This document shows positions 1-64,000 of a DNA stretch of 64,000 nt, in pieces (within the stretch, counting starts at the first letter, position 1; every line of letters starts with the position of its first letter). The position numbers and the translations under genes were made by a program. Source of the DNA: Eledone cirrhosa (Eukaryota); NCBI GenBank assembly GCA_964016885.1, contig OZ024740.1, forward strand, positions 433,628,001-433,692,000. Direction: 5' to 3'. Below the pieces are notes generated by a model. It saw only the letters and a list, made by a program, of their open reading frames with translations, made no database searches and was not told the origin of the DNA.

Positions 1-375
1 CCAAGTCCCTAGCAATATTGAAATAAATTAGAATTATCAAGAATATAAAATGACAACAGTTGAAAAGTATAAATACACATCTACCCTTTAGCTCTCATTT
101 TTGACGGTATGGGACCAGCTAGTGTCTTCTATATTTAGTGATGAAAATATTCCTTTCTCACTCATACGGCCTCATCTTTTACGATTTTATATCAATGAGC
201 TTTACTCAATGATATATTTTTTATACCATTTAACAGAGGAAGGCATAAATAATGCCTCATCAATAGGAAATTGGACATCGATCTTTATATAGAGCAAATT
301 ATAGATTAGTTCTGTACATCTTTATTTTAAAGAATAACAGACTTTGTTTATTTCATTAATTATTATCATATAACA

Positions 376-420
376 TGGCGGTGGATTAGCAGTAATTGGT
401 AGAGCGTCGGATACCGAGTG
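376..420 (+). mobile_element. Isolated 5' head of a tRNA-derived SINE
   Basis: ggcggtggattagcagtaattggtagagcgtcgga resembles the head of the SINE copies at 1801-1988 and 3493-3680 (ggtgaattggcagtatcggtagagggtcgga). The body is not recognisable. Confidence 0.4.
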
Positions 421-744
421 TGTGGGGGGAGGGGGATATGTGTTGCAAGTGCAATCCTACAAATCTGTTCGAAATTCCCATCAGAAGGTGGCTGAAGAGG
501 TCTACAGAGGCAATTGTTTGTCTTGTGTAATTTTCTGTGCATTTTTTGATGATACTCATCATCATTCTTGTTTTTACGTCTGTTTTTCCACACTTGTATG
601 GGTTAGACAAGTCCTTTTCAGCATCATCTCCTTTCTGAGTCTTAGATATTTAAGACCAGCTCTCACCATCACTGCCCAGGTCTTCCTTGGACTTCTACCA
701 CAGCGTCCTTGTATTAGTATTTCTTTGCACTTCTTCACCTATAT

Positions 745-800
745 ATCATCATCATCACCATTTAACGTCCATTTTTCCACAGTAGCATGGGTTAGATGAG
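745..800 (-). mobile_element. 3' tail of an RTE-related non-autonomous retroelement with a (GAT)n tail
   Basis: The reverse complement matches the tail aacccatgctagc..gga..ggacgttaaa(tga)n seen at 2378-2430 and 37330-37388. Confidence 0.55.
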
Positions 801-836
801 TTGTTTCGTTTTGAGACAAGTCAGTTCAGATGACAA

Positions 837-1575
837 TAACCCTTTCGTTACCATATTTCTAATGTAGACACTGTCTATGTCATTAACCCTTTCATTACCA
901 TATTTCTAATGAAAGACACTGTCATTAACCCTTTCATTACCATATTTCTAATGTAGACACTGTCTATGTCATTAACCCTTTCATTACCATATTTCTAATG
1001 TAGACACTGTCTATGTCATTAACCCTTTCATTACCATATTTCTAATGTAGATACTGTCTATGTCATTAACCCTTTCATTACCATATTTCTAATGTAGACA
1101 CTGTCTATGTCATTAACCCTTTCATTACCATATTTCTAATGTAGACACTGTCTATGTCATTAACCCTTTCATTACCATATTTCTAATGAAAGACACTGTC
1201 TATGTCATTAACCCTTTCATTACCATATTTCTAATGAAAGACACTGTCTATGTCATTAACCCTTTCATTACCATATTTCTAATGAAAGACACTGAGTATG
1301 TCATTAACCCTTTCATTACCATATTTCTAATGAAAGACACTGAGTATGCCATTAACCCTTTCATTACCATATTTCTAATGAAAGACACTATGTCATTAAC
1401 CCTTTCATTACCATATTTCTAATGAAAGACACTGTCTATGTCATTAACCCTTTCATTACCATATTTCTACTGAAAAACACTGTCATTAACCCTTTCATTA
1501 CCATATTTCTAATGAAAGACACTGTCTATGTCATTAACCCTTTCATTACCATATTTCTAATGAAAGACTCTGCTT
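837..1575. repeat. 47/48-bp minisatellite, about 15-16 units (taaccctttcattaccatatttctaatg[t/aa]agacactgtctatgtcat)
   Basis: Directly visible tandem units. The 16-aa periodic ORFs in the track are by-products of the repeat. Confidence 0.97.
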
Positions 1576-1760
1576 ATGTTTTTCAAAACATTTTGAAAAT
1601 AGTCAAGATTTAGTAATATAACTAAGTTTTTCATTATTAAGCTGGTGTTTGGAGTATAGGTAAGCAGAGGTTCTTACGTAAAATTATAATGTAAGATTCA
1701 CTTTAATATAAGCAGCTATATATCACAGAACTACAGGCAACTTCAGACAGTTTAAGGAAA
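837..1760 (+). mobile_element. Probable non-autonomous DNA transposon (TTAA|CCC piggyBac-like terminus) whose left end is tandemly amplified
   Basis: Each unit contains TTAACCCTTT, and the last unit continues into unique sequence. No right TIR is visible. Confidence 0.4.
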
Positions 1761-1800
1761 ATTACTTTGTCTGACATATATACTCTTTAAAGAGCATTAA

Positions 1801-1988
1801 TAATTGTTTCTACTTTTGGCACAAGGCCAGCAATTCACCAGTAGATTACTGGTACTTTATTTTATCGACCCCATAAGGATGAAAGGCAAAGTTAACCTCG
1901 GCGGGATTTGAACTCAGAATGGCAAGGGCCGTAACTCTATACGTCAAAGCATGGCGTCCGACCCTCTACCGATACTGCCAATTCACCA
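1801..1988 (-). mobile_element. tRNA-derived SINE, family A (full length)
   Basis: On the minus strand: A-box-like tggcagtatcgg, B-box gagttcaaatccc, conserved core gcctttcatcct..ggggtcgataaaataaagtaccag and an (ATT)n-type tail. Near-identical copies lie at 3493, 8695, 26210 and 26347. Confidence 0.9.
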
Positions 1989-2072
1989 ATAATGTTAAGT
2001 TAAATTAAATGTTTATATTAAGAATAGAAATGAAATTCCAGCTGGAACCCAAAGTGAAACCAGCCAAGCACA

Positions 2073-2375
2073 AGGATGTTATCCAACCATCTTGCTCGGG
2101 AAGTCTACCTCTTGGTCTCCTGTCGGTTAGTTTTGCCAGTAATATCTGTCTAGCAATTCTTTGCTGAGACATTCTAACCACATGCCCATAGTATCAGAAC
2201 TGTGATCTCTCAATTTGGAGAAGTAGCAGCTCTACCTGAAGTGACTCTCTGATCTCTTTATCAAGTAATGTTACTCCAAAGACCCTTCTGAAGAACCCCA
2301 TTTTGGCCGCTTGTATTCACGGTCATATTCTTTCAGTCATTATCTAAGATTCATGACCATAGGTAAGGGTAGGCA
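2073..2375 (-). pseudogene. RTE (Expander/Rex3-like) LINE C-terminal fragment
   Basis: The minus strand translates as PTLTYGHES...IQAAKMGFFRRV...YYGHVVRM...RARWLDNI with stops. A homologous copy lies at 36430-36740. Confidence 0.8.
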
Positions 2376-2377
2376 TG

Positions 2378-2430
2378 AACCATGCTAGCATGGAAGATGG
2401 ACGTTAAACGAAGATGATGATGATGATGAA
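2378..2430 (+). mobile_element. 3' tail of an RTE-related non-autonomous retroelement
   Basis: aaccatgctagcatggaagatggacgttaaacgaagatgatgatg, nearly identical to 37331-37388. Confidence 0.6.
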
Positions 2431-2842
2431 GCTGGTGCATTACTGCACCAGCTCCTGCAATTCTTGCACTTAATTCAGCCTCTTACCTTCCATCACTTGG
2501 GAACATGGCCACAAGATACTTGAACTTCTCTGCCTACTTTTATACAATTGTATTTCAAAATATGCTGACACAGCATTCTCTAAATTATTTCATAGAATAA
2601 CCTTTTGTGATATTTTTTCATTTTCAAAACATCACCAACAATCCTGGTGGCCTTTCTTCATTGTTTAACATTCCTTTTAAAGTTCATTGTTAAAATATCT
2701 GACATACTGTTAATGCTTTGTTCCATCTTCTAGATTAGAGAAAAACTTCAGAAGTTTGAGGTTAAAAAAAATTTCATTCTAAATGTAAATGGCAAACATA
2801 GGTGGCAATTTATAACTTCATTTTGTCATTACATAGACTGAC

Positions 2843-3170
2843 GTGATGTGGTGGCAGTGTAGTGTAGTGTGGTGTGGTGTGATGTGGTGGCAGTGTAGTG
2901 TAGTGTGGTGTGGTGTGATGTGGTGGCAGTGTAGTGTAGTGTGGTGTGGTGGCAGTGAAGTGTAGTGTAGTGTGGTGTGGTATAGTGTGGTGTGATGTGG
3001 TGGCAGTGTAGTGTGGTGTGGTGTGGTATAGTGTGGTGTGGTGGCAGTGAAGTGTAGTGTAGTGTGGTGTGGTGTGGTATAGTGTGGTGTGATGTGGTGG
3101 CAGTGAAGTGTGGTGTGGTGTGGTGGCAGTGAAGTGTAGTGTGGTGTAGTGTAATGTAATGTAGCGTGGC
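2843..3170. repeat. Compound pentanucleotide microsatellite (GTGTG/GTAGT) with a recurring gtggtggcagtg higher-order unit
   Basis: Directly visible. The His/Thr-rich ORFs here are artefacts. Confidence 0.95.
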
Positions 3171-3369
3171 GCGGCGCATTTGAGTGTGTGCGTATCACCC
3201 CCTCCTTATTTACTATCCATCTGTCATGGTGGAACGGCTAAGATGTATTATTATACAATACATCTTATAACCTATTCTCCGTCAAACATTCCATATTTGG
3301 CAACATGAGAGCTAAGTGGATGACCTTCCTAAAAGCAACCACATTACAGAGTGTACTGGGTACAGTTTA

Positions 3370-3492
3370 TCATGACTCATGCACTGTTCACTTCCCTGAC
3401 ATTTGTACATTATTCTATGTACTATACATGTACCTTTGAAGAGTTGTAGTGCACCTGAGCACTGTACACAATGATTTCATTATTATTATTAT
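3370..3492 (+). mobile_element. 3' UTR fragment of the CR1-type LINE family with an (ATT)n tail
   Basis: Reverse complement of 23446-23567 (catgactcat.cactgttcactt.cctgacattt...gagttgtagtgcacctgagcac.gtacacaat.atttcattattatt). Confidence 0.85.
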
Positions 3493-3688
3493 TTGGCAGT
3501 ATCAGTAGAGGGTCGGACGTCATGCTTTGCAGCAAAGAGTTACGGCCCTTTATAGTCTGCGTTCAAATCCCTCAGAGGTTAACTTTGCCTTTCATCCTTA
3601 CCGGGTCGATAAAATAAAGTACCAGTAATACACTGGGATAATTGCTGGCCTTGTGCCAAAGGTAGAAACAATTATTATTATTATTATT
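3493..3688 (+). mobile_element. tRNA-derived SINE, family A
   Basis: Same sequence as 1801-1988 in the opposite orientation, ending in (ATT)6. Confidence 0.9.
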
Positions 3689-4138
3689 GGATGCACATGT
3701 GTGAAGACACACAAGTCGGAGGTGGAAAAGGTTCGTAACTTTAAGCTGTTTTAAAGTATCATGTTTTGTATTTATTTGTCAATAACGAAGCATAAGGTAC
3801 CCACCTTGGTTCCAAGGAGGGGGAACCTCTCAATATTCGCGCTTTAAGCCCAAATATTCAGATTTATTTTTAAAACTCAGAAGAAAAAAATCGCTTCTCC
3901 TACAGACAAGCCTGTCGCCCATCCCACTGAATACAAAAACAAAACACAAAAGTTACCATGACAACCTTTTGTGATAGTAGCAGTACCATCTCAAAATGAC
4001 ATCACCACCTCCACTGCCACCGCCACCAACACCATCACCACCATCACCACCATCACCACCAACACCACCACCACCAGAACAACAACGACCATAACACCGA
4101 CAGCCTCAATGTAAACATTGTAAACAATGTAAACACTG

Positions 4139-5905
4139 ATGGCGGCGGCAACAGCAACAAACAACAACAACAACAAGAGCAAGAATGACAACACCAACAA
4201 CAAGAGCAAGAATGACAACACCAACAACAAGAGCAACGGAGGCGCCACCTTTGCAGCGGCAACAGCAACAAACAACAACAACAACAAGAGCAAGAATGAC
4301 AACACCAACAACAAGAGCAACGGAGGCGCCACCTTTGCAGCAGCAGCAGCGAAAACAAAGCGCTTTTTCAATGTAGATATTAGCGATAAGGAGCAACAGT
4401 TGGCCCAGGCGAGGAGGTTAATTAAACGAGAGAAGTCCTGGGCAAGCCTGACCATCCCGGGCGGGCAAATAGCGGCCATGCAAAAGAGGACGGTGTACTT
4501 TTGATGCATTTCAGTGCAGACACGCAAAGTAGAACTTGTCAGCCAAGCAGAGGTCGAGGCTGCTTTGAAGTGTATCGGATGTGACATCGAGTACAAAGCA
4601 AGGGCCAAGCAGTTCGGTACCATCTCGGTACTGTTCAAAACCGAGGCCCTTGCTATTAAGCACTTGGTGACCCCCTGCAGAACGGAACGTATTATCATGC
4701 ACCCGTCCCACATGGGCAAAGGACAATAAAGGTCCGCATTCCCAGGATCCCACCAGGAATGAACATATGGTGGCTCCTGGGATGCGTAATCGAGGAGGGG
4801 ACAGACACTACCCTCCTGGATATCAAAAAGACAGAGAGAGAAAACTGGTCCGGAATGGATTTGGAGATTCTTCTCCAAATGAAACCAGAGGACATCAACA
4901 ACATACCGGATTTTGCCGCCTGCAGGACAGGACAACAATCCAATTAATCACTGAGGGAAGAAGGCCGCACTGCTTCGTCTGCGGGGAAGCAACGCATCTG
5001 CAAGCCTTCTGCCCTCAGCTAAAAAATGCACGGGGTCGCAAACCTCCTTTGTTGCCAAGGCCAGTGTCAGCACGGAAAGCTGCACCACCACCAACAAAGA
5101 CACAGGTAACCCCACCAACATCAAAAACAGCCGGACCAACACCGAAACCAATCCAAAGGGAAAACGAGGAAAGCTCTCCAACTCCTCCAATTATACACAT
5201 AGACAAAACAATAAACGCACACACAAACATACTCACAGCCACAGACCCTTTGTCTTCCAGCAGCGTAGATGAAGGAAAACCCAAAAGTGCCAAAAAAAAA
5301 CAAAAGAGAAAACTCACCAAAAAAAAATGGCCCAACAAAACACAAAAACATACACAACAAAAAATACAGACACCACTAACGCAAACACTTCCCCAATAAC
5401 ATCTGCACCAACATCAACGCCACCCCAACAATCCCCGAAATGAAAACAACCTAAACAAACACAAGAACAAATAAACACACAGACACCTGAAATTGTAGAT
5501 ACCACACCTACAACAAACACAGACATACCCGAAACAACACCACCAACACCATCACCACCAGTCACCCCAAAAAAACGAAAACAAATAATACCACACCAAC
5601 AAAATATTAAAAACTTTGTGCTTGTCAGAAGGGCCAACGATAAACTAATGGCCCTCTTAGCACGAAGCGAGGACATTCAAACAGAGGGGAAGATCTTTGA
5701 AATGGGCACATTTTGCGTGCCAGAAGATTTACTTCTGGTCCAAATGTCGCTCGATTCCTTCAAAGAAATTCAGGAGAGCTTTCCTCAAGACATGGGGAAC
5801 CCCGAATGGGAAACCCACATCGAGACTTTTAAAGGGGTTCCCAAAAGAAACCCCACCAACCATGGAAGTCGAACCACCCGACCTTCACAAGACCCCGGGA
5901 GGTAA
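4139..5905 (+). pseudogene. Tx1-type ORF1 (gag-like), disrupted by stops and frameshifts
   Basis: Fragments 4139-4504, 4514-4729, 4759-4947, 4767-5399 and 5618-5905. Zinc knuckle CFVCGEATHLQAFC (CX2CX4HX4C) at 4971-5012, followed by a Pro/Thr/Lys-rich tail. Confidence 0.8.
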
Positions 5906-5938
5906 GTAAACCTTTCCTCTCTCTTTTAGCTTTTCTAC

Positions 5939-8180
5939 ATGGCCATATTAAGAGTAGGAAGTTTAAATGTTCGCGGCCTGGGGTCACCCTGGAAGCAGGG
6001 TCGCCTGCTCAAAGACTTCAGGTCTCTGGAAATGGATGTGATTGCCGTCAGCGAGACCAGGATTTCCAACATACGCGCACTAGCCCCCATTTTCGATGAC
6101 TATCAGATCTTCGCATCTGTTAGCAGGCTGGGAATGGGAAGTGGAGTGGCAGTGCTGTTTAGGAAAGGCCTGGATCTCAAGGTAAGGTCGATCTTCCGGG
6201 TCCCGGATGGTAAGTTTGTGGTCTTGGATGTGAGCAGTAGCGAAGGTGGTGCCTTTAGACTAATGGCTGTCTACACCCCTACTGGGGCCGGACGACCGGA
6301 CTTCTTTAGGCTCCTGGAAACCTTTCTGGGTACGTCTCACCCTTTACTGTTAGCGGGGAATTGGAACGGCATCTTAGACGCATGTTGGGATTGTGGGAGT
6401 AGCTGATAGGAGCGGTGGGGGGCAAAAACCTCAAGCACCTAATCAGCCAGTTCCAACTGTCTGACAGGTATCGACTAGATTTCCCCAATGCGCCAGTGTG
6501 GACGTGGACTAACCACATAGGGTCATCTAGATCGTATATAGACAGGATCTTCATTAGGAAAATAGGTAGAAATTGTGTAGGCTGCCCACTTTTTAAAACG
6601 GTCGCCTATTCAGATCACAAATTTGTGATCTGTACGGTCGACCTAGATAAAACGCGTAGGTTAGGACCGGGTTACTGGAAGCTGAACATGTCAATTCCGG
6701 CACGTAAGGCTTACAGGGACCGAGTCAACAATTTAGTTAAGCAAAAGTTGACAGGCGGAATCATCAACAACAGATGGTGGGGGGCTCTCAAAAGAGATTA
6801 GAGTAACTTCGATAGAGTTCAGCAAAGAACTAGCGTTAGAGAAACATAGAAAGGAGGGGGAGCTGGTAGATAAGTTAGACGAGGCTATTTGTAGTGGCAT
6901 TGCAACTGATGTGCTAGCGGCGAGAATGGCATTAGACCATTACTTCAATGCGGAACACGAAGGCGCGTGCGCTGAGAAACGAGGGAACCAAAGCTGTTCG
7001 ATGGGCCCGCGTGGCGGAGGCGCAGTGTGGTAATAAAACCACAATTCGGTCTTTGGCAGACCGAGACGGACACGAGATAAGCAATTCCAAGCGGATTTGT
7101 GAGGCCTTTTGCCAGCACTTTGCTCGGTTGTTCGGGTAGAGTGGCGAGTCAGAGAGAGTAGCGGATTTCAGTCCCTACCTTGACGGCTTGCTGTGTATCT
7201 CGACGGTCGACGCTGAGCGCTGCGAAAGGCCAATTACTTCAGCCGAAATTCAGGACGCCCTTGTCGGCTGCATGAGGCGCAAGTCACCCGGTTTGGATTG
7301 CCTGCCCTACGAGCTTTACGTAAATATGCCAGATTTGTTCTCCGATCTCCTCGAAGCGCTCTACTGCAACTGGCAGCAGAATGGGAGTATTCCCAGTTCT
7401 GTGAGCAGGGGAGTGGTGACGCTGATAAGCAAAGACGAAAACAAGAGGGATGCATTAGACAACTTCAGGCCCATAACTCTGCTCAACACAGAGTTTAAGA
7501 TTTTGGCCAAGGTGTTAGCAAAGAGATTGGCGCTTGTCGTCAAGGATTTGGTTGGGAGGCGCAAACTTGCGCAATCCCAGCCAGGTCCATACACGACAAT
7601 CTCCACCTCATGCGATACATCATAGAGAGGGTAGGGTGTAAACCTGGCTTCGGTGGGGCACTGATCAATTTAGATCAATCGAAAGCATTCGATAGGGTCG
7701 ACCATTGGTATCTGGAGGCTGTCCTCAAAGCGGCTGGCTTCGGCCCTGTCTTCAGAAGTTGGATCGCTGCAATTCACAGCAGCACACGACAGGAGCAGAA
7801 ACCGTTCTGCACGCAATTGTCCAATGTCCGTGCATTACTGACTTGTGGAGTTATGTCGATAGAACGGATTCGACTATCGGCCGAGTCCATAGTGAAAATC
7901 GACCCGCCGCCTTCCTTAGGTCAGGAAGAGCAGGCAATTTTCCTGTCTGGTGGCAGTTGCCAAAGAGGTTGTATGGTGGACGAGGTTGAAAGGACTGAAG
8001 ACAGACACTTTTCTCTTCGGCCAATCCCTCATTAACTTCTTCAAGTTTCACCTGGAAAGGAAGGTGAGGGTGGAGAGAGAAGTGCTGCCCCCCCCCCCCC
8101 CCCCGTACATTTGCTAAAAGGTGGATGAATGTGGCGAGAATGGCCCGTGTGAATGGGCCTACTCTGACCATGTGCCTGTA
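5939..8180 (+). pseudogene. Tx1/L1 ORF2 (APE endonuclease, partial reverse transcriptase, C-terminal Zn finger), disrupted
   Basis: APE motifs SLNVRGL, SETR, SYIDRIF and SDHK; GYWKLN linker; RT motifs KSPGLD, NFRPITLLNTEFKILAKVLAKRL and LDQSKAFDRVDH; C-terminal ETVLHAIVQCP. Several stops and frameshifts. Confidence 0.92.
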
Positions 8181-8475
8181 GGCTGGCTAACTCGAGGAGA
8201 AGGGTGTTCTCCCTGGGTGCCCTAGAAGCGCAGGGTGGTTCAGGATTGGTGGGGTACCCGAGTCACCCCAGGGTCGTCCACCCCATATAAGGGAATTTAT
8301 TTTGTTATATTTATGCATAGTTTATTTTATATTTTTATATCTTCATTGTTAAATTAGTCTTGCCATTGTGCACTTTTACTCGACCTTACTGTAAACCCCC
8401 ACTGTCCCTGTCTTTGTATTGTCCCCTACATGTCGGCCCTTGTGGCTAATAAATGAAATCATTATTATTATTTTA

Positions 8476-8986
8476 CTAGATATAAAAATATATATAATAC
8501 TAGACATATAATATAATACTAGATATATAATATATAATACTAGATATATAATATAACACTAGATATAATATATAATACTAGATATATAATATATAATACT
8601 AGACATATAATATAATACTAGATATATAATATATAATACTAGATATATAATATAATACTAGACATATAATATAATACTAGATATATAATATATAATTGTT
8701 TCTACTATTGGCACAAGGCCAGCAATTACCCAGTACATTACTGGTACTTTATTTTATCTACCCCGTAAGGATGAAAGGCAAAGTTAACCTTGGCGGGATT
8801 TGAACTCAGAATGGCAAGGGCCGTAACTCTATGCGTCAAAGCATGGCGTCCGATCCTCTACCGATACTGCCAATCCACCTCCCTATTATAATATATAATA
8901 CTAGATATATAATATAATACTAGACATATAATATAATACTAGATATATAATATATAATACTAGATATATAATATAATACTAGATAT
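8476..8986. repeat. 19/21-bp AT-rich minisatellite (ctagatatataa[ta]tataata), interrupted by a SINE
   Basis: Directly visible on both sides of 8695-8882. Confidence 0.92.
8695..8882 (-). mobile_element. tRNA-derived SINE, family A
   Basis: Near-identical to 1801-1988. Confidence 0.9.
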
Positions 8987-8991
8987 TTCTA

Positions 8992-11900
8992 TCTCTCTAT
9001 ATATAAAACGATAGATGTCTGTCTGTGTGTGTGTATGATTTTTATGCATTTCCACATTTCTCTACCGATTTTGATGATTTGTTTCCAATGTGCTCCAAAT
9101 TTACCAGGGCAGGTCAACGCGTAATTACTTTTGCCAAAGATTTCCTGCTTCTATGAAAAAAAATCGATAAAACTAAATACATGCTGTAACCCTCTCTCTT
9201 ACACGCTTCATTCCTCTCACTACCCTCAATCTCCTCTGCAACTCTCTTTAAAAGGTTACTGCCTCCGTCTCCATTACAGTTTAGAACAACTACAAATCTT
9301 CTCTCTCTATAATAGATCATTCCCCCTCTTCGTTCGTCATACATCAAATATCAAAATTTAAAAAGCCGATAACACTAAATACATACTGCTCTCTCAACGT
9401 TACATTTTACATCAAATAACAAATATTCAAAAGCAACAGATGAATTTATAAAACAACAAACGTAACAATAACGACGCTTAAGCGTTCATTTACTTGAATC
9501 TCAACAAAGACATTATATTTTATTGTTGTCCTTTTTGTAATTTTTCTTTCTTTGTTTTTCTCAATACGAGACAAAAAATTAATGAGAAAACTTTTTTAAC
9601 GAACGTCCGATTTCGATGATTTATTTTCCAGTGTGCTCCAAAATAACGCCCCTGTTTACACTCTTTTGTGCTATAACTCAGACAGGCTTGGCTTACAGGT
9701 TTGACCTATTATTTGACGTGCATTCTTCATAGATCTTACTTAGTACTTACTTTCCACTTACTCAGCGTTCAATTGAAAGTTTTGGCTACTCCCCCTTTCA
9801 TGCTCCATTATCTGCATAAATATTTACGTGTTCGGTCCTGCTACAATATAGTACTCACTTTAAACTAATTCAAAGTTCATTTGAACGCTAGAATCTACGG
9901 TCATGCCGCCCAAAAAAAGACCACGACTTAGTCGCCAAACTAAAGCTGCTTCTGCTGCCAAACGAAGAAGAGCTACAGAGTTGTCCGTAGAAAAATTGAC
10001 TCGGACGTCACAAAATGCAACTCGAAATGCAATTACCCGGACAACCGAGACAGAAAATAAGAGGAGCATCCGCCTTTCCGGAAATGCATTTGTAACTGCA
10101 GTTGCACGTGCAGCGTAAACTGATGAACAACATTTTCGACGACGAAGCAAAAATGTGGCATCCACCGCTGCGGCACGTGACGGTGAGGACGAAGAACACC
10201 GTTACAGTCGACGACGAAGAGATGCCGCCTCAACTGCTGCGTCACGTGCTGCCAAGGACGAAGGGCAGCGTTCCAGACGTCAACGTACGGACGCCGCTTC
10301 AACAGCCTCCTTTGAAGTCTCTATTGACCGGTGCCACAGCGGAGTCGGAACACTTCCTTCGATGTTCCAGGAGATACAACGCTGCCTTCCAAATGACCTC
10401 TTTCGGAGCTAACATCATACGCGAGGACGGCTTCATTCCTACCTTTAAAGTTCAAGGACAAATTTACCACAGAATCGGTTTGCTACTGCCCACGACAGAC
10501 GGACAGCCCCAGTTCCTACAGCTATACTTTGTCACTGACTATTTGGACCAAGCGGAACGACGCGGTTCAATTTCGCCTGGCACAGACATGAAATTTCTGT
10601 TGCAACTCCAGAGAATGCTGCACGAAAACAACAACTACATTCGCAGTTTTAAATGCGCATTGGAGGCTGCTCCGTTGCCAAATATTGCTGTTATAATCGA
10701 CGCTGACAGGAAACCACCAGGCACCCACGCCAGACGTTTTAACACTCCCATGTGCAATCAAATAGCTGTGCTTCTTCATGGAGAACAGTAGAACAAGCGG
10801 GACATCATACTTCAGTGTAGGGACAATAGTCTGCAACGGATCAGCGAGACGCATAGGTCCTACGACGCATTCCAATATCCCCTACTTTTCCCATTCGGCG
10901 TCGGCGGATACCACTTTGAATTCCTTTGTGCAACAGCAACAAAACTGTTTCCTGTATGCAATTCTACACCTACCAAGTCATGGTCCGCGAATGCTGCTTT
11001 AACCAACTCCACCGTGCAAGAGTTCTCTTCAACCAGCTTACTGTAGACGCGTGCGCTAAGATGGAATCTGAAAGGTTGTGCTACATAAGGAACAATCAAG
11101 CGCGCCTTCGTTCGGACAGCTACATTCACTTACGGGATGGAGTAAGGAATGACGTCGATCCGAGAACCTAGGAAAACATTGTATCCTTCCCTCGACCTTC
11201 ATTGGGAGTCCCCGATACATGAGTGAACGCACACAGGATGCTATGACGTACGTGCGTCTCTACGGCAGACCGGATCTCTTCATCACTTCAACATGCAACC
11301 CTAAGTGGAATGAAATTACCGCGGAATTATTCCCCGGATACAGGGCGTCAGACAGACACGATCTTACGGCACGAGTCTTTCACTTGAAGTTGACAAAACT
11401 TATTGAACTCCTAAAATCAGGTAAGGCTTTTGGACCTGTTAGGTGCTACGTATACACCGTTGAGGGGAAAAAGAGAGGCCTGCCACACGCTCACCTACTC
11501 ATTTGGCTGATAACGAAAATCAACACAACCAGCATTGACAGCATCATTTCAGCAGAAATACCCGACCCAAAATTGGACAGAGAACTCCACAACATCGTCA
11601 CGGCTCACATGGTTCATGGGCCATGCGGAAACGGTTTCAACATGAATTCTCCATGCATTAAAGAAAGAAGGTGCACCAAGAGGTATCCTAGGCCATTCCT
11701 CCGAGAAACTCGGATAGGTGGCGACGGTTATCCATTATACCGCCGCAGGGAGCCAGCGGACGGAGGAATTGTTATGAAAACACCACATCACAACGTCGAC
11801 AACCGGTGGATTGTACCCTACTGCCCACTTCTGCTTAAATTGTTTAACGCCCACATTAACGTTGAATACTGCCACTCCGTCAAATCGATAAAGTACGTCT

Positions 11901-13183
11901 GCAAGTATATCAATAAGGGGTCCGATGCTGCGTCCTTTGGTCTTACAATGGAGAACAACCGAGACGAAGTAACTCGATACCAGGTAGGCCGATACATCAG
12001 CAGCAATGAAGCATTCTGGCGATTCTTCCACTTTGCAATACACCATAACTACCCCCCAATCAAACAGTTGGAGGTGCACCTTGAAAACGGTCAAAGATTC
12101 TACTTCACCGCCTCCACCGCTGCTGAGATAGCAGAGGAACCCAAGGACACCACACTTACGGCATTTTTAAAGTTATGCCGAAACGATTCCTTCGCCAAGA
12201 CCATCTTCTACTCTCAGGTGCCATCATACTACACATGGAACACAGACAACAGAACTTGGTTAAGAAGGGTGAATGGACAACCCGTCGAGGGACATCCAGA
12301 CATTAAAATGTCCCCTACCCTTGGGAGAGTGTACACCATTCATCCTAACCAACAGGAATGCTTTTATCTCCGCCTTCTACTGCATGACGTGGTAGGACCG
12401 ACATCTTTCGACGATCTGAAAACAATCAACGGAGAGCTTTGTACTTCATTCCGCGCAGCCTGCCTTAGATGGGGTCTACTGGAAGATGGCGCTCAGTGGG
12501 ATGCGACATTGGCTGGGGCAGCTACAATACGCTCAGCGCGAACTCTTCGGCAACTCTTTGCGGTGCTACTGCAGACATGCGAGTTAAGCGACCCTGCATC
12601 CTTATGGGACAAATACAAAGAGGACCTTTCCGATAACTACATACACCAAGGACAACTGCTACTCCCTCATTCCTACGTACGACTCAGCGACGAATTCTTC
12701 AACAAAGTTCTCATTGACATCGAGGACAAAATCCTAACTGCCGGCGGAAATGACCTTCCATTCTATGGACTGCCAAAAGTTCAGCGAACGGGCTCCGACA
12801 AACTTCCGACGGGCATAATTCAGGAAACTTCCTACGACGTCCACGCCCTCAAACTGTTCATCAACGAAAACGAGCCGAAATTGTTGCAGGACCAACGGCA
12901 GGCGTATGACACAGTTTGCACTTCCATTCGTCAACGCAGAGGAGGTATCTACTTTTTGGACGCTCCAGGAGGAACTGGTAAAACATTCGTCAATAAACTC
13001 CTCCTCGCCAAAGTGCGACAACAGAAAGGAATCGCCCTGGCTGTGGCTTCTTCTGGCATTGCCGCAACTCTGCTGCCCGGAGGTAGGACAGCTCATTTCG
13101 CATTTAAACTGCCATTCAACACGAATTCAGACGACACAATAACCTGCAATAAACGCATGCGCAAAGAAGACAAAATAAAATAA
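8992..13183 (+). mobile_element. Helitron (rolling-circle transposon), 3'-truncated
   Basis: The 5' end A|TCTCTCTATATATAAAA followed by gtctgtctgtgtg is typical of animal Helitron 5' termini. A Rep-helicase coding region follows. No 3' hairpin plus CTRR was found. Confidence 0.88.
9903..13183 (+). pseudogene. Helitron Rep-helicase (HUH Rep plus N-terminal part of a PIF1-family helicase), frameshifted and truncated
   Basis: YNAAFQMTSFG..PTFKVQGQIYH..QLYF; Rep motifs GRPDLFITSTCNPKW, VE..KRGLPHAHLLIW (HUH) and KYVCKYINKG; helicase motifs FLDAPGGTGKTF and ASSGIAATLLPGGRTAH. The sequence breaks off near 13150. Confidence 0.95.
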
Positions 13184-13545
13184 ACAAATAAATAAATATA
13201 TAAACAGACTAAATAAAGATGGCGTAGAAAATACAATGCAACGGGAGGAAACAATAGCACCACTGACGCTGTTGCAGATGTGCAACGAAAGAACTGATAA
13301 ACTATAGATATGTGTTTGTGTCTATATTGTATCTGTATTATTTTTGACCGTTGGTCAGTCAATGGCAACATTGAGGACCGAACAAATTAGATTACCGATA
13401 TAAAAGACACAGAAGCGAAAAGCGAAAACCAACCAAACAGTGAGTGTGTTCTGTTATTAATTCTGGCAATATTACACAAATATGACCCTCCCCAAGTATA
13501 ACAATATTTGTTTCGACACACGATTTCATATAAAAAAGCTCGCAA

Positions 13546-13585
<40 letters not shown>

Positions 13586-13716
13586 GTGAGGTTTTTTTTA
13601 CAAAATGAAAAATAACCGAGGTGTCCTACACGAGTGAAAGTATAAAGAAAAAGAGATGAAATCGAAAATGCAACTGAAGTCTTATTTTTTTTTTAAATAT
13701 ATATATTTATTTGGTT

Positions 13717-13754
13717 CCTTTACCGGTTTCGCAGTTCTTCTGCTTTTCAAAAGG
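13717..13754 (-). ncRNA. Minimal type I hammerhead ribozyme (mirror copy of 13825-13862)
   Basis: Exact reverse complement within the palindrome. Confidence 0.7.
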
Positions 13755-13824
13755 TGAGTTGAGATGGAAGGTCTGTGGTTTTTCTCACATGTGAGAAAAA
13801 CCACAGACCCTCCATCTCAACTCA

Positions 13825-13862
13825 CCTTTTGAAAAGCAGAAGAACTGCGAAACCGGTAAAGG
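13825..13862 (+). ncRNA. Minimal type I hammerhead ribozyme with a U3-A8 variant core
   Basis: cctt-UUGAAAA-gcag(aagaa)cugc-GAAA-ccgg-UA-aagg: 4-bp helix I, 4-bp helix II and palindromic helix III ACCGGU. Confidence 0.75.
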
Positions 13863-13931
13863 AACCAAATAAATATATATATTTAAAAAAAAAATAAGAC
13901 TTCAGTTGCATTTTCGATTTCATCTCTTTTT

Positions 13932-13970
<39 letters not shown>

Positions 13971-14019
13971 ATATATATATATATATATACAAAACCTCGC
14001 AAAACTAATTCATCGCCGT

Positions 14020-14080
<61 letters not shown>

Positions 14081-14094
14081 GTGTGTATATATAT

Positions 14095-14662
14095 AAGTAT
14101 GTACACGTACATACATATATGTATACAGACGTACAGTAGTATGTATATATATATACATACATGCACACATATATATATATGTACGTATGGATTCACCGAA
14201 CATTTATTATAATGCTCGGTGTGTTTGTAAATATTTATATATACATACTACTGTACGTCTGTATACATATATGTATGTACGTGTACATACTTATATTTAA
14301 GTAACAGCCGTACTAAGAGTGAGAAATGAAATTTTGTTTCATTTTTTCCGTTTATCGTTTTCGGTGCACCCGGCCGATTAACCCACTCGATATGCAAATT
14401 GGGCTACTCAGCCGTTAATATGCATAAGGTAAGTATATACGTTCAACAATCTGGCAGGAAGGTATACGTTGCTGACGATAGCTAATAAGCTTGAAACTAG
14501 TACAGCGTTCCTTTGTCAGTGTTGAACAAACGAGCAACGATGGTTGCTAGACACTACGGCTTATTACGGGATGTTTGTTTACAAACACACCGAGCATTAT
14601 AATAAATGTTCGGTGAATCCATACGTACATATATATATGTGTGCATGTATGTATATATATAT
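14095..14662. mobile_element. HHR-containing PLE pseudo-LTR or retrozyme-like unit with an inverted, permuted partial copy
   Basis: 14095-14150 is the reverse complement of 14237-14294, and 14150-14230 is the reverse complement of about 14579-14660. An HHR lies at 14466. Confidence 0.7.
14466..14508 (+). ncRNA. Minimal type I hammerhead ribozyme
   Basis: acguug-CUGACGA-u agcu(aaua)agcu u-GAAA-cuag-UA-cagcgu: canonical core, 6-bp helix I and palindromic helix III ACUAGU. Confidence 0.88.
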
Positions 14663-14719
14663 ATATGTGTGTATATATACATATATATATATATATATGT
14701 GTGTGTATATATATATATA

Positions 14720-14750
<31 letters not shown>

Positions 14751-14860
14751 GTAATAATAATAAATTTGAAGACTAAAATCCAAAGAGGGCTCGATAAGGA
14801 TAAATATATATCAAATATATAAGAACCGTAGCGCAAATATTTATTAAAATAACAGATTAA

Positions 14861-14911
14861 AGTTTAAGCAAAGAATCGCTGCTTTCACCCTTAACGGGAT
14901 CTTCTGAAACT
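14861..14911 (-). ncRNA. Type I hammerhead-like motif with a U4A core deviation
   Basis: Minus strand: aguuu-CAGAAGA-u ccc(guuaa)ggg u-GAAA-gcag(cgauucu)uugc-UU-aaacu. All three helices can form. Confidence 0.6.
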
Positions 14912-14965
14912 AACAAAGTCAATCTGTAAACGCAGACGGAGGAAGACAGGAAGACGATACTTTGG

Positions 14966-15248
14966 TTCGTGGAAACGTTCCCTGGCAAAGAACGGGAAAA
15001 AAACGAATATAATACGTCATTAATAAGAGCGGTGAAAAACAATTACGCGCAAAGACAGAACCACGTTTATGGTATAAAAGAGGTCGTAGACTAATGTTCT
15101 CTTAGGTGGTTCATCGAGTCGTTCTCTGGCAATGAACGAAAAAAACGAAGATAATACGTCATATGTGGAGCGTGGAGAACAATTGCGCGCAAAGACAAAA
15201 CCACGTAAATGGTATAGCAGAAGTCGTAGACTAAAATTCTAACTAGGA
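14966..15248. repeat. Diverged ~142-bp tandem duplication in the PLE 3' region
   Basis: Copies at about 14966-15107 and 15110-15248 share cgttc..tggcaa.gaacg, ataatacgtcat, caatt.cgcgcaaagaca.aaccacgt..atggtata and gtcgtagactaa. Confidence 0.85.
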
Positions 15249-15824
15249 GACCGAATTAATCTCCGCTACAGAGTTAAGAACAAAGTAAATAAATACAATA
15301 CAGATGTAATAGAAATTAAATAAATACATACACGCATACAAATACGTACATACACAAGCATACGCGAAAACACTTACCATAGGTATACAAAACCACGCAC
15401 ATATAAATATGTGTGTGTGTGTGTATGCGTGTATACAAATAAATAAATAATTAAATAAACGTATATAAATAATAAATACGTATATAACAAGCGCACACAC
15501 ATACCTACATGTAAATACACAAATCTTCGGAGACGTATGTCAACCAAAACATGAAGTACACATATACACACACCCTACATACGTACGAACCTGCATACTC
15601 ACACAGACGCAAAACTCCCATCTACACATAACCAAACCAATGTACCAGAATATATTAAATTTTACGCCATAACATATACAATCAAATATACGTACGAGAA
15701 GGTATACGTACCTTCACAAAACATACAGGTAATATATACTTACCTATGCAAATAAGTAATGGTATAAACAAAACATATACTTAACTACCACATCAAGACG
15801 TAAAATATCCACGTATAGATCGTA

Positions 15825-16338
15825 CTATCCGTTAGGGTATAACGTGGGGCTGTAATACAGGAAAGTTTTGTGCAATTTATGTTTACAAGCCGAAATTGCC
15901 TCAGATTTTTTGTTTAAGATGTGGTCTGTGGCGTAGAGTATTTCCAGGGCCTCAGCGGCGCAGAGGTCACATGGTCTTTTATTTCCGTTATACGATCTAG
16001 CCCTAGCTAGGATCTCCCAGTGTAACTTATATTGGGTGTGGTTGTCTTTTAGACTCCAGATATAAGCTGAAAATGACGTCATATTCCTTCTTAGAGGGTA
16101 ACGAAAAGAATGGGTATGCATGTAAAGACGCTGCTTGAATCTATTGGCGGTTAACCCTATGTAGGCCCTACGGGACGTGGGTGTTACAACCTTACCTTTG
16201 TAGACAATGTTACTAGAGAGGCATTTCCCGGATAGAGGGCAATCAACCTGATTCCTACAATTACAGTTAGTACTAACTACAGGGTTGCACGTGTTCCTAC
16301 GGCTAGGTAGTTTAGCTAAATTTGAAGCTGTGATGTTA
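15825..16338 (-). pseudogene. PLE C-terminal GIY-YIG endonuclease (intact reading frame, RT missing)
   Basis: [51 protein letters not shown]. The N-terminal part of the track ORF is (TA)n noise. Confidence 0.9.
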
Positions 16339-16346
16339 TATATGTA

Positions 16347-16410
<64 letters not shown>

Positions 16411-16537
16411 CACATATATACATACATATACACATATATATACACATATATACACATATATATACACATATATATACATACATATACACATATATATACA
16501 CATATATATACATATACACATATATATACACATATAT

Positions 16538-17049
16538 ATGGTGGCTGCCAACTCGCTTTCGAGTACGGCCACTACTTTATATCCATATAGGAGAACCCCT
16601 ACCGATGCAGTGAACGAGTGTGACCCTTCAGCCCAGCCAGCGACCCGAAAACTCCGGCACAAACACTACACCCGTGACAAACATTGACACACAGTGCTGG
16701 GGCCATGGTATGCCTGTGCCGTGAAGCTTTTATAGCGAGCAAAGGCACTGCACAAAGCCAGTCCCACTCTCTTAACCAAGATGATATCTACCAAAAAGAA
16801 GAACAAGTCAACATCATTGGATACCATCAGGGTTGCAGGTGTTATATCAGAGTTTTCCTTCTCCTAGAATTCTGCCTTGACAAAGGCTAAGGGGTCATCT
16901 CTCCCGGTGATTTTGGATGGCCATTGACTCTTAAGAGCTCCTTTGCCCTTTGACAGGTCTTGTTTTTAGTCCTGCAGGATGTCCAAAGTCACCCTCCTCA
17001 CCAAGAAACCTTGGTGGGGTTGCCAGTTTAGTCGCCAACGACCCGACCA
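16538..17049 (-). mobile_element. Non-autonomous RTE-derived bipartite element, copy 1 (5'-truncated, with a small internal deletion)
   Basis: Closely similar to 18796-19405. It carries an RTE 5'-UTR-like motif (ctaggagaaggaaaactctg) and an RTE-like 3' hairpin tail. Confidence 0.75.
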
Positions 17050-17086
17050 TATATATACATATATACATACATATACAGATATATAT

Positions 17087-17133
<47 letters not shown>

Positions 17134-17232
17134 GTAATAATAATCTGTTATTTTAATAAATATATATACATATATACATACATATACACATATATATATC
17201 CATACATATATATATACATATATATATATATA

Positions 17233-17366
17233 TCATCATCATCATTTTACGTCCGCTTTTCCCTGCTTACAAGGGTGGGACGGAAACTGATTCTAGCTTG
17301 ATTTCTACAGCTGAGTAAACTGGAGCAATGTGAAATAAAGTGTCTTGTTCAAGGAAACAACACATC
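17233..17366 (-). mobile_element. SINE fragment (family B core plus (GAT)n tail)
   Basis: ggagcaatgtgaaataaagtgtcttgttcaagga matches the core at 34540-34578 (reverse complement) and at 34860-34890. Confidence 0.6.
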
Positions 17367-17485
17367 ACATATACATACATATATACATATACATACACAT
17401 ATACATACATACATATATTTATATACATACATATATACATACATATATATATATACATAATATATATATATACATACATATATAA

Positions 17486-17546
<61 letters not shown>

Positions 17547-17547
<1 letters not shown>

Positions 17548-17586
17548 GATGGCTGCCCCCTCGTTATCGAGTATGGCCATTGCACA
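17547..17586 (-). mobile_element. 3' terminal hairpin of an RTE/BovB-type LINE
   Basis: Minus strand tgcaatggccatactcgataacgagggggcagccatcat. It lies downstream of the RTE ORF that ends at 18052. Confidence 0.55.
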
Positions 17587-17632
17587 ATAAAAAAAAAAAT
17601 AAAAATAAAAAAAAAATAAAATAAAATAAAAA

Positions 17633-17727
<95 letters not shown>

Positions 17728-17736
17728 GGGGAAAAG

Positions 17737-17775
<39 letters not shown>

Positions 17776-17895
17776 TACATATATATATATATACACATAT
17801 ATATACACACACACATACATACACATACATACATATATACACACACACATACATACACATACACTCACACATATATACACACATACATTAATAAC

Positions 17896-17932
<37 letters not shown>

Positions 17933-18051
17933 GCAATAATAATAATAACGACAACAACAATAATAATATACATATTCATATATATATACACACACACGCA
18001 CGCACACAAGCATATCTACACACACACACACACACAAACACACGATAGCAA

Positions 18052-18655
18052 CTAACAGTGCTGCGATCGAATGTGGCTTTTTAGCCCAGCCAATGATCTA
18101 AAATGTCTTGCACAGAGTCGGCAACCAAAACATTTACTGGGAATAGTCGGCTGTGGTTGGAGTTCGTGTACTTTTGCATGTCGCTTGAGTCCTCCTGCTG
18201 ATTTACATTCTCTACCACATGTTTGGCAAGCATGATGAGTAGCATCTCCAACAGCAGCCTGGTAGTCAACCACTGGTCTTACTTTATGACTGCGAAGATG
18301 ACTTTCGAGTCCAGCTTTGCTTAGGCAGAGTCTCACACAGACGCTGCATGTCAGAAACATAGGAGGACCCTCGCCGTCTGGAAGTGCAACAGCAATACCC
18401 TTCCTCACGTACCGCTTTACTTTCTCGTGTGCGATTCGAGATGCCTCAAAGGCAACTTTTCCCTCATATACAGTCTTTCTCCATTTATTACGATCAGCAG
18501 CAATATTTTCCCATGTATCAGCAGAGATGTTAGCGTCTTTCAGAGAGGCTTTCAAGGAATCCTTATACCTCTTTTTTGGTTTATGTGGCGGTCGTTTTCC
18601 TTTAACCAACTCTCCATAGAAGAGTTGTTTTGGTATTCTAGAATCCTTCATCCAT
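18052..18655 (-). pseudogene. RTE-BovB LINE C-terminus with three C2H2 zinc fingers (5'-truncated)
   Basis: [18 protein letters not shown]...[15 protein letters not shown]....TWE.IAADR.KWR is the typical BovB C-terminus. Fingers: CSVC..H..H, CQTC..H..H and CRLC..H..H. Confidence 0.88.
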
Positions 18656-18666
18656 ACATATATACA

Positions 18667-18698
<32 letters not shown>

Positions 18699-18795
18699 CA
18701 CATATATATATATATACATATATATATATACATACACATATATATACATATATGCATATATGTATACATTCATATATACATACATATACATACAT

Positions 18796-19405
18796 ATGGT
18801 GGCTGCCAACTCGTTTTCGAGTACGGCCACTACTTTATATCCATGTAGGAGAACCCCTACCGAAGCGCTGAACGAATGTGACTTTTTAGTCCAGCCAGCG
18901 ACTTGAAAGCTCTGGTACAAACACTACACCTGTGACAATTATTGACACATAGTGCTGGGCCCATGATACCATGTGACGACAAGTGCAGAGAGATCACCAG
19001 ATATAAAGCAATGCCTGTGCTGTGAAGCTTTTATAGTGAGCAAATGCACTGCACAAAGCCAGTCCCACTCTCTTAACCAAGATAATATTTACCAAAAAGA
19101 AGAACAAGTCAACATCATTGATTACCATCAGGGTTGCAGGTGTTATATCAGAGTTTTCCTTCTCCTAGAATTCTGCCTTGACAAAGGCTAAGGGGTCATC
19201 TCTCCCGGTGATTTTGGATAGCCATTGACTCTTACGAGCTCCTTTGCCCTTTGACAGGTTTTGTTTTTAGTCCTGCAGGATGTCTAAAGTCACCCTCCTC
19301 ACCAAGAAACCTTGGTGGGGTTGCCAGTTTAGTCGCCAACAACCCGACCATGAGACAAGTTGTACTGGGATACATGTTACCAGTAGCACCAACTGGTGAC
19401 CTGAC
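18796..19405 (-). mobile_element. Non-autonomous RTE-derived bipartite element, copy 2
   Basis: Longer copy of 16538-17049, flanked by (TA/CA)n on both sides. Confidence 0.75.
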
Positions 19406-19558
19406 ATACATATACATACATGTATACATACATATATATATATATAAATACATACATACATATATATAAATACATACATACATATATATATAAATACATA
19501 CATACATATATAAATACATACATACGTATATATATAAATACATACATACATATATATG

Positions 19559-19610
<52 letters not shown>

Positions 19611-19733
19611 GGAGGTGAGTTTTATTGTAGTACAATAAAGCAATGCAGATATCGGATAAGAAGCACTCTACAGTTTGTAGGACTGGAGTATACATAATAT
19701 AAGATCAAAAGATGGTTAAAGGAGTTCCATGTA

Positions 19734-19800
19734 TTTTATTATGCGCATTTCAAAAACAAACATCATCATGCAATAATATTTGTGTTTTCATCAGATAAAA
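19734..19800 (-). ncRNA. Type I hammerhead ribozyme (mirror copy of 19917-19983)
   Basis: Reverse complement within the inverted repeat. Confidence 0.8.
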
Positions 19801-19916
19801 CAGGAGAACATGATATGAAGGCTAAAAAACACTTGTGGATAGTGCAGTTATATATATGTTGATTTAAAACTGCACTATCCACAAGTGTTTTTTAGCCTTC
19901 ATATCATGTTCTCCTG

Positions 19917-19983
19917 TTTTATCTGATGAAAACACAAATATTATTGCATGATGATGTTTGTTTTTGAAATGCGCATAATAAAA
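19917..19983 (+). ncRNA. Type I hammerhead ribozyme with a long helix II
   Basis: uuuuau-CUGAUGA-aaacacaaauauuauu(gcau)gaugauguuuguuuuu-GAAA-ugcgca-UA-auaaaa: canonical core and palindromic helix III AUGCGCAU. Confidence 0.88.
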
Positions 19984-20015
19984 TACATGGAACTCCTTTA
20001 ACCATCTTTTGATCT

Positions 20016-20059
<44 letters not shown>

Positions 20060-20100
20060 ATATTAAATAAATGGAAACTATATTTATAAAACGATATTTA

Positions 20101-20159
20101 TTTTATTATATATATTTCAAGGGTACCAAGACACATTGATACGCTTTCATCAGATAAAA
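20101..20159 (-). ncRNA. Type I hammerhead ribozyme in the inverted pseudo-LTR
   Basis: Minus strand: uuuuau-CUGAUGA-aagcguaucaa(uguguc)uugguacccuu-GAAA-uauaua-UA-auaaaa. Confidence 0.88.
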
Positions 20160-20565
20160 TGCAAAGTTTGTTTTATAAATAGAGACATACCCATGAAAAT
20201 CATACTTTATCGGTTGGAAATTCACTGGATAGTGGAAATATATTAGTGATTTTTCAAACTTATGTGTGAATATGCAAATTTATATGTAAATAATTAAAAA
20301 ACAACCGTTTATTTAAACGACTATGGAAAGAGAAGAGAGAAGAGATAGGAGCAGAGGATAAAATAGTGCGAGAGAGAGAGAGAGAGAGAGAGAAGAAAAA
20401 AACGAGAGGATGAATAAAACTCATATAACGTTAATTTGAGGGAAATATATTCTAATTATATATCTTAATAGTAAGTGTATTTACAATTATTAGTTGTTTA
20501 AAATTTGTTTATAATATAATATTTTTCTTCTGTTATAAGTAGACAAATAAATAAATAAATAAATA

Positions 20566-21997
20566 TTGCAAATGGATATTGCAAACTACTACTCCTCTAT
20601 TACTCCTAGTTTACTTAATAAAGCTCTTATCTATGCATCTAAACATACAGATTTATCTAGCGAAGAAATGCATATCATTTTAACTGCACGGAAAACTTTA
20701 ATTGAATTCAACAATCATCTCTGGACAAGAGCCGATAGAAAAAATAATTTTGATATCACCATGGGATCATCTGACTAGGCGCAAATAACGGATCTTGTGG
20801 GGCTATTTATTAATAATACACTGCATAGAAAAATACCAGAGATGACCGGTGGTTTATATCGTGATGATATGCTGCTTTTAATTGAAAATCATAGTAATTG
20901 TAAAATTAATAAGAAAAGAAAATCCATAATACAATTCTTCAATAGCTACAACCTTAAGTTAGAAATAGAGAATAACTATAAAATTGTTAACATTCCATAA
21001 AATTAATGGGAATCTAAATTATGTAAATTTTAACTCTAATCATCCTAGATCTATCAAGAACACTATCGTCAATTCTGTCCAACAACGGATTTCACGCATC
21101 TCCGCTAATAAAAACATGTTTGACGATAAGGCAGAATATTATAATGAAGCTTTAAATAGAGCAGGGTATATAAATAGGATTAAATACACCGACAACAGTA
21201 ATAAGGCAAATGACCCTACTATTAATTGTAATAATAATAATAAAAAATTTAACTTAAACTCTAAAACTAACAGAAGAACTATAACTAGAAATATTATTTG
21301 GTACTCACCCCCATTCTCATTAAGCCTAAATACACATTTAGCAAAGCTATTCTTTAAAGCACTAGATAAATGTTTTCCTAAAGCCCACAGATACCACTCA
21401 ATCTTTAACAGACATACTATAAAACTATCCTACTCTACTACTATGAACATAGCACAAAATATAAATAGAATTAATAATAGAAATTTAAACCCTAACCAAA
21501 ATAACCAAAATAGCAGTAATATCTCTAGTAACATCCAACATAATAGTACCGTTCCGAACAACAACAAATGTAACTGTAGAATTAAATTAAACTGTCCGTT
21601 ACAAAATAAGTGTTTAGATAAAAACGTGGTCTATAAATGTACAGTTAAAACTAGTGATAATATATTTAACTATGTAGGTGCAACTTCTACAGAATTTAAA
21701 AGTCACTGGAATAATCATAGATGCTCTTTTCAAAGATTTGATAAAAAATCTTCAACTTCTCTTTCAAACCTGATATGGAACTTAAAATGCAAGAATATGG
21801 ACTATACATTAGCTTGGGAAATAGTTTCAATAGCACCCGCGTACTGAAACACAGCTTTATCTAGATTCTGCAAATTGTGTATTGAGGAAATTTTTTTCAT
21901 ACTTAAATGTAAAAACTCTATTAATCTAAGAACGAATTTATTTAATTCTTGTAGACATCGCCTGAATTCAATATTCAGAACTATATATAAATTATAA
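20566..21997 (+). pseudogene. PLE reverse transcriptase (from motif A onward) plus GIY-YIG endonuclease, disrupted
   Basis: DIANYYSSI, FDITMGS, GLYRDD, YVNFNSNHP, RNIIWYSPPFS, IFNRHTIKLSYS, CNCR..CPL..KCL..VVY..YVG. After a TGA at 21845 the frame continues with CKLC..E...CRH to a TAA at 21997. There is a TAG at 20776 and a frameshift or deletion near 20990. Confidence 0.92.
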
Positions 21998-22789
21998 TTA
22001 TACTTATAATATTTCTACTTATTTCCATAACAATCTCATCCACTTGGTTTAAATATATTGATATCTCTAAATCATAATATCTATAACATTTGCTATAATT
22101 CCACTTCTTAAAATTTCATAAAATATATACGTATATAATTCTAATTTTTTTAAAATTTTAATCTTAATTTTAATTTTTATTTCTTTATTTTTATTTCTTT
22201 AAAATTACTTATCTCTTATAAATTATTTTAAAAAAAATTTCTCAAATTTTTAATATTTTTTAATACTGTATCAATATTTTTTCAATACTGTATCAATATT
22301 TTTTTCAATATTTTTCAATAGATTTATAACCACTAACTGATTCTGGCTAAATGTATCTTCCAACATCTATACTTATTTTAACTAAATAGTCTCACACTAA
22401 CGAATAAATAAATTAAACCAGAGTTTTTTCTGTATATTCCCATTTTAATTTAATTCAACTTAATATTTATTTACATTAAATACAAAACCAATATCCCTCA
22501 TAAATCATTAGAACAATTATCTATAACATGATATACCCATCTATTTATTTATTTATGTATTTATTTATTTATGTATTTATTTATTTATTTATTTTATTTA
22601 TTTATGTACTTATAACAGAAGAAAAATATTATATTATAAACAAATTTTAAACAACTAATAATCGTAAATACACTTACTATTAAGATATATACTTAGAATA
22701 TATTTCCCTCAAATTAACGTTATATGAGTTTTATTCATCCTCTCTTGTTTCTTTCTTCTCTCTCTCACTAGCACTATTTTGAATCCTTC

Positions 22790-23070
22790 CCCAGCATCAA
22801 TGACTACCAACATGACTTCCACTTCTGAAAAGCCAAATCTACTGGACTCCAGTCCTACGACACTCACCAATAGGTCCTTCCCCTAGAGAAATTTTATGAA
22901 AATAATGTGGCTGCTCTTGACATCAGTAAAATATTCAATTATGTCAATCATAACAAACATTTGGATTGGAACTTGTATGTCCAATAGCCCCATTGCAACA
23001 TCAGTTAATGGTGCCCCACCCCTCACTTTCACCCACACTCAATCAACTTTGGTGTACCTCAGGGTAAGGT
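22790..23070 (+). pseudogene. Old degenerate non-LTR RT fragment (CR1/Jockey-like)
   Basis: Manual translation gives ALDISKIFNYVNH at about 22913-22951 and NFGVPQG at about 23044-23064. Confidence 0.6.
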
Positions 23071-23630
23071 TATGTTTTCTACACAGGACTAGATTAAGTC
23101 CTTTTGCAACCTTATGCACTTAAAAGATTTTTTTTATGGTTGATCATAACTGCTATCATTAATTATTACTTGCAGAAAAACCTCCCTTTGGTGTAATCAG
23201 TGATGTAATCCACGATACATTAAAAAAAGACGACATATATAAACTGCATATATGATAAACTAAAATGTTATGAAAATGAAAAAGGAGAAAATTAATGAGG
23301 GAAACATAAACCTTATATAACGATGCAAATATATGAATGTTTATATAAGTGATGTGATGAGTGTTATGATATAATGGACATTAACTGGAAGTGTTGACAT
23401 TTGAAAATTTTAAAGAAGTGAATGTTAAAATAAACAGTACTTTATATAATAATAATAATGAAATTATTGTGTACGGTGCTCAGGTGCACTACAACTCATC
23501 AAAGGTGCATGTATAGTTTATAGAATAACATATAAATGTCAGGAAAGTGAACAGTGTATGAGTCATGATATACATGTGTGCATGTGTATGTAGGGGGATA
23601 TCAGGTGTAGTGTTGGTGAATCTCAGGAAG

Positions 23631-23816
23631 CATGGAGGTTTTAAAGGATGCAGTGTCTCGACAGCTAACAACTGATGCAGGGAGTTTGTTCCATGGAGGT
23701 TTTAAAGGATGCAGTGTCTCGACAGCTAACAACTGATGCAGGTAGTTTGTTCCATGGAGGTTTTAAAGGATGCAGTGTCTCGACAGCTAACAACTGATGC
23801 AGGGAGTTTGTTCCAT
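23631..23816. repeat. 61-bp tandem triplication inside the CR1 ORF2 3' end
   Basis: catggaggttttaaaggatgcagtgtctcgacagctaacaactgatgcagggagtttgttc at 23631, 23692 and 23753. Confidence 0.95.
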
Positions 23817-25952
23817 GCTTCAGCAACTCTGAGCATGAAAAAATGTTTCCGAAAGTCATGGGAACTGTGCTGTTTTCTGACTTTGTTGGCATGCCCATGT
23901 GTGTTAGACACATGGAAATCAAAAAGGTGCTCAGGGTTGTTGTTGGCAAGATGGCTAATAATTTTGTGGGTATTTACCAAGTCAGTTGCCAGATGTAAGA
24001 GCTTCAATGTATCCATGCCCAGGGAAGCAAGGCGTTCAGAGCATGGTAGGTGCCTGATGGAGGGTATTTGCTTGGCTGCTCATCTCTGAACAGTTTCCAG
24101 GCGGTCAATGTTCTGAGCAAGATAGGGGTTCCAGACTGGTGATGCAAATTCTAAGTGTGGCCACACCATAGCTGTATACAGCTTTAAATAGACAGTTGAA
24201 GAGTGGCTGACAAAGGTTTTGCTGAGTAATGTTAAGACACCCTCGGCCTTCTTGACAATCTTAGAGACGTGCTTTGTCCAACGCAAATCGCTGCTGACAG
24301 TAATGCCCAGGTCACATTCACAAGAAGACTTCTTGATATCAGTGTTGTGGAGGGAGTATGTAGACGCTGGATTTTTCCTCCCAAAATGCATGGTGGTACC
24401 TTGTCCACGGCCAGCTTCAGTTGCCAGTCTGTGATCCATTGCTGCATTGTGTCCAGGTCAGGCTGCAAGCAAGATCTATAGTGTTCAGGATCTGTCCTTT
24501 TTATCTCAAGGTACAGCTTGATGTCATCTGCATATTTCAGTACTGTGGCATTCTTTAAGTTGGCATCTATGTCATTAATATATGCCACAAACAAAAGGGG
24601 ACTAAGAACAGATCCTTGTGGTACACCAGATGACATCTCATAGGGTGAGGGATGTTGTCCTAGAACCATGACTACCTCTCTTCGACTGAGAATGAAGGAC
24701 TTCAACCAGTTAAAAAGATCATCCTTCACACCCATAACAGAGAGTTTTGCCATAAGTCTTTTGTGTGGCACAGAATTAAAAGCTTCAGCAAAGTCAAGGT
24801 AAACAACATCCACCCATGAGCCGCCATCAGTGATCCAGGTAATGTCTTCAAGAAACTCGATAAGTCGATCACAGCAGCTGAAGCTAAGGATAAATCCAAA
24901 TTGTGGGGGCCAGATAAGACTGTGAGAATTCCAGAAGTTCCAAAGTGTTTCTCTGACACAGGATTCTATCAGTTTGGCAATACAGCTAGTAAGACTGACT
25001 GGACGACGTGCAATCACCCTTTTTGAACAGAGGAATGATACTGGCAGTTTTCCACTGCTCCGGAGTAGCACTGTTGCTAAGACAGAATTGAAAGAATAGT
25101 GAAAGCTGGTGCAGAAGGAAATACCCACCACGTTTAAGAAGCAGGTACGTAACACCATCAAGACCAGGAGAGGCATGGTTGTGTTTATTCTTAAGGTGAC
25201 ATCGCAGCATTGCAGGTGTAAATTCCATAATTGTTATAGAATTTGATGTCAGAGATAGTGGAGATGGTACATTACGGTCTTCAACAGTGAAAATGTTTGC
25301 ATAGCATTCAGCAATGAGTTCTGCGCATTCCTTGGGGTAATCAGTAACCTGGCTTGTGTGGGGATTGTGAAGAGGACCAACTGGAGAGTGAGGCCTCTGC
25401 TTTGAATGTACATATTTCCAGAACACTTTACTGTCAGGGCTGGTTGCTATGCGCTCTTCAAATTCAAGCACTGCCTTTTTTGTCACCTGCTTGAGATGGT
25501 TGGATAATTTATTTCGCTTTTTCCTATTGATATCTGATTTATGCAGTTTGTACTCACGTTCAGCATTACGACATTCTTTCCTGGCAAGACGGACTGCTGC
25601 AGTCTCCCAAATTGTAATTTTGGGATGTTTTTTTTTTTGCTTACGTGGCACTGATGCTGCACATGCTGTCCATATTGGGCTCAGGATGTTCTGGAGTACA
25701 GCGTTGACATCTCCAGAGTCATAAAATTCAATCCAGTTTGGATGTTGCAGCTCGGTGCAGTAACAGTTCCAGTCTGCTTTATTGCAGTCAAAGTGAGCAG
25801 TTTGGAGATGGTTGTGGTATTTGTTACTGCCCATGAGGGACAGATTGGCAATGATCATAGCATGATCAGAGTCACCTAAACGTTCCTAAGTAGTAACACT
25901 AATAACCGTTTCAGGAGTAGTGGTGAAGAATAGGTCCAAAGTGTTGTCACCT

Positions 25953-26126
25953 CTTGTTGGGGAGGTGACTACTTGGGACCAATTCAAGTCCAGCACTTGT
26001 TGGGGAGGTGACTACTTGGGACGAATTCAAGTCCAGCACTTGTTGGGGAGGTGACTACTTGGGACCAGTTCAAGTCCAGCACTTGTTGGGGAGGTGACTA
26101 CTTGGGACCAGTTCAAGTCCAGCACT
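25953..26126. repeat. 43-bp tandem repeat x4 inside the CR1 APE region
   Basis: cttgttggggaggtgactacttgggacca.ttcaagtccagca repeated four times. Confidence 0.95.
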
Positions 26127-26209
26127 AACTCAAGGAAGTCATTTGCACTTGGCGGCCAACATGTATAAGAATAAGAGTCAGATGCCAGGCTTTCCAGGTA
26201 AGTTACATC

Positions 26210-26340
26210 CCTTTATGGTCTGAGTTCAAATCCCGCCAAGGTTGACTTTGCCTTTCATCCTTACGGGGTCGATAAAATAAAGTACCAGTAATGCACTGGG
26301 ATAATTGCTGGCCTTGTGCCAAACGTAGAAACAATTATTA
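26210..26340 (+). mobile_element. tRNA-derived SINE family A, 5'-truncated
   Basis: Runs from the B-box gagttcaaatccc through the core to tagaaacaattatta. Confidence 0.88.
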
Positions 26341-26346
26341 AATATG

Positions 26347-26532
26347 ATAATTGTTTCTACTTTTGGTACAAGGCCAGCAATTATTCCAGTGTATTACTGG
26401 TACTTTATTTTATCGACCCCGTAAGGATGAAAGGCAAAGTTAACCTCAGCGGGATTTGAACTCAGAATGGCAAGGACCGTAACTCTATACGTCAAAGCAT
26501 GGCATCCGACCCTCTACCAATTCTGCCAATTC
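26347..26532 (-). mobile_element. tRNA-derived SINE family A, full length
   Basis: Near-identical to 1801-1988. Confidence 0.9.
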
Positions 26533-26635
26533 AAGACAACAATCACTGGTCATATCAAGGAAATGGTTTTGTATTCCTACCCTTATACAAATACATCATA
26601 ATCACAGATAATCTCTCCTGGTAATCTCACATCTA

Positions 26636-26768
26636 AGGCAGCAAATTGGTAGAGTCATTAGAACATAAGATAGAATCCTTTGCAGTATGACTTCTGGCTT
26701 TCTGCTCTCTGAGTTCAAATCCCACCAAGGGTGACAGAAAAATAACTGTCTAGTACTGGGGTCAATTC
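26636..26768 (+). mobile_element. Degenerate SINE related to family A
   Basis: ggcagcaaattggtagagtc...ctgagttcaaatccc...tagtactggggtcaa, with the core deleted. Confidence 0.55.
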
Positions 26769-27118
26769 TTCTTCTATATTTCTTTCTCACTTCCTTTCTC
26801 TCACTTTCTATCCCTCTCATTCTTTATCCTTCTCTGCAAGAAATCTGCTGTGTTCAAGCTTGAAGAGTCTGCTATGTTCTAAAATGGCCAAGACATGCTG
26901 TGTGTTATTATGACACCTCCTACAAATTTAACAGTGGAAAACTACATTCCAAAGATTGATATTTATCTTTAGAGTCATACATCACTTCCAAACAAGTGTT
27001 AAATCTCTAAAAAGCTCAGGTAACATGCTCACCCTTAATGGAATACTGCAGGGTCAGTAGTGTAGCTAGGGTGGCGTTAGTGGGGACAGTCCACCTTGGA
27101 GTGACACACAAAATCTCT

Positions 27119-27880
27119 GTAAAAATACCATATTTATTATAGAAGGGGGAGCACTAAAACCTAGCAGTAAATAGCTAACCCCCAAATACAAATCCCGGCA
27201 GACATTAACACTAACCATAAACAAGCAAACCTAGGACCACACCAAAATCCTCCGATGTCCTAGCAATAACCATAACATAACCCCAACTACCACAAACGAG
27301 ATATAACTACTAACTAATGCAGTAGAAATCATAGTAATTACTCTACAATCTTAACATTGACTACTATATCATTGCAAACACATTGGATTTAGTCTATAAA
27401 AATACCACATATTTGATAGAAGGGAGAGTACAAAATCCTAGCAATAAATAGTGACTGAACTTAAGAGTTAACCCCTAAAATCAAATGCCACCAAACACTA
27501 ACGCTAAACTTATACCCTAAACATGTCCGTGAACTTTAGGACTAGCTTTAAACCAACAAACCTAAGCCCACCCTAAAATTCTCCGATGTCCTAGCAATAA
27601 CCATAACATAACCCCAGCCTTAACACCAATCTTAATAAAAGGGATACAAATGGATTAATTTAAACTTTGTTTATAAAATACCATATTTATAATAAGAAGG
27701 GGGGGGGGGGGTGGAGTCACTAAGACCCAGTAGTAAATATTCACTGAACGTAATTGCTAACCCCTAAATTCATATCCCAACAAACTCTAATGCTAACCTT
27801 GAATCTTTCATGAAAATTAAGACTACACCAGCGTCCCTAAGCCCTAAATTCTGCCGATACCCTAGAAATAGCCATAAAAT
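27119..27880. repeat. Old ~277-bp tandem repeat, about 2.7 diverged copies
   Basis: taaaa(a)tacca.at.t..tagaaggg at about 27120, 27396 and 27673; cctagcaataaccataacataacccc at about 27260 and 27591, with a diverged copy near 27861. Confidence 0.8.
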
Positions 27881-28080
27881 ATCTAATGGTCTCATGCATC
27901 AAATAAATATTGTCTCAAGTCTAACATAAATTCTTAAATTGAATTTAATAATATCATGAAATAAATTCCATATTTTTATACAACTCGAAAAGCATACATC
28001 TAAAAACTATATTAGTAATCTCCTTTTAAACGTTAATTTAAATGATGTTTTAAAAAAAGTTTTGTACACACAGACACAAG

Positions 28081-31000
28081 ACTGAAGCAGGTCTGCTGAT
28101 ATCCATGTTGTTCTGTACAATGGGCATATAAACCCACTGAAGCAGGTCTGCTGATATCCATGTTGTTCTGTACAATGGGTCTATAAACCCACTGAAGCAG
28201 GTCTGCTGATATCCATGTTGTTCTGTACAATGGGTCTATAAACCCACTGAAGCAGGTCTGCTGATATCCATGTTGTTCTGTACAATGGGTCTATAAACCC
28301 ACTGAAGCAGGTCTGTTGATATCCATGTTGTTCTGTACAATGGGCATATAAACCCACTGAAGCAGGTCTGCTGATATCCATGTTGTTCTGTACAATGGGT
28401 CTATAAACCCACTGAAGCAGGTCTGCTGATATCCATGTTGTTCTGTACAATGGGTCTATAAACCCACTGAAGCAGGTCTGTTGATATCCATGTTGTTCTG
28501 TACAATGGGCATATAAACACACTGAAGCAGGTCTGCTGATATCCATGTTGTTCTGTACAATGCGTCTATAAACCCACTGAAGCAGGTCTGCTGATATCCA
28601 TGTTGTTCTGTACAATGGGCATATAAACCCACTGAAGCAGGTCTGTTGATATCCATGTTGTTCTGTACAATGGGCATATAAACCCACTGAAGCAGGTCTG
28701 CTGATATCCATGTTGTTTTGTACAATGGGTTTATAAACCCACTGAAGCAGGTCTGCTGATATCCATGTTGTTCTGTACAATGGGCATATAAACCCACTGA
28801 GGCAGGTCTGCTGATATCCATGTTGTTCTGTACAATGGGTTTATAAACCCACTGAAGCAGGTCTGCTGATATCCATGTTGTTCTGTACAATGGGTCTATA
28901 AACCCACTGAAGCAGATCTGCTGATATCCATGTTGTTCTGTACAATGGGTCTATAAACCCACTGAAGCAGGTTTGTTGATATCCATGTTGTTCTGTACAA
29001 TGGGCATATAAACCCACTGAAGCAGGTCTGCTGATATCCATGTTGTTCTGTACAATGGGTCTATAAACCCACTGAAGCAGGTCTGCTGATATCCATGTTG
29101 TTCTGTACAATGGGTCTATAAACCCACTGAAGCAGGTCTGCTGATATCCATGTTGTTCTGTACAATGGGTCTATAAACCCACTGAAGCAGGTCTGTTGAT
29201 ATCCATGTTGTTCTGTACAATGGGCATATAAACCCACTGAAGCAGGTCTGCTGATATCCATGTTGTTCTGTACAATGGGTCTATAAACCCACTGAAGCAG
29301 GTCTGCTGATATCCATGTTGTTCTGTACAATGGGTCTATAAACCCACTGAAGCAGGTCTGCTGATATCCATGTTGTTCTGTACAATGGGTCTATAAACCC
29401 ACTGAAGCAGGTCTGTTGATATCCATGTTGTTCTGTACAATGGGTCTATAAACCCACTGAAGCAGGTCTGCTGATATCCATGTTGTTCTGTACAATGGGT
29501 CTATAAACCCACTGAAGCAGGTCTGCTGATATCCATGTTGTTCTGTACAATGGGTCTATAAACCCACTGAAGCAGGTCTGCTGATATCCATGTTGTTCTG
29601 TACAATGGGTCTATAAACCCACTGAAGCAGGTCTGTTGATATCCATGTTGTTCTGTTCAATGGGGCATATAAACCCACTGAAGCAGGTCTGCTGATATCC
29701 ATGTTGTTCTGTACAATGGGTCTATAAACCCACTGAAGCAGGTCTGCTGATATCCATGTTGTTCTGTACAATGGGTCTATAAACCCACTGAAGCAGGTCT
29801 GTTGATATCCATGTTGTTCTGTACAATGGGCATATAAACCCACTGAGGCAGGTCTACTGATATCCATGTTCTGTACAATGGGTTTATAAACCCACTGAAG
29901 CAGGTCTGCTGATATCCATGTTGTTCTGTACAATGGGTCTATAAACCCACTGAAGCAGATCTGCTGATATCCATGTTGTTCTGTACAATGGGTCTATAAA
30001 CCCACTGAAGCAGGTTTGTTGATATCCATGTTGTTCTGTACAATGGGCATATAAACCCACTGAAGCAGGTCTGCTGATATCCATGTTGTTCTGTACAATG
30101 GGTCTATAAACCCACTGAAGCAGGTCTGCTGATATCCATGTTGTTCTGTACAATGGGTCTATAAACCCACTGAAGCAGGTCTGCTGATATCCATGTTGTT
30201 CTGTACAATGGGTCTATAAACCCACTGAAGCAGGTCTGTTGATATCCATGTTGTTCTGTACAATGGGCATATAAACCCACTGAAGCAGGTCTGCTGATAT
30301 CCATGTTGTTCTGTACAATGGGTCTATAAACCCACTGAAGCAGGTCTGCTGATATCCATGTTGTTCTGTACAATGGGTCTATAAACCCACTGAAGCAGGT
30401 CTGCTGATATCCATGTTGTTCTGTACAATGGGTCTATAAACCCACTGAAGCAGGTCTGTTGATATCCATGTTGTTCTGTACAATGGGTCTATAAACCCAC
30501 TGAAGCAGGTCTGTTGATATCCATGTTGTTCTGTACAATGGGCATATAAACCCACTGAAGCAGGTCTGCTGATATCCATGTTGTTCTGTACAATGGGTCT
30601 ATAAACCCACTGAAGCAGGTCTGCTGATATCCATGTTGTTCTGTACAATGGGTCTATAAACCCACTGAAGCAGGTCTGCTGATATCCATGTTGTTCTGTA
30701 CAATGGGTCTATAAACCCACTGAAGCAGGTCTGTTGATATCCATGTTGTTCTGTACAATGGGCATATAAACCCACTGAAGCAGGTCTGCTGATATCTATG
30801 TTGTTCTGTACAATGGGTCTATAAACCCACTGAAGCAGGTCTGCTGATATCCATGTTGTTCTGTACAATGGGTCTATAAACCCACTGAAGCAGGTTTGTT
30901 GATATCCATGTTGTTCTGTACAATGGGCATATAAACCCACTGAAGCAGGTCTGCTGATATCCATGTTGTTCTGTACAATGGGTCTATAAACCCACTGAAG

Positions 31001-34000
31001 CAGGTCTCTTGATATCCATGTTGTTCTGTACAATGGGCATATAAACCCACTGAAGCAGGTCTGCTGATATCCATGTTGTTCTGTACAATGGGTCTATAAA
31101 CCCAGTGAAGCAGGTCTGCTGATATCCATGTTGTTCTGTACAATGGGTCTATAAACCCACTGAAGCAGGTCTGTTGATATCAATGTTGTTCTGTTCAATG
31201 GGGCATATAAACCCACTGAAGCAGGTCTGCTGATATCCATGTTGTTCTGTACAATGGGTCTATAAACCCACTGAAGCAGGTCTGCTGATATCCATGTTGT
31301 TCTGTACAATGGGTCTATAAACCCACTGAAGCAGGTCTGCTGATATCCATGTTGTTCTGTACAATGGGTCTATAAACCCACTGAAGCAGGTCTGCTGATA
31401 TCCATGTTGTTCTGTACAATGGGTCTATAAACCCACTGAAGCAGGTCTGTTGATATCCATGTTGTTCTGTACAATGGGTCTATAAACCCACTGAAGCAGG
31501 TCTGTTGATATCCATGTTGTTCTGTACAATGGGTCTATAAACCCACTGAAGCAGGTCTGTTGATATCCATGTTGTTCTGTACAATGGGGCATATAAACCC
31601 ACTGAAGCAGGTCTGTTGATATCCATGTTGTTCTGTACAATGGGTCTATAAGCCCACTGAAGCAGGTCTGTTGATATCCATGTTGTTCTGTACAATGGGT
31701 CTATAAACCCACTGAAGCAGGTCTGTTGATATCCATGTTGTTCTGTACAATGGGCATATAAACACACTGAAGCAGGTCTGCTGATATCCATGTTGTTCTG
31801 TACAATGCGTCTATAAACCCACTGAAGCAGGTCTGCTGATATCCATGTTGTTCTGTACAATGGGCATATAAACCCACTGAAGCAGGTCTGTTGATATCCA
31901 TGTTGTTCTGTACAATGGGTCTATAAACCCACTGAAGCAGGTCTGTTGATATCCATGTTGTTCTGTACAATGGGTCTATAAACCCACTGAAGCAGGTCTG
32001 TTGATATCCATGTTGTTCTGTTCAATGGGGCATATAAACCCACTGAAGCAGGTCTGCTGATATCCATGTTGTTCTGTACAATGGGTCTATAAACCCACTG
32101 AAGCAGGTCTGCTGATATCCATGTTGTTCTGTACAATGGGTCTATAAACCCACTGAAGCAGGTCTGCTGATATCCATGTTGTTCTGTACAATGGGTCTAT
32201 AAACCCACTGAAGCAGGTCTGTTGATATCCATGTTGTTCTGTACAATGGGTCTATAAGCCCACTGAAGCAGGTCTGTTGATATCCATGTTGTTCTGTACA
32301 ATGGGTCTATAAACCCACTGAAGCAGGTCTGCTGATATCCATGTTGTTCTGTACAATGGGTCTATAAACCCACTGAAGCAGGTCTGCTGATATCCATGTT
32401 GTTCTGTACAATGGGTCTATAAACCCACTGAAGCAGGTCTGTTGATATCCATGTTGTTCTGTACAATGGGGCATATAAACCCACTGAAGCAGGTCTGCTG
32501 ATATCCATGTTGTTCTGTACAATGGGTCTATAAACCCACTGAAGCAGGTCTGTTGATATCCATGTTGTTCTGTACAATGGGTCTATAAACCCACTGAAGC
32601 AGGTCTGTTGATATCCATGTTGTTCTGTACAATGGGTCTATAAACCCACTGAAGCAGGTCTGCTGATATCCATGTTGTTCTGTACAATGGGTCTATAAAC
32701 CCACTGAAGCAGGTCTGCTGATATCCATGTTGTTCTGTTCAATGGGTCTATAAACCCACTGAAGCAGGTCTGCTGATATCCATGTTGTTCTGTACAATGG
32801 GTCTATAAACCCACTGAAGCAGGTCTGTTGATATCCATGTTGTTCTGTACAATGGGTCTATAAACCCACTGAAGCAGGTCTGCTGATATCCATGTTGTTC
32901 TGTTCAATGGGGCATATAAACCCACTGAAGCAGGTCTGCTGATATCCATGTTGTTCTGTACAATGGGTCTATAAACCCACTGAAGCAGGTCTGTTGATAT
33001 CCATGTTGTTCTGTACAATGGGTCTATAAACCCACTGAAGCAGGTCTGCTGATATCCATGTTGTTCTGTACAATGGGTCTATAAACCCACTGAAGCAGGT
33101 CTGCTGATATCCATGTTGTTCTGTACAATGGGTCTATAATCCCACTGAAGCAGGTCTGTTGATATCCATGTTGTTCTGTACAATGGGGCATATAAACCCA
33201 CTGAAGCAGGTCTGCTGATATCCATGTTGTTCTGTACAATGGGTCTATAAACCCACTGAAGCAGGTCTGTTGATATCCATGTTGTTCTGTACAATGGGTC
33301 TATAAACCCACTGAAGCAGGTCTGCTGATATCCATGTTGTTCTGTACAATGGGTCTATAAACCCACTGAAGCAGGTCTGCTGATATCCATGTTGTTCTGT
33401 ACAATGGGTCTATAAACCCACTGAAGCAGGTCTGCTGATATCCATGTTGTTCTGTACAATGGGTCTATAAACCCACTGAAGCAGGTCTGCTGATATCCAT
33501 GTTGTTCTGTACAATGGGTCTATAAACCCACTGAAGCAGGTCTGCTGATATCCATGTTGTTCTGTTCAATGGGTCTATAAACCCACTGAAGCAGGTCTGC
33601 TGATATCCATGTTGTTCTGTTCAATGGGTCTATAAACCCACTGAAGCAGGTCTGTTGATATCCATGTTGTTCTGTACAATGGGTCTATAAACCCACTGAA
33701 GCAGGTCTGCTGATATCCATGTTGTTCCGTACAATGGGTCTATAAACCCACTGAAGCAGGTCTGCTGATATCCATGTTGTTCTGTACAATGGGTCTATAA
33801 ACCCACTGAAGCAGGTCTGTTGATATCCATGTTGTTCTGTTCAATGGGGCATATAAACCCACTGAAGCAGGTCTGCTGATATCCATGTTGTTCTGTACAA
33901 TGGGTCTATAAACCCACTGAAGCAGGTCTGCTGATATCCATGTTGTTCTGTTCAATGGGGCATATAAACCCACTGAAGCAGGTCTGCTGATATCCATGTT

Positions 34001-34304
34001 GTTCTGTACAATGGGTCTATAAACCCACTGAAGCAGGTCTGCTGATATCCATGTTGTTCTGTTCAATGGGGCATATAAACCCACTGAAGCAGGTCTGCTG
34101 ATATCCATGTTGTTCTGTACAATGGGTCTATAAACCCACTGAAGCAGGTCTGTTGATATCCATGTTGTTCTGTACAATGGGTCTATAAACCCACTGAAGC
34201 AGGTCTGTTGATATCCATGTTGTTCTGTACAATGGGTCTATAAGCCCACTGAAGCAGGTCTGTTGATATCCATGTTGTTCTGTACAATGGGTCTATAAGC
34301 CCCA
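28081..34304. repeat. 55-bp satellite array, about 113 units (cccactgaagcaggtctgctgatatccatgttgttctgtacaatgggtctataaa)
   Basis: Contiguous, highly homogeneous units without spacers. All MYRTTWISAD ORFs are artefacts. Confidence 0.98.
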
Positions 34305-34457
34305 TTATTAGACTATGTAGTCAATATTACAGCAAAACTTCTATTTTTATTTCAATTCTAAAATATTCATTGTGTTCCAAAAAGGCAATCTAGGTAAGCC
34401 TTCATTCTGCCATAATCTTACATCTGAATAACAAATTTATAAGTAAATATGTATTAG

Positions 34458-34580
34458 TGAAGGCTTGTGGCTGAGTGGTTAGAGAATTGGATTCACAATC
34501 ATGAGGTTGTCAGTTTGATTTACAGAATAGGTGATTTATTATGTCCTTGAACAAGACACTTTATTTCACGTTGCTCCTTC
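34458..34580 (+). mobile_element. tRNA-derived SINE family B, 5' part (CORE-like body)
   Basis: A-box tggctgagtggttagag, degenerate B-box, then tgtccttgaacaagacactttatttcacgttgctcc. Confidence 0.7.
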
Positions 34581-34749
34581 TGCCTTGTGACTGGTATATA
34601 GTATTAGTAAATGGAAAGACCAATGGAAACATTGGTATGCTTATCAAGAGTTTCCCTCATACTTCACAATAGGTTGACTTGAAGGTCAGTCAGTTGATTT
34701 TGACCAACGGAACTGAATGGTCATGAAATTAATGTCTAAATGGTTGAGC

Positions 34750-34965
34750 ATTTCACTGACACATTATTGTAATTCTCAGGGAGATTCAGTATGAGACAGT
34801 GAGTGACAAGTCTGGCCCTTTGAATTACAAGTACATATAACGTGCCAACTGAAAAGATAGGAGCAATATGAAATAAAGTATCTTGTTCAATGCACCACCA
34901 AGAATTGAACTCATCACCTTACGATTCTGAACCAAACACCCTAACCACTAAACCATGTGTTTCAT
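34750..34965 (-). mobile_element. tRNA-derived SINE family B
   Basis: Minus-strand head tggtttagtggttagggtg..gagttcaattc and the same core (ttgaacaagatactttatttcatattgctcc). Confidence 0.7.
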
Positions 34966-35559
34966 TGTGAAGTGCTCTAAGGTGCCAACTAATTCTTCCC
35001 CTTATTTCTGAGAGGGCTATGGGGGCAGAGTCTTCCAGCGGGTCCTGTTAGAAGAAACCAGCTACAGCTGATCTGGCTGGATCCCGCCCCGAGACCAGCT
35101 AAGATTTATAGATGTTATCCAACCATCTTGATCCAGGTCTCTACATCTGGGTCACTAGCAGCCCTCCTCCTGGCCCCCACCCCCTCATTGCCAAGGTGGG
35201 AACCATGTGTTTCCAGGAGACAAATTATACCTGGTTTCTATGCTGTAGAAACAATAAAGACAGACAGTGGGATAGTCAATGATTTATGTCTCAAGCTTCT
35301 GACTGAAGCTCTTTTAACAGCTGTCGCTCACTAATACCCCCCTCTCTCTCTCTATCTCTCTTGTAAACTCTCTCACTCTCTTGTAATCTCTCTCTTTTTC
35401 TCTCTCTCTTCTTTTGTAATCTTTTGAAATAATGTATGTGTGGTTCAACTAATAAAGCAGAGCTGTTGAATTTAAATGTTGAAAACATTGACAATGAACC
35501 AATGATGGGGCTTCAATATGTTCTCATGCTCTACTAGAAACAGCAGCCAAATCTTCCTA

Positions 35560-35942
35560 GAGGCACCCTAGCTCAACAGAGGCACCTTAGCTCAATAGAG
35601 GCACCTTAGTTCAGCCGAGGCACCTTAGCTCAACAGAGGCACCTTAGTTCAACAGAGGCACCTTAGCTCAACAGAGGCACTCTAGCTTAACAGAGGCACC
35701 TTAGCTCAACAGAGGCACCCTAGCTCAACAGAGGCACCTTAGCTCAACAGAGGCACCCTAGCTCAACAGAGACACCTTAGCTCAACAGAGACACCTTAGC
35801 TCAATAGTGTCACCTTAGCTCAACAGAGGCACCCTAGCTCAACAGAGTCACCTTAGCTCAACAGAGGTACTCTAGCTCAACAGAGTCACCTTAGCTCAAC
35901 AGTGTCAACAGAGGCACTCTAGCTCAACAGAGGAACCTTAGC
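35560..35942. repeat. 19-bp minisatellite, about 20 units (cttagctcaacagaggcac)
   Basis: Directly visible. Confidence 0.95.
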
Positions 35943-36014
35943 ATGTCCACAGAGAAAGAAAGCGCAGGCTTAAACAACACCATTAGTAATAGCAAGCTAA
36001 TGAGGAAGTTTCTA

Positions 36015-36190
36015 TATGGTCGCTTACTTTTCTAGAACTAGCAGCCAAATCACCTTCAAATCAAATCATACCACCTTAAAAAAAGGGGGAGAAAATTTTG
36101 CTACAGTAATCAGTGACATTGTATACCTGATCCTAAATTAGAGCAGAGTTGACCTGACCCTAAACAATAACAAAAACAATAACAACTTTA
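36015..36190 (+). mobile_element. Old SINE 3' portion with an (AAC)n tail
   Basis: ctagaa.tagcagccaaatc motif (also at 35534-35553), followed by agagttgacctg..ctaaacaataacaa. Confidence 0.45.
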
Positions 36191-36429
36191 TCAACAACAA
36201 CATTTAAAATATATATTTAAAAAGATGCAATGGTGATCAATGGTGGAACACTTTCCATTATTAATCTGTAGAAATCTATCAATTACTAGGAAATTACACA
36301 AATATGGTATCAAAGATGCAACCCTTCTTGATCAGCCACTTATCCCTGAGAGGGAGGTGAGGGAAGAGTCCTCAAATACTCCTTCCAACTCATCTGTCTG
36401 GATCCCCAAGTGTAATCAGCCAAACTCAT

Positions 36430-36745
36430 GGATGTTATCCAACCATCTTGCTTGTGATCTACCCATGGGTCCCCTGCCTCTTGATTTTGCTAGTAAAATC
36501 TGTCCAGTGATTCTTTCCTGAGACATTCTAACCACATGTCCATAGTATCAGAACTGTGATCTCTTAATTCAGAGAAGTAGTGGCTCTACCTAAAGTGGCT
36601 CTCTCATCTCCAAGATACACCCTCTATTGCATTACACCTAAGACACTTCAGAGGAACCCTATTTCGGCTGCTTGTATTAGGGATCGTATTCTTTCAGTCA
36701 TTACCCAAGATTCATGACCATAGGTAAGGGTTGGCACAAATACTA
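36430..36745 (-). pseudogene. RTE (Expander-like) LINE C-terminal fragment
   Basis: Homologous to 2073-2375: VPTLTYGHESWVMTERIRSLIQAAEIGFL..YYGHVVRM..RWLDNI. Confidence 0.8.
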
Positions 36746-37199
36746 ATTGAAGATAGTGAGTTTGGCTTTTACACCTACCTCCCTTCTGATTACTGAATGC
36801 AACCCAATAACCAAAACTGATTTAATAATTATCTGTAAGGAATTTTAATGGTTGGTGGTTAGAATAAAACCTTCTTCAATGAAACACAATGGAACTCTCT
36901 TTTATGTGTCAATTGTCTCGTTATAACTGATAAATTCCGACCTTACACACTTGTACCTCTCTAAGACAATGTCACTGGACCTCGATCTTTGGGGCTACGC
37001 AGTAATACAGAAGACCGGCCTTGCCTATGTGCAAGGCGAAACCTACAGACAGTAGGCACCTCTTAACCAAATATACACCCCAATCCACTACCCTACCCTA
37101 TCCTCCCACTCCCACCAACACCACCATCTCTCTGTAAAGTTGGTACTACAACAACCAGTCCAAATAAATGAGATAATGAGATCGAGATCGACAAAAAAA

Positions 37200-37388
37200 C
37201 ACCCAGTCCACGCTGTAAATGTGGTTGGTGTGAGGAAGGGCATCCAGCTGTAGAAAACCTGCCAGATAGTCCTATACGAGCGAGACACAGTCACCCGACC
37301 AACCTTGCCTCAAGTGGAACAACTCCTGTCTAACCCATGCTAGCGTTGAAGATGGACGTTAAACGAAGATGATGATGATGATGATGAT
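37200..37388 (+). mobile_element. RTE-related non-autonomous retroelement with a (GAT)n tail
   Basis: gtggttggtgtgaggaagggcatccagctgtagaaa...aacccatgctagc..ggacgttaaacgaagatgatg. The tail is shared with 2378 and 745. Confidence 0.65.
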
Positions 37389-37800
37389 AGCCTTGCAGCC
37401 TTTCCCTAAAAATGGTCTGAAAAGAAGTTCTATCAGTATATATTAATACAAGGTGTCCTAAAACGCTTAATTTCCATTTAAATGAGGTGAGAAATTGGAG
37501 AGGATTGTTTGTCAAGGGAGAGAAATGCTAACTTGGGAATAATAGTTTAGAATGAAATACCAATACACTTAAATATAAGAGCAATCACAAAAAATTGCTA
37601 CTTCAGACTTAAACATCGTTTTGACTATAATTATCGAGGTTTAAAAAGTATGCTCATGTAAATATAATGGTGTGATGATATTTGATAATTATGGCTATTA
37701 CAAGTTAACAACTGACGATCTGAATGTGAATACTGATATCACGAAGGCCAAGTGTACGAAACAGGAATTGGTAGTGACTGTCTAAAATAGATTATGGGAC

Positions 37801-37846
37801 AATAATTCTTTCTTTATTAGCCACAAGGACCGACATAAAGGGGACT
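37801..37846 (-). mobile_element. Extremely 5'-truncated copy of the Tx1 element 3' end
   Basis: The reverse complement gtcccctttatgtcggtccttgtggctaataaagaaagaattatt matches 8421-8466. Confidence 0.75.
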
Positions 37847-38221
37847 AGGCTTGCCTTTTTAACAGCTCTTGTCTAAACTAAGACAACGATTATATATATA
37901 TATAGATAGATATATTCGTCACCAACGAATGCAAGAAAGTTCCCCAGAAAGTTACCCAGGATTTATCAATGTTGCAGTCACTGTAATTGTTTATTTGTAC
38001 CCTCAGACAATAATATCAACCCCCACACAAGACTGGCAGTCTGTATTCTATCCAAATACTTGCTCCAGTTTTTACCACATAACACATTATTTCAAGTAAA
38101 TTATGTTGTTAACATTTTCAGATATGAATCATGAACTGACAAATGGGGAATTAATGGTTGGATGGCATTCACAGAAAATAGGGAAACTGGCACCGTTAAT
38201 AGTCTTGTGGTAGGTTTCATT

Positions 38222-38455
38222 TAGGACATTTAAAACCTGGTGGAGCCTATCTCCTCTAATATGTCACTACTACGACTTCCTCATGAATTACCAGTTGATA
38301 CATACGTTTAATTTAAGGCATTTTTAATCCTAGTGGAGCCTATCTCTTCTAATATGTCACTCCTACGTCTCCCACAGGAGTTACGGGTCTGTCCAGACAT
38401 ATGTTTAAGCTAGGGCATTTTAAAACCTGGTGGAGCCCATTTCCTTCTAATATAG
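38222..38455. repeat. ~95-bp diverged tandem repeat, about 2.5 copies
   Basis: g.catttt.aa.cct.gtggagcc.at.tc..ctaatat at about 38225, 38318 and 38415. Confidence 0.8.
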
Positions 38456-38809
38456 GCTTCCTACATGCTTTTTGTCATGACACCTACACAACCACTTCAC
38501 AGTGAGTACTGGGGGCTTTTTGTCATGTCACCATCATGACCACTAGGTGTGGGCTGGAGGCTTCACTAGACCTATGCTTCAGCCTGTCCTCATGGGAAAT
38601 GTATGGAAGAGTGGGGTGGTTGAAGTGGTGCATACTATATACATTCAACCTGGGTCAATTACAAATTCTTACAGAATGAAAATATAAACACATAAAATAC
38701 AATTAATTATTGCTAGGAACCTCACAAATATAACACACCAAAATATATGACCAGAGTGAGAGAAAGAAAAGGTAAAGAATAAACAAACAAACAATTGACA
38801 CACTAGGTT

Positions 38810-41800
38810 GTCAATTGACCAGCTAGTGTGTCAGTTGATCACCTAGTGTGTCAGTTGATCATCAAGTGTGTCAGTTGACCACCTAGTGTGTCAGTTGATC
38901 ATCAATTGTGTCAGTTGACCATCTAGTGTGTCAGTTGACCACCTAGTGTGTCAGTTGACCACCTAGTGTCTCAGTTGACCACCTAGTGTCAGTTGACCAC
39001 CTAGTGTGTCAGTTGACCACCTAGTGTGTCAGTTGACCACCTAGTGTCTCAGTTGACCACCTAGTGTCAGTTGAACACCTAGTGTGTCAGTTGACCACCT
39101 AGTGTGTCAGTTGACCACCTAGTGTGTAAGTTGACCCCCAAGTGTGTCAGTTGACCACCTAGTGTGTCAGTTGACCACCTAGTGTGTCAGTTGACCACCT
39201 AGTGTGTCAGTTGACCACCTAGTGTGTCAGTTGACCACCTAGTGTGTCAGTTGACCACCTAGTGTGTAAGTTGACCACCAAGTGTGTCAGTTGACCACCA
39301 AGTGTGTAAGTTGACCATCAAGTGTGTCGGTTGACCACCTAGTGTGTCAGTTGACCACCTAGTGTGTCAGTTGACCACCTAGTGTGTCAGTTGACCACCT
39401 AGTGTGTCAGTTGACCACCTAGTGTGTCAGTTGACCACCTAGTGTGTCAGTTGACCACCTAGTGTGTCAGTTGACCACCTAGTGTGTCAGTTGACCACCA
39501 AGTGTGTAAGTTGACCACCTAGTGTGTAAGTTGACCACCTAGTGTGTCGGTTGACCACCTAGTGTGTCGGTTGACCACCTAGTGTGTCGGTTGACCACCT
39601 AGTGTGTCGGTTGACCACCTAGTGTGTCGGTTGACCACCTAGTGTGTCGGTTGACCACCTAGTGTGTCGGTTGACCAGCAAGTGTGTCGGTTGACCAGCA
39701 AGTGTGTCAGTTGACCAGCAAGTGTGTCAGTTGACGACCTAGTGTGTCAGTTGACGACCTAGTGTGTCAGTTGACCATCTAGTGTGTCAGTTGACCACCT
39801 AGTGTCAGTTGAACACCTAGTGTGTCAGTTGACCGCCTAGTGTGTCAGTTGACCACCTAGTGTGTCAGTTGACCACCTAGTGTGTCAGTTGACCACCTAG
39901 TGTCAGTTGACCACCTAGTGTGTCAGTTGACCACCTAGTGTGTCAGTTGACCAACTAGTGTGTCAGTTGACCAACTAGTGTGTCAGTTGAACACCTAGTG
40001 TATCAGTGGACCACCTAGTGTGTCAGTTGACCACCAAGTGTGTCAGTTGACCACCTAGTGTGTCAGTTGACCACCTAGTGTGTCAGTTGACCACCTAGTG
40101 TGTCAGTTGACCACCTAGTGTGTCAGTTGACCACCTAGTGTGCCAGTTGACCACCTAGTGTGTCAGTTGACCACCTAGTGTGTCAGTTGACCACCAAGTG
40201 TGTCAGTTGACCACCAAGTGTGTCAGTTGACCACCAAGTGTGTCAGTTGACCACCTGGTGTGTCAGTTGACCACCAAGTGTGTCAGTTGACCACCTAGTG
40301 TGTCAGTTGACCACTTAGTGTGTCAGTTGACCACCAAGTGTCAGTTGAACACCTAGTGTAAGTTGATCATCAAGTGTGTCAGTTGACCACCTAGTGTGTC
40401 AGTTGATCATCTAGTGTGTCAGTTGACCACCTAGTGTGTCAGTTGACCACCTAGTGTCTCAGTTGACCACCTAGTGCCAGTTGAACACCTAGTGTGTCAG
40501 TTGACCACCTAGTGTGTCAGTTGACCACCAAGTGTGTCAGTTGACCACCTAGTGTGTCAGTTGACCACCTAGTGTGTCAGTTGAACACCTAGTGTGTCAG
40601 TTGACCACCTAGTGTGTCAGTTGACCACCTAGTGTGTCAGTTGACCACCTAGTGTGTCAGTTGACCACCAAGTGTGTCAGTTGACCACCAAGTGTGTCAG
40701 TTGACCACCAAGTGTGTCAGTTGACCACCAAGTGTGTCAGTTGACCACCAAGTGTGTCAGTTGACCACCAAGTGTGTCAGTTGACCACCAAGTGTGTCGG
40801 TTGACCACCAAGTGTGTCGGTTGACCACCAAGTGTGTCGGTTGACCACCAAGTGTGTCGGTTGACCACCAAGTGTGTCGGTTGACCACCAAGTGTGTCGG
40901 TTGACCACCAAGTGTGTCGGTTGACCACCAAGTGTGTCGGTTGACCACCAAGTGTGTCGGTTGACCACCAAGTGTGTCGGTTGAACACCAAGTGTGTCGG
41001 TTGAACACCTAGTGTGTCGGTTGACCACCTAGTGTGTCGGTTGACCACCTAGTGTGTCGGTTGACCACCAAGTGTGTCGGTTGACCACCAAGTGTGTCGG
41101 TTGACCACCAAGTGTGTCGGTTGACCACCAAGTGTGTCGGTTGACGACCAAGTGTGTCAGTTGACGACCAAGTGTGTCAGTTGACGACCTAGTGTGTCAG
41201 TTGACGACCTAGTGTGTCAGTTGACGACCTAGTGTGTCAGTTGACGACCTAGTGTGTCAGTTGACCACCTAGTGTGTCAGTTGACCACCTAGTGTCAGTT
41301 GAACACCTAGTGTGTCAGTTGACCACCTAGTGTGTCAGTTGACCACCAAGTGTGTCAGTGGAACACCTAGTGTGTCAGTGGAACACCTAGTGTGTCTGTG
41401 GAACACCTAGTGTGTCAGTTGACCACCTAGTGTCAGTTGACCACCTAGTGTGTCAGTTGACCAACTAGTGTGTCAGTTCAACACCTAGTGTATCAGTGGA
41501 CCACCTAGTGTGTCAGTTGACCACCAAGTGTGTCAGTTGACCACCAAGTGTGTCAGTTGACCACCTAGTGTGTCAGTTGACCACCTAGTGTGTCAGTTGA
41601 CCACCTAGTGTGTCAGTTGACCACCTAGTGTGTCAGTTGACCACCTAGTGTGTCAGTTGACCACCTAGTGTGTCAGTTGACCACCTAGTGTGTCAGTTGA
41701 CCACCTAGTGTGTCAGTTGACCACCAAGTGTGTCAGTTGACCACCAAGTGTGTCAGTTGACCACCTAGTGTGTCAGTTGACCACCTAGTGTGTCAGTTGA

Positions 41801-44800
41801 CCACCAAGTGTGTCAGTTGACCACCAAGTGTGTCAGTTGACCACCAAGTGTGTCAGTTGACCACCAAGTGTGTCAGTTGACCACCAAGTGTGTCAGTTGA
41901 CCACCAAGTGTGTCAGTTGACCACTTAGTGTGTCAGTTGACCACCAAGTGCGTCAGTTGACCACCAAGTGTGTCAGTTGACCACCTAGTGTGTCAGTTGA
42001 CCACCAAGTGTGTCAGTTAAACACCTAGTGTCAGTTGAACACCTAGTGTGTCAGTTGACCACCTAGTGTGTCAGTTGACCACCAAGTGCGTCAGTTGACC
42101 ACCAAGTGTGTCAGTTGACCACCTAGTGTGTCAGTTGACCACCTAGTGTGTCAGTTGACCACCTAGTGTGTCAGTTGACCACCTAGTGTGTCAGTTGACC
42201 ACCTAGTGTGTCAGTTGACCACGAAGTGTGTCAGTTGACCACGAAGTGTGTCAGTTGACCACGAAGTGTGTCAGTTGACCACCTGGTGTGTCAGTTGACC
42301 ACCTAGTGTGTCAGTTGACCACCTAGTGTGTCAGTTGACCACCTAGTGTGTCAGTTGACCACCAAGTGTGTCGGTTGACCACCAAGTGTGTCAGTTGACC
42401 ACCTAGTGTGTCAGTTGACCACCTAGTGTGTCGGTTGACCACCTAGTGTGTCAGTTGACCACCTAGTGTGTCGGTTGACCACCTAGTGTGTCGGTTGACC
42501 ACCTAGTGTGTTAGTTGACCACCAAGTGTGTCAGTTGACCACCTAGTGTGTCAGTTGACCACCTAGTGTGTCAGTTGACCACCTAGTGTGTCAGTTGACG
42601 ACCTAGTGTGTCAGTTGACCACCTAGTGTGTCAGTTGACCGCCTAGTGTGTCAGTTGACCGCCTAGTGTGTCAGTTGACCACCAAGTGTGTCAGTTGACC
42701 ACCTAGTGTGTCAGTTGAACACCTAGTGTCAGTTGACCACCTAGTGTGTCAGTTGACCACCTAGTGTCAGTTGACCACCTAGTGTGTCAGTTGACCACCT
42801 AGTGTCAGTTGACCACCTAGTGTCAGTTGACCACCTAGTGTGTCAGTTGACCACCTAGTGTGTCAGTTGACCAACTAGTGTGTCAGTTGAACACCTAGTG
42901 TGTCAGTTGACCACCAAGTGTATCAGTGGACCACCTAGTGTGTCAGTTGACCACCTAGTGTGTCAGTTGACCACCAAGTGTGTCAGTTGACCACCTAGTG
43001 TGTCAGTTGACCACCTAGTGTGTCAGTTGACCACCTAGTGTGTCAGTTGACCACCTAGTGTGTCAGTTGACCACCTAGTGTGTCAGTTGACCACCTAGTG
43101 TGTCAGTTGACCACCAAGTGTGTCAGTTGACCACCTAGTGTGTCAGTTGACCACTTAGTGTGTCAGTTGACCACCAAGTGTGTCAGTTGACCACCAAGTG
43201 TGTCAGTTGACCACCTAGTGTGTCAGTTGACCACCTAGTGTGTCAGTTGACCACCTAGTGTGTCAGTTGACCACCAAGTGTGTCAGTTGACCACCAAGTG
43301 TGTCAGTTGACGACCTAGTGTGTCAGTTGACAACTTAGTGTGTCAGTTGACCACCAAGTGTGTCAGTTGACCACCAAGTGTGTCAGTTGACCACCCAGTG
43401 TGTCAGTTGACCACCCAGTGTGTCAGTTGACCACCTCGTGTGTCAGTTGACCACCTCGTGTGTCAGTTGAACACCTCGTGTCAGTTGAACACCTAGTGTG
43501 TCAGTTGACCACCTAGTGTGTCAGTTGACCACCTAGTGTGTCAGTTGACCTCCAAGTGTGTCAGTTGACCTCCAAGTGTGTCAGTTGACCACCTAGTGTG
43601 TCAGTTGACCTCCAAGTGTGTCAGTTGACCACCTAGTGTGTCAGTTGACCACCTAGTGGCTCAGTTGCCCACCAAGTGCGTCAGTTGACCACCTAGTGTG
43701 TCAGTTGACCACCTAGTGTGTCAGTTGACCACCTAGTGTGTCAGTTGACCACCAAGTGTGTCAGTTGACCACCTAGTGTGTCAGTTGACAACGAAGTGTG
43801 TCAGTTGACCACCTAGTGTGTCAGTTGATCTCCAAGTGTGTCAGTTGACCACCTAGTGTCTCAGTTGACCACCTAGTGTGTCAGTTGACCACCTAGTGTG
43901 TCAGTTGACCACCTAGTGTGTCAGTTGACCACTTAGTGTGTCAGTTGACCACCAAGTGTGTCAGTTGACCACCTAGTGTGTCAGTTGACCACGAAGTGTG
44001 TCAGTTGACCACCTAGTGTGTCAGTTGACCACCTAGTGTGTTAGTTGACCACCTAGTGTGTCAGTTGACCACCTAGTGTGTCAGTTGACCACCTAGTGTG
44101 TCAGTTGACCACCAGAGTGTGTCAGTTGACCACCTAGTGTCACGTGAACACCTAGTGTGTCAGTTGAACACCTAGTCTGTCAGTTGAACACCTAGTGTGA
44201 CAGTTGAACACCTAGTGTGTCAGCTGACCACCAAGTGTGTCAGTTTACCACCTATTGTCACTTGAACACCTAGTGTGTCAGTTGAACACCTAGTGCGTCA
44301 GTTGACCACCAAGTGTGTCAGTTGAACACCTAGTGTGTCCGTTGAACACCTAGTGTGTCAGTTGAACACCCAGTGTGTCAGTTGAACACCAAGTGTCAGA
44401 TGACCACCTAGTGTCACTTGAACACCTAGTGCGTCAGTTGACCACCAAGTGTGTCAGTTGACCACCTAGTGTGTCAGTTGACCACCTAGTGTCAGTTGAC
44501 CACCTAGTGTGTCAGTTGACCACCTAGTGTGTCAGTTGACCACCTAGTGTGTCAGTTGAACACCTAGTGTGTCAGTTGACCACCTAGTGTGTCAGTTGAC
44601 CACCTAGTGTGTCAGTTGACCACCTAGTGTGTCAGTTGAACACCTAGTGTGTCAGTTGACCACCTAGTGTGTCAGTTGACCACCAAGTGTGTCAGTTGAC
44701 CACCAAGTGTGTCAGTTGACCAACTAGTGTCAGTTGACCACCTAGTGTGTCAGTTGACCACCTAGTGTGTCATTTGACCACCTACTGTGTCAGTTGACCA

Positions 44801-47800
44801 CCAAGTGTGTCAGTTGACCACCTAGTGTGTCAGTTGACCACCTAGTGTGTCAGTTGACCACCTAGTGTGTCAGTTGAACACCTAGTGTGTCAGTTGACCA
44901 CCTAGTGTGTCAGTTGACCACCTGTGTCAGTTGACCATCAAGTGTGTCAGTTGACCACCTTGTGTGTCAGTTGACCACCTAGTGTGTCAGTTGACCACCT
45001 AGTGTGTCAGTTGACCACCTAGTGTGTCAGTTGACCACCAAGTGTGTCAGTTGACCACCAAGTGTGTCAGTTGACCACTTAGTGTGTCAGTTGACCACTT
45101 AGTGTGTCAGTTTACCACCTAGTGTGTCAGTTGACCACCTAGTGTGTCAGTTGACCACCAAGTGTGTCAGTTGACCACCAAGTGTGTCAGTTGACCACCT
45201 AGTGTGTCAGTTGACAACTTAGTGTGTCAGTTGACCACCAAGTGTGTCAGTTGACCACCAAGTGTGTCAGTTGACCACCAAGTGTGTCAGTTGACCACCA
45301 AGTGTGTCAGTTGACCACCTAGTGTGTCAGTTGACCACCTAGTGTGTCAGTTGAACACCTCGTGTGTCAGTTGAACACCTAGTGTCAGTTGAACATCTAG
45401 TGTGTCAGTTGACCACCTAGTGTGTCAGTTGACCACCTAGTGTGTCAGTTGACCTCCAAGTGCGTCAGTTGAACATCAAGTGTGTCAGTTGACCACCTAG
45501 TGTCTCAGTTGACCACCAAGTGCGTCAGTTGATCACCAAGTGTGTCAGTTGACCACTTAGTGTGTCAGTTGACCACCAAGTGTGTCAGTTGACCACCTAG
45601 TGTGTCAGTTGACCACCTAGTGTGTCAGTTGACCACCTAGTGTGTCAGTTGACCACCTAGTGTGTCAGTTGACGACATAGTGTGTCAGTTGACCACGAAG
45701 TGTGTCAGTTGACCACCTAGTGTGTCAGTTGACCTCCAAGTGTGTCAGTTGACCACCTAGTGTCTCAGTTGACCACCAAGTGTGTCGGTTGACCACCTAG
45801 TGTGTCGGTTGACCACCTAGTGTGTCAGTTGACCACCTAGTGTGTCAGTTGACCACCTAGTGTGTCAGTTGACCACCTAGTGTGTCAGTTGACCACCTAG
45901 TGTGTCAGTTGAACACCTAGTGTGTCAGTTGACCACCTAGTGTGTCAGTTGACCACCTAGTGTGTCAGTTGACCACCAAGTGTGTCAGTTGACCACCTAG
46001 TGTGTCAGTTGACCACGAAGTGTGTCAGTTGACCACGAAGTGTGTCAGTTGACCAGGAAGTGTCTCAGTTGACCACGAAGTGTGTCAGTTGACCACGAAG
46101 TGTGTCAGTTGACCACGAAGTGTGTCAGTTGACCACCTAGTGTGTCAGTTGACCACCTAGTGTGTCAGTTGAACACCTAGTGTGTCAGTTGACCACCTAG
46201 TGTGTCAGTTGACCACCTAGTGTGTCAGTTGACCACCTAGTGTGTCTGACCACCTAGTGTGTCAGTTGACCACCTAGTGTGTCAGTTGACCACCTAGTGT
46301 GTCAGTTGAACACCAAGTGTGTCAGTTGACCACCTAGTGTCACGTGAACACCTAGTGTGGCAGTTGAACACCTAGTGTGTCAGTTGAACACCTAGTGTGA
46401 CAGTTGAACACCTAGTGTGTCAGCTGACCACCAAGTGTGTCAGTTTACCACCTATTGTCACTTGACCACCAAGTGTGTCAGTTGAACACCTAGTGCGTCA
46501 GTTGACCACCAAGTGTGTCAGTTGAACACCTAGTGTGTCCGTTGAACACCTAGTGTGTCAGTTGAACACCCAGTGTGTCAGTTGACCACCAAGTGTCAGT
46601 TGACCACCTAGTGTCACTTGAACACCTAGTGCGTCAGTTGACCACCAAGTGTGTCAGTTGACCACCTAGTGTGTCAGTTGACCACCTAGTGTCAGTTGAC
46701 CACCTAGTGTGTCAGTTGACCACCTAGTGTGTCAGTTGACCACCTAGTGTCAGTTGACCACCTAGTGTGTCAGTTGACCACCTAGTGTGTCAGTTGACCA
46801 CCAAGTGTGTCAGTTGACCACCTAGTGTCTCAGTTGACCAGCAAGTGTCAGTTGACCACCAAGTGTGTCAGTTGACCACCTAGTGTGTCAGTTGACAACC
46901 TAGTGTGTCAGTTGACCACCTAGTGTCAGTTGACCACCTAGTGTGTCAGTTGAACACCTAGTATGTCAGTTGACCACCTAGTGTGTCAGTTGAACACCTA
47001 GTGTGTCAGTTGACCACTATGTGTGTGTCGGTTGACCACCTAGTGTGTCAGTTGACCACCTAGTGTCAGTTGAACACCTAGTGTGTCAGTTGAACACCTT
47101 GTGTGTCAGTTGAACACCTAGTGTGTCAGTTGACCTCATAATGTGTCAGTTGAACACCTAGTGTGTCAGTTGACCACCTAGTGTGTCAGTTGACCACCAA
47201 GTGTGTCAGTTGACCACCTAGTGTGTCAGTTGACCACCTAGTGTGTCAGTTGACCACCTAGTGTGTCAGTTGACCACCTAGTGTGACAGTTGAACACCTA
47301 GTGTCAGTTGAACACCTAGTGTGTCAGTTGACCACCTAGTGTGTCAGTTGACCACCTAGTGTGTCAGTTGACCACCTAGTGTCAGTTGACCACCTAGTGT
47401 GTCAGTTGAACACCAAGTGTGTCAGTTGACCAGCTAGTGTGTCAGTTGAACACCTAGTGTGTCAGTTGAACACCTAGTGTGTCAGTTGACCACCTAGTGT
47501 GTCAGTTGACCACCTAGTGTGTCAGTTGACCACCTAGTGTCAGTTGAACACCTAGTGTGTCAGTTGAACACCTAGTGTGTCAGTTGACCACCTAGTGTGT
47601 CAGTTGACCATCTAGTGTGTCAGTTGACCACCTAGTGTGTCAGTTGAACACCTAGTGTGTCAGTTGAACACCTAGTGTGTCAGTTGACCACCTAGTGTGT
47701 CAGTTGACCACCTAGTGTGTCAGTTGACCACCTAGTCTGTCAGTTAAACACCTTGTGTGTCAGTTGACCACCTAGTGTGTCAGTTGACCTCCTAATGTGT

Positions 47801-50800
47801 CAGTTGAACACCTAGTGTGTCAGTTGACCACCTAGTGTGTCAGTTGACCACCTAGTGTGTCAGTTGACCACCTAGTGTGTCAGTTGACCACCTAGTGTGT
47901 CAGTTGACCACCAAGTGTGTCACTTGACCACCTAGTGTGTCAGTTGACCACCTAGTGTGTCAGTTGACCACCTAGTGTGTCAGTTGACCACCTAGTGTGT
48001 CAGTTGACCACCAAGTGTGTCAGTTGACCACCTAGTGTGTCAGTTGACCACCTAGTGTGTCAGTTGAACACCTAGTGTGTCAGTTGACCACCTAGTGTGT
48101 CAGTTGAACACCTTGTGTGTCAGTTGAACACCTAGTGTGTCAGTTGACCACCTAGTGTATCAGTTGACCTCCTAATGTGTCAGTTGAACACCTAGTGTGT
48201 CAGTTGAACACCTAGTGTGTCAGTTGAACACCTAGTGTGTCAGTTGAACACCTAGTGTGTCACTTGACCACCAAGTGTGTCAGTTGACCACCTAGTGTCA
48301 GTTGACCACCAAGTGTGTCAGTTGACCACCTAGTGTGTCAGTTGACCACCTAGTGTGTCAGTTGACCACCTAGTGTGTCAGTTGAACACCTTCTGTGTCA
48401 GTTGACCACCTAGTGTGTCAGTTGACCTCCTAATGTGTCAGTTGAACACCTTGTGTGTCAGTTGACCACAAAGTGTGTCAGTTGACCACCTAGTGTGTCA
48501 GTTGACCACCAAGTGTGTCAGTTGACCACCTAGTGTGTCAGTTGACCACCCAGTTTGTCAGTTGAACACCTAGCGTGTCAGTTGACCACATAGTGTCAGT
48601 TGACGACCTAGTGTGTCAGTTGACCACCTAGTGTGTCAGTTGACCACCAAGTGTGTCAGTTGACCACATAGTGTCTCAGTTGACCAGCAAGTGTGTCAGT
48701 TGACCGCCAAGTGTGTCAGTTGACCACCTAGTGTGTCAGTTGACCACCTAGTGTGTCAGTTGACCACCTAGTGTCAGTTGAACACCTAGTGTGTCAGTTG
48801 AACACCTAGTGTGTCAGTTGACCACCAAGTGTGTCAGTTGACCACCTAGTGTCAGTTGACCACCTAGTGTGTCAGTTGAACACCTAGAGTGTCAGTTGAA
48901 CACCTAGTGTGTCAGTTGAACACCTAGTGTGTCAGTTGACCACCTAGTGTGTCAGTTGAACACCTAGTGTGTCAGTTGAACACCTAGTGTGTCAGTTGTA
49001 CACCTAACGTGTCAGTTGACCACCAAGTGTGTCAGTTGACCACCTAGTGTCAGTTGACCACCTAGTGTGTCAGTTGAACACCTAGTGTGTCAGTTGAACA
49101 CCTAGTGTGTCAGTTGACCACCTAGTGTGTCAGTTGAACACCTAGTGTGTCAGTTGAACACCAAGTGTGTCAGTTGACCACCTAGTGTGTCAGTTGACCA
49201 CCTAGTGTGTCAGTTGACCACCAAGTGTGTCACTTGACCACCTAGTGTGTCAGTTGACCACTTAGTGTGTCAGTTGACCATCAAGTGTGTCAGTTGACCA
49301 CCTAGTGTGTCAGTTGACCACCTAGTGTGTCAGTCGACCACCAAGTGTGTCAGTTGACCACCTAGTGTGTCAGTTGACCACCTAGTGTGTCAGTTGAACA
49401 CCTAGTGTGTCAGTTGACCACCTAGTGTGTCAGTTGACCACCTAGTGTATCAGTTGATTTCCTAATGTGTCAGTTGAACACCTAGTGTGTCAGTTGAACA
49501 CCTAGTGTGTCAGTTGAACACCTAGTGTGTCAGTTGACCACCAAGTGTGTCAGTTGACCACCTAGTGTCAGTTGACCACCAAGTGTGTCAGTTGACCACC
49601 TAGTGTGTCAGTTGACCATCTAGTGTGTCAGTTGAACACCTAGTGTGTCAGTTGAACACCTAGTGTGTCGGTTGACCACCTAGTGTATCAGTTGACCTCC
49701 TAATGTGTCAGTTGAACACCTAGTGTGTCAGTTGAACACCTAGTGTGTCAGTTGAACACCTAGTGTGTCAGTTGACCACCAAGTGTGTCAGTTGACCACC
49801 TAGTGTCAGTTGACCACCAAGTGTGTCAGTTGACCACCAAGTGTCAGTTGATCACCTAGTGTGTCAGGTGACCACCTAGTGTGTCAGTTGACCACCTAGT
49901 GTGTCAGTTGACCACCTAGTGTGTCAGTTGACCACCTAGTGGGTCAGTTGACCACCTAGTGGGTCAGTTGACCACCTAGTGTGTCAGGTGACCACCTAGT
50001 GTGTCAGTTGACCACCTAGTGTGTCAGTTGACCACCTACTGTGTCAGTTGACCACCAAGTCTGTCAGTTGACAACCTAGTGTGTCAGTTGACCACCTAGT
50101 GTGTCAGTTGACCACCTACTGTGTCAGTTGACCACCAAGTGTGTCAGTTGACACCAAGTGTGTCAGTTGACCACCAAGTGTCAGTTGACCACCTAGTGTG
50201 TCAGTTGACCACCTAGTGTGTCAGTTGACCACCTAGTGTGTCAGTTGACCACCCAGTGTGTAAGTTGACCACCTACTGTGTCAGTTGACCACCAAGACTG
50301 TCAGTTGACCACCTATTGTGTCAGTTGACCACCTAGTGTGTCAGTTGACCACCTAGTGTGTCAGTTGACCACCTAGTGTGTCAGTTGACCACCTAGTGTG
50401 TCAGTTGACCACCTAGTGTGTCAGCTGACCACCTAGTGTGTCAGTTGAACACCTTGTGTGTCAGTTGACCACCTAGTGTGTCAGTTGACCTCCTAATGTG
50501 TCAGTTGAACACCTAGTGTGTCAGTTGACCACCAATTGTGTCAGTTGACCACCTAATGTGTCAGTTGAACACCTAGTGTGTCAGTTGACCACCTAGTGTG
50601 TCAGTTGACCAACTAGTGTGTCAGTTGAACACCTAGTGTGTCAGTTGACCACCTAGTGTGTCAGTTGACCACCTAGTGTGTCAGTTGATCACCTAGTGTG
50701 TCAGTTGACCACCTAGTGTGTCAGTTGACCACCAAGTGTGTCAGTTGACCACCTAGTGTCTCAGTTGACCAGCAAGTGTGTCAGTTGACCACCAAGTGTG

Positions 50801-53800
50801 TCAGTTGACCACCTAGTGTGTCACTTGACAACCTAGTGTGTCAGTTGACCACCTAGTGTCAGTTGACCACCTAGTGTGTCAGTTGAACACCTCGTATGTC
50901 AGTTGACCACCTAGTGTGTCAGTTGAACACCTAGTGTGTCAGTTGATCACCATGTGTGTGTCAGTTGACCACCTAGTGTGTCAGTTGACCACCTAGTGTC
51001 AGTTGAACACCTAGTGTGTCAGTTGAACACCTTGTGTGTCAGTTGAACACCTAGTGTGTCAGTTGACCTCCTAATGTGTCAGTTGAACACCTAGTGTGTC
51101 AGTTGACCACCTAGTGTGTCAGTTGACCACCAAGTGTGTCAGTTGACCACCTAGTGTGTCAGTTGACCACCTAGTGTGTCAGTTGACCACCTAGTGTGTC
51201 AGTTGACCACCTAGTGTGACAGTTGAACACCTAGTGTCAGTTGAACACCTAGTGTGTCAGTTGACCACCTAGTGTGTCAGTTGACCACATAGTGTGTCAG
51301 TTGACCACCTAGTGTCAGTTGACCACCTAGTGTGTCAGTTGAACACCAAGTGTGTCAGTTGACCACCTAGTGTGTCAGTTGAACACCTAGTGTGTCAGTT
51401 GAACACCTAGTGTGTCAGTTGACCACCTAGTGTGTCAGTTGACCACCTAGTGTGTCAGTTGACCACCTAGTGTCAGTTGAACACCTAGTGTGTCAGTTGA
51501 ACACCTAGTGTGTCAGTTGACCACCTAGTGTGTCAGTTGACCACCTAGTGTGTCAGTTGAACACCTAGTGTGTCAGTTGAACACCTAGTGTGTCAGTTGA
51601 CCACCTAGTGTGTCAGTTGACCACCTAGTGTGTCAGTTGACCACCTAGTGTGTCAGTTGACCACCTAGTCTGTCAGTTGGCCACCTAGTGTGTCAGTTGA
51701 CCTCCTAATGTGTCAGTTGAACACCTAGTGTGTCAGTTGACCACCTAGTGTGTCAGTTGACCACCTAGTGTGTCAGTTGACCACCTAGTGTGTCAGTTGA
51801 CCACCTAGTGTGTCAGTTGACCACCAAGTGTGTCAGTTGACCACCTAGTGTGTCAATTGACCACCTAGTGTGTCAGTTGACCACCAAGTGTGTCACTTGA
51901 CCACCTAGTGTGTCAGTTGACCACCTAGTGTGTCAGTTGACCATCAAGTGTGTCAGTTGACCACCTAGTGTGTCAGTTGACCACCTAGTGTGTCAGTTGA
52001 CCACCTAGTGTGTCAGTTGACCACCAAGTCTGTCAGTTGACCACCTAGTGTGTCAGTTGACCACCTAGTGTGTCAGTTGACCACCTAGTGTGTCAGTTGA
52101 CAAGCTAGTGTGTCAGTTGACCACCTAGTGTCAGTTGACCACCTAGTGTGTCAGTTGAACACCTAGTATGTCAGTTGACCACCTAGTGTGTCAGTTGAAC
52201 ACCTAGTGTGTCAGTTGACCACCATGTGTGTGTCGGTTGACCACCTAGTGTGTCAGTTGACCACCTAGTGTCAGTTGAACACCTAGTGTGTCAGTTGAAC
52301 ACCTTGTGTGTCAGTTGAACACCTAGTGTGTCAGTTGACCTCATAATGTGTCAGTTGAACACCTAGTGTGTCAGTTGACCACCTAGTGTGTCAGTTGACC
52401 ACCAAGTGTGTCAGTTGACCACCTAGTGTGTCAGTTGACCACCTAGTGTGTCAGTTGACCACCTAGTGTGTCAGTTGACCACCTAGTGTGACAGTTGAAC
52501 ACCTAGTGTCAGTTGAACACCTAGTGTGTCAGTTGACCACCTAGTGTGTCAGTTGACCACCTAGTGTGTCAGTTGACCACCTAGTGTCAGTTGACCACCT
52601 AGTGTGTCAGTTGAACACCAAGTGTGTCACTTGACCAGCTAGTGTGTCAGTTGAACACCTAGTGTGTCAGTTGAACACCTAGTGTGTCAGTTGACCACCT
52701 AGTGTGTCAGTTGACCACCTAGTGTGTCAGTTGACCACCTAGTGTCAGTTGAACACCTAGTGTGTCAGTTGAACACCTAGTGTGTCAGTTGACCACCTAG
52801 TGTGTCAGTTGACCAGCTAGTGTGTCAGTTGACCACCTAGTGTGTCAGTTGAACACCTAGTGTGTCAGTTGAACACCTAGTGTGTCAGTTGACCACCTAG
52901 TGTGTCAGTTGACCACCTAGTGTGTCAGTTGACCACCTAGTCTGTCAGTTAAACACTTTGTGTGTCAGTTGACCACCTAGTGTGTCAGTTGACCTCCTAA
53001 TGTGTCAGTTGAACACCTAGTGTGTCAGTTGACCACCTAGTGTGTCAGTTGACCACCTAGTGTGTCAGTTGACCACCAAGTGTGTCACTTGACCACCTAG
53101 TGTGTCAGTTGACCACCTAGTGTGTCAGTTGACCACCTAGTGTGTCAGTTGACCACCTAGTGTGGCAGTTGACCACCAAGTGTGTCAGTTGACCACCTAG
53201 TGTGTCAGTTGACCACCTAGTGTGTCAGCTGAACACCTAGTGTGTCAGTTGACCACCTAGTGTGTCAGTTGAACACCTTGTGTGTCAGTTGAACACCTAG
53301 TGTGTCAGTTGACCACCTAGTGTATCAGTTGACCTCCTAATGTGTCAGTTGAACACCTAGTGTGTCAGTTGAACACCTAGTGTGTCAGTTGAACACCTAG
53401 TGTGTCAGTTGAACACCTAGTGTGTCAGTTGACCACCAAGTGTGTCAGTTGACCACCTAGTGTCAGTTGACCACCAAGTGTGTCAGTTGACCACCTAGTG
53501 TGTCAGTTGACCACCTAGTGTGTCAGTTGAACACCTTCTGTGTCAGTTGACCACCTAGTGTGTCAGTTGACCTCCTAATGTGTCAGTTGAACACCTTGTG
53601 TGTCAGTTGACCACAAAGTGTGTCAGTTGACCACCTAGTGTGTCAGTTGACCACCAAGTGTGTCAGTTGACCACCTAGTGTGTCAGTTGACCACCCAGTT
53701 TGTCAGTTGAACACCTAGCGTGTCAGTTGACCACATAGTGTGTCAGTTGACGACCTAGTGTGTCAGTTGACCACCTAGTGTGTCAGTTGACCACCAAGTG

Positions 53801-56800
53801 TGTCAGTTGACCACATAGTGTCTCAGTTGACCAGCAAGTGTGTCAGTTGACCGCCAAGTGTGTCAGTTGACCACCTAGTGTGTCAGTTGACCACCTAGTG
53901 TGTCAGTTGACCACCTAGTGTCAGTTGAACACCTAGTGTGTCAGTTGAACACCTAGTGTGTCAGTTGAACACCTAGTGTGTCAGATGACCACCTAGTGTG
54001 TCAGTTGACCACCAAGTGTGTCAGTTGACCACCTAGTGTCAGTTGACCACCTAGTGTGTCAGTTGAACACCTAGAGTGTCAGTTGAACACCTAGTGTGTC
54101 AGTTGAACACCTAGTGTGTCAGTTGACCACCTAGTGTGTCAGTTGAACACCTAGTGTGTCAGTTGAACACCTAGTGTCAGTTGTACACCTAACGTGTCAG
54201 TTGACCACCAAGTGTGTCAGTTGACCACCTAGTGTCAGTTGACCACCTAGTGTGTCAGTTGAACACCTAGTGTGTCAGTTGAACACCTAGTGTGTCAGTT
54301 GACCACCTAGTGTGTCAGTTGATCACCTAGTGTGTCAGTTGAACACCAAGTGTGTCAGTTGACCACCTAGTGTGTCAGTTGACCACCAAGTGTGTCAGTT
54401 GACCACCAAGTGTGTCACTTGACCACCTAGTGTGTCAGTTGACCACTTAGTGTGTCAGTTGACCATCAAGTGTGTCAGTTGACCACCTAGTGTGTCAGTT
54501 GACCACCTAGTGTGTCAGTCGACCACCAAGTGTGTCAGTTGACCACCTAGTGTGTCAGTTGACCACCTAGTGTGTCAGTTGAACACCTAGTGTGTCAGTT
54601 GACCACCTAGTGTGTCAGTTGACCACCTAGTGTATCAGTTGACCTCCTAATGTGTCAGTTGAACACCTAGTGTGTCAGTTGAACACCTAGTGTGTCAGTT
54701 GAACACCTAGTGTGTCAGTTGACCACCAAGTGTGTCAGTTGACCACCTAGTGTCAGTTGACCACCAAGTGTGTCAGTTGACCACCTAGTGTGTCAGTTGA
54801 CCATCTAGTGTGTCAGTTGAACACCTAGTGTGTCAGTTGAACACCTAGTGTGTCGGTTGACCACCTAGTGTATCAGTTGACCTCCTAATGTGTCAGTTGA
54901 ACACCTAGTGTGTCAGTTGAACACCTAGTGTGTCAGTTGAACACCTAGTGTGTCAGTTGACCACCAAGTGTGTCAGTTGACCACCTAGTGTCAGTTGACC
55001 ACCAAGTGTGTCAGTTGACCACCAAGTGTCAGTTAATCACCTAGTGTGTCAGGTGACCACCTAGTGTGTCAGTTGACCACCTAGTGTGTCAGTTGACCAC
55101 CTAGTGTGTCAGTTGACCACCTAGTGGGTCAGTTGACCACCTAGTGGGTCAGTTGACCACCTAGTGTGTCAGGTGACCACCTAGTGTGTCAGTTGACCAC
55201 CTAGTGTGTCAGTTGACCACCTACTGTGTCAGTTGACCACCAAGTCTGTCAGTTGACAACCTAGTGTGTCAGTTGACCACCTAGTGTGTCAGTTGACCAC
55301 CTACTGTGTCAGTTGACCACCTACTGTGTCAGTTGACACCAAGTGTGTCAGTTGACCACCAAGTGTCAGTTGACCACCTAGTGTGTCAGTTGACCACCTA
55401 GTGTGTCAGTTAACCACCTAGTGTGTCAGTTGACCACCCAGTGTGTAAGTTGACCACCTACTGTCTCAGTTGACCACCAAGACTGTCAGTTGACCACCTA
55501 TTGTGTCAGTTGACCACCTAGTGTGTCAGTTGACCACCTAGTGTGTCAGTTGACCACCTAGTGTGTCAGTTGACCACCTAGTGTGTCAGTTGACCACCTA
55601 GTGTGTCAGCTGACCACCTAGTGTGTCAGTTGAACACCTTGTGTGTCAGTTGACCACCTAGTGTGTCAGTTGACCTCCTAATGTGTCAGTTGAACACCTA
55701 GTGTGTCAGTTGACCACCAATTGTGTCAGTTGACCACCTAATGTGTCAGTTGAACACCTAGTGTGTCAGTTGACCACCTAGTGTGTCAGTTGACCACCTA
55801 GTGTGTCAGTTGAACACCTAGTGTGTCAGTTGACCACCTAGTGTGTCAGTTGACCACCTAGTGTGTCAGTTGATCACCTAGTGTGTCAGTTGACCACCTA
55901 GTGTGTCAGTTGACCACCAAGTGTGTCAGTTGACCACCTAGTGTCTCAGTTGACCAGCAAGTGTGTCAGTTGACCACCAAGTGTGTCAGTTGACCACCTA
56001 GTGTGTCACTTGACAACCTAGTGTGTCAGTTGACCACCTAGTGTCAGTTGACCACCTAGTGTGTCAGTTGAACACCTCGTATGTCAGTTGACCACCTAGT
56101 GTGTCAGTTGAACACCTAGTGTGTCAGTTGACCACCATGTGTGTGTCAGTTGACCACCTAGTGTGTCAGTTGAACACCTAGTGTCAGTTGAACACCTAGT
56201 GTGTCAGTTGAACACCTAGTGTGTCAGTTGAACACCTAGTGTGTCAGTTGACCACCAAGTGTGTCAGTTGACCACCTAGTGTCAGTTGACCACCAAGTGT
56301 GTCAGTTGACCACCTAGTGTGTCAGTTGACCATCTAGTGTGTCAGTTGAACACCTAGTGTGTCAGTTGAACACCTAGTGTGTCAGTTGTACACCTAACGT
56401 GTCAGTTGACCACCAAGTGTGTCAGTTGACCACCTAGTGTCAGTTGACCACCTAGTGTGTCAGTTGAACACCTAGTGTGTCAGTTGAACACCTAGTGTGT
56501 CAGTTGAACACCTAGTGTGTCAGTTGAACACCAAGTGTGTCAGTTGACCACCTAGTGTGTCAGTTGACCACCTAGTGTGTCAGTTGACCACCAAGTGTGT
56601 CACTTGACCACCTAGTGTGTCAGTTGACCACTTAGTGTGTCAGTTGACCATCAAGTGTGTCAGTTGACCACCTAGTGTGTCAGTTGACCACCTAGTGTGT
56701 CAGTCGACCACCAAGTGTGTCAGTTGACCACCTAGTGTGTCAGTTGACCACCTAGTGTGTCAGTTGAACACCTAGTGTGTCAGTTGACCACCTAGTGTGT

Positions 56801-59800
56801 CAGTTGACCACCTAGTGTATCAGTTGATTTCCTAATGTGTCAGTTGAACACCTAGTGTGTCAGTTGAACACCTAGTGTGTCAGTTGAACACCTAGTGTGT
56901 CAGTTGACCACCAAGTGTGTCAGTTGACCACCTAGTGTCAGTTGACCACCAAGTGTGTCAGTTGACCACCTAGTGTGTCAGTTGACCATCTAGTGTGTCA
57001 GTTGAACACCTAGTGTGTCAGTTGAACACCTAGTGTGTCGGTTGACCACCTAGTGTATCAGTTGACCTCCTAATGTGTCAGTTGAACACCTAGTGTGTCA
57101 GTTGAACACCTAGTGTGTCAGTTGAACACCTAGTGTGTCAGTTGACCACCAAGTGTGTCAGTTGACCACCTAGTGTCAGTTGACCACCAAGTGTGTCAGT
57201 TGACCACCAAGTGTCAGTTGATCACCTAGTGTGTCAGGTGACCACCTAGTGTGTCAGTTGACCACCTAGTGTGTCAGTTGACCACCTAGTGTGTCAGTTG
57301 ACCACCTAGTGGGTCAGTTGACCACCTAGTGGGTCAGTTGACCACCTAGTGTGTCAGGTGACCACCTAGTGTGTCAGTTGACCACCTAGTGTGTCAGTTG
57401 ACCACCTACTGTGTCAGTTGACCACCAAGTCTGTCAGTTGACAACCTAGTGTGTCAGTTGACCACCTAGTGTGTCAGTTGACCACCTACTGTGTCAGTTG
57501 ACCACCAAGTGTGTCAGTTGACACCAAGTGTGTCAGTTGACCACCAAGTGTCAGTTGACCACCTAGTGTGTCAGTTGACCACCTAGTGTGTCAGTTGACC
57601 ACCTAGTGTGTCAGTTGACCACCCAGTGTGTAAGTTGACCACCTACTGTGTCAGTTGACCACCAAGACTGTCAGTTGACCACCTATTGTGTCAGTTGACC
57701 ACCTAGTGTGTCAGTTGACCACCTAGTGTGTCAGTTGACCACCTAGTGTGTCAGTTGACCACCTAGTGTGTCAGTTGACCACCTAGTGTGTCAGCTGACC
57801 ACCTAGTGTGTCAGTTGAACACCTTGTGTGTCAGTTGACCACCTAGTGTGTCAGTTGACCTCCTAATGTGTCAGTTGAACACCTAGTGTGTCAGTTGACC
57901 ACCAATTGTGTCAGTTGACCACCTAATGTGTCAGTTGAACACCTAGTGTGTCAGTTGACCACCTAGTGTGTCAGTTGACCACCTAGTGTGTCAGTTGAAC
58001 ACCTAGTGTGTCAGTTGACCACCTAGTGTGTCAGTTGACCACCTAGTGTGTCAGTTGATCACCTAGTGTGTCAGTTGACCACCTAGTGTGTCAGTTGACC
58101 ACCAAGTGTGTCAGTTGACCACCTAGTGTCTCAGTTGACCAGCAAGTGTGTCAGTTGACCACCAAGTGTGTCAGTTCACCACCTAGTGTGTCACTTGACA
58201 ACCTAGTGTGTCAGTTGACCACCTAGTGTCAGTTGACCACCTAGTGTGTCAGTTGAACACCTCGTATGTCAGTTGACCACCTAGTGTGTCAGTTGAACAC
58301 CTAGTGTGTCAGTTGACCACCATGTGTGTGTCAGTTGACCACCTAGTGTGTCAGTTGACCACCTAGTGTCAGTTGAACACCTAGTGTGTCAGTTGAACAC
58401 CTAGTGTGTCAGTTGACCTCCTAATGTGTCAGTTGAACACCTAGTGTGTCAGTTGACCACCTAGTGTGTCAGTTGACCACCAAGTGTGTCAGTTGACCAC
58501 CTAGTGTGTCAGTTGACCACCTAGTGTGTCAGTTGACTACCTAGTGTGTCAGTTGACCACCTAGTGTGACAGTTGAACACCTAGTGTCAGTTGAACACCT
58601 AGTGTGTCAGTTGACCACCTAGTGTGTCAGTTGACCACATAGTGTGTCAGTTGACCACCTAGTGTCAGTTGACCACCTAGTGTGTCAGTTGAACACCAAG
58701 TGTGTCAGTTGACCACCTAGTGTGTCAGTTGAACACCTAGTGTGTCAGTTGAACACCTAGTGTGTCAGTTGACCACCTAGTGTGTCAGTTGACCACCTAG
58801 TGTGTCAGTTGACCACCTAGTGTCAGTTGAACACCTAGTGTGTCAGTTGAACACCTAGTGTGTCAGTTGACCACCTAGTGTGTCAGTTGACCACCTAGTG
58901 TGTCAGTTGAACACCTAGTGTGTCAGTTGAACACCTAGTGTGTCAGTTGACCACCTAGTGTGTCAGTTGACCACCTAGTGTGTCAGTTGACCACCTAGTG
59001 TGTCAGTTGACCACCTAGTCTGTCAGTTGACCACCTAGTGTGTCAGTTGACCTCCTAATGTGTCAGTTGAACACCTAGTGTGTCAGTTGACCACCTAGTG
59101 TGTCAGTTGACCACCAAGTGTGTCAGTTGACCACCTAGTGTGTCAATTGACCACCTAGTGTGTCAGTTGACCCCCAAGTGTGTCACTTGACCACCTAGTG
59201 TGTCAGTTGACCACCTAGTGTGTCAGTTGACCATCAAGTGTGTCAGTTGACCACCTAGTGTGTCAGTTGACCACCTAGTGTGTCAGTTGACCACCTAGTG
59301 TGTCAGTTGACCACCAAGTCTGTCAGTTGACCACCTAGTGTGTCAGTTGACCACCTAGTGTGTCAGTTGACCACCTAGTGTGTCAGTTGACAAGCTAGTG
59401 TGTCAGTTGACCACCTAGTGTCAGTTGACCACCTAGTGTGTCAGTTGAACACCTAGTATGTCAGTTGACCACCTAGTGTGTCAGTTGAACACCTAGTGTG
59501 TCAGTTGACCACCATGTGTGTGTCGGTTGACCACCTAGTGTGTCAGTTGACCACCTAGTGTCAGTTGAACACCTAGTGTGTCAGTTGAACACCTTGTGTG
59601 TCAGTTGAACACCTAGTGTGTCAGTTGACCTCATAATGTGTCAGTTGAACACCTAGTGTGTCAGTTGACCACCTAGTGTGTCAGTTGACCACCAAGTGTG
59701 TCAGTTGACCACCTAGTGTGTCAGTTGACCACCTAGTGTGTCAGTTGACCACCTAGTGTGTCAGTTGACCACCTAGTGTGACAGTTGAACACCTAGTGTC

Positions 59801-62800
59801 AGTTGAACACCTAGTGTGTCAGTTGACCACCTAGTGTGTCAGTTGACCACCTAGTGTGTCAGTTGACCACCTAGTGTCAGTTGACCACCTAGTGTGTCAG
59901 TTGAACACCAAGTGTGTCAGTTGACCAGCTAGTGTGTCAGTTGAACACCTAGTGTGTCAGTTGAACACCTAGTGTGTCAGTTGACCACCTAGTGTGTCAG
60001 TTGACCACCTAGTGTGTCAGTTGACCACCTAGTGTCAGTTGAACACCTAGTGTGTCAGTTGAACACCTAGTGTGTCAGTTGACCACCTAGTGTGTCAGTT
60101 GACCAGCTAGTGTGTCAGTTGACCACCTAGTGTGTCAGTTGAACACCTAGTGTGTCAGTTGAACACCTAGTGTGTCAGTTGACCACCTAGTGTGTCAGTT
60201 GACCACCTAGTGTGTCAGTTGACCACCTAGTCTGTCAGTTAAACACTTTGTGTGTCAGTTGACCACCTAGTGTGTCAGTTGACCTCCTAATGTGTCAGTT
60301 GAACACCTAGTGTGTCAGTTGACCACCTAGTGTGTCAGTTGACCACCTAGTGTGTCAGTTGACCACCAAGTGTGTCACTTGACCACCTAGTGTGTCAGTT
60401 GACCACCTAGTGTGTCAGTTGACCACCTAGTTTTTCAGTTGACCACCTAGTGTGGCAGTTGACCACCAAGTGTGTCAGTTGACCACCTAGTGTGTCAGTT
60501 GACCACCTAGTGTGTCAGTTGAACACCTAGTGTGTCAGTTGACCACCTAGTGTGTCAGTTGAACACCTTGTGTGTCAGTTGAACACCTAGTGTGTCAGTT
60601 GACCACCTAGTGTATCAGTTGACCTCCTAATGTGTCAGTTGAACACCTAGTGTGTCAGTTGAACACCTAGTGTGTCAGTTGAACACCTAGTGTGTCAGTT
60701 GAACACCTAGTGTGTCAGTTGAACACCTTCTGTGTCAGTTGACCACCTAGTGTGTCAGTTGACCTCCTAATGTGTCAGTTGAACACCTTGTGTGTCAGTT
60801 GACCACAAAGTGTGTCAGTTGACCACCTAGTGTGTCAGTTGACCACCAAGTGTGTCAGTTGACCACCTAGTGTGTCAGTTGACCACCCAGTTTGTCAGTT
60901 GAACACCTAGCGTGTCAGTTGACCACATAGTGTGTCAGTTGACGACCTAGTGTGTCAGTTGACCACCTAGTGTGTCAGTTGACCACCAAGTGTGTCAGTT
61001 GACCACATAGTGTCTCAGTTGACCAGCAAGTGTGTCAGTTGACCGCCAAGTGTGTCAGTTGACCACCTAGTGTGTCAGTTGACCACCTAGTGTGTCAGTT
61101 GACCACCTAGTGTCAGTTGAACACCTAGTGTGTCAGTTGAACACCTAGTGTGTCAGTTGAACACCTAGTGTGTCAGATGACCACCTAGTGTGTCAGTTGA
61201 CCACCAAGTGTGTCAGTTGACCACCTAGTGTCAGTTGACCACCTAGTGTGTCAGTTGAACACCTAGAGTGTCAGTTGAACACCTAGTGTGTCAGTTGAAC
61301 ACCTAGTGTGTCAGTTGACCACCTAGTGTGTCAGTTGAACACCTAGTGTGTCAGTTGAACACCTAGTGTCAGTTGTACACCTAACGTGTCAGTTGACCAC
61401 CAAGTGTGTCAGTTGACCACCTAGTGTCAGTTGACCACCTAGTGTGTCAGTTGAACACCTAGTGTGTCAGTTGAACACCTAGTGTGTCAGTTGACCACCT
61501 AGTGTGTCAGTTGAACACCTAGTGTGTCAGTTGAACACCAAGTGTGTCAGTTGACCACCTAGTGTGTCAGTTGACCACCAAGTGTGTCAGTTGACCACCA
61601 AGTGTGTCACTTGACCACCTAGTGTGTCAGTTGACCACTTAGTGTGTCAGTTGACCATCAAGTGTGTCAGTTGACCACCTAGTGTGTCAGTTGACCACCT
61701 AGTGTGTCAGTCGACCACCAAGTGTGTCAGTTGACCACCTAGTGTGTCAGTTGACCACCTAGTGTGTCAGTTGAACACCTAGTGTGTCAGTTGACCACCT
61801 AGTGTGTCAGTTGACCACCTAGTGTATCAGTTGACCTCCTAATGTGTCAGTTGAACACCTAGTGTGTCAGTTGAACACCTAGTGTGTCAGTTGAACACCT
61901 AGTGTGTCAGTTGACCACCAAGTGTGTCAGTTGACCACCTAGTGTCAGTTGACCACCAAGTGTGTCAGTTGACCACCTAGTGTGTCAGTTGACCATCTAG
62001 TGTGTCAGTTGAACACCTAGTGTGTCAGTTGAACACCTAGTGTGTCGGTTGACCACCTAGTGTATCAGTTGACCTCCTAATGTGTCAGTTGAACACCTAG
62101 TGTGTCAGTTGAACACCTAGTGTGTCAGTTGAACACCTAGTGTGTCAGTTGACCACCAAGTGTGTCAGTTGACCACCTAGTGTCAGTTGACCACCAAGTG
62201 TGTCAGTTGACCACCAAGTATCAGTTGATCACCTAGTGTGTCAGGTGACCACCTAGTGTGTCAGTTGACCACCTAGTGTGTCAGTTGACCACCTAGTGTG
62301 TCAGTTGACCACCTAGTGGGTCAGTTGACCACCTAGTGGGTCAGTTGACCACCTAGTGTGTCAGGTGACCACCTAGTGTGTCAGTTGACCACCTAGTGTG
62401 TCAGTTGACCACCTACTGTGTCAGTTGACCACCAAGTCTGTCAGTTGACAACCTAGTGTGTCAGTTGACCACCTAGTGTGTCAGTTGACCACCTACTGTG
62501 TCAGTTGACCACCAAGTGTGTCAGTTGACACCAAGTGTGTCAGTTGACCACCAAGTGTCAGTTGACCACCTAGTGTGTCAGTTGACCACCTAGTGTGTCA
62601 GTTAACCACCTAGTGTGTCAGTTGACCACCCAGTGTGTAAGTTGACCACCTACTGTGTCAGTTGACCACCAAGACTGTCAGTTGACCACCTATTGTGTCA
62701 GTTGACCACCTAGTGTGTCAGTTGACCACCTAGTGTGTCAGTTGACCACCTAGTGTGTCAGTTGACCACCTAGTGTGTCAGTTGACCACCTAGTGTGTCA

Positions 62801-64000
62801 GCTGACCACCTAGTGTGTCAGTTGAACACCTTGTGTGTCAGTTGACCACCTAGTGTGTCAGTTGACCTCCTAATGTGTCAGTTGAACACCTAGTGTGTCA
62901 GTTGACCACCAATTGTGTCAGTTGACCACCTAATGTGTCAGTTGAACACCTAGTGTGTCAGTTGACCACCTAGTGTGTCAGTTGACCACCTAGTGTGTCA
63001 GTTGAACACCTAGTGTGTCAGTTGACCACCTAGTGTGTCAGTTGACCACCTAGTGTGTCAGTTGATCACCTAGTGTGTCAGTTGACCACCTAGTGTGTCA
63101 GTTGACCACCAAGTGTGTCAGTTGACCACCTAGTGTCAGTTGACCACCAAGTGTGTCAGTTGACCACCAAGTGTCAGTTGATCACCTAGTGTGTCAGGTG
63201 ACCACCTAGTGTGTCAGTTGACCACCTAGTGTCAGTTGACCACCTAGTGTGTCAGTTGAACACCTCGTATGTCAGTTGACCACCTAGTGTGTCAGTTGAA
63301 CACCTAGTGTGTCAGTTGACCACCATGTGTGTGTCAGTTGACCACCTAGTGTGTCAGTTGAACACCTAGTGTCAGTTGAACACCTAGTGTGTCAGTTGAA
63401 CACCTTGTGTGTCAGTTGAACACCTAGTGTGTCAGTTGACCTCCTAGTGTGTCAGTTGAACACCTAGTGTGTCAGTTGACCACCTAGTGTGTCAGTTGAC
63501 CACCAAGTGTGTCAGTTGACCACCTAGTGTGTCAGTTGACCACCTAGTGTGTCAGTTGACCACCTAGTGTGTCAGTTGACCACCTAGTGTGACAGTTGAA
63601 CACCTAGTGTCAGTTGAACACCTAGTGTGTCAGTTGACCACCTAGTGTGTCAGTTGACCACATAGTGTGTCAGTTGACCACCTAGTGTCAGTTGACCACC
63701 TAGTGTGTCAGTTGAACACCAAGTGTGTCAGTTGACCACCTAGTGTGTCAGTTGAACACCTAGTGTGTCAGTTGAACACCTAGTGTGTCAGTTGACCACC
63801 TAGTGTGTCAGTTGACCACCTAGTGTGTCAGTTGACCACCTAGTGTCAGTTGAACACCTAGTGTGTCAGTTGAACACCTAGTGTGTCAGTTGACCACCTA
63901 GTGTGTCAGTTGACCACCTAGTGTGTCAGTTGAACACCTAGTGTGTCAGTTGAACACCTAGTGTGTCAGTTCACCACCTAGTGTGTCAGTTGACCACCTA
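38810..64000. repeat. 20-bp satellite array, >25 kb, roughly 1,250-1,300 units (ccacctagtgtgtcagttga), running off the window end
   Basis: Contiguous units with recurrent variants (ccaag, gaaca, tcgg, and 18-bp units lacking tg). Confidence 0.99.

Follow-up and report, generated by a model that had tools for sequence, protein, structure and literature searches.

Minimal hammerhead ribozymes in the pseudo-LTRs of Penelope-like elements (PLEs) have been published already, as have their opposite-strand pairs, palindromic helices III and U3-A8 cores. The same applies to U-U at the base of helix II, tails, (TA)n targets and Hydra elements in Octopus. Opposite-strand pairs of minimal hammerheads lie 100-700 bp apart, and single motifs number thousands per genome (Cervera and de la Pena 2014, PMC4209133). 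The marks of the Hydra clade, i.e. RW, DKT, CxCX5C, CxxC and CxH, are defined in section 11 of Craig et al. 2021 (PMC8557442); Naiads, in the parts of that paper drawn on here, have an N-terminal endonuclease and no canonical hammerheads, and in cephalopods they survive merely as remnants. In the anole Poseidon element PAc hammerhead mutants did not impair insertion in vitro, and its one-sided tail is explained by two start sites of reverse transcription that lie beyond the hammerhead on its downstream side (Frangieh et al. 2024, PMC11167929).

The window analysed here is a 64-kb stretch of genomic DNA. Based on our findings we propose, with a probability of about 0.88, that it holds five independent insertions of abundant hammerhead repeats (A to E, Table 1), four of them 3' ends of PLEs and the fifth a non-coding tandem unit. 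Insertion of such elements into (TA)n tracts is the likely cause of the pile-up.

Table 1. Features of the window, with element types as assigned from motifs.
Feature	Positions	Strand	Description
Insertion A	13580..13938		Head-to-head pair of Penelope-like element 3' ends, between (TA)n tracts
Hammerhead A, inverted arm	13717..13754	-	U3-A8 core UUGAAAA; palindromic helix III
Hammerhead A	13825..13862	+	U3-A8 core; predicted cut after 13858
Insertion B	14088..14660	+	Non-coding retrozyme-like unit of ~420 nt (about 14231-14660) and inverted partial arm 14088-14231
Hammerhead B	14466..14508	+	Canonical core CUGACGA, U10.1-U11.1 mismatch, palindromic helix III; predicted cut after 14502
Insertion C	14751..16337	-	5'-truncated Hydra-clade Penelope-like element: endonuclease end, 3' UTR with 140-bp repeat, hammerhead, long tail
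Hammerhead C	14861..14911	-	Variant core CAGAAGA (U4A); U10.1-U11.1; 5-bp helix III; predicted cut after 14866
Endonuclease remnant of C	15825..16337	-	C-terminal, open, 170 aa; CxCX5C, CxxC and CxH motifs
Probable family C stub	17133..17165		~30 nt; only the two family ends, head-to-head; no hammerhead; read by eye, boundaries approximate
Insertion D	19608..20023		Head-to-head pair of Hydra-clade element 3' ends
Hammerhead D, inverted arm	19732..19802	-	Descriptor match
Hammerhead D	19915..19985	+	Canonical core, long helix II, palindromic helix III; predicted cut after 19977
Insertion E	20056..22769	+	Broken Hydra-clade element
Hammerhead E	20100..20160	-	Canonical core, palindromic helix III; in inverted arm of adjacent element

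A descriptor for type I hammerheads (core CNGANGA or TTGANAA, helix I of at least 4 bp, helix II of at least 3 bp, helix III palindromic or at least 4 bp) matches the window exactly seven times, with cores at 13750(-), 13829(+), 14472(+), 14906(-), 19794(-), 19923(+) and 20153(-). As it was composed post hoc from these same seven motifs, the real controls are shuffles and an independent genome sample (see below), and each of 100 dinucleotide shuffles of positions 13500-20300 gave 0 matches. The seven hammerhead loci of the first-pass annotation are thus all present at the places it gave; its plus-strand cut sites (13858, 14502 and 19977) agree with the predicted positions, and the palindromic helix III it described in four of five motifs is confirmed. 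Its core formula, (C/U)UGANRA, does not fit the motif at 14861(-), which reads CAGAAGA. A, B, D and E have the type I architecture, with helices I-III around C3/U3-U4-G5-A6-N7-G8/A8-A9, G12-A13-A14 and U16.1-H17. Although the seven loci hold as folds, they represent five insertions: 13641-13938 and 19689-20028 each form a near-perfect palindrome (arm complementarity 99% and 98%, respectively), so that two pairs are the head-to-head arms of single insertions. For the fold-backs of A and D, folding predicts energies of -240 and -261 kcal/mol, and 96-98% of their bases pair.

The Rfam search suggested as a check did not detect the motifs, giving 0 matches at gathering score in the window, and at the same score nothing was found in two hammerhead-rich loci of the genome sample. 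Among 150 of the 156 weak matches listed for 13000-23000 there was no hammerhead; the weak matches, to models of miRNA hairpins, fell on palindromes or TA repeats and were rejected.

Motifs of their parents identify A, C, D and E as 3' ends of PLEs in which the endonuclease follows the reverse transcriptase (RT), with C, D and E belonging to the Hydra clade; these clade calls rest on motifs. Insertion A, whose left and right arms end at +148 and +79 from the cut site, matches the 3' end of a full-length element at 96-97% identity. Protein search located the coding region of this family, a 775-aa frame with RVT_1 followed by GIY-YIG and with GLKF, DKG and CX4CxxC, which lies ~1.1 kb ahead of A and is overlapped by an upstream frame of ~440 aa. 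A C-terminal GIY-YIG behind a CX2-5CxxC linker together with GxKF and DKG motifs marks A as being of the Neptune or Nematis type. Its core, TTGAAAA, is found in 75 of 78 copies examined.

The parents of C and D carry RW, DKT, CxCX5C, CxxC and CxH, and pieces of E do so too. C and E read LRWRAF and SDKT (E in a broken copy) and D LRWTA/LRWIA and SDKT, i.e. the third residue of the RWK-like motif differs from the published K. All three also have the single RT-then-GIY-YIG frame, the 3' hammerhead (with a core variant in C) and the (TA)n insertion preference of the Hydra clade. Insertion C is 92% identical over 1,620 nt to a near-full-length copy, and its endonuclease remnant is 95% identical to the C-terminus of a 712-aa RT-endonuclease frame (locus L270). 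Insertion D, with arms ending at +136 (left) and +53 (right), shares 98-99% identity with the 3' end of an element that has an 821-aa open frame. Insertion E consists of an inverted 3' arm (20056-20565) and a plus-strand RT-endonuclease remnant with 3' UTR (20569-22769) that stops short of its own hammerhead; it is 88-95% identical to a copy with two pLTRs, its translations contain stops and frameshifts, and in loci L128 and L130 the endonuclease lies upstream of the family's hammerhead on the same strand. Protein identity is 37% between C and D over the whole frame and only 22% between A and C over 223 aa. A Pfam scan of the three Hydra-type proteins returned no family, and with the C protein as query a homolog search yielded 1,201 relatives, mostly without names, and no clade label.

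The hammerheads had been tied to Naiad-type elements. Naiads, too, favour (TA)n; their insertions can be tandem or inverted, Octopus is among the genera for which they are listed, and some carry a bare or half core, according to the sections of Craig et al. 2021 used here. However, all four coding parents have RT first and GIY-YIG last, opposite to the N-terminal endonuclease those sections give for Naiads, and where Naiads lack canonical hammerheads and have DKA for DKG, we find complete folds, DKG in A and DKT in C, D and E. For these four, domain order refutes the Naiad assignment, which we consider virtually untenable overall; a Naiad helper is conceivable for B alone. The more general claim of five separate PLE or retrozyme families with minimal type I hammerheads in (TA)n-rich DNA is supported. 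That they are uncatalogued may be true of the exact families, but their kind has already been published for Octopus.

Insertion B resembles a non-LTR retrozyme: it is a short, non-coding tandem unit of 420-430 nt with one type I hammerhead each. It is 93-97% identical to the units of a five-copy tandem array, and unit spacing in the family is 420-433 nt in four loci and 456-502 in a fifth. Its inverted partial arm has no hammerhead, and its right end is approximate, lying inside a TA run. Position 3 of helix I is paired in 56 of 58 copies examined, with five pair types and a shuffle mean of 29, the copies being related and therefore not independent. Instead of a self-standing retrozyme, B might be debris from the pseudo-LTR of a coding element that escaped notice, as it shares the two-end footprint of the other families (see below) and its hammerhead is built in the Hydra-clade style of the published table, with U10.1-U11.1 and a four-base loop 2. 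Yet no coding parent was found among the copies examined, in which the sequence upstream of a B unit is either the previous unit or unrelated flank; tandem arrays keep their spacing of 420-433 nt, and the longest ATG-started frame across three units is 97 aa. Debris is thus an unlikely origin, and the likeness to a retrozyme is the reading we retain. A partnership of B with C, prompted by adjoining copies in loci L153 and L162, is not supported, as the junction viewed was a (TA)n tract and co-occurrence was 4/30 and 2/30.

Each family has two fixed 3' ends away from the cut site, resembling the published Penelope 'tail'. Measured from the cut site, these lie at about +79 (14/44 copies) and +148 (20/44) in A, +216 (15/45) and +275 (7/45) in B, +29 (23/50) and +117 (16/50) in C, +53 (25/46) and +136 (17/46) in D, and +57 (13/36) and +153 (9/36) in E. 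Among 52 head-to-head pairs, 35 combine a short with a long end and 0 combine ends of equal type (short with short or long with long); in the other 17 an end is disturbed. Most junctions carry (TA)n: the ends are followed by (TA)4+ in 33/44, 20/45, 32/50, 37/46 and 21/36 copies of A to E, respectively. Where A, C, D and E occur in tandem, the long end falls within the leader ahead of the next reading frame. Single-sequence folding beyond the ends gives a similar short stem after both ends in C and E, which is not clear in A, B and D.

We infer that the endonuclease of an element cuts TA-rich DNA, that reverse transcription is then primed by both broken ends, starting at two internal sites that follow the hammerhead downstream, and that the two 5'-truncated products are joined head-to-head. 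This would result in palindromes with one long and one short arm and would leave TA tracts for the next insertion; B probably borrows an enzyme of this kind. If the hammerheads act at all, they would do so within source transcripts that are tandem, and probably in dimeric form or aided by a protein; the copies in the window are likely inert passengers.

Each motif in the window is one copy of a dispersed, genome-wide family with hundreds to tens of thousands of copies. Pattern searches of the genome, for which reversed-pattern controls gave 0, found 16,985 copies of A, 31,503 of B, 38,691 of C and 21,276 of D (up to 1 mismatch) and 466 of E (up to 2), C being the most numerous. The even genome sample, 60 evenly spaced 10-kb stretches, contains 29 descriptor matches in 600 kb once four satellite matches in locus L192 are dropped, which extrapolates to roughly 145,000 intact motifs. 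This load is a by-product of some value. Rfam is blind to such motifs, and in a 2026 repeat annotation of Octopus vulgaris the word 'ribozyme' has 0 occurrences.

The 60 stretches held 26 hammerhead insertions, which are overdispersed (variance/mean 1.75, p=0.0003) and whose number correlates with (TA)n counts (Spearman 0.46, p=0.0002), with a mean of 0.07 insertions per stretch in the TA-poor and 0.80 in the TA-rich half. The (TA)n link is partly circular, since the ends of the insertions themselves bring TA along. Families co-occur only weakly in pairs: at 29 of 150 anchored loci a second one of the five is present within 1.5 kb, compared with any family in 27 of 180 background 3-kb windows. 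For clusters like this one, plain Poisson statistics predict 4-25 per genome and a negative-binomial fit to the 60 stretches about 640.

A working ribozyme array under selection, serving to process a transcript of the host or of an element that runs through the locus, could account for five families within 6.5 kb, far above Poisson expectation, and for the intactness of all seven folds. Intact folds are, however, expected of copies that are 88-99% identical to their families, and four insertions also occur in 2 of the 60 sampled stretches. Moreover, both strands carry motifs, fold-backs lock up A and D, and dimer cleavage would need a second copy of the same family on the same strand, which none of the copies in the window has, making such an array highly improbable. 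Rather than the local ribozyme-plus-retroelement system postulated in the first-pass annotation, the motifs are dispersed copies with similar pile-ups elsewhere in the sample, and the cluster itself is ordinary for this genome.

Family C lacks the invariant U4 of the uridine turn, whereas the Hydra rows of the published table are all CTGA. Exact matches read CAGA in 17,754 of 17,872 counted cores, CTGA in 72 and CCGA in 46 (G at position 4 was not counted), and four sequence runs (contigs of unknown kind) show a single letter at core position 4 at the 5% level. Ten CTGA copies viewed had no distinct common flank, several lying at fold-back joints, and the CTGA and CCGA counts are similar, which makes scattered changes more likely than a separate CUGA subfamily. 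Helix III of hammerhead C is a true 5-bp helix with a 7-nt loop.

It is tempting to regard family C as a natural knock-out, in which a family carrying U4A has spread to ~39,000 copies and near-intact coding copies persist, a tentative reading that we rate slightly below even odds. If this core cannot cut, a Hydra-clade element could spread through a genome in vivo without hammerhead cleavage; this would extend the anole in vitro result and support the idea of ribozymes riding along. If, on the other hand, C is active via its stable helix III or a protein of the element, it would be a natural core variant of a kind we have not found described. Either way, family C offers a direct test of whether the spread of PLEs needs hammerhead cleavage, for which D and E, of the same clade and in the same genome, provide controls with a canonical core.

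Compared with known systems, B is like metazoan non-LTR retrozymes (Cervera and de la Pena 2020, PMC7229834; Li, Clavereau and Pollet 2026, 10.64898/2026.07.22.740005) in being a non-coding, AT-rich tandem unit with one type I hammerhead per unit; its 420-430 nt are at the long end of the published 150-450 bp, and, unlike published retrozymes, it has Penelope-type inverted arms and two fixed ends. A has the GLKF, DKG, CX4CxxC linker and C-terminal GIY-YIG of Neptune/Nematis PLEs, and its U3-A8 core recurs in the minimal hammerheads of Schistosoma Cercyon elements (PMC4209133). The two ends found here match the two internal start sites downstream of the hammerhead in PAc, although PAc represents a different clade and its start sites lie inside the reading frame, not in the leader as the long end does here (PMC11167929). 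Finally, C, D and E differ from the Hydra elements described in the consulted parts of PMC8557442 in that tails here measure 83-96 nt instead of 30-40 bp, copy numbers reach 21,000-39,000, and none of the five motifs matches the printed Hydra-1_oBim hammerhead. With this clade, which includes Hydra-1_Obim of Octopus bimaculoides, they nevertheless share, as far as those parts describe it, RT followed by GIY-YIG, DKT, the RW motif, the CxCX5C linker, CxxC and CxH, as well as the 3' hammerhead, (TA)n targets, the inverted 5'-truncated arm and the one-sided tail.

The type I hammerhead descriptor, which had been written after seven motifs were seen, matches the 64-kb window seven times, exactly at the places claimed in the first-pass annotation, whereas no match occurs in 100 shuffles of positions 13500-20300. 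As the A pair and the D pair are arms of palindromes, the seven motifs correspond to five insertions, representing families A to E. An Rfam search of the window recovered none of the hammerheads of these five families. The core of hammerhead A is of the U3-A8 type, and in B and C the basal position of helix II is a U-U mismatch. Helix III is palindromic in four families, for which the predicted duplex energies are -8.3 (A), -4.8 (B), -10.5 (D), and -3.2 kcal/mol (E). In hammerhead C helix III comprises 5 bp and the core, read on the minus strand, is CAGAAGA, which falls outside the claimed core pattern.

Features of the window
Feature	Position	Strand
Helitron fragment, Helitron_like_N and PIF1 helicase	11153-13180	+
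Hammerhead core, family A	13829 / 13750	+ / -
Hammerhead core, family B	14472	+
Hammerhead core, family C	14906	-
Repeat pair	16540-17048 / 18797-19340	
Probable family C stub	17133-17165	
LINE 3' end with C2H2 zinc fingers	18055-18834	-
Hammerhead core, family D	19923 / 19794	+ / -
Hammerhead core, family E	20153	-
Broken element of family E (hammerhead E in its inverted arm)	20569-22769	
LINE RVT_1 frame	24083-25885	-
LINE fragment	24235-25233	
Satellite, 113 copies of 55 bp	28081-34302	
Satellite, ~1,269 copies of 20 bp, up to window end	38809-64000	

In family C, exact matches comprise 17,754 with CAGA as compared to 72 with CTGA and 46 with CCGA, i.e. A4 is the state of the family, and in contigs of independent runs no alternative letter was found at this position at 5%. 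Perreault et al. (PMC3088659) described U3-A8, U10.1-U11.1, and the viroid U4C; U4A is not named in the main text of that paper. In a mutational scan of another hammerhead, low activity is reported for every single change in the CUGA turn (PMC9901934). Our literature search, the coverage of which was incomplete, found no report of a U4A hammerhead, which does not establish the variant as unpublished. Families A to E are new members of kinds already known, and it is U4A in family C that carries most of the interest, as it tests whether cleavage matters.

Genome-wide pattern searches gave 16,985 (A), 31,503 (B), 38,691 (C), 21,276 (D), and 466 (E) matches, numbers that tally arms rather than insertions, and the reversed-pattern controls gave 0. 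Sixty evenly spaced 10-kb stretches contain 33 descriptor matches vs. 0 in one shuffle of each stretch; four of the 33 are satellite artefacts, and the remainder include several hammerhead families beyond A to E. At least six further families can be found in this 600-kb sample (loci L169, L173, L188, L210, L213, L216, and L224), the U3-A8 core recurring at L216 and others having a long helix II.

The motifs had been interpreted as a local ribozyme system, a reading that we do not retain, as such clusters probably arise often in this genome through the target preference of the elements. With inverted pairs merged before counting, the 60 stretches hold 26 insertions, which are overdispersed and correlate with the number of (TA)n tracts, a link that is partly circular; two stretches hold four insertions each. 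The cluster region has 25 (TA)6+ tracts in 6.8 kb vs. a median of 6 per 10 kb. For the 3.0-Gb assembly a negative-binomial fit puts the number of clusters with at least five insertions at ~640, in contrast to 4-25 in a Poisson model. Pairwise co-occurrence near anchored copies barely exceeds background (29/150 vs. 27/180). The D-(TA)n-E junction is also present at locus L131, as would be expected if the TA end of an element serves repeatedly as target. The region is flanked by the Helitron and LINE fragments, and the 676-aa open frame of the Helitron is interrupted just ahead of the cluster. The repeat pair (82-96% alike, both copies beginning at a TA tract) has no match to the hammerhead descriptor.

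In every family the copies tend to end at one of two 3' positions, which lie downstream of the cut site and are separated by 59-96 nt; similarity is lost near the cut site in at most three copies per family. Head-to-head pairs combine a short with a long end in 35 of 52 cases and two alike in none, and in tandem copies, reading on past the long end leads to where the reading frame begins. In an anole element reverse transcription begins at two internal sites, accounting for the tail; mutation of its hammerhead does not prevent insertion in vitro, and cleavage requires the protein (Frangieh et al., PMC11167929). The same two-site mechanism may operate here, with both broken DNA ends being primed on uncut or circular RNA, and the A and D palindromes of the window as well as the inverted arms of B and E agree with such a model. 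Earlier work described opposite-strand pairs, U3-A8 cores, and palindromic helix III, along with a low activity that depends on dimers (Cervera and de la Pena, PMC4209133). The A and D pairs cannot provide the dimer partner, because a read-through transcript would pair sense with antisense. A probable stub of ~30 nt has both family C ends and no hammerhead, suggesting that insertions can be almost empty.

Family B is a 420-433-nt unit in tandem arrays, and no upstream coding sequence common to the copies inspected was found. Judged from its sequence, B may be a non-LTR retrozyme, fitting the available descriptions of these elements (PMC7229834; 10.64898/2026.07.22.740005). At position 3 of helix I, 56 of 58 B copies compared form a pair (T-G, G-T, A-T, C-G, or T-A; shuffle mean 29), the remaining positions of this helix being nearly invariant. 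This covariation is evidence for selection on the fold, although it reflects a few lineage changes, given the relatedness of the copies and the overlap between some of the loci. A subfamily with a longer unit (456-502 nt) forms a six-copy array (L162:6717-9674), inserted via a TA tract where a C element is truncated at its 5' end.

Upstream of hammerhead A, homology among the copies reaches the terminal part of an endonuclease. Many copies have an open 775-aa frame with RVT_1 (295-441), GIY-YIG (682-772), GLKF, DKG, and a CX4CxxC linker, and the hammerhead lies ~1.1-1.4 kb downstream of this frame in 6/6 such loci fetched; this layout is that of Neptune/Nematis. In a full-length A parent (L260:3680-5000, plus strand) an upstream frame of ~440 aa and the RT frame overlap but differ in phase, which suggests a ribosomal frameshift. 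An upstream ORF1 is known for some PLEs (Craig et al., PMC8557442).

Hammerhead C closes an element that has lost its 5' part and retains an open remnant of the endonuclease, near-full C frames of 645 and 712 aa being found elsewhere in the genome; D frames have 762-821 aa, and hammerhead E sits in the inverted arm of a broken element. The Naiad-type label given to the elements does not hold, since Naiads, as presented in PMC8557442, have an N-terminal endonuclease by definition and lack canonical hammerheads. Families C, D, and E have DKT, RW, CxCX5C, CxxC, and CxH in common, and according to the same paper this motif set marks the Hydra clade, as do hammerheads and (TA)n targets, with Hydra-1_Obim of Octopus, hammerhead included, in the supplement. 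C, D, and E resemble the Hydra clade in motifs, hammerheads, and (TA)n targets.
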